A DNA stretch of 58,125 bases, the filler included, from Sphacelaria rigidula (lineage: Eukaryota): NCBI GenBank assembly GCA_964200075.2. It is 7 parts of 7 records of this genome, joined end to end, with 100 filler letters (N's around TTAATTAATTAA, not from the genome) between each part and the next. Parts side by side here need not be neighbours in the genome. Positions count along the whole stretch, not along the records: positions 24,956 to 33,173 come from CAXNAA020011879.1; 6 more parts are not named here. One strand, given 5' to 3'. Each line of letters begins with the position of its first letter. Position 1 is the stretch's first letter. The notes beneath the pieces are model-generated. The model saw nothing but the letters and a program-made list of their open reading frames with translations. It was not told where the DNA came from and searched no databases. A program made the translations under genes and the position numbers. Below are positions 1 through 58,125 of this stretch, in pieces.

Positions 1-193
1 CCGTAAGTCACTCATTATCGATCGCAGATAATTTTTCTCTCAATATTTGTCAAGAGGTATAAAATATCTCCGAGTGCCCATTTTTTGGCATCCAACAGTC
101 ACTGTGATGAATGGTGGCAAGCAAAACAAATTTGTACAATCTTTGAGAAACTAAGAAATTACGGATTCTGCATGCTTCTGACGCTGACTACTG
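1..193 (-). mobile_element. End of a Tc1/mariner-like non-autonomous element (truncated by the contig start)
   Basis: Reverse complement matches 53213-53356. It ends in ...CTTCTGACGCTGACTACTG followed by TA (194-195). Confidence 0.8.
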
Positions 194-395
194 TACCCGC
201 ATCACGGTCTGGGGGTTGATCGTGTTGCGTCCATCGTTACATGATCGCCGTGGCGTCTCTTCAGCAAAATGGGCGATGCCGCACAGACAGGACGATACAC
301 ACGTGCGTGACAATGTAGATAGACGGAAGCCCAACTAAAATACACAGGACAGCACAAAGCTGTACAATACAGTGCATGCAGTGTCTTCTTCTCCC

Positions 396-600
396 CCCCC
401 CCTCCCGCGCTGTGTTCGTCCCCTTGTCCATGGGTATCACTAAAGGACCAAATTCCATCAAACCTCCGGAGAGCGTGACCCCTTTCTGTCGCCAGCTTTA
501 AATTTCATTATTTTGACCACCAGGGTGGGTCACCTGGGTCTTGTACTCATTTGTCAAGTGAAAATTATGCGGAAACAACAGAGAACTCGCCCCACGGGTG
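396..600 (+). repeat. Diverged dispersed repeat (related, longer copy at about 2570-3110)
   Basis: Shared blocks: TCCATGGGTATCACTAA / TCTATGGGTATCACCAA and GGGTCTTGTACTCATTTGTCAAGTGAAAA / GGGTTTTGCACTCATTTTTCAAGTGAAAA. Confidence 0.55.
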
Positions 601-1174
601 ACACGTGCTTCATGCTCTTTCAAACAAAGGATGAGTGCTATAGAGATGGCGTGGCGAACATGGCGGTATCAAGGGCGGTATCGAGGTACAATGCAGCATA
701 GCTGTGCATTTGTCTGTCGCGGATATAGCGTTAAAATGTGGGTCGGATACGGTAGGTATTTTCAAATTTCAATACGATTTGTATCTGGGATGGTGTGAAG
801 TGAAAGCTTGGAAATGGAGGGTGCGGGTGGCGTCGGGAAAATTCTCTTAGAATGAACCCGTCAGAATGAACCGCTTTTCCGTCACTGTGCGGTGTTGTTG
901 AAAGCTGGACCCGAAGGCGAGGATAATCCACAACTTAGACGGTATAAATAACTACTGCCGTGCTGTAGTGCAACAGCGACTGTACATGGACGTACTGTCG
1001 TACTGAAGTGCTACAATACCTAAATCTGGACACGCGTGACTGAATGACATGACTGGCCCCTGAGTACCCAGCCCGAGCAAACACGCAGGCATTGAAAGCA
1101 AACATGCCTCACCAATACATATATACATATCTTTCTAGAAAGTTTTCCTGCTGAGGCATATATGCATACTATAA

Positions 1175-1387
1175 TAGAGGTGTCTCAAACTCGGCTCCCG
1201 GTACCCTGGTTTATTCGCTGGCTCTAAGCTGCGTACTTTTTTTTCAAGTAAAAGTGATCGCGATTCATGGGAGGACCTGACCTGGCAGTCAAACGGTCTC
1301 ATTATCTGATGAATTGGCATCACTTTCACTTGAAAAAATAGAACAAAACAAACCAGGATACCGGGAGCCGAGTTTGAGATACCTCTA
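1175..1387. mobile_element. MITE-like element with terminal inverted repeats of about 37 bp
   Basis: TAGAGGTGTCTCAAACTCGGCTCCCGGTACCCTGGTT ... AACCAGGATACCGGGAGCCGAGTTTGAGATACCTCTA. No clear target-site duplication. Confidence 0.75.
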
Positions 1388-4148
1388 GTAATAGAGAGTT
1401 TCGGAAAACGTTTTTTCAAATCTGAGAGTCAGAGTAAAAAGAAAAATAGCCGGTAACGGTGCACTTTCTGCTATGAAGTTTTTCCAGAGCGATTTTTTCA
1501 GAGTCAGAGTGCCGTTTGCACCACTTCACTCTGAAAACCGTTGTTCCTCTTCAGAGCTCATAGCGGGATGAAGAAGAACCACGCCCGCCTTCACCGCCAT
1601 GGTCACGTCCAGTTCAAAGTCAACACACACTAACAAGCAAAGTGGGACATTCATCATCCACCAAAACTGCCATACTCATCACAATGGGCTTTTCACGAGG
1701 TAGAAAAGCTTGGCATGGGAATCAGACGACCTCCCTGACGCCGCCACGGTATCAGCATTCGCTTGATTGTGTTGCGCGAATATTCAAATGCTCGACGGGC
1801 ACACGTTGCCCTTGGGTGGGGTTCCTCACTCTTGCCAGCCTCAGCTCTAAGAAGACGGTGTGATCGATTCGTACTGTATTCTACAACGCACAAGCAGTAC
1901 TACACCTGGCTACATTGCCATTTCGTTAGAGGTCGTGACTTCTTTCACCACACTTTTGGGTGGCATGTTGGGAACTCATCACGATGCGGCCTTGTCTGCT
2001 GTTTGAAAGTGCTGCCTACTGCTGTACTGTTGTGCTGCTGTATTACTGTACAACTGATTGTCTGTACGGCATCGCTGTAGTTCACCGTACCGCGATGTAC
2101 AGTTGTTGCAGGGTTCTGCATTGCACTCTCTATACTGCACTGGCTGTACTCTACATTTCACAGCCCTGCAACACTACATTCAGACATGCTAATCGGGGCG
2201 GAAATATGTAGGAAATTTTGGCAAACAGTGTCCGGGATCTTCCTGGCGGAAAATCACATGAGCCAATAAGATGAGAATGATCCGCCCGGTCGCTCGGCAA
2301 ATAAGCGAATGGGCCGCCCGGTCGGTTGGAAAAAGAAACGCAGAAGGCCATCTGCACCCATGACACCCACACGTCACTGCTGCATTGCATCGCCGGTACG
2401 GTGTGTTCATTATTCATTTTCACGTCGAAACTGTGACAACGCAACACAGATGACCAGCCCTTGGGGTGCCCCTCTACATAGGTCGAGACACAGCCAATCG
2501 AAAACACTCAGTAGAGTACAGCAGTGGAATGCTTTACATTACAGGACAGTGTTGTCTTCTCTCTCCCACCCGTTGCGTTCGTTCTGTTCGTCTATGGGTA
2601 TCACCAAGGCTCAGACTACACAAAACTCTCCGACACTGTTATTCCTTCCTGCGCCCAGTTGCAGAAAAGGTTTTTGGGCTGTGGTGGGGATTCATTTTTG
2701 AAGTAAAAAGTTCTCCCATAACAGACACAATTGGCCCATCATGAGGTGGCTGCTCTCTGTGTAAATAGACAAAGCCGAAGTGCACCGTGCAGCACAGTAC
2801 AATCAGCACAGCGCAGCGCAGTACAGTACAATGCTATCTTCTCTGTGCCCCCCGCCGCATTTCTCCCTCCTTCTGTGGGAATCGAGTATCGGATTACTCC
2901 TTTGGAGATCGTCACTCTTGCTGCCCGCTCTAAAAGTGACGCTCGATAGCCAGGATGATGTCTTGTGTTCATTTTTCAAGTCAGAATATCTGGGGACGGT
3001 CGCCTCTCCCCGCAAATAATCGGCTATAGCGGTGAACTCTCCGACCCCCTCTGTTTAGGTCATTTGGGTTTTGCACTCATTTTTCAAGTGAAAAGTAAGC
3101 AGATACGACATATGCCTGACCCTGGGTTGACATTTGTCGGTGTATTTCCAATGTACAAGCTCAAGTCGCAACGGACGGAGGCTGTAGATGCGGTACGGCG
3201 AGCATAGCGGCACCAACACAAGCAACACTGAAGATGAAGAGGAGAGCACTATTCGGTCGCGATGATGGTGTCTGCTCCAGTACACACAATGCGTTTTACC
3301 TTGGATTCCTTGTGCGGCTGTGTTGTACACAAGCGGCGAGGCTTTCCTCAGCAGAAAATGTCTGAGGGTATTATATTTGCACATGCCTACGCGCTGAAGT
3401 AAAGTTACTCCGTGACCGATTCAGATCTCAGCCCCGACGTTTCTCCCCGAGCCCCTCCTGGTTGTGATTATTTTTTCACTTGAATTTATTGGGGATGGTG
3501 CGTTGCCCAGGACGTACTCCATCGATTGATAAGTTTAATCCGGGCGGTTCTCCACGGTTACGTGTGCGATTTGAGAGCCGATTGTTGCGTTGGGTGCTCC
3601 CAACCCCAATGCATCACACTGCAGTGGCCATTTCAGGGCACGTCCCGCGGTTGGATCAGTAAGCCGGAAAATTTATTCGAATAATATGTTTTTTTCAGGT
3701 TTAGAGAGTTCGCCTTCAAAGCAGGGCGACAAGGCCACTGCTATCGGGTGCGTGTGAATGGTCAACAACACGTTGTAGGGTGTGAACAGGGAGGATATTG
3801 CCTGAGCCCGCGATCAGCCCATGAAGAGATTGGATCGTAGAAACTAGTGTATTTGGCCGGAGCATCCCAGGACAGAAAAGGAAGAGGGGATTTTTTTGTC
3901 TGTGGTTGTTGTGGTTTTCTCGAACAGCCTGGACACGTTTTTGCCCCCGATTAGCATCCTTGACAGTATCCTGTGGGGCACCGTGGTGGATTGAAGTACT
4001 ACAGGTGCAATGAAGCGTGGTGTACGGCACGTACGGTGCCGCAGGGTATGGTACAGCAAAATGCGTGGACATGTGCAAGCAGGCACAGATGCGATTACTC
4101 ACTCCTTCCCGTGAATCCGGGTTACCCTCAAATGCTGTGATGTAACAG

Positions 4149-6781
4149 GCGGTGGTTGGCGGATGCCACTCCCTGACGAGCATTAACGGCACCCTTCGTG
4201 GAGACCCGTTGGAGGCGTCGGCGCTGCAGGGGGTCAATTGGTCGTGGGACCCCGTCACCCACACGGCAAGGCCCCTGCCCAGCAGCAGCAACGCCAGCAG
4301 CAACGGAACAGCAGGTGTTTACAGTGGGGATCTGTCCAATGGTGCAGGTGATGGTTATAGGGAAGGGAGGTGTACCCAGCATGTATTGAAGCTTTGAATA
4401 CTGGCAGATCAGATCCATAAAAACACGTGAAGCACGTTTGTCCGTCTGGAACCAACAACAATGGTTGACGTGTGTCGTTACACGTTTCTATTTTTCTAGC
4501 GTCCTCGTTTGGATGTAGTTCCCGTTCCTTTGCCTTAGACATGTCTATCTCGTGGTCTTGACTAGATCCGCAGCGGACGAGTTCAAAGTGAAACCAAATG
4601 TCGGTGAGCAAGCAACAGTGTGACATAGGCCAAATTTCTCCTGCGTCCTTTGCCGTGGCGCTGTTGGTGAAGATGTTTCTAGGCCAGTCAGCGACCTTCA
4701 AGCTGTTCTAAAATTACAGATGCGAATTTCCGACTCAATTTGTACCCAATCTATTCACGAATCAAACCGACAGTCATCAGCTGACGCAAGGTGATCAGTC
4801 ACCAATGAATGCCAGGCAATCAGTGGATCGAATCAAGCACCTACCGCTAGTTAAGCTGTGGTATTGATTCAATGCTGAAAATAAAAAAGCAGCATTTCTC
4901 GCGCTACAGCAACACACTCTTGCCCCTTCCGCACAGCCGGTCTGGCTTAGACGTATCAACGGCCGAGCCCCGCTTCTCCCCTTCGTTTTCATACCATCCA
5001 CTCCCGATACTCCGTTTTCATACCATTCACTCCCGATACCCGTTTGGTTCGTCTGAACTCGGGTTCGTCAAAGCTGAGTAACCGGCAAACCGACATGCGA
5101 AGACGATTCATTGTTGGAAGCTTCGAATGAGTGGCTGAACGGCTGGCTGTGAAATTATTGGGAGTCTCGCCGATTTCTGCCCAGAGTGGAGCCAGACGAG
5201 AGTCTCTTTTCCGTTACCGCGCATTTGTTTTCGCACGAAGACGAGGTACTCGTTGGTTCACATGAAACAGGTCTTTTCACCACCCATCTCGCTATCCTGG
5301 CATCCATGGGCTAGCTCGCACCCGAGTAGCTTCTGGATGATGGTCGCACATTGCCTGATCCGCTTCGAATACAGCTGCCTGCGGTCACCAGATGAACGTA
5401 CCCTAGCTGAATGAATGAAACCCCTCGCCAGAAGTTACTCTAAAAAGGAGGGAACGTGAAGCAGAAAGGAAAACGAGTCCGATAGACGGAAATTGTGGCC
5501 AGGGTAGGAACTAGAATCCGTCCCGCGAAAAACCAAAACACGAGCAGTTCTCCCAGAATCTCAGATAGAAATGCCGCGTAAAAAAGCAATGATGTGGAGG
5601 CCGGCGGCAGCTCAGTCAGGTGTATGGAGACCGCACTACTTTGAATGGATTTTTAACCGGACAGATCCACACGGGCACCCCCAGAAGTACTGTGGTCAGG
5701 TCGCAAGATACAATATTACGAAACAGCGTCGGGCCATGTGGAGGCTCGAAGGATGCAAATGAGCGACACAGGTCAAGATGGACGTTTACCGGCTTCGAAA
5801 GTGACCGGGGGTCCCGACAATGGCACTGGGAAGTTCCCTCGCGAAACGCAGAAGCACGAGCCAGACAGTTGACGGCTCGTCGTAATCTGAGTGTGGCTGG
5901 AAAAACAGCTGACGCCAATAATGATACTCGTAACTTTTATAGGAAAAGCTGTACGAGCTAGACCTTCCACGGTCCGGTTTGAGGGGGTGTACTCATGATC
6001 TTGCGTGCCATAGTCATATGACAATTGGCCTCTGTATGAGGGGTGCGCGGAAAAAAGAATGACGACCCAAACTAGGATGCTTGGAGATTGCATTGCGAAC
6101 GCCGTGCGAGTCACACGTTCGGTGGCTTTGTTGTGATCCCGTGCCGTTGGACACTTGGGCTCGATTTGGATTGTCTCCGCGGCCATCGTCGGAGGGTGAG
6201 AACTGTACCATGATGCTTTTTCTTCACTGTTTTTCTCCACCCGGATCTTCACGCAGGCGACAGGGGTGTCATCGGGAGTGATGCTAGTCTTGGGGGGAAG
6301 GATGAAGTCGAAGAGGGACGAAACGATGTCGCCGTTTCCGTGTGGAGAAGGCACGCCTTCACCTCGCAGCTGCAGCGGATGAGCGTGGTTGCTGAGGTGG
6401 CCGGGTCTGGACTAACGCTGGAAGAAACCGTCCCCGAGGTAGGCGAGATGTCATCATGGGCACTTCATCGCTTTTGTGGATAGCAGGTGTTCCAGGCATT
6501 GGTACGCGTGTTTTTCCATAAAAATCATTTTCTGTTCATGAAAATCACGTCAGCTCCCCTCCGTGAATGACAATGCTGCTCTCGCACGGCGAACGAAACA
6601 TGGGGGGGTCACTACTCCCAGGCGTGGGTCCTCTGCAAGGGCAGCCCGGAGGCCGTAATGCCGCTGCTGGACAGCACTACCACACCGGCCTGGTACGAAG
6701 CAGAGTACACGAGGCTGGCAAAGAGCGGGAGAAGGGTGATCGCACTGGCGCATCGCAATCTGGGCCCGTCTGGACTCGAAG
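4149..6781 (+). CDS. P5-type (ATP13A-like) P-type ATPase, three internal exons of the N domain: 4149-4314 (or 4347), 6257-6438, 6622-6781
   Basis: The exons have AG/GT boundaries and compatible phases. They encode VVGGCHSLTSINGTLRGDPLEASALQGVNWSW, VWRRHAFTSQLQRMSVVA and WVLCKGSPEAVMPLL...YTRLAKSGRRVIALAHRNL. These match the P5-ATPase motifs CHSL..GDPLE, F.S.L.RMSV, KG(A/S)PE and G.RV(L/I)ALA in the expected order. Confidence 0.85.
5965..6045 (+). repeat. Copy of a dispersed repeat family (also about 21575-21690 minus, 24735-24855 plus, 41592-41710 plus)
   Basis: Shared core GCCATAGTCAT.(C/T/A)GAC(C/A)ATTG. The three other copies continue ACGCCGG.TTT.CG.CGGACCAGGCT. Confidence 0.6.
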
Positions 6782-7467
6782 GTATAAACGACTCTGATGA
6801 AAACAAGGCGCTTTCGACATTTTTTTCTGTTTTTTGCTGTCGTGCGTTTTTTTGGAGTGCAAAGTCTCGATAGGTTGACGTATCTCGCCTCCGGTACCCA
6901 CCTCAAGCTTTGTTGTCGAGCGTCGATAAGCACCCCCGCGACTCGTCAACCGTATGATTGAATGGCATTGCTTGTTTTCCATCGCTCGTTCCGGATGAGA
7001 GTATCCAGGAAACACTTGTACTGTCTGGACTCGAGCCCCCCCACGTTGCCGCCGCATTCCAGTGTGCTAACTAACTGATGCACCAATGTCCGGTCAAGGC
7101 GGCCGGTTGAGGGTTTCTATCGCGACAATAGCAATTGCCCAAGCTGGATCTGGTCCTGCCGTCTTACACATGAGAACGTGATCATCAACGAACATTTGAC
7201 GAGAGTCGACGCTATGTGGAAGTGCTATCATGATCCAATCCGCGACACCAAAAGTGTCATTCACCGGAAGGATGAGACGTGTGTGGTCTTCTAGACCCTA
7301 CGGGCTCGCGCGGAAACCGGAGGGTTTGACAGAATAGCGGGCGGGGGGGAAAATCTTCACCCAATTCTAATGAACCAGGTTTATCACCGGGGCGCAGCGG
7401 CAATGAGGATGGTAATCGCGAGTACAGGTCATTTCTGGCGAGCGGTGGGAACATTGTCCTTGAGTTA

Positions 7468-7575
7468 ATTATTATTATTATTATTAGTAGTAGTATTATT
7501 ATTTCCACTACTATTATTTCCACTACTATTATTTCCACTACTATTATTACCACCACTATTATTATTACTATTATT
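7468..7575. repeat. (ATT)n microsatellite with a 15-bp ATTATTTCCACTACT expansion
   Basis: Directly visible. It lies between two repeat-like segments and may be a retroelement tail. Confidence 0.9.
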
Positions 7576-8219
7576 CACGCACATTAGTCCGACCTCTCGA
7601 ACCCGTGGTCGCCGACGTGGGCTCGTTTTTCAAATACCGTCCCGGTTATTCCTTACAAACTACAGAGTTCTCATCGCTTCTTCTGAGACTCCAGACGAAA
7701 AACAAAACAAGAATAAAACGAACAAAAAAAATCTCAAGCAAAAAAATATGCAGAGAGACGCCGAGAAAACAGACTAGACATAGCTTCCCCCGATTTCAAC
7801 GCGGTGGAGAAAGAAAAAAAAAAAAATCTGCTTGCTCGTCTTTCGTGCTTCACTGGAATTTTCGCTGGGAGCCGCCTTTCCGTATTTCAGCGGAAATTTT
7901 GAGGTTCGCATGCGGGAAGAGGTTGAGCAGTTTCCATGGTCGAACATCGTTGTTGTCACACCCTAACGTTGGCCGTGACCCCAAGCCTAACTCAGGGCAT
8001 TCCGGAAACCCTCGGGCACTGTGGATGGATTTGGTGTCCCAGGCACGGTGTGCGGTGGCAAAGCTCCAATCTAGTGCCTACAGCGTCGATTTGAGATATA
8101 ATGCATCCTGCGCCCGTTGTGCGGATACATGAGACTGCCCCCCCCCCCCCGACCCCCCATGGTGAGACACCCATGAGGCAGTGTAGAAGCTGTGGCTGTC
8201 TCGGGAAGTGGCAATACCA

Positions 8220-8319
8220 NNNNNNNNNNNNNNNNNNNNNNNNNNNNNNNNNNNNNNNNNNNNTTAATTAATTAANNNNNNNNNNNNNNNNNNNNNNNNN
8301 NNNNNNNNNNNNNNNNNNN
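8220..8319. other. Artificial contig linker (44 N + TTAATTAATTAA + 44 N)
   Basis: The same 100-bp linker, with stops in all six frames, recurs six times. The flanking contigs are size-sorted. Confidence 0.98.
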
Positions 8320-8543
8320 CCGCAATATGGCAAAAAAATCCGTCCAACATTGGGATTAACACGTCCGGAGGTCCCCCCCCCCCCCACACATACAATCAAG
8401 GCTAGCCTTGCTCGCACCCGCACATCTATTGTGGATGGTGCACACCCGTGCTCGACACGATTGTGCGTTTTATTTCCATGAACGTCGTCACTGCCGGCAT
8501 CGTGAAAGTTCAACCTCTTGACTTGACCCGTGTGTCGCTGCAG

Positions 8544-11500
8544 GGGCGTGAATGATGAGCAAACCCGAGGCATGACAAGAACGAGTTTGGAAGAAAAGTG
8601 GCAGGCCAAGGTGGATGAGCTGAAGGCAGTTGGAACGCCCGTCGCAGCCCCAGAAGCCGCTATGTCTAGCGCGATCCTAATAAGGTGATTTCGATCTCTG
8701 CTTCACTGGTTCAGGTTTGGCGCGATGGATACTTGCCTCGATAGTACGCCTCGACGGTACGAGGTGTTGGAGTCGTTGGGTGCATGTGAGAAGTCCGTGT
8801 AGGTGTGACGTGTTGTGCATGTAAGGGATGGCTTGCAGCACGAGTGTTGGTGCAGGGTTTGACTTCGCACCGCACCCTAACTAGCTTTTCATTCTAAAAC
8901 CGCGTTGTAAGCAGGAAGTGGGAGGGAGGACTGGTGGAATACGGCAACTACGTCTTCCTCGATGTCCAATGGTTTGCGGAAGTTCTTGACCCACTGTTCA
9001 GTCACAAGCGGGTTGAACTCGGCAACATTCATCTCGGAGGCCGCAGGGTGAAGAAGGTTGCGAGCTTGCAGCGGCTAGAGGAAAAACATATTTTCGAGCC
9101 ACAACTCGCCGAAGACCTTTGGGGCGCAGAGCTAGCATCTGATCTTCTCGTGGCTTTGAGGAGTGCAGGGTTGACGTTTCCCTTGCCGGACGACCCCAAC
9201 GGGGGTTTGGTAGTCCTCCTTCGTATGGGCACCCAACGACCATCTGACTATAGTACGAAACTCAAGGAAGCACACCAAGCTCGGGAGTACGATCTCCGGC
9301 TCAAAGCTGAATGCTCGTTTACTCTAGGGTTGCCCCCTGGCTTCGTGGAGCGTCTCCTGGCTCGGTGCTGCCAGTTGGGCTTTCCGCATCCCTTCTGGCG
9401 ATTCGGAGCTCTGATGGTGGGTAAAGGAAAGGAAGAAGGGCTGTTCTCACTGAGTTTGGAGTACTCCGAGGAGGAAAAGGTTTTGACAGTGGAGGTGTAC
9501 GGAGGATGCGAGGAGGTTCATGCGTGGGCTGCTCTGTCGAAAGTACTCTCCGTGACGATCAAGATGCTGTCGGAGTTCCCCGGTTTACCGTGCGAGATGA
9601 TGTTTTTCTGCCCACTGCACAGGACCGAGAAAATGCCGATGGAGACAAGAGATGTGAGCGCTCGATCTCGCTGGATGGTTTCGTTTCAATCGTCACCAAG
9701 TAGCGTTTGAAGTGGGAACTACTTACAATAATGTTGCAACTACTGACCAGGCAACACGGTAGTTGTCTCAGCGTGCCGTCTGGGGTTGAAAATCGACAAA
9801 TATTTTTTACTAACATTTTTTTCATGTGAGGGAAGTCATTAATCTACATTTTCCAACATCGTGTCACAGAACAGGTCGAGCATGGTTTATGTATCTTCAA
9901 TCTGAGCAGAAAAGTGGGCGACCTCAATTGTATCGAGGTTTCGATACCTGAACGATGAAGACATTTTAATGAGACCTGTTATAATTTCCCATTTAATTCC
10001 CCATTTTATCTATTGTTTTGGTCTTTTCCGATGCATACGAATAGTTTCGGCAGCATTTACACGGGCATGTCTACCTCCCCCTGACGGGCGCGTCACAACT
10101 GCACTATTCCTTTACACGACGTGCGCCCCCTCACATGGACAGGCACGGCTTGGAACTCGTTTGGTGCAGGAGAGCCACTTCTGTCCAGTCTGCCAGGACC
10201 AGGCTGCGGGCAAAAACCTCCTGGCAGTTGCTCTGCAAGTGGTGGAATTCTCAGACACGGAGTTTTTCGATGAAGGGCTCCGGCAGCAGTTTGCCGAGAA
10301 GGGCGCTGTTGAGGGTCGTGCGCCATGGCCGGGAATGAACTACGAGGTGAGATATACTGTAATATGCATTTACTGTATGAAGCGGTTTTGTCATGACCCG
10401 AAATATGTTGAGCTCAACCTATACACATTGAAAATGCGGGACTGCTCTTCTCAACAACTGTCGACCGGTTTTGACTGGGCCCCCCATCCAGGTTCCTCCG
10501 AGCGGCCAGACCCTGAATGAGCCCCCCATCCAGATTCCCCCGAGCGGCCAGACCCTGGCTGGGCCCCCCATCCAGATTCCCCCGAGCGGCCAGACCCCTC
10601 CGAGCCGCCAGGTGCGTTGAACTCGGTCTCAAAACATAGGGTTCAAGCAATTTCGAGCGACGGGACTCCGGGTACTGAATCATCAAACTCATCCAAGAGA
10701 CGTTGATACATAGTAAGCATATCATGGTTTCATGGTTGGATATGCTTCACACTCGATCATTATTATTGTGCATGATGGGTTATCGCTCTGCCTTCCCCCA
10801 CAGATAACAATGGTCGGAGGTCGAGGTAGTCCGTGGTTCGTGTTGGGGGACGACAAATTATTACCGTACAGAGTTTGCACCGGCGGGTGACGAAGTTTGG
10901 AGTAGTCGAAACGAAAAAGTAAAGCCCCACCTCCTCACGCGTCCCGTTGTTCTCCGCTGTGGATCTTTTCCAACGAATCACCTGCGTGTGCAAGATAGCA
11001 TGTCCTGGAAAATGGACAAAATATTCAAGAAGCGTGATACGTGGAACAATATTGAATGATTTGTCACTGTTAACAAACAATATTGAATGATTTGACACTG
11101 TTTCTTCGGAGACCCTTGAACTTCAAGGCGTTTTCGGACCCGGCGCCCAGCGATGTTATTCCTCCGGAGCTTCACGTGGGAAGTCTGAAAACTTCAGGTT
11201 GCAGCGAACACTTGCTGCCCTGTGAGCACGCCTTGGCGCTCGCAAGCGTGCAAGAGTCGTGAGAACCTGTCACTAAATCCCTAGGCGCACGGTGGGATGG
11301 CAGAATCCATATTCTTGGGGTGTCTGTGCGTCGGCAGCGGTGTTGGAGCTGTTGGGGTCAAGCACCGTGGTCCTCGTTTGCGGACAAATACACGCAATTT
11401 CAAGTGAAGAGCAGAGACAATCCAGTAACTGACTGATTGTGTGCTGTGCTGCTACAAATGTACGGTACCGCGCCGAGCCTAGCGGTGTAATGGGTGTATC

Positions 11501-13719
11501 AGCGCATGGTACTGACAAAAAACAAGCATCCTGCAATTTTTGCACGGAGTTCATGAAGTATCTTCATTCGTGTGTGCTGCTGCTGCACTCGGCGAGAGCC
11601 GGTCGTGGTCGCGTCCTCTAATTCCGAATAACCCCCCGTTCCACAGAGATGTCGCAAGAAAGGAGGTTGTCGTAGTTTCGGCGGCATGCATGCAGGCACC
11701 ATTTTCGTGTCCTTCGTTTTGCCGTCGGAGGCAAGCAAACGACGATATCAGTATCATGTCCACAATGCAAAATCCACCAGCAAAAGCGACTTTGAGATTT
11801 GGTACGGAGAATGAACAGGATGTTATGAAGGGATTAGTCCGGGGCGCGACCGTCGTGTTCACCGTGTCGTGCTGTTTGTGTAATCGTATTTTTCTGTGCT
11901 CGTATTTTGAACTTCTGATACATCGCCATCACACGTCGTGGAACTTTGCATCGCCCCTCAGAGACGAGCATACCGAATCTTTCAAACAAAATCCATCCCC
12001 AATTTTTGAAATCCCGTGCTCTTTGCAATTTCCCCTTCTGACGGCATTTACAATGAACAAACGTGACGATCTCAACCCGTCTACAGGCGATTTCTCTCCC
12101 GTGAGGCGTAGATGAGGGAGAAATGCAGGAGTGTCCTGATCTGAGCGGAAAGTTGATGAACCAAACGTCGACGTGCAAATAATCGGAGAAGTTATCTGGT
12201 TTTATCACAGCTAGCCAAAAAACATTGCCCGACCGGCTGGGGCACGAAAACTCCACGGGAGAAAACTGCCTGAAATCCTCGTATTTGTATCCGGATTGGG
12301 TGCCATAAAAAAATGGTCGAAGTCTTAAATATCAATTCCAAACGTTAATATGCGTCAGTACCAGGTAAATTGGCCGCAGCCAATGTACTGTTTCTCACCA
12401 GTACCCCTAGCCGCGATCACCAACTCCCCCGGCTGGAGAGGGCGGGCCGCCGGAGGCGTGTGCCACAGGTGTAGTTCGACCCGATTCTTCTCGAATAGTC
12501 ATCAGTATACGCAGAGAAAACTTCCATCTTGGTTCGCTTGATGCCGTTGCGGGTCCGGGGAGTTGAGGCCCCGGGCTCGGGTCTGCAGTGGGCGGGCTGC
12601 TGCTGTTCGTGACATATTGGTCCATCGATGTCGTGGTCTCCCTCTAGCGTTTGTGTGTGCCCTGTTCACAAGATGTGTATGTACTGCCTTCACCGTAGCC
12701 GCTGACGTGAAGGCAAACTGCCAGTACCGGAATACTGTCAGTAGATACTGGTCCAGTCCGGAACCCTACCGATTTTACTTGATTTTATCATTAAGGAAAG
12801 ATTCACACGAAAGTCCATAGCACAACTCGGGAGAATTCAAAAGTCACATCCTGATTTGGTGCACTTGGTGCCCCTACTCGTAATATATCGTTTTTCCCGA
12901 TGAGGAACCGTAACATGTTATATTTCGAAATGAACGCCAAATCAGTCGAAGGCGAGGGCATCGATGACTTCAATGTGGTCTGGGGAATGTCAACTCCGAA
13001 CCCCATCATCCGCTGGGGGTATCATTCGGGGTTTCATATAGACGGAAGTATAGACGCTATCCAAGTACAGCATAGGAAGGACGGGCTCCCGAGTTTGATT
13101 AATGAAACAAATTAAACAAGACTTTTATCGGAAACAAATTAAACAAAACTTTTGATCGGATGGGCACCTTCCCCTTGAGACGATCAACGCGGTATGCGGA
13201 TCATGGCCCAACTCGTCTGTATCGATGAAACATTGCCTTCATATCTCGAGCGTGTCAGTGCCCGCCCAACTTCCAGCTCGCACCATGCCCCACAATTTTT
13301 CAAATTTTGTTTATCGTTTTGAAGAATTTCCCATGCAATGTGTTCCACTCGTGTAGCTCGATTTGGTTGATTATTCGTATCAGACATTTTCATGAACATG
13401 GCGATGATCAACGTCCGGCATATGTGTACTTGCCCCACCCGGACGTGACGCATTGTTCTCATTTTGCTAGGAGGTCTCGCGGACGGAGTGGTATGAGGAC
13501 GTGAAGTCGTGGGTAGGCGCAGCCATGGGAGCCTGTCTAGTCATCACCGGTGCGTTGGCTAGCCAAAGTTACGAGCCTCATCTATGGGGGGTGTTTCTTG
13601 GTGCTGCTATACTACTCTTGTGGGTGTGGTTTGTTTTAGTTGCGAAGAAGCACAAGCGTTTGTGCTTCAAACCAAGGGGAGAGGGGACAATAGCTGGAAA
13701 TGAACAGGCCCATGTCTAG
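8544..13719 (+). CDS. ROCO-family (LRR-Roc-COR) GTPase, 3' part: exons 8544-8684, 8915-9653, 10143-10346, probably 10492-10611, and probable terminal exon 13471-13719
   Basis: GT-AG exons with compatible phases. COR-like motifs: G.LVEYGNYVFLDVQWFAEVL, L...GL.FPL, and F..GLPPGFVERLLARC....FWRFGAL. The last exon encodes two hydrophobic segments and a stop. Linkage of the last two exons rests on phase only. Confidence 0.75.
10476..10598 (+). repeat. 42-bp tandem repeat, three copies, spanning a splice acceptor
   Basis: Unit TGGGCCCCCCATCCAG(A/G)TTCC(C/T)CCGAGCGGCCAGACCCTG.. Confidence 0.9.
11045..11102. repeat. 31-bp tandem duplication
   Basis: AACAATATTGAATGATTTG(T/A)CACTGTT occurs twice. Confidence 0.85.
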
Positions 13720-14469
13720 ACCTCGTGCCATGTTGACGAGGAGTACTCGGGGCATTCGCAATCGAGGGTTTTGCAGCCATCACCTTGCTCAGTGGACGCA
13801 ATTATCGCGTCGTTGTTGTGGAAGTGGAGCGTAGCAGTTTCATGCCTGACTACTTAGTTTGTCTCACAGATGGAGCGGTAAAACAACTATGCAGGAACGA
13901 GTACCCGCACGAGTACACGAGTTCAACGAGGGTGTGGATTTCAACACCACGATGTAGCCGCAGTTGAAAACGCAGGGACCGCGTCAGAGCTCAACATGCC
14001 CATGGTGAAGGTTGGGGTCGGGGTCAGGGGCGTCGTCCCCATAGAGACTGGCCCTTTCGGTTTGGAAAAGCATGTCAGGCCCTAATTCGGCAGTTTGGTG
14101 TGTGCGGGTAGTCATGGTGATGCTACCGTCAAAGAAGCAGCGGTCTACTCTGGAGACGGGCGGAAACGGGTAGCGCGACAAATGACATCGAGTGCGGAGG
14201 AGCAGCGTCGGACAAAACGCACTTCAAATTGGCCATGCGTACGTGGCTAGTTTCGACGTTGAGTTGGAGAAGAGCACCAGTTACCTTGAATCGAAGCACG
14301 GATGGGACAGGCGATTCCACACGGCCCAGAGTGTGCATCAACTCATACGCCCGCGGCATCGACTTGGACTTGGTTTGCAAAAATTCACGAGTTGTGCTAC
14401 CACAAGAGGTGGGGGGGAAGATACTCGTTTGTTGCCCGCCTCATTGCGGGGGAATGTTATGATTTCAAG

Positions 14470-15115
14470 TAGGAGCATTCATGAGCAACGTTTCCGTGAG
14501 AGTGAGAGTAAGGCGCTAATTGAGTGTGGCGTTGATCATTCTTTTTCACACGAGCCAGTTTGCATTCCATGTGTGCTTTTTTTGCCTCCATCACTGGGGG
14601 GTGCTCGAAGCTACACGTCCGACAACCTATTCCGGGATATCAAGAGTCTCGGTGGCGAGCTACCACAGAAGACATATCGGGCCTGGCGGAGAGGTCTTTT
14701 GGAACTGAAACGATCAATTCACCACTTGACCACTTTTTACTCTCAGTCGTATCCTCCACCGAGATTGAAGGGGCGCCAAGAGGAAGGAGTGTCGAAGGGG
14801 GGCATTGATAGCCAAAGTGCGTTTCTTCTTTTTCTTTTCGCTGGCCCCTGACCTCGGGGACCTTGCTACCGTTTGCTGAAATCGACCCATGAGCGTTCGG
14901 GTTACGTTCATCTATCCACTCGTACCGACTGTTCTCCCGTGATGAGCAGCGTTTTCGTGAGAGTGGGAGTAGAGCGCGTTTGAGAGTCACATGAGCAATA
15001 TTTCGTTTTGTGTGTGCTTTTCTTTGCGTGTGCGCACATCTACACGTGCACGTCCTATACCCGGGGATATCAAGGTCCCCCGTGAAATGCTACTACAGAG
15101 TGCACATCGGGCCTT
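14470..15115 (+). repeat. Diverged dispersed repeat with an internal duplication; related to about 24040-24265
   Basis: GAGCA.CGTTT.CGTGAGAGTG.GAGTA occurs twice (about 14482 and 14944). The block CTACACGT...GG.ATATCAAG...GCTAC.ACAGA...GGGCCT is shared with 24128-24200. Confidence 0.6.
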
Positions 15116-16537
15116 GTGTAATCGATCACCCCTGTGAGGGGTGAGCGTCCACGCAACTCAAGTTCGTGAACAGCATTCAGCACCTTGGCTCAGGTAAATA
15201 GCAGTACTTCTCGATAGTGCTTTTATATCATTTTACTTCACCCTGTCACGCTATTACTCAAAATCACACGCTCGATCTCTCTTACTCAGTACCACACACA
15301 GACTCACCACACACACTTATGTTGACTCCCAGAACGAGGTCGTCATTCGGCACCTGAACTACGATGGATTGATCGACGCAGACGATGGACAACGCGGTTG
15401 CTTGTCATCGGACATGATCCTTCTGATTGATCAGCTACTCCTCCGCAACTGAAACATGATCCATACTACTTGTACGGCACTGTATCCTACATCGTTGTTC
15501 ATGGCAGAGCGTGAGCGTAGTCGATTAGCCACCCTATTCACGACTCAGCCAGGACTTGAAAAGCCATACCGTTGAAAACCGGAATGGAAACAAAAAAACC
15601 CGACACCAAAACGAAAATATATCGAGCTTTACTACAACTCCTTGAATATGGAGTACACAAGTTATACGTTACGCATAAAGTAGAAGCAATAATGTTCCCC
15701 TGAACCTTCACTCATCTTTAGTCCTGATTCAAAATCCATGGATGAACATAATGGAAACTGAGATTTCCCAGCAAATGTCACCTTCAATATTCCCTCCCCC
15801 CCAAAACCTTCACTTATCTCGAGTCAGTCCAAACATACATAACATGAAATCTAAATCAACCCTTATGGAACCCACTAATGGATTTTGTTCCCGTGAAACG
15901 GCATCATTTTCGTTCATTTTCAAGTCAATTCGATGCCGATTCACGAAAACAAAAACCGTCAGTGAGTCCCCGAAGGGACAATCCAGGGAATAGTACCTCG
16001 AATACCCTATGCCCCCCAGACTCCATGTCACTTAACTGGAGTCATGCCGAAAATCCTAAGATATAAAAAATAGAACTGATCATACCCCGAGAAAGGACCG
16101 CCAATATTTTATCCCCCCCCCCAAAACCCATAACTCACTCCCCGTCGCGGGAATATATTCCATGCAGAGAGTATTCATCTCATCAAATACCCTCGCCCCC
16201 CTTGCTCTCGGGGCCATACGGCTTCTTTCAAAACATATGCACTCTTTTCACAAATTAAATGGCGACAAATCAATCAATCAAGCGACGTCGGCATTTCGGT
16301 ATTATTAGAAACCGAGGTTAATCCCATCGAACTCGAACGGAACTACAAGTGAACATACAAAACAATTCAAAAGGATCTTGCCGAGGTTTACACCTAAAAT
16401 AAAAGTCTCGAGCCTGAATGTTCAAACATTCTAGACCTACGTCAGTTTTTTCACGCCAAATGATCCTCAACAAATCTCAAAATGCCCAATGAAGCATGCC
16501 TATCATCAACTACTAACAGCCGATTTTATATTTTGGG

Positions 16538-16637
16538 NNNNNNNNNNNNNNNNNNNNNNNNNNNNNNNNNNNNNNNNNNNNTTAATTAATTAANNNNNNN
16601 NNNNNNNNNNNNNNNNNNNNNNNNNNNNNNNNNNNNN
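16538..16637. other. Artificial contig linker
   Basis: Same N44-TTAATTAATTAA-N44 structure. Confidence 0.98.
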
Positions 16638-16948
16638 ATGTAGCTCGTCTGCGTTTTTTTGCAGACTCACAGCTTAATGTTACGGCAGATGTGAAGGATG
16701 TATTTCAGCACACCTTTAACCAGGGGCAATTTCAGATGGCTGGGATTATTCACGTGGCAGAGGCAGAGGATCGTTCGTTGATCGTATTGGTCGACTGGGT
16801 AGGTTTTGAAGTCGAGGAGCATACGTGGGAGCCTTTTCAAAATATTTTTGAGGCAGCTCCGGAATTTCTCAAGAAGGAGTTGCGTAAGGTGCGAGTGACT
16901 CGTTCCATTGCTGCTCGTATTACGCGTGAGTTTGGGATTCGGTTGTGA
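16638..16948 (+). mobile_element. Ty3/Gypsy chromovirus pol C-terminus (end of integrase plus chromodomain), truncated by the contig start
   Basis: Reads (H)VARLRFFADSQLNVT...VLVDWVGFEVEEHTWEPFQNIFEAAPEFL, the chromodomain V.W.GF....TWEP motif. A G-rich tract and an LTR follow. Confidence 0.88.
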
Positions 16949-17027
16949 CTTGCTCAATCGTTTTGGCGTTAGTTTTCTGAGTGCCAAGCTTGTTGCTCGA
17001 TTCTCGTCCAACGCGCTTTGGGGGTGT

Positions 17028-17305
17028 TGTGGCGAAATCACGCCGTCACGGTTGAGTATATAGTGAATCCTGGATGATGACCAGGGGACAAGGGCACCCT
17101 GTGGATGATGGCCCTTGCTGTGTAGCCCAGGCCTGATGATAGAGGGCTGCAGGTGTTCACTCCAATAATGATAAGGTGTTGTGAAGGCTGACAACCAAGA
17201 CCTTGAGGCCAGTGGAGCTGGGGAGTTCCTCAACAGCATTAGACGCTGGAGTACTAGCAACCTGCTCGCGTCACAAATGCCATCCGTCACACACTGCTTG
17301 CCACA
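17028..17305 (+). mobile_element. 3' LTR (about 278 bp) of the chromovirus
   Basis: Begins TGTGGC just after the G-rich tract TTTGGGGG and ends GCCACA (TG...CA with a 6-bp inverted repeat). Confidence 0.8.
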
Positions 17306-17890
17306 AGAAAAAAAAAGACGCAGCCCAAAACGAAGGTTGTCAAACATTGCATAGTTTGCATCTCATTCCGATACTATTAATAGTATATGCAGACAGTTAC
17401 TAAATACATGACCGCGGTCGCCAGCAAATGTAACACACATACTCGTGCTAAAATCGCTCTCGACGCCTTGGCTTCTGCACTGGAGCTTTGATATGAAGCA
17501 GCCGCCAGCTTTGTCTTTTTTTTGTCAACTCTCCCTCTGTAGTTCGACACTTCAAAGGATACTCGCCGTTAAAAGGCGAAATTGCCCTCTGTGCACAGCC
17601 GCACAGACCAAAGCAGCGCCTGGGGGCACGCAACCAAAGTGCATGTCGTCACAACTTGCTTGCGGCAGGAAAAAAGCTTCTCACACACCCAAGCTACGTC
17701 GCCTCGTTTGGTTTTCGCGTTCGAGCGTGAGGTTGACTCGCAAATAACCCAAATGTACTACAATAAGGTGCTTTCCGCTCTGGGGGGGGATTTTCGGGCC
17801 GCTGGCGCGACGCCAGCAAAATATCAAACTAGGTCCCCTAACTCTTGTGTATGCGGGGGGCTGTCAAGTGCCGTGGACTGTCCGCACGAG

Positions 17891-17891
<1 letters not shown>

Positions 17892-17930
<39 letters not shown>
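17892..17930. repeat. (AGC)13 microsatellite
   Basis: Directly visible. Confidence 0.95.
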
Positions 17931-17933
<3 letters not shown>

Positions 17934-20900
17934 TGTATTGCCAGTAAATGTACGTGGCTGGAGGTGGGTCTGAATCAATCAGCACCGATGCTGCTGCTCT
18001 TGATCGTAGACGGTCCGCGTTTCGACCGCGCGACAACACCCACGCACCTTGCGAGTGATAGCCACCGTGCTGGACAGCGCTGGGCACGTATTACCCGCCG
18101 ATGGGTCTATGCTTGCTTCCTCGGCGAAATTCTGGGAGATATAGCTGTGCGCATCTCTCTGTTGGAGCTGTGCGCGTGGAGTGTGTCTCCCACGCGTGGC
18201 TAGTGCAACAAGAGAACGAAAGCCAAGTTTTTAAATTTGAGAGCGCCACTTGTACAAACCCGCCCGCGCATAGACGAGAACTGCTGTGTTGTCTTGTGTT
18301 GAGTGCAGTACTCTGTACTCCATACACCACTGCCAAGTTGTCTTGTGTTGAGTGTAGTAGCCTGTACTCCATATAATGGGGTCATGGTTTGAGGAATTGT
18401 TTTGAAATTTTCTGCTCGTTTTTTTTTTAGTTTTCCTCGTTATTTCAAAACTTCTCCTCGTTTTATAAAAAGTATTCCGGAAGAAACGAGAGTGTTTTCT
18501 GTCACAAAAATCTAATGCCGAATCTGGAATAGCCTGAGACAACAGCCAATTTGAAAATTGGAACGAGAATGGTTGAGGGTGAGTTTGGACGTCGAGTCAA
18601 GGGATGGCCGTGCACGCAGCTGGACGAAGAGTGAGGGGATGGGCGGGAAAATTACCCACGCCGACGCTCGACTTCCAGTGCCCTACGTATTTGTGATTGC
18701 TGACTGTTGCACACCTCAGCTGGGGTAGGGTGATCTCTCTCTTCTTGTTGCGGTCGAGCAGCAATGTATATAGGGAAATTTTTGTTGTGGCCGCGGAAGA
18801 TCGGCGTATTCTTCGTTGAGGGCATAGATCTGGAAAGCAACTGCAAAGGTGTACAACTGGAGACTTTTCAAGACGAACGCACGAAGCAGATGTCTACACT
18901 GTTATCGAGGCCGCTCCATGACAATCGAGGTGTTAGTAGGCAACCAGCTAGTTGATGGCCAGTGACCTGTTATTGTCCAACATCACCATCACTGTGAGAT
19001 GCGTTCAAGCAGACAGAGTAGAAGCGTTGCCACCCCGCGATTGGTGAGCTTGCTACAAATTGGACTGGCTGTGAAGGGCAGACAGGTGTGCCATATCATG
19101 TGGCCGCAGCTAAACTGAATGTCTTGGCCCAACGTGAGACCACTTGTGAACGTTAATAGGCAAATCGACGAGCGAAGCGTTCTTGCACCTGATGTCCATC
19201 ATTACAGCCGAAACTTGCTTGAGGGGAATTTCTGTATCCGCAACATGATTGCGGCGTCATCTAGACGATTTTCGCTTCGAATTTTTGTATTCCGAGCTGT
19301 GGTCCGATTTATTCTTCAAGTATGGCACACGGCTGCCTGCGTAGAGTGACAGTCTGACAAGAACCACCTTGGTATTGGGTTCCGCTTCGTGTGCATATGT
19401 TGCACATTCGCCCCACAAAGGAAGTGACGCGTGCGAGTGTGCATGATATCTTGGGCCGTCCAGCGAGTACTTTACGTGATTATATTGCATGTTCCTTACT
19501 AGTCCGGATCTTCGCGGGGTTTCAGGAGCATGATGCCGCAGTTGCACTTGTCCATGTCCTTTCGAGCGACACCCCATCCCCGGGACTCGCCGCCAGGTGG
19601 GAGGGTGTCGGACGCGCAATCGCAAGAGGGCTGGCATCATTGGCATACTGTCATACGGGGGGTATTCCGTCGGCGTCGATATTATACTAAGCTACTGTGA
19701 CGGTAAAGCAGCGTGGGGGGGGGGGTGGCGGGTTGAGTCCCGTGAAAACCCGCCATGTGGGGAGAAAGTTGTGACGAGCCGATCCCCCCCCAACCCCTTG
19801 ATTCCGAGACCCGCCTTATTAGGCACCGGCTCAACACGGGCCCCTCTACTATACCCAGTGCTTCCGGTCGTCAACGCCAGAGGAACGCTACCTAAAATGC
19901 GCACAGCGTGCCACCTTGGTACGCTTGCCTGCATGCAACGAGTGAATTTTAAAATCTGCCCTTCGTGCTACAGTAAGTATACACCGAACATGGAAAATAA
20001 ACCTTTTCACCGTCCGTTCCCCGAGAGGCAAAGGACGCCAGGACGCTCGACCGAAAAGCGGTAAATCAAGAATGTTACTCGCTCCATCGCTGTGGCGGAG
20101 GGCGAGTCACTGAACTCGCATTGACAACATACAAAAGTACACACGATGTTTCCCATGGTGATGTTGGGCGAACGAACAAAAATGCTGGAAGAAGCGACTT
20201 CACCAGGTACGTTCAAAAGCCCCTCCCCTTCTCCATATACTTCAAATAGAATCAACAAGGGAAGTGAAAACAACACAGGGGCACCCACATTTCAGCGATA
20301 GAACAATGAACCATGGACAAGCAGACTGGGATACCAGACAACCTTCAACCCTTCGACTGCCCGGTGATTTTCATATGTGACATCGACTTTCACGAGAAAA
20401 ATGACCAGGACCTAGGTGATCCACCCGGTCGACGGGAGGGTTTTAATGGCTCTTCAACAGAAATATATTGATTGATTTCATCTTTCGTCGCACTTCGATG
20501 ATCCCCCAGGAAGGACCCCAGTCATGGTCATCATCCATATGAAAAACATACCCGATACAAACGAATAATACTGAAAACACTCGCTGAGGAAAAGCGAAGA
20601 AGAAAAGAAGAAAAGAGGTACAACAGACAAAACAGAGTCGACTGAGAGAAGAAAATATATACTGCTCCTTCAAAATATCCCGGGGTCGCCTCAGGGGTGT
20701 GGGGCTGGGCACAGCTGGAAGGAAAGGAAGAAAAGACCCGCCGAGAACAGGATCACGAGGACTAGACACACAAGAGCACAAGACGGGGGTGCCAATATAA
20801 GGTGCACGCCGAAACTGGGCTTCTCCTGTACACGCGCCTAATATTCTGGGGAATGTACGCCTGAACCGAAGTCAACGAATAACGGATAAAGCATATCGCA

Positions 20901-22147
20901 ACACACAAAAAACGCGCACAGAACACGATGTAAGCCTAAAATACGCTAAACCGCGCATGATCAAAGAGCAGCGAGAGGCCCGCCGGCTTGATTTTCACTG
21001 ATCCTTTGCCCCCTTTCTTGCTACCTCCATATTTATGTAACGTACATGATCCAGTGTAGCACCCACAGGTGCTCACTTTTTCGGGGCCCGAACATTCGTC
21101 ACTCGTTTGTGCCACTTATGGGGTTCTGTACAGCCCAATCTACTCATACAGTCGTTCATATACCGATTTGATGCCCAGAAATTGTCACGCACCTATCACC
21201 CGGGGGTGTCACTTAGCGTACGAGCGTTACAGAGCCACGTAAGCAGCAGTGGGTGTCCCGTCACAGTGCGCCGAAGAGCACTCGACACATATTCAATTTG
21301 ATACACCAATATCAAGCAAATGCAGTGTTGCGTCCTCACATAGTGCGGTCATGCCCGACTGGTGATCTACTGGCATATAGCAAGACATCCATGAGGGAAT
21401 GTGTACGCCGTGGCTGTCTGTGTCAGTGCGATACCAGAATATGGAGCGACTCATCGGAGGCTGTCATCCAAATGCAAGATAACCAGTAGGCTTCGGGCCG
21501 AACAATCATAGCAGGATGCAGCTCACCCTTCATGCGACTCGTCGTACACACCACGGCGCTTCGCGCTTGGTGATTGATTGCGAGCCTGGTCCGGCGAAAA
21601 CCCGGCGTGCTTCGCCTCGGCTTTGTATGCATGCGAGGTCAATGGTCGTATGACTTACTAGACGCAAGATCATGAGTACACCCACCATGCCGGGACCCCC
21701 CATTTTACCTACAAACCTTGATTCATACATACACAATAATCTAAAATAATCAAGACACTCGAGAAAAAACGTTGAATTTTGGCAAAACGATAACTTTAAC
21801 TCAAATAAATATCATTGGACTCGAATACAGCATATGAAAAGGAAGAGCTAACATATTGTGTCGTTCTTTTTCTAGCATATCTAGCATATGATACCCCACT
21901 CACAAAACGAAAGAAAACGATGGGGAAAATAGACCGTAGGATTCTTCATATGTACGAGTCGGAACAGAGCACAAAGAAGTCAAACACCATCCACCCCCTC
22001 TTCCTACATACATTTCATTTTCACAGTCAGTTTCGCGTTAATTCAACTATCGTTCGTTTTCGGGCTTTTCACTCTCTTTCTTCCTGTCCTGTACTCCATC
22101 TCGAGACAAGCAAGCGCCGTTCTCCTTTCCATCTTTTCAAGACACAC

Positions 22148-22271
22148 CCCACGGCTTGAATCCTGACTGCGACTCCGGGATCTGCCTGGCAATGTCCGGG
22201 AAGTGTCGGAGCAGAACGTCGCGGATTCCCTCCGTGTTCTTCACGCGCTCGTAGCCCTCGTTCGAGTACAC
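22148..22271 (-). CDS. Isolated probable exon, possibly from an FAD-dependent monooxygenase (kynurenine 3-monooxygenase-like)
   Basis: Strong polypyrimidine tract plus AG, and coding-like codon use. Encodes VYSNEGYERVKNTEGIRDVLLRHFPDIARQIPE. The family guess rests only on the '..HFPD....IP' pattern. Confidence 0.35.
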
Positions 22272-23699
22272 CTTAAAAACGGGAGAACGTAAAAAGAAAA
22301 AGGGGGAGGACAAAGCAAGGCAAGACAAGACAGCGCAACAGCGAAACATAATAAGATCACACACGAGAGCACAACAGCAACAGAGTGAACCCCCCACACA
22401 CACGAAAAAAAAGAAAGCGAGAAAAAACAGAAAAAAGGGAAAAAGACAAGATGTTTTCGGCATTGTTCCCCTGCAAGGAACGGGGTTTCAGCGAACGGGG
22501 ATAAACGAAGACATCTTGATTATTCAATGCATCATCTATCAAGGCATTCACCGTAACAATCTCGGCAAAATTTCACGCCCCCATGTTCCGTCCTTCACTT
22601 GCAAGGTTTTTGAGACCTCTCCACGTCAGGTGAAAAGATTTCGTACCTTCACCCCTTGGACGCGAGATGGCACATGTCAATATCAGACCAAACACTGGAA
22701 ACATATATATATATATATATATATATTGCATTAATTGCAGCAAAAGCATCATGAGTCGGGGGATGAGGACCAAGGAATACACGGTATGCTCTCACTAGGG
22801 ATAATTGTCGCGAATAGAGAGGAGATGTTCTGCGGCTGCGTCGGGTATACCGGCATCACAGCTCAGCCGGGGATATTGTTTCGAAAGACGACTTCGCCCA
22901 CACAGTCAATATCGAGTCACAAACGTTAGCAGCATATTCGTTTATTTGCAAATATTTTTCATTGCACCAGCTCTTTTTTCGGACCCGCGGTCGAATAACA
23001 GCGTCGACACACGTGTATAGACTTACTGCAACGTTACTATTACTCGTGGTCGAAGGATTAAAGCTCGAGTAACAAAATGCCGGATACACATTTTGGGTCC
23101 GTTTTGCTATTACCAACCAGCCTGCTGGATTCCTGAGCTCACGTATCGCCTGCGTACATGAACCGCCCTTGCTTGAAGGCGGGCCGGGTATTTTACGCAC
23201 CTCAGGAGTGAAGTCGCTAGTGAAGAACCGGTCCGCTTCGAGACGGCGGCTGGCCATAACGATGAATATGTGGAACGAAGTCTCACTGCAAAAGCGCGCA
23301 CGGCAAAACGGGCAGAACACAAAACGCTCATCAAGACAGGTTCAAAATACATTCGAAATCATTTTCAAGACAGTACGAGTGTAAAACCGTGGAGCCGGGT
23401 AGACGGTACTTGGATGGAAACGAAGGGGACCCCGCGAACATCGGCACCAAAGGCGACGACCGTTTATTGGTTTCAAGGCGACCCCGTAGATTTTTTTTCC
23501 CCTTTATCTGACAGTGTACAGATTGCGCTTGCATTCTTTCGAAAACAAACCGCAGATTTTCCACATGCGAAAGGTGAGCTCTCGCACATCACCATCGTTG
23601 AAGCGGGCCAGGACTACTTGTATACGCATATTGGTTCATTTGATTGCTTGATTGTCGCACGTTGGTTGATCCCCCAGATATCCCAGCCGTGGTCACATT

Positions 23700-23950
23700 G
23701 TACATGGAAAATGGACACTTTCTACGATATCCCCGCCCCCGCTCCCCCGAACCAGCGCAAACGTGTCACTAAAACAATTGCCATACAGCGCCTGACGTTT
23801 GGGATCAGGCTGCGTGAAGCGCCTCATGTTGGCGACATTGGCGAGAACGAACTCAAGAGTGTGAATTACCAGCCGCTCGTTGTGCTCGGCTTTTTACATT
23901 TTTGATTTACGTCAAGACTTTGCCTCCCCAAACCATGCCCTCTTTTGAGG
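23700..23950 (+). repeat. Dispersed repeat; inverted copy at about 40020-40300
   Basis: Both copies translate to similar strings (IQRLTFGIRLREAPHVGDIGENELK vs IQRLMFGFRLHEAPHLDNIGENEPK), reflecting DNA-level similarity. Confidence 0.75.
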
Positions 23951-24855
23951 GGGAGCTATCGTGTCAAGACTAATGTGACGCCCGGTCGCATAGAAGCCCT
24001 TGACAAGGTTTTCGTGAAATTGAGAGTGGGGTGCGGATTGAGAGTGGCTTTGATAATTCGCTTTAACTTGGCCATTCTTTCATTCCGTGTGCGCTTCTCG
24101 TCGTCTCGTCACTGCCATGTGCTTACAGCTACACGTTGATATCCTACTCAGGGGTATCGAGGGCCTAAGTGGCAAGCTACTACAGAGAGAAAATTGGGCC
24201 TGGTGGAGGTGCATTTCGGAACTAAAACGGCTTATTCATTAATTGATCGCTTTTTATTCTCAATCGTACCTTCAACTCTCAATTTCACGAAAACGTTGTT
24301 CCTTGTGGAACAATCGGAAGAAGCAGCAATCTTCCGAAAAGGAACGTCCACCGGTTGTTTACGGGTATTTCATAAAACAACCACTACTGAAAGCAAAAAG
24401 ATGTGCACGTAATTCATTAAATATGAAGTTTCCTCTGGAACAAGTTTGAGATTTGCGCGCACAGACCGCAGGTCAACCTGATCTCTGAAAAATTATGTTC
24501 CTTATCCATCAGAACTAAACTGTACGTTACCCGAAATAAACCTGATAATGTCGGCCCAGCACACCACCAACAAGGATACGACAAAAGGATGGAATGTTTC
24601 CACGACCCAAGATTATTTTCCAAAAATACCAATTTTTACCTCGTAGTCTACCATGTCGTTCTGTCCGACTTATTTTCTGTTCCTTCTTCTTCAGTTTTGT
24701 CTTGGGCACGTCTATCGTGTGACCACGACTGGATCATGACCTCTGGGGGTACTTATCATCATGCATGCCATAGTCATACGACCATTGACTCCGCATCCCT
24801 ACAAAGCCGGGACGGAGAACGCCGGATTTCCGTCGGACCAGGCTCGCACCCAATC

Positions 24856-24955
24856 NNNNNNNNNNNNNNNNNNNNNNNNNNNNNNNNNNNNNNNNNNNNT
24901 TAATTAATTAANNNNNNNNNNNNNNNNNNNNNNNNNNNNNNNNNNNNNNNNNNNN
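24856..24955. other. Artificial contig linker
   Basis: Same N44-TTAATTAATTAA-N44 structure. Confidence 0.98.
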
Positions 24956-25036
24956 CATCTCGAAGTTAAACTTCAATTCGCACAATTTGTTGTTCTACCC
25001 TTCTCACCCCCCCCACCGCTCACTCCGCAACTGCCC

Positions 25037-25453
25037 ATGGACGACGGGGACATTTTAGGGACGCGAAACGACGTGAACAATCTTCCTGAACGTAGTAGGG
25101 ACTATGAGCTGAAAACAGACTTCTCCGCCCCATCACCGCGTTTGGTGGAGGACTGCGGGATCGATTTACATGCGCTGACATCAAAGTACGCGAGACGACG
25201 GTATTTTCTCTCAACGAGAACTGTCATCCCACATGATGTGGCAAAGACGAAGCTCGAGAAAAGCACGGGGTCACCGGCTAACGACGAGACCGTCATGGTA
25301 CTCGCAACACTAGGCAAGGGTTTTATCGCGAAGAGTATTGAAACGGTAAGAATGAGACAGCGTCAGGTTTCACCGGAGCTTTGCAGAAACGCAATCTCTG
25401 TTTCCGACTTGCTGGGGACTACGTTCAAAGACCCGGCGTTGGGTCTATCTTAG
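25037..25453 (+). CDS. TAF11 (TAFII28)-like histone-fold protein, viral
   Basis: RRYFLSTRTVIPHDVAKTKLEKSTGSPANDETVMVLATLGKGFIAKSIE...VSPELCRNAI aligns without gaps to the TAF11 core as recalled ([49 protein letters not shown]...LQPKHMREAV). Confidence 0.65.
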   Translation: MDDGDILGTRNDVNNLPERSRDYELKTDFSAPSPRLVEDCGIDLHALTSKYARRRYFLSTRTVIPHDVAKTKLEKSTGSPANDETVMVLATLGKGFIAKSIETVRMRQRQVSPELCRNAISVSDLLGTTFKDPALGLS

Positions 25454-26315
25454 ACGACAGAAAAATTGTCATGTCCTCGATGGTGGAAACGTCAGTCTGT
25501 GTTGCGAAGCTGTGTCGCTGGGATTCCATTTCTAAGGCTTCTCGGAGCTTGTCGCTTATAGCGTACAACTCGACTGCTTCCACCATTTTTGACAAGGGGA
25601 AGAAGGCCACGCAGTTGGAATACTCAAGGTCCAACTCGGGATCGCTCGAGCGTTCAGATAGGACACACTTACCACGTGAGCAGAGGTATTCGACTCGATG
25701 AGTCTCGAGCGAGGCGGATGGCCAGTAGTGCACGTTCAGAACGATTTTCGAACGTGAGATGAGGTCTTCTCTCTCCTCTCGAAACAGGTCGTTGTAACGA
25801 AACACGACTTTAAGCGATGTTGTTTTCGAGAGGTTCCTCTCAAGATCTTGGCGCCGAGGACACCTCGCGCTGTAGAAAAGCACGTCAATATCCTTTTCGC
25901 GAACTCTCGAAAAGTGTTGCTTCCTACTTAGACTTCCCGGGTAAAATATTTCCATCGGAACTCTCGTCCCAACATTGTAGCAAGTGATTCCAAGACTGCG
26001 AAAGAATGAGCAGTTCCGGGGAGAGAAGTCCCAAACACACAACGCCTCGCGTAGGTTTTGCAAGTACAACTTTGTCATCCATTTGGAACCAATCTGCTCC
26101 GCTTGAACCGCAATGTACTTGTCGGGAAGTTCCGAACAATTGACACGTTTTCGATGAAGACCAAGAATCACGTACAAGACGTCTTTGCGGAAGCCTGACC
26201 ATTCGAAATCTCTGTAGACGAGGTCGGCATGGAACCCACTCATGAATAGAGCGTCGCAGATGCCAACCGCCGTCTCCTCGAAAACAACGTGGCTCCAGAT
26301 GATCTGGATTCCCAT
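25425..26315 (-). CDS. GT-B fold glycosyltransferase-like protein (Glyco_trans_1_2/CgeB-like), viral
   Basis: Motifs YIAVQAEQ, VWDFS..N, KDIDVLFY...RR, LISRSKIVLNVHY....LETHRV and VLSERS.D. Likely ATG at 26315. The 3' end overlaps the neighbouring ORF by 29 bp. Confidence 0.75.
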   Translation of the reverse strand: MGIQIIWSHVVFEETAVGICDALFMSGFHADLVYRDFEWSGFRKDVLYVILGLHRKRVNCSELPDKYIAVQAEQIGSKWMTKLYLQNLREALCVWDFSPRNCSFFRSLGITCYNVGTRVPMEIFYPGSLSRKQHFSRVREKDIDVLFYSARCPRRQDLERNLSKTTSLKVVFRYNDLFREEREDLISRSKIVLNVHYWPSASLETHRVEYLCSRGKCVLSERSSDPELDLEYSNCVAFFPLSKMVEAVELYAISDKLREALEMESQRHSFATQTDVSTIEDMTIFLSSKIDPTPGL

Positions 26316-26353
26316 TCTACGAGGGTTTGGTTTTGTGTGTAGATAAAAAACAC

Positions 26354-27133
26354 TTAACACACGAACTTGTCAACAATGTCTCGCACAAGGTACTCGTACC
26401 GAGAGTAGCGGTCCGTGGTGGGGAAGCGTTCCGTGAGACCCAGGTTCAAGACGTTGTCGTAGATCTCAGAAAACCCCTCCACGACGCTAAGGGCGCGGTG
26501 ACTCAACACCAAAGGATATGCTTCGTACTTGAAATCCGTCGCCTTAGACCTGGAGGGGTCGATCTTGACGAAGGGTAAGACGACTTCGGAATGGACGACG
26601 TTAACACCGATGTTGCCGAGGAACTCCTTGGCGATTTCGCCCACGTACGCGCTAACAACGAACCTTGGCATACTCGAGACAGGTTTCAGGGTCGACTCGA
26701 TCGTACAACCAGAAGACACCAAGTCGTCGAAATACACATAGGCAAAGTTAGTGAATGCGTAAGACAACGAGAAACCTTTGGGGAGTGTCAGAATTCCTTC
26801 CAGGTTGCTCGAAATCTCCGGACACACTCGCAACGCCAACAGAAAGAAGAAGAGACTGCGCGAGGTAGGACATGACCCTTGGTCGACGACGGCGAACCAC
26901 TTCCTTTGTCCAAGCATGGCCTTGAAATTCAACACCGCTTTTGTAAACGCTGCCCTGAAGTCAGAGACGGAGACTACCTTGGTCCCGTTCTTCAAAACCT
27001 TTAAAAAGTCGGAACACGACAGATTCTTGGGCAGCGCTGACACCCTCAGTTTTGACCAATCCATCTCAGCGTCGACTACGGAGTCGTACAAACGCGAAGC
27101 TTCCTCCGCACCCTGGACGAGTAGAGGATGCAT
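26354..27133 (-). CDS. Phosphoribosyltransferase-fold (PRTase-like) protein, viral
   Basis: YVYFDDLVSSGCTIE matches the type I PRTase PRPP-binding loop (hhhhDDhhxSGxTh). Intact 259-aa ORF. Confidence 0.6.
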   Translation of the reverse strand: MHPLLVQGAEEASRLYDSVVDAEMDWSKLRVSALPKNLSCSDFLKVLKNGTKVVSVSDFRAAFTKAVLNFKAMLGQRKWFAVVDQGSCPTSRSLFFFLLALRVCPEISSNLEGILTLPKGFSLSYAFTNFAYVYFDDLVSSGCTIESTLKPVSSMPRFVVSAYVGEIAKEFLGNIGVNVVHSEVVLPFVKIDPSRSKATDFKYEAYPLVLSHRALSVVEGFSEIYDNVLNLGLTERFPTTDRYSRYEYLVRDIVDKFVC

Positions 27134-27228
27134 GAAACTTTATAATAGGGTCAACCAATATATATATATCAAATATTATGTTTCTTCGTAACAACACTTG
27201 TCTGCCGTAAACTTCTAAACCCCACCTG

Positions 27229-28362
27229 ATGTCTCTCAAGTACTTCGCGAGATACCGCTTCAACGGAAGCGACGTCGCAGAAGAAGACTTTGGCCTCAGA
27301 GACCTCGCGGTCGAATCCGGATCCTTAAACACTGCCGACGACACCACTCACGGCTCCTGTTTGTCCCTCGATGGCGCCACGTCCCTCCTCTCGACCGGGA
27401 GCTTCACGAACATAGCCGATTACACCGACAGATGCCTTTCCTTCTGGGCCAAAACGAACCCTGCCAGCGCTGGCAGCGCTGCCCCGGTACTTTGCTACGG
27501 AGAACTCGCCTCTCCGGATGCTTTCGTCTTGTACGCTAGGAATTCCAACGGATACCCTGAATACTACGACTACTCGACCAGGATTACCGACCCTAGCCCA
27601 ACGGTGGGAGTTGAAGTGGACACTTGGACGTTCTTCACGTTCTCTTGCAAGGCCGGCGTCATCAGCATATACGTCGACGGAAACCTATGGTATTCCCAAA
27701 GTATCACCTTGACCACAGGCACCTCCGACCCGCTCCGTTTAGGTACAGACGGCCAGGGAGAATACTTCACTGGGTACCTCCTTGACCTCCGCATATGGGA
27801 AACTTCCCTCGAAGGCTCCGTCCCCGGCTACATGTTTTCCGTCGGCCCCAACTACGAGGAAGAACTCTCGACGCAGTACGCGGAAGACACACATCAGAGG
27901 AGCTCCATCATGACGGGAAACGTGCTCTGTAGAACCACGTATGGTGTACAGACGACAGGGAGTACTTTGACACAGTCCTTCTTTTGCCTCGACGAAAACT
28001 CGGACATCCAGGAGGCGGCGAGGATCGAACACATCCAAGACTCGTCGGGCGTTGCATCTGAAACGATTCGGGTTCGCCACACAGAACCAGGCACTAACAA
28101 CAGGCTTCTCGAGAAAACGATAGAGATCACGCCAGAAACTATCACGTTCTTATCAACGCCAGAAACAGCAGACTCTGAGACGTCTTCGGTGATTTTTTCG
28201 TCGCAAGGCGTTCACCTCGTGGCCGGGGAAGAAGAAAAGGGGTGCATCTTTTTCGGAGCAGGAAGAGACTTTCGGATTAGAGTCCGTGACAAAAGCTTTC
28301 TGGTAGAAGCCTTTTCGTCTGTGACGGACGACTACCAGATAAAAATGGCGATATCGTCCTGA
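27229..28362 (+). CDS. LamG/concanavalin A-like lectin domain protein with a C-terminal beta-rich module, viral (possibly structural)
   Basis: LamG_3 pattern: CLSLDG...SFWAK...W.FFTF......IYVDG....LRLG......FTGYLLDLRIW..SL. The C-terminus G.IFFG...DFRIR....L.E.FS.....Y..K is shared with 29510-30484. Confidence 0.85.
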   Translation: MSLKYFARYRFNGSDVAEEDFGLRDLAVESGSLNTADDTTHGSCLSLDGATSLLSTGSFTNIADYTDRCLSFWAKTNPASAGSAAPVLCYGELASPDAFVLYARNSNGYPEYYDYSTRITDPSPTVGVEVDTWTFFTFSCKAGVISIYVDGNLWYSQSITLTTGTSDPLRLGTDGQGEYFTGYLLDLRIWETSLEGSVPGYMFSVGPNYEEELSTQYAEDTHQRSSIMTGNVLCRTTYGVQTTGSTLTQSFFCLDENSDIQEAARIEHIQDSSGVASETIRVRHTEPGTNNRLLEKTIEITPETITFLSTPETADSETSSVIFSSQGVHLVAGEEEKGCIFFGAGRDFRIRVRDKSFLVEAFSSVTDDYQIKMAISS

Positions 28363-28398
28363 TATTTGCAAACTTTTTTCTGTGCTTACCTTCAACAC

Positions 28399-29487
28399 AT
28401 GAGTTCTCTTCAAATCGACAGTTTGGGGTCGTCTAGAGTGGCGGTCAGCTGGGACGAAACTTTCGACAACTCTCTCTTCACACTAGACTTAGAAGACGCC
28501 AATGGCACCACCATAACGTCCATCGAAACGCAGGAGACTTCGGCTACGTTCCATGACCTGGATCCTAGCACAACGTACAACTTCAAACTGTACACCACTC
28601 CAACAACAGAACCAGTCTTGTACACCAAGATAAGAATCGATCACCCACATGCATTCTGGTTGTCGATCGTCGAAGTTGAGGTTTTCACGTGGCCGAACGA
28701 CACCAAACTGACCATCAACGATTTTGTACTGACTTCGTCGGGGACTTTAAGCCCGACCACATTAGACCTGTCTATGAATGGGAATAATGTACTGCCAACA
28801 TCTTGGCCCAGCACGGCAATGCTCGATTACCGCATATCTCCCACATTCTGGCAGGCCGTTCTCATCAGTTTCGCGCAGATATCAAAGGTACGCGTATACA
28901 CAGATAGCAGGTACAAGATAAACAGTGGGACCACCCTCACAATGACGAAAAATAACGGGGAACAGGTAGTCTATGATTTATACAGCGGAGAACACGCCGT
29001 GAACAACCTCCCGACCACACAAGAAATATCGGTACCAACCACAGATTACTCTACCAGTCATTCTCCAGTACCACAAGCCACGGCATACAAGAGTATACGA
29101 TTCCAAGGCGAATATACCAGATACATCACCCTCGTGGAACTTGAAGTTTATGATGGAAATGGGCAATATCTACACTCAGGTAACTTCAACATACACAGCA
29201 CATCGATCTTAGGTACCTATGCAGCGGGCAATGCGATGAACGGAAACAAGAGAACGAGCAGCTATGTAAACGGCGCGACAATTAGCCCAGGAACTAGTAC
29301 TACTCCCAACTACTGGCAAGCGGACTTCCTTGCTGTTACCGGGGTCAGCAAGATCGTGTTGTATTACTGGAATACCAGTTCGTACCTCAAATATTTATCC
29401 GAGAGCCAGCTAATCCTAACCGATACCGCCAACAACGAGACGTCTCACAATTTAGTTGGCACTGAAGTTCAAACTATCTACCTTTAA
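28399..29487 (+). CDS. FN3 domain plus two tandem discoidin/F5-8C (galactose-binding-like) modules, viral
   Basis: N-terminal FN3 (VAVSW...ATFHDLDPSTTYNFKLY). Then two copies of Y..IR.......L.(I/L)VE(V/L)EV(F/Y)...MNGN...(F/Y)WQA......(I/V)SK(V/I)..Y. Likely ATG at 28399. Confidence 0.75.
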   Translation: MSSLQIDSLGSSRVAVSWDETFDNSLFTLDLEDANGTTITSIETQETSATFHDLDPSTTYNFKLYTTPTTEPVLYTKIRIDHPHAFWLSIVEVEVFTWPNDTKLTINDFVLTSSGTLSPTTLDLSMNGNNVLPTSWPSTAMLDYRISPTFWQAVLISFAQISKVRVYTDSRYKINSGTTLTMTKNNGEQVVYDLYSGEHAVNNLPTTQEISVPTTDYSTSHSPVPQATAYKSIRFQGEYTRYITLVELEVYDGNGQYLHSGNFNIHSTSILGTYAAGNAMNGNKRTSSYVNGATISPGTSTTPNYWQADFLAVTGVSKIVLYYWNTSSYLKYLSESQLILTDTANNETSHNLVGTEVQTIYL

Positions 29488-29509
29488 CTAACGAATAATA
29501 CCTGAAACA

Positions 29510-30484
29510 TTACCTACCAAACTCCCTCTTGGTGTAGTACTCTCCGGAGCTTTGATCAAGGTGCTGAATCTGAATCGTGTCGGAAGTTTCGTCGTACTTC
29601 ATTCGGAATAGGCTACCGAGGGATAGGCTACCGAGGATGACGGCAGACTCGTTGGAACTAAACGAGAGGCCGTCGAAGTCGATCGTTGCGACAGACTCCT
29701 CACCCAACCCAGAAATACTCCGAATACTCACCGAGGAAGAATCAAGACTCAACACATTTTCAAGACTTCCGTCCAAATACGCAAGGTCCAGAAGAGAAGA
29801 CCCCGCCGTCAACATGAAGTCCGCCGTGTGCGTTTTCTTCGAAACGCAAGTTCGCTGATCAGTAGACGCATCGTGAAAGAAAACGTACGGCGCAATGGAG
29901 GTGTCCGAATTGTCCGACTTCTCCTCCAATTGGAATACCCCTGTCGTCATGATGTCACCGACAGCGAGGGTGCCGTCGTTAACAACAATCTCACTCTGGA
30001 CACCTTCCTCCGGGAATACTCTCACCAATGAATCCTCCAACAACAACACGATTGACCCCTTGGCGAGCACAACTCGACGCCCCCCGACCATGAAGGGAGA
30101 ACCGAAACCAACCTCGACTTCGTCAACTACAACCTTGTCATCCACGAACTCAAACTTGGAAGACGAGATGGTTAGGGTTTGGTTAGCCTCGAGCTTAGCG
30201 TCGGGAATACCCTCGAATGGAAGAAACACGTTCGTATCCAGGGTCGGGATGTCGGCGCCATCTTCCAAGAAAACCGCTTCCGTCACGAACTTTTTTGAGG
30301 AATCATGGTCTTCGCCGAAACTCACGTTCACACGCAACAAGTCACCGGTCTTGGCGTGCTGGTACAGAAACTTTTTCATCTCGGAAACGCCCGCCGGGTC
30401 CATCGACGCGACGTCAATGATCGAATTTTTCATAGACTCGTACAACAGACGAAGACAAGTCTCGTCCAGTTCCTCGAGATCCAT
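29510..30484 (-). CDS. Viral hypothetical protein sharing its C-terminal module with the LamG protein
   Basis: Intact 324-aa ORF. Its C-terminus DGLSFSSNESAVILG...FRMKYD....IQIQHLD...GEYYTKREF parallels that of 27229-28362. It carries an in-frame 15-bp tandem duplication near 29608-29636. Confidence 0.75.
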   Translation of the reverse strand: MDLEELDETCLRLLYESMKNSIIDVASMDPAGVSEMKKFLYQHAKTGDLLRVNVSFGEDHDSSKKFVTEAVFLEDGADIPTLDTNVFLPFEGIPDAKLEANQTLTISSSKFEFVDDKVVVDEVEVGFGSPFMVGGRRVVLAKGSIVLLLEDSLVRVFPEEGVQSEIVVNDGTLAVGDIMTTGVFQLEEKSDNSDTSIAPYVFFHDASTDQRTCVSKKTHTADFMLTAGSSLLDLAYLDGSLENVLSLDSSSVSIRSISGLGEESVATIDFDGLSFSSNESAVILGSLSLGSLFRMKYDETSDTIQIQHLDQSSGEYYTKREFGR

Positions 30485-30535
30485 TTGTTGGGTTTAAGTA
30501 GGGGAAATATATTAATGTCAGAGATTTAGAACTCT

Positions 30536-31423
30536 GTGATGTCTGATGCTCTGCCGGACGATGCTTGGGACAACGTACACGACTTCCTCGACTTCGAGGG
30601 AGAATACTTGTTTCTGGCACCGGTCTGTCGACGATGGCTAAAACAGACCCTGCTAAGACAAAAACACACACACATGACGGCGATGATGGCTATGATGGCT
30701 TCGCCGTCATGTATAGGAGAAGTCGGGAGACATCCACGGGGCAAGGATACCCTGGCGAAACAAAACGCTTGGGCGTTCCTGGCGGCGACACACACACACG
30801 GTTTCGACAGCCTTCAAGCACTAGCTAACGAACTCATCCTCACGATTGAATGGGACCCCTATTCGGTCAACACCGCGGCTCGGAACAACAACACGTACTT
30901 CTTCCAATGGCTGTGAACGACTACTCATGTCAACCTGGAATGGGATCCGTACCTGGCGATGAGTATCGCTTCACACGCCGAAAGTATTCCATTTCTTCAA
31001 CACATGTATCACCTAGGCTACTTTCCCGACAACAGATCAAGCACAGCAGCAGCACTCGTAGGTTCGACGAAGACGCTTCAATGGCTGCAACAAGTAGGAT
31101 GCGACATGGACAATGTGTTACAAGTCTTGGCCGAGGAAGGCCATCTTGAAACGTTTATCTGGGCAATATCAAACGGAATCCCTTACGATCAACACACTCT
31201 CAACGCTGCGGCATACGGAGGCCAAAAACACGTCGCACAGTACATCATACAAAACGGACACGGCTTCCCAGACAAGTTCACTATGCAATTCGCTGTATCC
31301 AACGGGAATAGGGAAACTATAGCTTACCTCAAGAAAATCAACCACTTTCGGCAGACAAGTTTGCGGCAGACACACTATCGGCAGACACGTTGGCAAAACG
31401 AATCAGACGGAAAGGACAACTAA
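30536..31423 (+). pseudogene. NCLDV-type degenerate ankyrin-repeat protein with an F-box-like N-terminus, interrupted by a nonsense codon
   Basis: ORFs 30536-30916 and 30959-31423 are in the same frame, separated only by TGA at 30914-30916. Read-through gives ..EWDPY..AARNNN..FQWL*TTTHVNLEWDPY..; repeats AA..G.L..L.W....G; N-terminus LPDDAW..V.DFL....YLFLAPVCRRW. Confidence 0.85.
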
Positions 31424-31497
31424 CTGACGCAGACGCCGATATCTTTTCCAAAACGTTCTTAGCCCTAGGAACAGAACTCTCAACCACTACGCCATAT

Positions 31498-31821
31498 TCA
31501 CCCCCTGAGGTACTTCTCGTGGAAGTCATCTTCCTCCTCGTCCTTCTGCGTCGCCAAGGAACCCTTCAAAAACTCGGCGCCAAATTTGTCGATAATTTCA
31601 CGAGCCCATTCCCCAGGAACCACCAGAAATGTGTGTAATGCGTCTGCGGTCATGTAGAACGCGATGTCGTCAGAAAAGTAGTGACAGATAAGCCCGTCTT
31701 TATCGCGAAGACTCGAAACCAGGGACTTCGCCTCCTGTATCGTGCCCTTCAGCATCGCGCTCATGTTGGTGGGCTTCAGAAACAACGGCCTCACGAACTC
31801 CTCGAAAGTCAAATCGCCCAT
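31498..31821 (-). CDS. Viral hypothetical protein (107 aa), possibly frameshifted at the 3' end
   Basis: ATG at 31821 follows an AT-rich spacer and the composition is coding-like. No recognisable motif. Confidence 0.55.
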   Translation of the reverse strand: MGDLTFEEFVRPLFLKPTNMSAMLKGTIQEAKSLVSSLRDKDGLICHYFSDDIAFYMTADALHTFLVVPGEWAREIIDKFGAEFLKGSLATQKDEEEDDFHEKYLRG

Positions 31822-31969
31822 CTTTGAAATTAATTGCTGAAGCTTTTGGTGGGCACGAAAAAAATGAACGAAGGGGGGCAACAAAATTCTTTCATTATCC
31901 ACAAATATATTTTGTATCTGAAATTTCAGACTTATTACGGTTTCATGAAGGTACACAACGGGTACACCT

Positions 31970-32937
31970 TTATTTATCCGAAAACATTTTTTCGACCGCC
32001 TTGACGTAGACGGGTCTGAATTTTTTCTGTATCCACTCGGACATCTCGGGGTCTATCGGACCAAAAACCCGGTTCCGAAAACGTTCGTCAAGAAAAGCCG
32101 AAATATCGGAAGACCTTTTCTTCACCTGCCGTAGCGGCATCCATTTCCGTATTTCTCTTTGATAAGATGCCATGAACTCCATGTACTCCGGGATTTCGAC
32201 GTAGACAACGCTAGTCGTCGTCGATGCTGCAGCCGTCGACGTGATCCTCATAAATACAGACGCGATGATATCGTAAACGACCTTGTACACGTCGTACTGC
32301 CGACAAATGGCTTTTTCTTCCTCCGAAAGGTCTGAGAACACCACGGCGTCGTCCCAATCAACCATCGCAATCTCGTCCGAGGGGGTGACGATAATGTTGT
32401 TGAAATGGAGGTCGCCGTGCGTGACAACTCGGTGCATCTTTCCCAACGCCACACCCAAAGACTTCATGCACTTCATGCGGCGCCGTAGTGGAACTCTCTT
32501 CCCAACCTGACTTACCATACTCTTGCCCTTGATCTCGGACAGCACCACGATACCCATGTCATCATTCAACCTCCGCCCATACACCAGTAAACGCGGAATT
32601 TCCACAATCTTCTTCGACAACGTCTTGAAAATGACGCCGTGTGTTGTCACCGAAATTATGTGCTGGAGGTCGGAATTGGTGACCTTGATGTACACGGGTT
32701 GCCTCTTATAATGTCCAAAATATACAAGCGATTGCCCAGGCGAAATGGCACTGATAAGACACAATCACGGGGTAAATCATAAAACGATTGCAGCAGTGAG
32801 CACGGAGATTGTTGATAGGTGCCTTGTCTTGATTTCCTTCGACGAGGAAGCCTATTGAACTTTTTTCGGACGACTCTCAAGTGCTCCGCGTTGATAGCGC
32901 ATCTCCGTCGTCGATCCAGACTTTCAGAAACCTTCAT
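31970..32937 (-). pseudogene. Protein-kinase-like (APH/RIO-type) phosphotransferase with a probable frameshift near 32760
   Basis: Motifs VYIKV, IPRLLVYG, VTHGDLHFNNII and MVDWDDA. The kinase frame has no ATG of its own (TGA lies directly upstream). Removing 2 nt from TGTGT joins it to the ATG-started ORF at 32937 (..YDLPRDC|LISAISPGQSLVYFG..). Confidence 0.7.
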
Positions 32938-32953
32938 GTCTTGTTATATTACC

Positions 32954-33173
32954 TTAACCCAAAGATTTAAAATTTAGTTGCCGTCGTCTTTCGAGGCACC
33001 AAAGTTTCCAACCCCATGGGAAACTTGTTTGAAATCGTAGAATAGGTCGATCCTCGAACGCGCGCGGATGTTTCAAGTTGATAGTTTCCAAATCTTGTGT
33101 CGAAACTGTGTCTTTTGCCTCGTGAAATAGCTTGAGGTTTCGTCCTCTTTCCAGAAGTATCAACTTGATCTCA
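32954..33173 (-). CDS. Possible 3' end of a viral ORF truncated by the contig end
   Basis: Open frame running from near the contig edge to a stop 16 bp before the kinase ATG. No motif. Confidence 0.35.
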
Positions 33174-33273
33174 NNNNNNNNNNNNNNNNNNNNNNNNNNN
33201 NNNNNNNNNNNNNNNNNTTAATTAATTAANNNNNNNNNNNNNNNNNNNNNNNNNNNNNNNNNNNNNNNNNNNN
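33174..33273. other. Artificial contig linker
   Basis: Same N44-TTAATTAATTAA-N44 structure. Confidence 0.98.
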
Positions 33274-33344
33274 GAGAATCGAACCCCACAATTCAACCAC
33301 CAGAAGGTTACGAGGTTACCAACTGAGCCACCGGGGCGACCGGC
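33274..33344 (-). mobile_element. tRNA-derived SINE head (truncated)
   Basis: Reverse complement GCCGGTCGCCCCGGTGGCTCAGTTGGTAA...GGGGTTCGATTCTC contains Pol III A box and B box. The same head occurs at 39790-39842. Confidence 0.7.
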
Positions 33345-33533
33345 TAGTGTGCTATGGTCTAAAGCATATCAAGGCATGCTTGTACGTCTGTCTCAATCTA
33401 TACATCTATATATTAATATATGGATTTTGGTATATCGTAGATTGTGAAACCGTCCATCTGCTATAAGAAAGAAACTTCAAAATATCGTCACCGACCACGA
33501 ATCACAGAGGTCAAAGCAAAGGATTGGGCTCAC

Positions 33534-36500
33534 TTTTCCCTAGCTCTCGTGACCTGCGCAGTCCATGTTTCGGCCCCGAAGCGCACCTCCTGAAGGGCCT
33601 CTACTAGTGCGTATTCTCCTTCCAGTTCGAATCGTCGCCTGTGACTCAGCAGCAAGCGTATGGCAGCGAAGAAGGCCTTCATCGTAACGATATCCACCTT
33701 GATACATTATTCAACTCTTTTGGCGCTATGTACGTCGCGTATGAATCACGCTGGGGCTCACGAATATTCAGTCGACAATGAAAGATCTGGTGCAAAGAAA
33801 ACGCTCCCTGGTGCTTGCCTGTCCGGGGCGGCTGATCACGGCTCCAAGTAAAAGTGTCTGTGACATGTGTCCGGAGATATGTGCACACGTGGTCATCACA
33901 AATATGTCGACTTCATGCTCCCCTAGCTTTAGAGTCGGCGAAAAAACGATCTCAAACGTCGCCACATCAAGGATATATCAGCGCCCCTACCTCATTTCCC
34001 ACTCTCCCTGGTAGCTGGGATGACCGGCTTCGCACAGACCTTGGACGGTGTAGAGAATATCCGTCATAACCTGATGGACGTATATCCCCAATCGCATCAC
34101 GAGGGCACCAAGCTTCAGATAGAATATACTGCACACCATCGCGACGAAAATGACTCAGGTTTAAGAGTATCGTTCGCCTATTGACATGGACCGTGGTTCC
34201 AACTCTTGTGATAATATTCAGAAATTATTAACGGCAGAAGTCATCGAGATCATGCTGTACGACTGCGTGATCTCCATGCTCTCGGTCAATTTTTCCCGCA
34301 CGTTTCAGCGAGCCCACCGCGGGTTCCCGCTGAGATGACTCAATCAGCATACCTCATCCCGCAGCGCTCCCGACTACCACAAGCTGTCGTACCACGAGGT
34401 CCTCGAAAGGACTGGCTGCAATTGCATCGAGGCTACTGTGACGGGACAAATCTTACTATTCGCTGACCACGTTGCGCGCATGCGCGAGCAACACCCCCTC
34501 AACATCGTCATGAGTGAAGAAATGGCCGGAGGGAAGAGGAAGAACGGTCGACCCGCGGAATGCATTCGACACCATGTCACTGGGTACTTCTCTGACGTCG
34601 GAAAGGACGAGACGTCATGAACCCAGATCGCCCGACATGTTTCCGGGTGGTACCAGATCATAAAGGGACTAAAAGGAATTTACGAATTTACAAGGGACCT
34701 CGGGAGATACGGGTAACATCTACACGACAAACTAGACCACCACGCGAGTAAACGCGATCAGCGCCCGCCATGCAAATAAACCATTTGCCTTGTTACCAAC
34801 GTAGGTTCCTGTGTATTGAAGGTCGCCGAAATGTAACAAGTAGCCCACTGGCAGCGTGCTCGCTGGTGTGTCTGCCGTCTCCCTCAAACCTTTGTTGCTT
34901 CTCTGCGTGGGTACCTGAGGATGTTGTTTAGCTCTCACTTGGTGATCAAAATAATGCTCTCCTGCCGTGTGCTTCTTGTTGCCCTACTTGCAACAACATC
35001 TCTCGAGTTCCTTGACTTTGTTGGAGGATCTGACTTGTTCTTTTTAATCACACGGTGACCAACTCGGGGGGAGGTTTCTCTCTTCTGTTTTCTTGACGTC
35101 TCTCTGTTGTTGCCCCATCTTGCTTTGTTTTGGAGTCTCAGAAGACGCCCCTCATTGAATACTTCTATCTCATGTACGGAATAGTGGTGGAAGTACTGGA
35201 AAGACGAGCCTAAATCTATGACCTCGGATTTGAGAGATCAGGCTAACGCGTGGGAAATTGACAAGAAAAGGTAAGGGAAATGTTACAGAAAGTCAGGTCT
35301 CATCGTACAACTTTATACCTGCAGTTGAGTATTCAAGCCTTCCACGGCAGCTTGCACACCGTGCCCCCGATCTTTCTTCCAGCGAATCTCTTCACTCGGG
35401 GGTACCTCCATAATAGCCAGTCGGGCGCGTAGCCCTAGCAACTCCTCTTTGGTCTTCGTGCTGAAGAGTTCATCCGATTCACCCCCCGCCAGAAGATCAA
35501 GTGAGAGAGAGAACGACAGTTGACCGTAGCGACCACCGCCACAATATCCTTGGGAAGATCCTATGGCGGGAGATTCCCCAGCACGAATTACAAATGTTCC
35601 GCGATCCAGGATATTCCCAAGAAGTCGCAGGGCTTGGATGCCCGGAGATACTGTTTGTTTCACGAACAGCTGAGAAAGTGGGTAAAAGAACGCGCCCAGC
35701 ATTTACAGCGACGAACGTACCCATGAGTAGAGTACCTCAACCTCTTAGCAACTAACGCCCTACATAACGAGTCGTGTGTGAAGGCGGGTTAAACAGAGGC
35801 ATCCGCACGAAGAAGGTAAGCAATTTCCCGAAGAAACGAGCATGTGAATTCTAGTATGCGTATTTCGGCACACAGTATGAGTCCAAGCATAGGGGGCATG
35901 AACACTAACGATAAACATTTGAACACGCATACTTTTTCTGCGATTGCTTTAGGGCTTAAAGGGTTAAGTAAGCTGTGAGTGAGTTATCGATCCACGATGA
36001 CACGAATTCGATCCAATAGGAAACCGCAAGGTGACAGCTTGCGGTGTGTGATGCCCAGTCGTTTCGAATTATGTAGTGCTGACTGCCTTAAGCAAAAACT
36101 ACTAAGGCGAGGAGCTCGTTGTATGCCGACGATTTCCTCAATCCTACTGAGCGACGCTCTGCCCTACATTGCGATAACAACAACCGCACCATGCAGAGGC
36201 AAAGCCTCATGCGCAAGTAATAGGTTGTGGTATCGCCCTCAGTGTTCCTTACCGAGCAAACTATAATCCAATTCTCGGATGCCTCCGATACTGGTGAAGC
36301 CGTAAAAATTCTGTCTATTCTAACTCTAGTGTGAGCTGGACCCGTCGATATATCCGGTCGTTTGAACTGCACGGGTGTTTTAACCTACTGAGCGCTCTGA
36401 GGAAGCGCTGTGGAAGACGCACAACTCAGTATTCCTCTGGGAAATGCTTCCTTGTAGAGAACGGTTGTGTGTAGTGTTGTCTCTTGTGAGAGAATGCACT

Positions 36501-39500
36501 TTCGCGTTAGATATAACATTTGGAACTAGCATGCGGTAAAAGTAAAGTACATGCAATCGAAGTACATCGATTGTGTGGTGAGCAGAGTACTGAGTCACGA
36601 TGTTAACAGACTATGCACCTTAAATTAGGGCTGAAGATCGGTGCGGCATCAAACCGTGAAAAACGACACGCAGTTGTAAATTTTGAGTCCCACATCAAGT
36701 TCTCACCTCCACCAAACCTCTAAATCTGCCGATCACATTGGCAACATGCCAAACCGGACTTCCCTCTTTCTCGGCCGTCGAAGAGCTAAGACCCTCAGCC
36801 TCCAGTGTATCGCTGTGGTCATACTCTGCCAGTTCCACCGTGGAAAATGCACTCAAGAGCTCACCCAGGCCATTGAACGGTTTATCGGGAAACAACACCA
36901 TGCTCAGCCTGTGATCCCCGTCAAGCACCGTCGAAGATTGAGCGAGGCCAGATAGAGGTCTGATGCAGTCCACAGATTGATGCATCGCGGTACACGAGCT
37001 CTAGAAAAACTCCAACACAACACACAGCACTACATGACAAATCGTAGACGAAACGACATGTATGTCTTGTCTCCCCTACCCCTCCCCAACGAAATCCCAA
37101 ACTCTCTTTAATGCTTTCCCGGTAACCAGATGGAACTTGCCTCTCACGGATCTCAACGAGCGAAGCGATGGACGAAAGAAGTCCGGGGTCGTCCGTGCAG
37201 GATCGACATACTTCTAGCGACTCCTTGAAGTTTTTGTCCCGCGGATGCTGCGGGACGGTGCCATCGATCATTGGGGACGCACGTGTTGCCCATGACATAT
37301 AGATGCGTATCTTTCAAACAAACCTTTTGACTAAACAGAAATTGCAAGAGATGTGCGCGATCAAAGCATCGAAAGATGTCGATCAACGAAAAGTTCGCAA
37401 AGTTCACAATTCGCCGCCCTGTGTGTGTGTGTGTGTGTGTGTGTGTCGTTTTTTTAATATTTTTAGGGCATTGTTCGGAAGTACCATCACGGCCGTATCT
37501 TACACGAATACAGTTTAGCACATTTATTATCTTATAAATGGCGGTGGGTCGTGAGCAAGGGATTTCAAACCTACATAAGAAGACATTCCTGGTGGCATCG
37601 CCATCCATAGAATGACTCGACACGTGCCATAAAATCGACAAAACACTGTTTAGCCTGCTGGCACAGCGAAATGAAACGCCAGCCTCGGGCAAGTATGCTC
37701 AAAGCCCAACTATACCTCAGGCAGCATACCTGAACCAGCCACCCGACCAGAGCAGGAGATTCTGAGAGCTTCTGCAGCATGCGTATGTGCATCCGAGAGA
37801 GATGAAGTGGCACACTTTTGCCCGTCGGACGCGAAAACGCAACCTCAAGCCCGCTCAGCACTCCACTTCCGACGCCTGTACACTTGGACTCAGGATCTCC
37901 ACCCCCCTTGCCCAGTAGGCCGTCGCTCCTTCCCCATGTTGTCACCCGTTTCCACGCTCGGGCGGCGTCGAGCAACGAATATTTCGCTTGGTTCATCCTC
38001 AAGTCTTCCACGATATTCTGGAGTTCCGCTCGGGTGGCGTCGTCCTCGGGCGCTGTTGCGAAAATCCGAGTCAGCGAAGAACCCGACGGCAGATCAGTCC
38101 GATGGCCTCCTTTTACCACCTTTACTCCGTCCTCGATCGATGCGGAAGTCGTTCCCGACTGTTCGGGCTGTGGACTGTTGTTCGTCGGGGCTGTACTGTG
38201 GCTCGTCGGGCCTGACTCGTTCGCCGTTTTCGAGGTTATGGCATCCAGACCTTCGCCTCTCAGAATATTCGCCGGCGCGCTACTGGCAGTGTGAAGCACG
38301 TCCTGGGCTTGCAGCAGTGCCGGTATAGCGCCCATGCACCACTCCACGGAAGCATGCGCTGCCAGAGCCTCCAAAATCTGTTGCTGATGCTGCCGAAAAA
38401 CGGTAGCTGCTGCTGGTGAGCCAGCCGTGGCTACTTCTTTCGTGGTAGGAGAGCTAAGCATTAGCTGAACCTCTGCGGCCCTTTGCTGCGTGGAGAGGCC
38501 CTCGCCAAGCCATTTCCACGCTTCATGAGCAGAGATGTTGCGAGCCGATATCCTGTCACGGAGGTCATTCCATGCTGCTCGTGCACCCGGAATGACGTGG
38601 CGCAGGACAGCCGAAAGTGGAAGTGCTATATCGGGCGTCGCTTCCCGGCTAGCAGCGCTACCACGTTTTTTATCCGCCCTTCTCGGTGCACTTCCATCGC
38701 TGTATTCCCCGTTGGCTTCTTCACCTTTCCTTCTGTCCCCTTCTCTGCCATTTCGCTGAGATTCCTCAGCTTTTTTTACAAGCGCTTTTTCGACCACTGG
38801 GACAGCGCGCGGTCGTATGAGATCCTTTCGTTCGACCACTACGTGATGGGTGTCCTCGTCGTAAGCGTTTCCCTTGCTGTTGGCAACGATTTTGATATTT
38901 TCAACCCGAAGTTCATTATCCTTACCATCGGAATCGTAAGAATCACAACCGCTGTCATCTGGGAGTCCATCGTCCTCACAATTAGACGTATCAACATCGC
39001 AGTCGCTCCTATCATCCTCATGAAGATTGCCAAGCGCCGGGGAATCCTCAAGGACCAACTTCAACGTCCCTGTTGAAATGTCTGCTCGAATGTACTCCGA
39101 GACGAAGAAACCTTGCCTTTCCTGCGCCATCACTTCTCGGCGTCGATATACTCGGCATTGATCGCCAGACACCATCGTGTCGTCGGCATCATCAAGGATG
39201 CGCTCTGATTGAAAGTTTAGCCGCAACGCAGCTGCAGTCTTTACCCAGATACGGAGGAAGACGGCACTTCGTTCGAGGGTGAGGAGTAGATCGAGCGTCA
39301 CCTCAGCAGCCTCGTCGTGATCAACATTCAGCGCTCGCTGCAAGACGAACGACTGCGAAAGGTGTTTCGACTTCAGAGTCCCGTTCTTGAGCTCTTGGCG
39401 TGATAGAGCGGCCGCAGTTCTGCGCGGGTTAGTACGAAGGTAAAGAGATGCTGGTAAAGGGCACAGGGCGGCGGGCCGGCCCGGGTGAGGCCACGTGTGT

Positions 39501-41036
39501 GTTGTTGTGTGTTGTCGTCCCTTCTATTCTGGATGCCGGTCTATACATTTCGGTATATGTGGCGCATCAGCCAGGGTCACATAGGAGGAAGGTCAACACA
39601 GGAGCTTTCGCTGTTTTATTGTTTTTAGTACCTCACCTTCCTTCTGCGGTGCTTGCCTTTATTGTTTATCGCGAGAGGGGTTCAGCGGTCCCTTTCCCTC
39701 GTCGGCTGTTAAGTCGAATTTTGTGTACCCACGACATAGTCGCTCTCCACTTTTGGGCATGGTGTGGGGAAAAGCGCAGATCGCTCCGAGAATTGAATCC
39801 ACGACCCAATCGTCAAAGGGTTTTGAGCCACCGGGGCGACCGTAGAACTCGCAATATATACGTGATGGAATAGGTTTTGTTTTGGCAGTTCACTGTGTTT
39901 GAAAATGAAGTACGAACGCAGCGAGTAGGTCACCTTTCTCGACGAAGGTTGAACACACTGATCAACTATACGGAGGATCATCTCTCTGGGGACGGTGAGG
40001 TGCCTAGATGTTAGGTAAATACGCCCAGCTCCGACACTTTCTACGATAGCCCCCCTCCCCAAAAGAGTGCGTGGTTTTGGGAGGCAAAATGTTCACGTAA
40101 ATCGAAATGGAAAAACCGAGCACAACGAGCAGCTGGGAATTCCCACGCTTGGGCTCGTTCTCGCCAATGTTGTCAAGATGAGGCGCTTCATGCAGTCTGA
40201 ACCCAAACATCAGGCGCTGTATGACCATTTGTTTCGTGACACTTTTGGGCTGGTGTTGGGCAGGTGCTATCGTAGAAAGTGTCCTCCGCGTGGACATTCA
40301 TGACCACTCCGCATGCTCGAAACCTTCTAATCATCCAGCATATCAAACCGTGAAGAGTATAACAAAATTCGTGGTCGGTACTACTGACATCGCGGGTAAA
40401 GCTTGTGGTCGGACTCATGGAAGAGAGGTGATGACGGTACAACCAAAAGCGACTAAACAGCAACACGGAGCGAAAAAGACTTCCATTTGCGTTTTTACCT
40501 CTCTCAGTGCGATGCCTTTTTACCGCTGCACCAGCTGTGGACCACGTGTTACTACCCACACTTGCCCCACCGTCAAGTGGCGGGATCATGTGAAGGTCCC
40601 CTTGAGATTCTATGAGATACCAATACCTACGCAAGGATCATTGTCTATTGTCATCCATGCACGAATTTCTGTGTAACACGGCGAGAAGCAGGATCATCCT
40701 ATAAACTCGTTAGTTCAAATATCGTTTAAAGCATGCGCTTTTAGGATCGGGCTAGCCTTCATTTGCAAATCGTATTCCGACGACCTTACAAACTACAGTA
40801 CGCGAATTCCACCCAAGGACTTACGCCAGGTGGGCTCCGTCGACACCAATGGCGGGGCAGTAGGTGGACGCCAACACGTCCACCCGGTCCAGTACGCGTG
40901 AAAAATCTTTGAGGTCGACGATATAGGCGTCCAGCTTGCTGCGGAGCATCGTATTTTTCGCTTCTTGATCGGACTCGTTGCGCGCAGCATTGCGGGTGCC
41001 GCTCAGGTTGACGATACCGCCCGCCTGCATCTTCAG
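33534..41036 (-). CDS. Internal part of a very large RNF213/mysterin-like protein: exons 41036-40825, 40626-40499, 39450-37730, 37247-37141, 36908-36707, 35669-35319, 34070-33991, 33638-33534
   Basis: All eight exons join in phase into one open frame of about 970 codons. Ordered motifs EELLGLRARLAIM, ILYTVQGLCEAGHPSYQGEW and W.AQV..AREK resemble the RNF213 region just before the first AAA module. The gene model is strong; the family call is moderate. Confidence 0.7.
34150..34660 (+). mobile_element. Decayed 3' fragment of an RTE-type LINE inside an intron
   Basis: Remnants LLTAEVIEIMLYDCV and LSYHEVLERTGCNCIEATV...LLFADHVARM...G.R..GRP parallel the translation of 46209-46676. Confidence 0.75.
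39495..39842 (-). mobile_element. tRNA-derived SINE, near full length
   Basis: Head CGGTCGCCCCGGTGGCTCA...GTGGATTCAATTCTC is shared with 33274-33344. It ends in a CA/CAA-rich tail. Confidence 0.65.
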
Positions 41037-41429
41037 CTGCGGGGAAGGATGCAGCACGAGAGGAAATTCGCGGAGAGAGACGCGCAGATCTGGACGGAAG
41101 TCTTCATATATTGAGGCAAGTCCAGGAGCTGGTAAGGGATAACCTGACTACAACCTTGTGAACCTCTGGTTGAGCAAGTTGGCAGCGTGTGGGTGGTTCA
41201 TGGCCGGCCCTGCGTATTGCCCATTTGGCGGAATAAGCATACAAAAGTCTTGGCTGGGGGAAGAAAGACGACATCGGGAGGAAGCCACAGGAATCATCAC
41301 GCGACGTCAGTTTTTCATCACTATAGTCGAAAAAACGCACATCAAGAATCGGCACATCGTACGAAATCCTTTCCTCGCAAGCCACAAGATCAAGTTCGTA
41401 CGCAAGCATCGGTGGCGTGGAGTACCATT

Positions 41430-41491
41430 GAGTGATGCTACGGTAGGGGTACAGAAATAATTTCTGAGGTTAGAATTGTTAGGAGCCCTTT
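41430..41491 (+). mobile_element. Left end of the same MITE family as 56210-56465 (truncated)
   Basis: GAGTGATGCTACGGTAGGGGT...GGTTAGAATTGTTAGGAGCCCTTT is nearly identical to 56210-56271. Confidence 0.85.
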
Positions 41492-41591
41492 NNNNNNNNN
41501 NNNNNNNNNNNNNNNNNNNNNNNNNNNNNNNNNNNTTAATTAATTAANNNNNNNNNNNNNNNNNNNNNNNNNNNNNNNNNNNNNNNNNNNN
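41492..41591. other. Artificial contig linker
   Basis: Same N44-TTAATTAATTAA-N44 structure. Confidence 0.98.
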
Positions 41592-44361
41592 GCGATCCGA
41601 GGCGGGGCGGTGTACGCATGAACATGCAGGCCATAGTCATAAGACCATTGACCTCGCACCCCTACACAGCCGGGACGGAGCACGCCGGGTTTTCGCCGGA
41701 CCAGGCTGGGGGAGGGGGGGGGGAAGGGGAGCGGGGTGCTGGAAGCGCGCCGGTGGAAATATGTTCGCCTTGTCATGTTCCACGATACTAGTCAATGTTC
41801 CGCGGATCCGGGTGGGGGGGCGTACTCATTTGTTGCTTGCCTTAGTCGTTTGACCATTGACCACGCATCCCATTCGAGATGGAGCATCCGGGTGGGGGGG
41901 AGGGTATTACAGGAAGCGCACTGAGGGTTAAAATATATTCGCCAGGTCACGTTCCACGATGTTGTAGCTTGTTCCGAATGTCGGGAGGGGGAGCAGGAGG
42001 GTTGCTGGAAGTCTTGGATTGCCAAGAATAGCCGGATAGCCGCAAGATGCAGAGCACTGCGAATACCGGAGGTAATCATGAACCTTTTACTTCACGCTTA
42101 TCGTGCAGTCGGCAAAGGTAGGAAGGGGTACGTTCGGCGGCAGGGTCGGGTTGAGATCAGCGGCAATGAGGGGTAGGAGGGGGGGGGGGTTGCTGTCGCC
42201 CGCGTTGCTCTGATGGCGTCGGCTGAAATCTGGGTTCTTGGGGCATTGTGGCGAAGCTGGATTTTAGTGTGACCATAGGTTGTGGCGACGCATGTCTGAT
42301 GCCGTCGCTACCGATGCTCTGAAACTAGCGCCCATCGGTCAGTTTCAGTTTGGGTTCTTCCGAAGCTGTGGCTATGCTGTAGCTCAGTGGATGCAAAAAA
42401 CGCAGCGCGTGTTGTAGTGGCGTTTTGGTGCGGCGTATTACAGTATCGCGCGCATGTTGTCGTTACTCCGTGAAGAAAATGGTTTTGTACTGTGTGCATA
42501 TCTGCTTATCGATATGCATATCTATAATTCCTCATTTTCTCCATTTTTGCCTTGTGTTTAATTCGTCCGCTTGCTTGATATCATTATGCTGTTCTCGGCG
42601 AGTCATTCGTGGGGGGCGGGGAGGGGGGTTCTTGTTTGGTTTTTCGTCTGTGGCATCTAATCGCGATTTTTGTGTGCTCGTACATCTCCGTTCTGGTGGT
42701 ACATGTTGTGTATGTGAACACACCCGGCTCCTCTTCTCATCATCTCAATGGGTGTTCTCACTTGAGTATACTGTTTGATTTCAGTGACACGCTAGCAACG
42801 GCGTATTGTGCAATACTCCATTGTTCGTTCGCGCAAGACACCGCGCGATGCTATATATATATATATATATTCAAGAGTATATACTAAAAAGGTTTTCATT
42901 CACCCAGTCTCTGTACAGCAGTATTTCACACCCCGGATAACGACCACAGATAACATCGTCGAAAAGTGCACTGCGTACAGTCTGGAATCTAATGTCCATT
43001 GTAATAGACGCCATAATCGATACTATACGCAGTACATTTTCTGCCAACGTAGTCCATTGTCGAGGGTGTACAGTAATTTTTGTCTGTCGTGCGTACAACA
43101 GGTGTGTGTGTGTGTGTGTTTTTTTTTCTGTTTCAAATCTGAGTTCAGTGTCGTGTTGCTGAAGGTGTGGACCGCCGTGAAGGTGGTGGTAGTAGTGCCA
43201 GTCAGGCTTTCGTGGTGGTTGTAGCAGGCGTTAGTGAGTTATTCCCCGAGTTTTTGTACTTCGAGCAGCTGAGTTTTTAGTGGAGTATTTTCTCTGAAGT
43301 AGCGCGGGATGTGAAGGTGAACCTCGTCATGGTCGTTGTTTCCGGATTTTTCGCTTGGCGATACATTGAGGCTGCATTGCAGTTTCATTGAAGTTGAGGC
43401 CGACCACTTTAATCGGGTGTCAATACGGAGTGAATAACATCATACCCTTCAACCGGGATTGTGGGAAAATGGTATCTCTCGAAGGGATATGTTGGATTAT
43501 TTGATGGTGCTCGGATTTGGGGGGAGATAATACCCCTCTGAGGCACCTTGGAGAGGTACCATTTTCCCCACATCCGAAGGCCATCGAAAAACTTCGTCCT
43601 TATGAAGAACATCCGTTCCCATTCTTCAGAACATCTGGTAAAATGGTGTAGACCGTGGATCTCTACATTATTCATGTAATTGTATTGTTGAGCTTGTCCA
43701 GGGTTGAGCGCAAACAAGTGATTCAACCAGGGAATACTCCTGAGGCTGACTGTCTTGGCGAAAATCACTTCTTCCCTATCTCACTGCACTCCATACGCAA
43801 TTATTCTATAATAGGCCGAATCACGAAGCTGACTTCAGCCGAAACGACTGGTTTCTGCCACGTATTGTATCGCGTCCCGGATTATCTCCTCTCCATACAG
43901 GATGAGAGTTAAGGGTCAAGTACGAAAGCAGTAAAACGAACCACTATTCAGAGTGCATCATCTTGAGGGCGGTGAGGTCATGATCCAGTACATTTTTGTG
44001 CGAGAAAATAACGCGTCACGCGTGTGTGTAGAAATAAATGCCAATGCGTTGATTTGTTGATTGTTGCATTTATGTTGTGAACTGTTCAACGATAATAGCA
44101 CGAGATTGTTGAATTTGCTGATGGATTTGTTTTGCACGATAAATAAGCCTTGGGAGCCTTCATAACCATCCAAATGTTCAACACAAAAATTTGAGTGCAT
44201 TCTGCGGTCGTGATGTGTGGCCTCGTTCATAATCGCTGAAGATACATCGGCAATTTACAGTATCCCCCGTGTTTATTCCGAACGATGTCGACGTCCGTTG
44301 CTTCTCGTGCAAAACATTCGTCCCCATTGTATAGAAACTCGTGTTGAGGCACACCGAGGCA

Positions 44362-46940
44362 GAATACGAACGTAGTCGTGCACCCCCAACCCGCACCCCC
44401 GGCTAAAGCTGACTCGGATCACAACATGATGGTGGCCACTGTCGACCTCGGTGGCCGCCTTGCCCACAACCGCCAAGTACGCACCAAATCGAAGCAGCGG
44501 CAATTCAGTCGACAGCAGCTGCAGACCGAAATGGCACGGTGGCACGTGACCGAGAGGATCCTACATAACCTCGGCGAGCAAAAATACCAGCCAACCACCA
44601 CCGCACCGGCGGCCGCGATGGAGTTTACCGAAGCTATCCTCGAAGCAGCGCAGACAGTACTCCCGGAAGAGGCACGGATACCACGCATGCCGGAATGGTG
44701 CGAAAACCCCCACACGAGAGCAACACTGGAGGCAGCGCTTGCTAATCGACGGGAGGCACGCCGACTGATGAAGGATCACCGGACCCCAGCATTGTGTAAA
44801 GCACTCAGAGCCGCGTGTAAGAGCGGACGTACAGCAAAAGACGACGGCACCGATGCACATCTGAAGAGGTATGTGACGAGGCTAGAAGCAACCTACAAGG
44901 ATCGCGATATCAGAGGCCTGTACAAACACCTCAAGAGATCGGTGGGTCTTGATGTAAGGCAATCCGGGGGACAGCAGTCCATAAAGGATGAGAACGGCGT
45001 CCTACTGAGGACCAAAATTGCCATCCTTGAACGGTGGGTGAGGTTCTTCCACACCCTGCTCAACGCCAAACCGCCCACGCTGAACCCAGTCATCATCGAG
45101 GAGATAAAGCAGCGACCGGTAGCTTCAACCACCGGTGATTCGGTACCGCTTGGGGCAGCGCCAACACTGGAGGAAACCAGACGAGCAGTCCGAGGGATAC
45201 AAAACTGGAAAGCGCCAGGGCATGGCTCCCTTCCTTTGAAGCTACTTAAGATCGACGGCTGGGCCGAACTCATCGTCCTCGACGCTTCCATACCATTCTC
45301 GTCGAGGTGTGGAACGGAGGGGAGGTCCCGCAGAGTGGAGAGACGCAACGATCAAGGTGCTGTACAAGCAATGGGACCGGTTGATCTGCAACAACTACAA
45401 CGGGATCTCTCTGGTATGACACGCAAAGAAAGTGCTCCTGAAGATACTGGCCACCTCAGCGACTATTGCGAAACGCACGGGATATTACCTGAGGAACAGT
45501 GCGGCTTCCGACCTGATCGTTCCACTGTCGACATGCTGTTGGTAGTGCGCCGACTCCAGGAGCTGGGACGGCGGCGGAGAATACCGCTGTACATGTGCTT
45601 CGTCGACCTCTAGAAGGTACATGACTCGGTCGACCGAGAGCTTCTGTGACAGGTACTGGCCCGAGCTAGTATCCCGGATGAGATGACTGCAGTTATCCGT
45701 CAATTCAACGACGGTATGCAGGTCTGCGTGCGCATGGACGACGGGGAGCTCTCGGAGTGGTTTGAAGTCACACAGGGACTGCGACAAGGATGTGTGCTGT
45801 CTCCCCTGCTGTTTAAATCCCTCTTCGCGGTAGTACTCGAGATAGTCCTCGTGCGATTCAGCGAGGACGATATCATCATCAAGGACATGGCATATCTCGA
45901 TGAGGAGACGTTGAGGGGGGCGGAGACACCGCTGGAACGTGCACGGAGAGCGAGGTGGGGAATGCTGTATGCCGACGATGCCGGCGTCGTCTCGAGATCT
46001 CCCGACGGACTGGCGAGGATGATGACCATCATAGTGGACGTGTTTGAGGCCTTGGGACTGACCCTATCGGAGAAGAAAGCGGAGGCTCCCTTGATGCGCG
46101 TACCGAGGCAAGTACCGAAGAAGGGGGAGTCACCAACACCATCTCCAGAAACCGCTAATCATCGAAGCAGCGGGCCAGAAACATGCCCAGAAAACTAGTT
46201 TCCGATGCTTGGGCGGGCTCGTCAACGAAGACGGCGAACTCAAGCAAGAAATCAACAATCGGAGCAGAGCAGCGTGGGCGTGCATCGGAAAGTTCTCCCG
46301 GGGGCTCTTGGATCGACCGAAAGCACCGTGGAGACTCAAGGTCCGACTACTGCAAGCGGAGGCAATGAAGGTCCGACTATACGGATACATGACGTGGGCC
46401 CCGCGCCGCGAACACTGCGACTTGCTGAGAAAGGTACACTATCGGCTCCTCCTGCGAGTCATCGGGTACCGCCGGGTGCGCGGTACATACCGACAGCTTT
46501 CGCATGCACAGGCCCTCAAGAAAACCGGATGCCGAAGTTCCGAAGCCATCGTCCGGCAACGACGACTGCTATTCGCGGGAGTCCTAGCTAGACAACCAGA
46601 CAGACGACTATCGAAGCGAATAGCATTCGGAACACTAGTCGGGAGGGAGGACCCAGGACCAGGGTGCCCGGAATAAAACTGGCTGAAGTGCCTGAGGGAC
46701 GATCTCCACGCTTTCGAAGCCACAGGCGAGCCTACGGATGGCAACCGCCAGACATTTGGAAGTGACCGCGTCCTCTGGCCCTCAGCAGCGAATTCGAAGG
46801 GGGGGTTGCCGTGGCACGCGGGAGTGCTGCAGGGAGTGGAGAGGTTCAGACCTCATGGCACAGAAATGAAGAGGAGGCCAGCTGACAGCGTGCGATTGGA
46901 CGGGACACCAACGAAGCCAACACAACAATGAAGACGGTCC
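44362..46940 (+). mobile_element. 5'-truncated, inactivated RTE-type non-LTR retrotransposon (end of APE endonuclease plus RT)
   Basis: Motifs [54 protein letters not shown] and LYADD. In-frame stops (e.g. 45611-45613) and frameshifts are present. Confidence 0.93.
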
Positions 46941-47569
46941 AGAGAAGGGGTGGGTGGGGGGATTATGTGGGGTTTCGTTATGTCATGCGATGCTTGTCTT
47001 GATGTGCCTGGTATTCTTGTGCGTATGGCTGTACCTCTAGAGGTTGAAGGATGGAACCTTGCGATTCTTTGTTCTTCGGTTGGGGGTCTTTGGGCCTTGA
47101 GTTTCGCTCGTAGGCGGACCCTATGTTCATTTCTACTTGGCCTCGCCCGTCGAGTTGGAAAGTCAGGCGCCACTCCCTGAAGACCGAATGGCCACCGGCG
47201 GCACCGGATCTTTTGGGGTTAGCCACATTTCTTCTATTTCTTCTTTATTAAGCATTCCTGTTTTGCTTGTATCGCGTCTGGGAGCTTTTTTTCTGGCTCT
47301 CTTTTTCATTCATTTTTGTTCTATTTGATTTCCTTATACCTTATTATAGGTAGCTAGCCTGTGACAACGGAAGGCGTCCGCATCAGATGCCCAATACGAA
47401 TGTACCGCGCAAATATCGGAACGGTTTTTAATGTGAGGACAACAGCAACAACAACAACAACTCGGGAGTCTGCAAATTGCGAATGTGTTCGTTGTTTGAG
47501 GATGAGCGAGGCCACGCATGACTACTGGAGAGTGCATTTACACTTTTCTCTCACACATTTTGATGCCTA

Positions 47570-47751
47570 TAACACGGGGATTTTGCGAATTGCGCATGGG
47601 CTTTTTTTTCCGTGAGGATGAGCCTTGGGAACCTTCATATGCATCGCAATATATTTTCAAAAATGCAAAGGTACTCTCCGGCCGTGATGTATGGTCTCGC
47701 TCACCCTAGAAAACACACCCATTCATATGCAATTTGTAAAATCTCGTGTTA
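47570..47751. mobile_element. Short MITE-like element with imperfect inverted repeats of about 29 bp
   Basis: TAACACGGGGATTTTGCGAATTGCGCATG ... CATATGCAATTTGTAAAATCTCGTGTTA. Confidence 0.55.
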
Positions 47752-48781
47752 GCCTGTGCAAGCAGGGGATTCCGACGAGAACGGACCATCGTTTTGTTTA
47801 GGAATGTACCGAGGTCGAAATAATTATGTTTGAACATGTTATTGAGCTGTAAAAATTACGAATGGATCTTTCGAGGAATTGTCGAAAATATTTCGATGCT
47901 CCTAACGGTTCCCAATGATCATCGTCGAAAACAAAATAAGTGCATCCGCATTTTGAAACATACTACCGTGTTTTAAGAAGATTCCCAACCCTCACCTTTG
48001 AAAACAAATTCACCCGCAATTTGGTGAATCGCACGTTGAGTTTATCTTTTTGTGAACCCCCCCCCGGCCCTTCTTCCTCCTGTGATCGTTTAATCTGTTC
48101 CGTCCGGTTAACCAAAATACGGCGGGTATGGCCTATATGCTCTATCCGTGCGAGTTAGTCTACGATTTTGCCGCCTAGCATATATATATATATATCATGT
48201 ACTGAAAGAGAGCAGTAAATAGTTTTTGATAGTAACCACAATGGCCCAGTACTAAAAAAGCCACTTTGTCTTGTTCGGTGTTGCAGATTCTCTGAAGTCA
48301 AGATTCGCGGCGCAAGCCAGAAACGTTGTTTGATGGTAGCCGTGTTTGTACTGGTGGGCATTATTTCGCCGGCATCCTCATTTATTTTCCAACTTCGTTT
48401 TGGGTCTCGAGAAGAGTCTAAACACCCTCAACTATTTGCCAATTGTTTCCAGATACCAACATCATGTATGCCAATCAGGCGTTGGGAAGACAAAATAAAT
48501 GAAAGCAGCGATATAAGCATCTCGACTGGAAAGATCTTGGCGAGAGGTTGAATTATGTACAGTTGTCGACCCCACATGCGTAACCCCATTCAAGTTTCGA
48601 AGCACAAACGTGGCTCTATATATATCGTCCTAGCTAGTCCTTGCCACTACTCTATAGGCATGATGTAAGTGCAAGGTTCCCAAGAGAAGATCGCTACAAC
48701 GAAACAGCAGCCGCTATGAACGAAGTGTGTGCGATGATCTATGCGAAATACGCCTGATGGAGGGTACGATAAATTGCCACG

Positions 48782-49508
48782 CTAGGCAGAGCTGAGCAGC
48801 CTGATGAGCACTGCCGGGTAGTCGTGAAGCTGGGCCCACTTCAGAGCGATTCTCCCGGTTGCATCCCCGAGAGTACGGTCTGCCCCTGCAGGAAAAAAAT
48901 TGAGGCGCCATTCATGTTCGTCAGCACTACTCGCGCATGCGAGTATCATCGTGGTGAAACCTAATATTAGATGAGGTTGGGAAGATTGACATTGAGGTAT
49001 GCAAGGGGAAATTTCAGGCTCACGCATTACGTTGACAGTGGGTGAGGTGCACATCTCCGAAAATTATGCGCGGTGAGCGCATGGGTGTCAGTGGATCATG
49101 GCGATGAAGACGGCGAGCGGCGTATAGACAAGCCTCCCATGGGACAAGACCAGAGTCTTCTGGGGCCAAATCATCTCTTCTTTGCGTTGACCAATCGTGT
49201 GTCGAGTCGGAGTACCAATACGTGCCGAACGAACGTGTGCGTAACTGTGCCTGCGTGTACGAACACCTTCACTTGGCGTTGCGCACCCACTGACCTGGTC
49301 CCTGCACAACGATACTCGATGGTTTTATTGCTGGTGAAGACGTGCCGATAAGTGAGAAAAATTTGCTTATCATATTCAAGCTTTAATTGTGACACACACA
49401 TGCTTGCTCTCGAGAACCTCTTGTCTCACCATTCTTGACGAGAAGCGCAGCCATCGCGTGGTCTCCCTCCCGAGCTGCAATGTGTAGCGGCGTCATGCCA
49501 TCCTCGTC
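48782..49508 (-). CDS. Ankyrin-repeat protein, last two exons (about 49508-49430 and 48885-48782)
   Basis: DEDGMTPLHIAAREGDHAMAALLVKN|GADRTLGDATGRIALKWAQ..* is a canonical ankyrin repeat joined across a phase-1 GT-AG intron. The upstream acceptor is uncertain. Confidence 0.82.
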
Positions 49509-49808
49509 CTCATTTTCACAGGACACACAATCAACACAACATTCGGTTAGCGTACCTTGTGATATTAACGGCGGCACGATTAGCCTTAGAGTACCACCAT
49601 CAGATATACTTACGTGCAACATCTGGCACGTCACGCAGTTCCAGCATGCTCAGCCAAGGTTCGCAGTTGAGAATTTACACCCCGGCGGAATGAGATCGAC
49701 CCCTTGAGGCCGCGAACGAACGTCCGGGTCGGGGGGGGGGGGGGGGGGGGTGCGCACCCCCCTCCTTTTGCGGGGGGGGCCACCACCCCGCCACGCGGCG
49801 AGGGTGCG

Positions 49809-49908
49809 NNNNNNNNNNNNNNNNNNNNNNNNNNNNNNNNNNNNNNNNNNNNTTAATTAATTAANNNNNNNNNNNNNNNNNNNNNNNNNNNNNNNNNNNN
49901 NNNNNNNN
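49809..49908. other. Artificial contig linker
   Basis: Same N44-TTAATTAATTAA-N44 structure. Confidence 0.98.
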
Positions 49909-50025
49909 TGACCCCCCGATTTTTTTTTTTTTGACTTGGTCCAAATCCGTGTCCATAAAATACGTTCCCCGATTTTTTGTCCCCCCGATTTTGAAAAAAT
50001 CAAGGTTCGTGCTTGCCATAAAAGT

Positions 50026-50378
50026 GGGTATTAGGCCGTTTCTTCCGGTTCGTATTTTGTTTGGCTCGTATTTTCCACTTTTAGGACATTTGACGAGGTT
50101 TTTGAACCCCAAGCAGGAAAAATCGCCACCACACGTCTTGGACACTTTGTATCACCCCACCGAGAGGAGCCTAGCCCACTTTTCCGATTCACCCGGGTCA
50201 GATATTTCGAGAGGACCTCTGGACAAAAATACGAGGAAGACATATATTGCACAGTCCGTAGGTATTTTCACCTGAACGATTTTTCCTGTTTGGGGGTCAA
50301 AAACCTTGTCAAATGTCCTAAAAAGTGGAAAATACGAGCCAAACAAAATACGAACCGGAAGAAACGGCCTTACGTCCC
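50026..50378. repeat. Long inverted repeat (arms about 93 bp: 50033-50125 and 50277-50370), foldback/MITE-like
   Basis: AGGCCGTTTCTTCCGGTTCGTATTTTGTTTGGCTCGTATTTTCCACTTTT... and its near-exact reverse complement. Confidence 0.85.
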
Positions 50379-53022
50379 AAAGCTGAAAAATCCCCCCGAA
50401 AAAAAGTATGAAACGGCCGCATTTTCTTATTTGAGTGCTGCGGAAAAAATGCGCCAAAATATCGGCGGATGCGAATCCGCAAATGCCACATTCCACGAGG
50501 TGAGTTTTTTGTCATTTCAGTCCAGCTGATGCGCTAGCGACGCACCGTAGCACCGCAGCACATATCTGGAGCGCTGATGAATATGCGGGGCTGTGCTCCG
50601 GGGCATGAATGTTTGATCACCTCGACTGTACCTGCACCGAGACCCGTCGGATTTTTATTCTGATAATGGAATATTTTGTACTTGAAATAATGAAGCGTGG
50701 GAAACGCCGCAGCCTAGTACCTTTCCAGCCGGTCTGTCCAGCCAAGAGGGACGGGGGAACAAGTCATAGACACTGAAAGGACAGCAGGTTTTGGTAGTTG
50801 GGTATTGGAGGATACTGCCAGTGAAAGATGCAATATGATAATATTACCTGTTACCCACACCCATTGCGATCCACAATGAGTTGCGTCCCCTAAATATCCA
50901 GCACTCTCAGAGAATCAGTCGATATATAGCCTTTTCAAAGAACCCTTTCGATGCGTGAAAATCATTCTGCACTGTCACCACAATTGATGTGGCATGAACC
51001 TTCATCATCTTCAATCGTTGCTCAGGAGCACCTATCGATACTCCTTACTCACTACCGTATGAGCTAGAACATCCCATCAATAGGTACTACCATCAGCGGT
51101 AGGGGATGCTTTTGCCGAAGAACCTGATGCTATGGCAATACTCATAGTCTGGCTTTTGCCACAAGTCTCTACAGACATTCTATATCACTTCAACAGTGAC
51201 ATGGCAACGTCACGGATCCAACAGCCTACACGTCACGCGTGGCGACACACACACCACACGAACAGAGTATTGACACGTGACAGCCAGTACGACACCCAGT
51301 ATCGTGCGGCAACATGAAACTACTTGTTCTGTCTCACATGAACTGGAGCCGTATACACACACCGTGTAGGTGCCCTCTCGACGTGGCGCCATGCCCGCGT
51401 CCGATCCCTAGCAATAGGCTTGAAAAAGATCGCTCACTTCGAAGTACTGTAGTAGTGACAGGCTCACCAGACGGATTTGCACAAATCGACGACTTGCGGT
51501 TCACAAGGCGATAACCGCTGTAAGTTGTGGACTGCCAGTCCTTCTGTGATATGAACTCCTGTAGTACCGTGCAAGTAGGACTGGCCACCAAAAAGTAGCA
51601 GCCTAAGAGGACTTTGCGAGAGACAATGTTTGAAAGCTTCGTCCGAAACTTATGCAGACCAGATGTTCGCACTTTTGTTTTTTCATTAGGTAGTGAGGCA
51701 ATATCATTGGGTAAGACCTGCAGTCACATGGAGATTGTAGGGTGTACCACTACTGTATAAATACGATGGATACGTACAAAACACTTTATTTTGTTGTTGT
51801 TGTTTTTGTTGTTATCAATTCTTCGATGCAGCTCATTTCAATGTACGTTGCTGTCTACGATTATACTGACTGCATTGCTGATACGCCACTGTTCTTGGAG
51901 GGGATATGAACCACGCGATCTGGTGCCTGCGGAATCGATACCGACCAAAGCAAATTGCGAGTACCCCACGAAGCCGGAAATATATTTTACTGAATATTAT
52001 ATGGGTGAGATCACTTGTGTATTCATATATGTTCGGTAAAGTAGTGAACATAAAAGTTTCAGTCAATGCAGCGCTTACTTCGTATATCTTCCCCAAACGG
52101 GTCTGAGAAGGCGAACAAGGGAGAATAAACCGTTCCGATCGCGGAAATGAAATTGACGATGATGAGATCTCATATATTTCATATCATATTTCCATCGCCT
52201 TGGGCTGTTGTTGTCGCACGTGCACTCGCAAGTCTGATCAAGAGCTTCATGCACAGTATTTCCCGGAAAGCATCGGAGAACTGCTTGCATCGCGCACGTA
52301 CGGCCAAACCATGATGGGGGTGACATCACCATCAGGACGCCCACTTTTGGGTAACCTAGCAGGTGTGATGTGCGTGCATGTATGAACTCGAACAGCAATG
52401 CAGTACAACAACAGTAGTCGAATCTACTCTCCTTGTGTACACATGATTTCGATGGGTTGCCCACGGACGACAGTGGATCATGTCGAACTCGGCTTTGATT
52501 GCGTGATAGACAAGAAGGAATAGTTTCGCGTTTGGTACCGTTGGCATGGCAACACCGAAAACATATGGGAAGAGTGGAGCGGGATTTTACAGCCCAGCTC
52601 ATCATTATAGTATAATGTAATAGTATAATACTGTCGCGGATACGACCACGAGTACTGTATACTGCCTTGCCCAACATACTGCGGATCCTCAAATCTTTGC
52701 ACCCCCCGCAGCCTATCACTCCCTAATTCCAACATTGCAAGAGCAGGTCGGGTAGGGTGTTCTTAACGTCCGGTGTTTGGAAAAGTCATGCTCGTATTAA
52801 TAGTACCCAAACATTGCACGAGCTGGTCCAGCTGACCGTGATTTCTTAATGTTTCCGGGCCCGGCTATGGGTATTCGAGAAGTTCGGCACTGAAATTTCG
52901 AAATTTCGAAGGTTTTGTTCTGTAGGGTTCGGGTACGTTCTGTAGGGTATGAGATCCCTGCCAGAACTTACAGAAATATCGGGTACCGGTACAGATGTCT
53001 TACAGAGTTTCCGACAGTGTTT

Positions 53023-55183
53023 CAACGGCAGGTCGAGAAGAGTATGTACTTTCAGAGTACTGGAGTAAAATAGTGGAGTATTTATATTTACTCTACTCAA
53101 AGTTTGAGTAGGTCGAGCACGATCTCAAATACGTCATTCAAATTTTGAGTAGATCGAGTACAGCCTCGAATACTCTACTGAAATTTTGAGATGATCGAGT
53201 GCGACCTCACTACAGTTGTCAGCGTCAGAAGTATGCAGAATCCGTAATTTCTTAGTTTCTCAAAGATTGTCCGAATTTGTTTTGCTTGCCACNNNNNNNN
53301 NNCTCTTGACAACTATTGAAAGAAAATCATCTGCGATCAATCATGAGTGACTTACGGGCTTAACCGATGTTCGGGGGTCCTGCGAAAATACGACCCCAGG
53401 CTCCAGCTTTCCGGTGTTTTCGGTGTTTTCGGTGGACCGACTCGATCCGGATAAAATAAGTGAAGAGTCAAAAAGGATCGTTTTTTTTTAATTCCACTTA
53501 GTCACTGCGCTAGAGTAGGACAACTATGTTTCTTGGACCATTTACGTTCAATAAAACCCTCCTGATAAACGGGGTATTTACCCGGTATCTCCCCCACAAC
53601 AAAAACTTGGGCGATTGTGATTTGAGCACGGTTTACTTATTTTGCCAAAGCTATCGACACTAGCACTTTCGAGTGCTCATGGAGAATGTTATGCGGAAAA
53701 CTCCCGAAAATAGGCCACCCGCAGAAAATGCTAGACTGAGGTCTGTGCAGTATACGAGGGAAACACAATCTCGATCGTTATTGCGAAGAATTCTAAACGT
53801 ATTATCTTATCTGCATATTCACCGTTTCATCGCTGAAGAGCGGGAAAACTGATTGTACTGGACCAAAAACGGTCAATAGCACCCTCCTGATAAACGGGGT
53901 ATTATATCCGTATCGCCCCAAAAACACCAACGTGAGCACCGCAGTTTAAGCGCGGCCTACGCTTTCTCCCTAAATCTACCGGCGCTAGCACTTTCAAGTA
54001 GTAGTGAAGAATGGTACTCCAGAAAAACTTAGAAAAAAGGACAACTACGAATTCTGAATACTTCCGACGCTGACTACTATACTCTACTCAAATTTTTACT
54101 TGATCGAGTACGACCTCCAATCCTCTACTCAAATACTGAGTAAGCACTCTCAGTAATACTTGAATACTTGAGTATAGACTATCACTTGGGTATGGTGAGT
54201 ATCCGTTACCGTCGACGACTTCGTGACGTCACTTCACACACTATGTTGTATACATGGGCGAACTATGCCCATCAATTAGATGGGTGGCGTTACATTACAG
54301 GCTACAAGGAGTATAAGGGAATGGTGGCCATAAAAAAAAAACGTGCAGGGGAATGAACGGTGGACCTACCTGCCCCAGCGTCCCATCTTACCAGCCCTCA
54401 CCCACGGCAGTACGTACTCGATACCTCGCAATGCCTTCGATATCACTTTCAGTACAGAGCGCTACTCATCATCATTGCGTAATCGAGGAGACGGGTAGTC
54501 GAGCGGGTATTATCAAAATGAGCGACTCTACTGGCCACATGTGACTCCTCCATTGAAGAGTCAGGGGTGGAAACAGTGCAAGACGCGGAAACATCGGAAC
54601 AGTCACCACAGGAAGGAACAGGAGAAGGCGCGACAGGGTCAGAAATGATGGACGTGACCCCAAAAGAGACTCCGGCGGTCCGCGTTGTAGAGGCGGCTCC
54701 CGTGTACAGAACCAACGGAAATGTGTACAAGGTGTTGAGTACGACCTCGGATACTCTACTCAAATATTGAGTAAGCACCGTCAGTAATACTTGAGTATAA
54801 AGTACCACTTGGGTATGACCTCAATACTCTACTCAAGCTCTGAGTGGATCGAGTACGGCCTCAAACACTCTACTCGGATTCCAAGTAGGTTGAGTACGGC
54901 CGTAAATACCCCACTCAAATTGAGTAGATCGAGTTCGACCCCAAATACTCTACTCGAATATTGAGTAAGCACTCTCAGTAGTACTTGAGTATAGCATCGC
55001 TTGAGTATGACCTCAATACTCTACTCAAATTTTTAGTAGATTGAGTATGACCTCAAATAGTTTACTCAAAATTTGAGTTGTTTGAGTACGGCCTCAAATA
55101 CTCTACTCAAACTTCGAGTACTAACAATATGACTCTTCGAAAATACTGAGTATTGAGTATATACTCTACTCGACCTGCCCTTG
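53023..55183. mobile_element. hAT-like non-autonomous element with palindromic subterminal repeats of about 40 bp
   Basis: 28-bp TIRs CAACGGCAGGTCGAGAAGAGTATGTACT / AGTATATACTCTACTCGACCTGCCCTTG. 8-bp TSD CAGTGTTT / CAGAGTTT. Repeat unit TACTCTACTCAAATTTTGAGTAGATCGAGTACGACCTCAAA. Confidence 0.85.
53213..54079. mobile_element. Tc1/mariner-like non-autonomous element (contains a 10-N gap at 53293-53302)
   Basis: TIRs of about 34 bp, CAGTTGTCAGCGTCAGAAGTATGCAGAATCCGTA / TACGAATTCTGAATACTTCCGACGCTGACTACTA, flanked by TA on both sides. Removing it restores the host repeat unit. Confidence 0.85.
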
Positions 55184-56209
55184 CAGAGTTTACAGAACTA
55201 TCGGGTACCGGTATGAAAGTCTTACAGAAATTACAGAACTTGTCGGGTACGGTACGTGAGGCTTACAGAGAGCCGGTACCGGCAATCGCGTAACTTATTT
55301 AGGGCATACCCGCCCGTCGGGTTAGGGTAAAGTTTTTGTACAGAGCTCACAGAACTGTCGGGTAAGGGTATGGGAGGCGTGCAGAACTCACAGAAACTGT
55401 CGGGGAGGGTTTGGGGGTTGCACAGAAAACCGTACCCGCAATCAGGTATCTCACCAAGAGCGTACCCGTGCCCCCCTGTAACGGTACGGGAGTCTTGCAG
55501 AGATTTCAGAACTATCGGGTAGCGAAATACAGATGACAGTTCACGAAAACTCTGAACGGCTTCACGGGAAAGACTACACGAACAATCGCAGTAGTACATG
55601 TGCACGGGATCGTCAACATCTATCTGCTTCACGTACACTCGTAGGGAGTATATAGAAGAGCACTCACGGCTGCCCGTTCTCTGGAAGCCCATCGGCACGC
55701 GACAAAATCGCCGACGGCCTTGATGACTTTTGGTGGCGGCTCATACTCTTTGCTATACATGTCGATAACGATCGGGCGTTTGATGACCACGACACAACCA
55801 CCATCATCGTCGAGGACGTGCGTCTTGCTACTTGACCCCCTGGTAGCGCAGATGAATCGCCCCCGCTCGAACCGCCACTCGATTCTGGGGATGATCCATC
55901 ATGACGGTCTGCAGTGCTGCTCATGTTTCGTGTTTCCATTCAGCGGTACCTCGTATCCCGTCAGATTACGAACTAGAGAACTTTTCAACATTGAACTATT
56001 GTTAGTGTGCAGTTTTGAATGAAGGGGTCGGGTGGGTTGATCGATGTGAGATACATGTTGAGGTCATGCGGTTGTGTGTGGATCGAACCTATATCCGTAC
56101 CTCCCCAAGGTATATACCTTTGCTCACAACTGCAATCAGGCATATCTATAACGGTATACCCTAACCCCGGGTAGGGGTATCGGAGGCTTACAGAGCTCAA
56201 AGAACTGTC

Positions 56210-56465
56210 GAGTGATGCTACGGTAGGGGTGCACAAATATTTTCTGGGGTTAGAATTGTTAGGAGCCCTTTCTCTCACGCAAAACGCGACCTATGAAAAT
56301 ATGTGAGAGTACCCCAGGATTACTACTCTAATGTGCTGGCGATATCCCGAATATATTAACAAACGGGGATGTCCTGACCCATATTTTGTACATCTTGAAT
56401 CGTTAAGAGCCCCTGAACTAGACATAATTTCGCGGAAAAAGTGCACCCCGACCGTAGCATTGCTC
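56210..56465. mobile_element. 256-bp MITE with GAG...CTC ends and a 4-bp TSD (Sola-like)
   Basis: TIRs GAGTGATGCTACGGTAGGGGTGCAC / GTGCACCCCGACCGTAGCATTGCTC. Exact TSD TGTC at 56206-56209 and 56466-56469. Confidence 0.85.
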
Positions 56466-56933
56466 TGTCGGGTACCGGTACACTTACATAAATTACAGAA
56501 CTTGTCGGGTACGGTGAGGCTTACAGAGAACCGGTACTGGCAATCGCGTAACTTTTTCAGGGCATACCCGCCCCTCGGGTTAGGGTAAAGTTTTCGTACA
56601 GAACTCACAGAACTGTCGGGTAAGGGTATGCGATGGTCGCAGAACTCACAGAAACTGTCGGGTAGGGTATGGAGGTTGCACAGAAAACCGTACCCGCAAT
56701 CAGATATCTCATCAAGAGCGTACCCGTGCCCCCCGGTAACGGTACGGGAGTCTTGCAGAGGTTTCAGAACTATCGGATGGGGGTATGAAGGTCTTACAGA
56801 GTTTACAGAACTGTCGGGTACTGGTATGGAAATCTTACAGAAGTCACAGAACTGTCGGGTACGGTAAATACCAGACAAAATACCCCGAGTATATAGAAAA
56901 CCGTACCCTCCAGAACACAACCTGAGAAATTAT

Positions 56934-57349
56934 CAGGGAGGGATACGTGACACACGTGACACATTTAAAAAAAAACGGAAAAAACGTAACTTTGGGCCAT
57001 TTAACGCTACGTAAGGCTCGATTTTTCGGACGGGACTGTTGCAACGTAACGTGATGTGACATGTGGGCCTTGAAGCAGTGTCTCTTGGTGTTTTCCAGAC
57101 GTGAAAAAAGGCTGTTTACGTGGATTTTTAACGTGACACGTGACATATTCACGAAAACAAGCGGATTTTTCGTCACATTTGGAAAGTAAAACGCAATGTT
57201 GGGGTTCATGCAGAGGACCACACGTTACATCACGTTACGTTACATTTGTCTCATCCAAGAAATCAAATCTTATGCAGCGTTCAATGACCGAAGTTATGTG
57301 TTTTCGAATGTGTTACGTTGAAACGTCACGTGTTCCGTATCCCTCCCTG
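56934..57349. mobile_element. 416-bp hAT-like MITE
   Basis: Perfect 14-bp TIRs CAGGGAGGGATACG / CGTATCCCTCCCTG. 8-bp TSD GAAATTAT / GAAATTTT. Many internal ACGT(G/T)AC motifs. Confidence 0.88.
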
Positions 57350-58125
57350 GAAATTTTGACACGACATTTCTACCTTCACCAGACCAGTGTTTTTCCTTTT
57401 CGATAGTATGAAGGCATTTGTGCCATTGACGTGTACGTTCTACTAGCTCTAGTCATGTTCCGCAGTTTCAATTCTCCTGTGTTCAGAGAGAAGATCTTCG
57501 TGGGAAGATGGTAGGCACTTGTCAGCTCCAACAGCTGGCTTCACGGGCGATGCTCCATATGGGAGAAAGCTGCATGACGCACGAGGTTCATCACTGCACA
57601 TGTCCCAAGCGATTTTGCTGAAAATATATCTGTATCCGCTAGAACAGGGCGAAGTTGGTGCAGGGTTCTCTAGATGCGGGCCCCACTCTGAGCGCATCGG
57701 TCTTCAAACACACATCCATATATAAGATGCTGCTTACTGCTGTATCCGACGATGCGTACCAACCACGGCGTGACGCCTAAGGAGGAGGTACCACCTGCTC
57801 ACTGCTCAGCGACAGGGTGCAGGGTGACAGAGCATACCGCAGGACGTGGCATATGTAGCCTATTCCCGTGCTGCACTGATTTCGCGCTGTCCTATGCAGT
57901 TTGCCACATTATGAAGGCAACCGCTTGTACCTGCGGCCAACGTCTCCGCGGGATATCACCCCTCGCCACGCGCTATATCGTTACGCCACATTTTGTAAAG
58001 CTGTCCGTGTTGCAGCTGCAGCGTGCGTTTACCTCAGGTCGTGCACGCAGGAGTTCACGGTTAGGACAAATCATCACGACTCAAAATCACCAAATTCACG
58101 AGTTCTTCGGCCTGATTGCCCAGAA

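Follow-up and report, generated by a model that had tools for sequence, protein, structure and literature searches.

A phaeovirus-type 8.2-kb contig of Sphacelaria rigidula, probably part of a decaying endogenous element in a brown-algal nuclear genome

Members of the genus Phaeovirus integrate into the genome of their host within a latent life cycle, and typically carry an integrase and hybrid histidine kinases. Integrated and eroding DNA of Nucleocytoviricota is also known from green algae and other protists, such as Euglena, as giant endogenous viral elements (GEVEs). For the brown algae, the census by Denoeud et al. gives phaeovirus insertions in 67 of 69 genomes (792 regions), states that 59% of published viral regions are without clear flanks on both sides, and restricts the search to contigs of >10 kbp which carry NCV marker genes (10.1101/2024.02.19.579948). 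Among the gene classes found in the endogenous viral elements (EVEs) of Porterinema, two sources include ankyrin, glycosyltransferase and Ser/Thr-type kinase (10.1101/2024.02.19.579948; McKeown et al. 2025, PMC11890097).

The contig described here (positions 24956-33173, 8218 bp, the length of the contig under which the protein database has its genes) resembles these brown-algal viral regions and EVEs in its dense mono-exonic viral genes, short length, partial nature without a complete core set, and degeneration. It shares with the 59% the lack of clear flanks on both sides, and with the Porterinema EVEs the presence of ankyrin, glycosyltransferase-like and kinase genes. It differs from the published regions in being just 8.2 kb long and having no marker gene, and would therefore escape the census filters. 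In common with the GEVEs it consists of eroding, probably integrated Nucleocytoviricota DNA; it differs from them in viral lineage and hosts, and in being a small fragment and not a giant element.

The window, that is, the whole stretch of 58,125 nucleotides that was analyzed, is made up of seven contigs of 8217-8219 bp each, joined by N/TTAATTAATTAA spacers. ATG-started ORFs of at least 100 aa cover 85% of contig 24956-33173 (11 ORFs, the longest of 377 aa), as against 22-47% of the other six contigs and a mean of 5% (maximum 15%) in 20 shuffled versions of the contig itself. The ORFs are spaced by 16-148 bp with a single 29-bp overlap at 25425-25453. The earlier note had counted about ten tightly packed ORFs; the packing stands, while two pairs of these ORFs proved to be single broken genes. 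It had also remarked that host repeats of the other contigs are missing, and blastn among the seven pieces agrees, with 0 matches between this contig and the other six, each of which has at least one repeat in common with another piece. Such a pattern might be produced by a contig from another organism in the sample, be it an epiphytic or endophytic brown alga, another stramenopile, or its virus, an origin which we regard as very unlikely. The lack of a shared repeat is unsurprising because the six neighbours total just 49 kb, in which a repeat with one copy in tens of kb should be missed. The same note had taken the surrounding contigs to be algal. Agreement comes from one ORF for a LINE reverse transcriptase, located in one of the six neighbours: its only organism-named relative is from Ectocarpus sp. 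CCAP 1310/34 (52% identity), and its top hits (67%) sit on Mb-size contigs. From this single transposon sequence we infer a brown-algal host for the contig.

The affinity of the contig itself is with phaeoviruses. Homologs of o4 and o6 lie side by side in Feldmannia species virus 158 (FsV-158), so that specific homologs in a sequenced phaeovirus are accompanied by conserved gene order. The first of these, o4 (27229..28362, + strand), codes for a 377-aa jelly-roll protein of LamG type whose C-terminal β module is conserved; the protein is 44% identical across its full length to YP_002154746.1 (FeldSpV_gp124) and appears intact. It scores 50.4 bits with Laminin_G_3 (Pfam cut-off 27.6), and its predicted model (pLDDT 78.7) shows residues 1-210 as an all-β sandwich, where most blocks have a pLDDT of 85-96; the Pfam score and the modelled jelly-roll fold together point to a Concanavalin A-like lectin/glucanase (LamG, PF13385). 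Its best four structural matches in BFVD are all phaeoviral, three from FsV and one from FirrV-1, and the majority of the BFVD matches are viral proteins annotated as LamG. The second, o6 (29510..30484, - strand; 324 aa), joins an N-terminal part of no assigned family to a C-terminal β module of the o4 type. No Pfam family was found for it, but it has four matches in FsV-158, the best of which (E 3.6e-48, 40% identity) is directly beside gp124; identity to this neighbour is 36-40%, and o6 looks full-length. A LamG gene with a neighbouring C-terminal-module paralog is thus common to the contig and the gp124 region, and the family is multi-copy in FsV-158, as judged from the four matches to o6 and from the three FsV proteins in the best four BFVD matches.

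The contig departs from FsV-158 in several ways: identity is 36-44%, a gene coding for an fn3/discoidin-like protein is placed between the pair, o6 is on the opposite strand, and the glycosyltransferase-like (o2), PRTase-CE-like (o3) and kinase genes, three of the six ORFs tested, have no match there. The gene between the pair, o5 (28399..29487, + strand; 362 aa), contains an fn3 domain (27.3 bits, Pfam cut-off 25) followed by two discoidin-like repeats; F5_F8_type_C was found at E 0.036, below the Pfam cut-off, and the two halves are 29% identical across 119 aa (E 7e-9). Its matches to FsV-158 are weak and confined to the fn3 part. The proteins encoded by o4, o5 and o6 are β-rich and probably act at a surface or in adhesion.

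The earlier note had proposed a phaeovirus-like identity for the contig while calling its taxonomy unproven; the adjacent FsV-158 homologs and the four FsV and FirrV-1 matches now support it. It had further suggested a possibly divergent lineage. The LamG tree, for the only gene that could be placed, lends this no support, since FsV-158 gp124 is nested in a 15-row clade which holds the window copy (support 94/91). Apart from FsV-158, the relatives with an organism name lie on nuclear scaffolds, one of 1.8 Mb from Ectocarpus sp. 6 and one of 0.59 Mb from Pylaiella littoralis, and the homolog lists of o2 and o4 hold no named bacterial hit, which is how best hits, proposed beforehand as a check for contamination, came out. 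Contamination from bacteria or another non-viral source, or a normal cluster of cellular genes, could be imagined from the LamG, fn3, ankyrin and APH-like kinase domains, all of which also occur in bacteria, and from the Atlas structure neighbours of o6, which are bacterial lactonases, but at TM ≤0.35 and with a model pLDDT of 0.39. The synteny with FsV-158 and the named relatives, phaeoviral and brown-algal, effectively refute it, and NCBIfam returned nothing for eight of the nine window ORFs scanned, o8 matching a thiolase domain at 16.4 bits, where the cut-off is 514. Moreover, tblastx against the fetched viral and metagenomic loci yielded 266 HSPs for this contig and 0 for the other six.

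The C-terminal β module of about 150 aa that o4 and o6 have in common was analyzed separately. Using hhalign, o6 was aligned to the LamG family with a probability of 98.3% (E 2.5e-14, 146 columns), and the module is modelled with a pLDDT of 88.6. With the β-helical modules of phage spikes and tail fibres in view, its fold was compared with known structures. A Foldseek search of the PDB had no hits at E ≤0.001. The best VIA-align match was to the C-terminal fragment of the phi92 membrane-piercing protein (rmsd 2.9, 85 aligned), at a Z of 7.7 which lies under the value of about 8 that is common for unmatched models. Several copies of the module are present in FsV-158 and FirrV-1. Our literature search found no paper joining phaeoviruses with LamG.

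The left side of the contig begins with o1 (25037..25453, + strand), a putative ORF of 138 aa which extends at its 3' end 29 bp into o2; it has no Pfam hit above cut-off and no tblastn match in 55 loci. The product of o2 (25425..26315, - strand; 296 aa) is glycosyltransferase (GT)-like, with a match to Glyco_trans_1_2 which at 18.6 bits is below the Pfam cut-off of 25. Beyond its own record it has 42 relatives, with a top identity of 81%, including a copy on a Pylaiella littoralis scaffold (43% identical) and giant-virus contigs in IMG/VR (up to 40%). Because homologs of 274-302 aa span 93-99% of the protein, o2 appears to be full-length and intact. For o3 (26354..27133, - strand; 259 aa), a PRTase-CE (phosphoribosyltransferase-like) assignment is a lead only: the Pfam match (E 0.029) is below cut-off, and the Atlas feature hits, at 0.92-0.93, are to PRTase-CE clusters, one of which has Nucleocytoviricota as its most frequent taxon.

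Close relatives, at 55-83% identity, are found in many assemblies and in marine metagenome contigs, a distribution which would also suit a contig from another organism in the sample. One of the uncultured relatives is a JGI metagenome contig of 6.3 kb (L035), which is collinear with ours (o4 70%, o6 70%, o7-o8 43% and o9 34% identity). It differs in having an uninterrupted ankyrin gene and, between its o4 and o6 homologs, a shorter gene (227 aa) for which tblastn shows no relationship. In four other uncultured contigs (L038-L040, L042) a GT gene lies within 4 kb of LamG, and L039, unlike the window, has a methyltransferase and another gene between the two. Nine pairs of GT and LamG matches come from contigs of equal size, e.g. 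5314, 59535 and 43396 bp, and presumably share those contigs. A 199.7-kb giant-virus contig in IMG/VR holds both GT (40%) and LamG (42%), with a F5/8-type-C protein adjoining the LamG gene; the 2 x 20 kb of it that were read also code for a ribonucleotide reductase (RNR) small subunit, a papain protease, a response-regulator receiver and an RFC-like AAA protein.

On the right side of the contig genes are broken, as expected of an endogenous element in decay. One case is a small atypical protein-kinase-fold gene (APH/RIO/Bud32-like; o11 + o10; 31970..32937, - strand) which is frameshifted at about 32755-32758. In P0151, a protein of 341 aa which at 79% identity is its nearest representative, residues 27-75 match 32922-32755 in frame -3 and residues 75-338 match 32758-31973 in frame -2; P0152 (36%) splits the kinase in the same way. 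There is no homopolymer run at the site. APH is detected at 27.4 bits (Pfam cut-off 23.2) over the catalytic-loop stretch only. The ankyrin-repeat gene (o7 + o8; 30539..31423, + strand) has one in-frame TGA at 30914-30916, and scores 29.6 bits with Ank_2 (cut-off 27.3). A single L035 ORF of 220 aa spans the TGA (43% identity, 226 columns, E 3e-57), L035 being the one comparator for this stop and for the break in o9. No function is assigned to o9 (31386..31878, - strand). Residues 9-108 of its 196-aa L035 homolog are found in one frame (34% identity), and residues 161-195 in another (E 5e-4, a weak value from a one-sequence search), which suggests a possible frameshift near the 3' part. Finally, 32957..33172 (- strand) holds the 3' end (72 codons) of a gene starting beyond the right contig end, for which Pfam gave nothing at E up to 1. 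The 8.1-kb body is recovered without gaps in independent Logan contigs, at 0 differences in run X1 and 1 in run X2, and the breaks are therefore not errors of this assembly.

These lesions bear upon a second alternative, in which the contig belongs not to a decaying relic but to an active or reactivatable phaeovirus, present as free virions, episomal DNA or an intact latent provirus. The compact genes, the full-length match of o2, o4 and o6 to their homologs, and the lack of a unique host flank are all compatible with this, and the endogenous giant viral elements of Ectocarpus are reported to be able to reactivate (PMC13236599). The kinase frameshift, seen against a homolog of 79% identity, and the ankyrin stop argue for decay, yet broken accessory genes are compatible with a viable virus. 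With the ends of the contig also taken into account, we consider an active virus unlikely.

The ends were studied in four runs, of which X1 and X2 are from one sample, X3 is from a second sample, and X4 bears the same species label in another study; depth here is the summed depth of assembled run contigs (Logan contigs), not of raw reads. None of the runs listed as containing the contig is recorded as RNA. At the left end, 24956..24995 is a high-copy dispersed repeat. The summed depth of this bin is 182,079 (X1), 299,397 (X2), 11,358 (X3) and 416 (X4), whereas that of the viral body is 27, 69.2, about 3 and 0, respectively, the repeat being found in X4 where the body leaves no trace. Numerous run contigs match 24956-24995 and then diverge from 24994-25000 onward. 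The repeat occurs once in the window, and a 28-mer taken from it had 0 exact matches in the viral contig collection. The depth ratio of repeat to body is about 6,700 (X1), 4,300 (X2) and about 3,700 (X3), a variation no larger than the two-fold spread between the two runs of one sample; this comparison involves two samples only, and the X3 figures come from contigs of depth 2-4.7. The body itself is present in both samples, with identical sequence in the second.

At the right end, a moderately repeated sequence of ~120 bp (33050..33173) marks an assembly break point. Its summed depth is 484, 381 and 17.9 in X1, X2 and X3, 5-18x deeper than the body, and it is represented by separate short contigs at depth 40-865, one of which, of 211 letters, continues beyond the end.

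The left-end repeat is a probable junction with host-genome repeat DNA, although a 40-bp repeat may also be a mobile element within a larger viral genome. The passage of the contig's left end into sequence thousands of times deeper than the body, and the identical body in the second sample with a comparable ratio of repeat to body, speak against an active virus. As for another organism, the huge abundance of the repeat in the three DNA-type runs and its presence in X4 fit the main organism, and the contig occurs in two samples. The earlier note had reported that no host junction is present; both ends do run into repeats with copy numbers far above that of the body, while no unique host sequence is joined to it, which also counts against integration. 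The provirus or endogenous element proposed there nevertheless gains support, indirect as regards integration, from the left-end repeat, the broken genes and the similar ratio in two samples.

Our best explanation is that the contig is probably an 8.2-kb piece of the genome of a giant virus of phaeovirus type (Nucleocytoviricota), which persists in decaying form as an endogenous element of a brown-algal nuclear genome; integration into the host is likely. An integrated, decaying element is favoured over a free virus because of the kinase frameshift, the ankyrin TGA and the left-end dispersed repeat. A phaeovirus would have inserted into the host genome during its latent life cycle, and the insert would then have started to decay, with at least one gene frameshifted and one acquiring a premature stop. 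Short-read assembly would have stopped at the repeat on either side, and what remains would be an orphan contig devoid of core genes. Its cargo would be accessory, comprising the GT-like, PRTase-CE-like, ankyrin and small atypical kinase proteins and the three β-rich proteins; transcriptional silence and the roles of the proteins are likewise what we infer.

Several observations sit less comfortably with this explanation. Full length seems to be retained by the large genes o2, o4 and o6, three of six ORFs lack an FsV-158 match, and the host is identified from one ORF. Capsid, polB and packaging ATPase families are absent from the 10 ORFs searched with Pfam, just as had been noted earlier, and no integrase (recombinase/resolvase) or hybrid histidine kinase domain was detected in the same ORFs. 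On an 8.2-kb fragment, missing core genes (MCP, PolB, A32 ATPase, D5, VLTF3, SFII) are uninformative for the whole element, and missing integrase and hybrid histidine kinases are expected in so small a piece and count nothing against it. Because the contig has neither a core gene nor an integrase, its placement in the genus leans on accessory genes.

Taken alone the contig matters little, phaeovirus insertions being already recorded in 67 of 69 brown-algal genomes in the census (10.1101/2024.02.19.579948). Its ORFs should not be annotated as host genes. Viral load is under-counted in fragmented brown-algal assemblies, because short contigs free of markers miss the census filters. The C-terminal module common to o4 and o6 offers a concrete candidate for a structural or attachment family of the phaeoviruses. 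A wider and more speculative reading, which we hold to be doubtful, is that the contig samples a widespread, undescribed phaeovirus-related lineage in which the LamG protein, its paralog and their FsV and FirrV counterparts form one modular family, in which the shared module could be the host-attachment or capsid-anchoring apparatus of phaeoviruses. This lineage may include dozens of contigs at 55-83% identity with linked GT and LamG genes, free-living marine metagenome contigs among them, and its members may carry genes that FsV-158 lacks (GT-like, PRTase-CE-like, small atypical kinase). The family may be built of variable N-terminal binding domains on a conserved C-terminal β module of ~150 aa.

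The seven contigs of the window measure 8217-8219 bp each, with N/TTAATTAATTAA spacers between them. The fourth, 24956-33173, is a whole contig, since its own glycosyltransferase-like and LamG proteins are listed in the protein database on a contig of 8218 bp. Counting ATG-started ORFs of at least 100 aa, 11 ORFs (o1-o11; the longest 377 aa) cover 85% of this target contig, against 22-47% of each of the other six and a mean of 5% (maximum 15%) in 20 shuffled versions of its sequence. The spacers between these ORFs are 16-148 bp and the ORF list holds a single overlap, of 29 bp at 25425-25453, which bears out the tight packing described in the earlier note. The absence of host repeats that it described was also confirmed: in a blastn comparison among the seven pieces the target contig had no match, and each of the other six had at least one repeat in common with another piece. 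By GC content (49.4% versus 46.7-51.2% elsewhere) the target contig is not distinct. A tblastx comparison with the viral and metagenomic loci gave 266 HSPs for the target contig and 0 for the other six pieces. Across the whole window neither Rfam nor tRNA scanning produced a match, and for 10 ORFs taken from the other six contigs Pfam returned nothing above cut-off.

For the LamG protein, encoded by o4 (27229-28362, plus strand), 66 relatives were found in addition to its own record. Those with an organism name are from Feldmannia species virus (YP_002154746.1, FeldSpV_gp124; 44% identity over the full length) and from Ectocarpus sp. 6 (45%; on a 1.8-Mb scaffold). In Feldmannia species virus 158 (FsV-158), gp124 is directly followed by a homolog of o6, at 36% identity by tblastn and at 40% with an E-value of 3.6e-48 in a second search, and that genome contains three further o6 matches, four in all. 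Six ORFs were compared with FsV-158: o4 and o6 match clearly, the o5 match is confined to its fn3 domain (E-value 1.4e-5), and o2, o3 and the kinase have no match there. The AlphaFold model of the o4 protein (pLDDT 78.7) has as its best four BFVD matches FsV gp124, two more FsV proteins and a protein of another phaeovirus, FirrV-1-C1. In a maximum-likelihood tree of 31 LamG proteins, the window copy pairs with the database protein P0045 (100/99). FsV gp124 forms a long branch within the same 15-row clade (94/91), with the Ectocarpus sp. 6 copy outside; in the LamG alignment gp124 is 47% identical to the window copy and 37% to that of Ectocarpus sp. 6. Since gp124 lies inside this clade, the sole placeable gene gives no reason to set the target contig outside known phaeovirus diversity, and the "divergent lineage" of the earlier note is not upheld by the one gene placed. 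The phaeovirus-like identity proposed there is supported by the likeness of o4 to gp124, the adjacent FsV gene matching o6 and the phaeoviral origin of the top four structural matches. The target contig is very probably viral. A bacterial contaminant and a cellular gene cluster were both considered and rejected.

Pfam gave o4 a LamG/Laminin_G_3 domain (50.4 bits versus a cut-off of 27.6). ORF o5 (28399-29487, plus strand) has an fn3 domain (27.3 versus 25) followed by two discoidin-like repeats, which are 29% identical to each other over 119 aa (E-value 7e-9) and match F5_F8_type_C at an E-value of 0.036 only. An ankyrin domain (Ank_2, 29.6 versus 27.3) was found in o8 (30959-31423, plus strand) and the catalytic stretch of an APH-type kinase (27.4 versus 23.2) in o10 (31970-32557, minus strand). 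The o2 product (25425-26315, minus strand) is glycosyltransferase-like at a score below cut-off (18.6 versus 25); the database assigns PF13524 to four of its homologs. It has 42 relatives besides its own record, and the only one with an organism name is on a 0.59-Mb Pylaiella littoralis scaffold (43%). For o3 (26354-27133, minus strand) we have only a lead to a PRTase-CE-like protein, with a Pfam E-value of 0.029 and Atlas feature scores of 0.92-0.93 to PRTase-CE; Nucleocytoviricota is the commonest taxon in one of the clusters. No Pfam family was found for o1, o6, o7 or o9. NCBIfam yielded nothing useful for the window ORFs, and Atlas had no usable feature match for o6, whose structure neighbors, from a poor model, reach a TM of 0.35 at most. 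As the earlier note had stated for capsid, polB and packaging ATPase, Pfam detected no NCLDV core gene on the target contig, nor an integrase. Judging from domains, o2 would specify a sugar-modifying enzyme, and the three β-rich proteins, whose domains are of lectin-like or adhesion type, are probably exposed on the virion or on the host surface. An ankyrin protein and a small atypical kinase would also be encoded, their predicted roles again following from their domains.

The last approximately 150 residues of the LamG and o6 families are homologous (hhalign probability 98.3%, E-value 2.5e-14, 146 columns). This C-terminal β module occupies 27904-28359 in o4 (residues ~224-377) and 29513-29974 in o6 (residues ~171-323), and a LamG/o6-type pair is likewise adjacent in FsV-158. 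In a model of the module by itself (pLDDT 88.6), 11 strands form an all-β meander, for which Foldseek found no match in the PDB at an E-value of 0.001 or less. The best VIA-align match, at Z 7.7, is the C-terminal fragment of the phage phi92 membrane-piercing protein, followed by other phage spike, VgrG and Rhs pieces at Z 5-7, all below the level that the tool regards as meaningful. Perhaps this is a spike- or fiber-like trimeric module, which we take as a lead only. A literature search found no paper on phaeovirus LamG.

Relatives of these genes were also found in environmental sequences. Although a scan of viral_contigs with the single o2 protein gave no match, an alignment-based scan found 34 IMG/VR loci for the glycosyltransferase family. 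The best of these (40% identity) is on a 199,675-bp contig and the second-best is a giant-virus MAG. The same type of scan located the LamG family at 18 JGI metagenome loci and at three in IMG/VR: the 199,675-bp contig again, FsV-158 and a contig of 21.6 kb. Two 20-kb stretches of the 199.7-kb contig encode a ribonucleotide reductase (RNR) small subunit with glutaredoxin, a papain protease, a response-regulator receiver and an RFC/Rad17-like AAA protein, and an F5/8-type-C protein adjoins its LamG gene. The gene set in these 40 kb is NCLDV-like; papain protease, RFC subunit and RNR are among the phaeoviral EVE genes named in a figure legend of one report (PMC11890097). A 6.3-kb JGI metagenome contig, L035, is collinear with the window across o4 (70%), o6 (70%), o7-o8 (43%) and o9 (34%). 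The glycosyltransferase gene lies within 4 kb of the LamG gene in L038-L040 and L042, and in nine glycosyltransferase/LamG match pairs both members are on contigs of equal size, and we infer these to be the same contigs. None of the 55 loci compared matched ORFs o1, o3 or o5.

Two other arrangements were seen among the JGI loci. L038 (24.5 kb) carries the glycosyltransferase and LamG genes twice, at 1075-6773 and 10001-14098, in inverted orientation, which is either a large inverted duplication in a related viral contig or an assembly fold-back. L049 (5131-13548) and L052 have up to nine LamG-like paralogs in tandem, 27-38% identical to the N-terminal domain of o4 and adjoining an o6-like gene that starts with an fn3-like segment. 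This row is an expanded array of the o4/o6 modular family in a distant relative.

Some of the genes are broken and others look full-length. The kinase gene (31970-32937, minus strand; o11 and o10) has 11 relatives in an exhaustive representative search, the nearest being P0151 (341 aa, 79% identical). The alignment of P0151 starts in frame -3 (its residues 27-75, at 32922-32755) and continues in frame -2 (residues 75-338, at 32758-31973), and P0152 (36%) shows the same frame split. Relative to these homologs, a frameshift at ~32755-32758, a site with no homopolymer run, breaks the gene. In the ankyrin gene (30539-31423, plus strand), o7 and o8 share one frame with a TGA at 30914-30916 between them, and a single 220-aa ORF of L035 spans this position (43% identity over 226 columns). 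Nothing suggests that this TGA is read as a sense codon, and that reading was rejected. In a one-sequence search the last part of the 196-aa L035 homolog of o9 aligns in another frame (E-value 5e-4), a faint hint of a frame change. ORFs o2, o4 and o6 match their homologs over the full length. In the Logan contigs of two runs, 24973-33079 and 24973-33099 recur without gaps, at 0 and 1 differences, respectively; these contigs may derive from the very sample that was assembled. Beside the kinase frameshift, one contig of run X3 (depth 4.7) jumps from 32741 back to 32350, a step of 392. Going by this single low-depth contig, 32350-32741 may be tandemly duplicated in that sample or have a second, rearranged copy there.

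The target contig is present in three runs of one study. Runs X1 and X2, from one sample, contain 1.00 and 0.99 of its words, and X3, from a second sample, contains 0.31, as identical fragments at depth 2-4.7. In X1 and X2 the body, i.e. the target contig minus its repeat ends, forms one contig, with depths of 27 and 69.2, respectively. Hundreds of other contigs match the left end (24956-24995) and then diverge from 24994-25000, and first-bin depths sum to 182,079 (X1), 299,397 (X2), 11,358 (X3) and 416 (X4). In X4, from another study under the same species label, only this repeat is covered, with no trace of the body. In our reading the left end is a dispersed repeat that is very abundant in the host genome. 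Its depth ratio to the body is ~6,700 (X1), 4,300 (X2) and 3,700 (X3), a spread across X1-X3 that does not exceed the one seen when a single sample is run twice. The right end (33050-33173, ~120 bases) is 5-18x deeper than the body and on separate short contigs, and a minus-strand gene runs off it. Since both assembly breaks are at repeats, a fragment embedded in a repeat-rich genome is favored. The Logan contigs of the runs contained no unique host sequence joined to the viral body, the contig ends had no match in the viral and metagenomic loci compared, and the left-end 28-mer had no exact match in viral_contigs. Three runs marked "RNA?" under the same species label contain next to none of the target contig's words. 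We consider it likely that the target contig is an integrated, decaying phaeovirus-type endogenous fragment; the provirus or endogenous viral element suggested earlier gains support from the phaeoviral homologs, the broken genes and the assembly breaks at repeats.

On the sixth contig, the front portion of a LINE reverse transcriptase is encoded by a 421-codon ORF at 44348-45613. Mb-size ENA contigs carry its best relatives (67% identity), the only relative with an organism name is from Ectocarpus sp. CCAP 1310/34 (52%), and its relatives cluster in database groups of up to 1221 member sequences. Since this relative and the copies of the viral genes are in Ectocarpus and Pylaiella, the host is likely a brown alga, slender though this sequence evidence is. 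The fifth contig, second-highest of the seven in ORF coverage at 47%, has a 650-codon open frame (37571-39523, minus strand) with no Pfam family; it probably represents a large exon of the host or else a protein encoded by a repeat. Several 41-bp tandem-repeat arrays on the seventh contig (53089-53209, 54737-55427 and 56575-56864), including a 192-bp higher-order unit, are host satellite-like DNA.

In a published census (10.1101/2024.02.19.579948), 792 viral regions are reported from 72 genomes, with presence in 67 of 69 brown algae. These regions are mostly 2-50 kbp, mono-exonic and silent, 59% are without any flanking host region, and the screen used contigs >10 kbp and required marker genes. 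In one brown alga most EVEs are described as degenerate (PMC11890097). Set beside the phaeoviral EVEs as these sources present them, the target contig fits as a small, marker-free and partly decayed piece. Phaeovirus-type insertion in a brown alga is of a well-known kind, to which the target contig adds another example.
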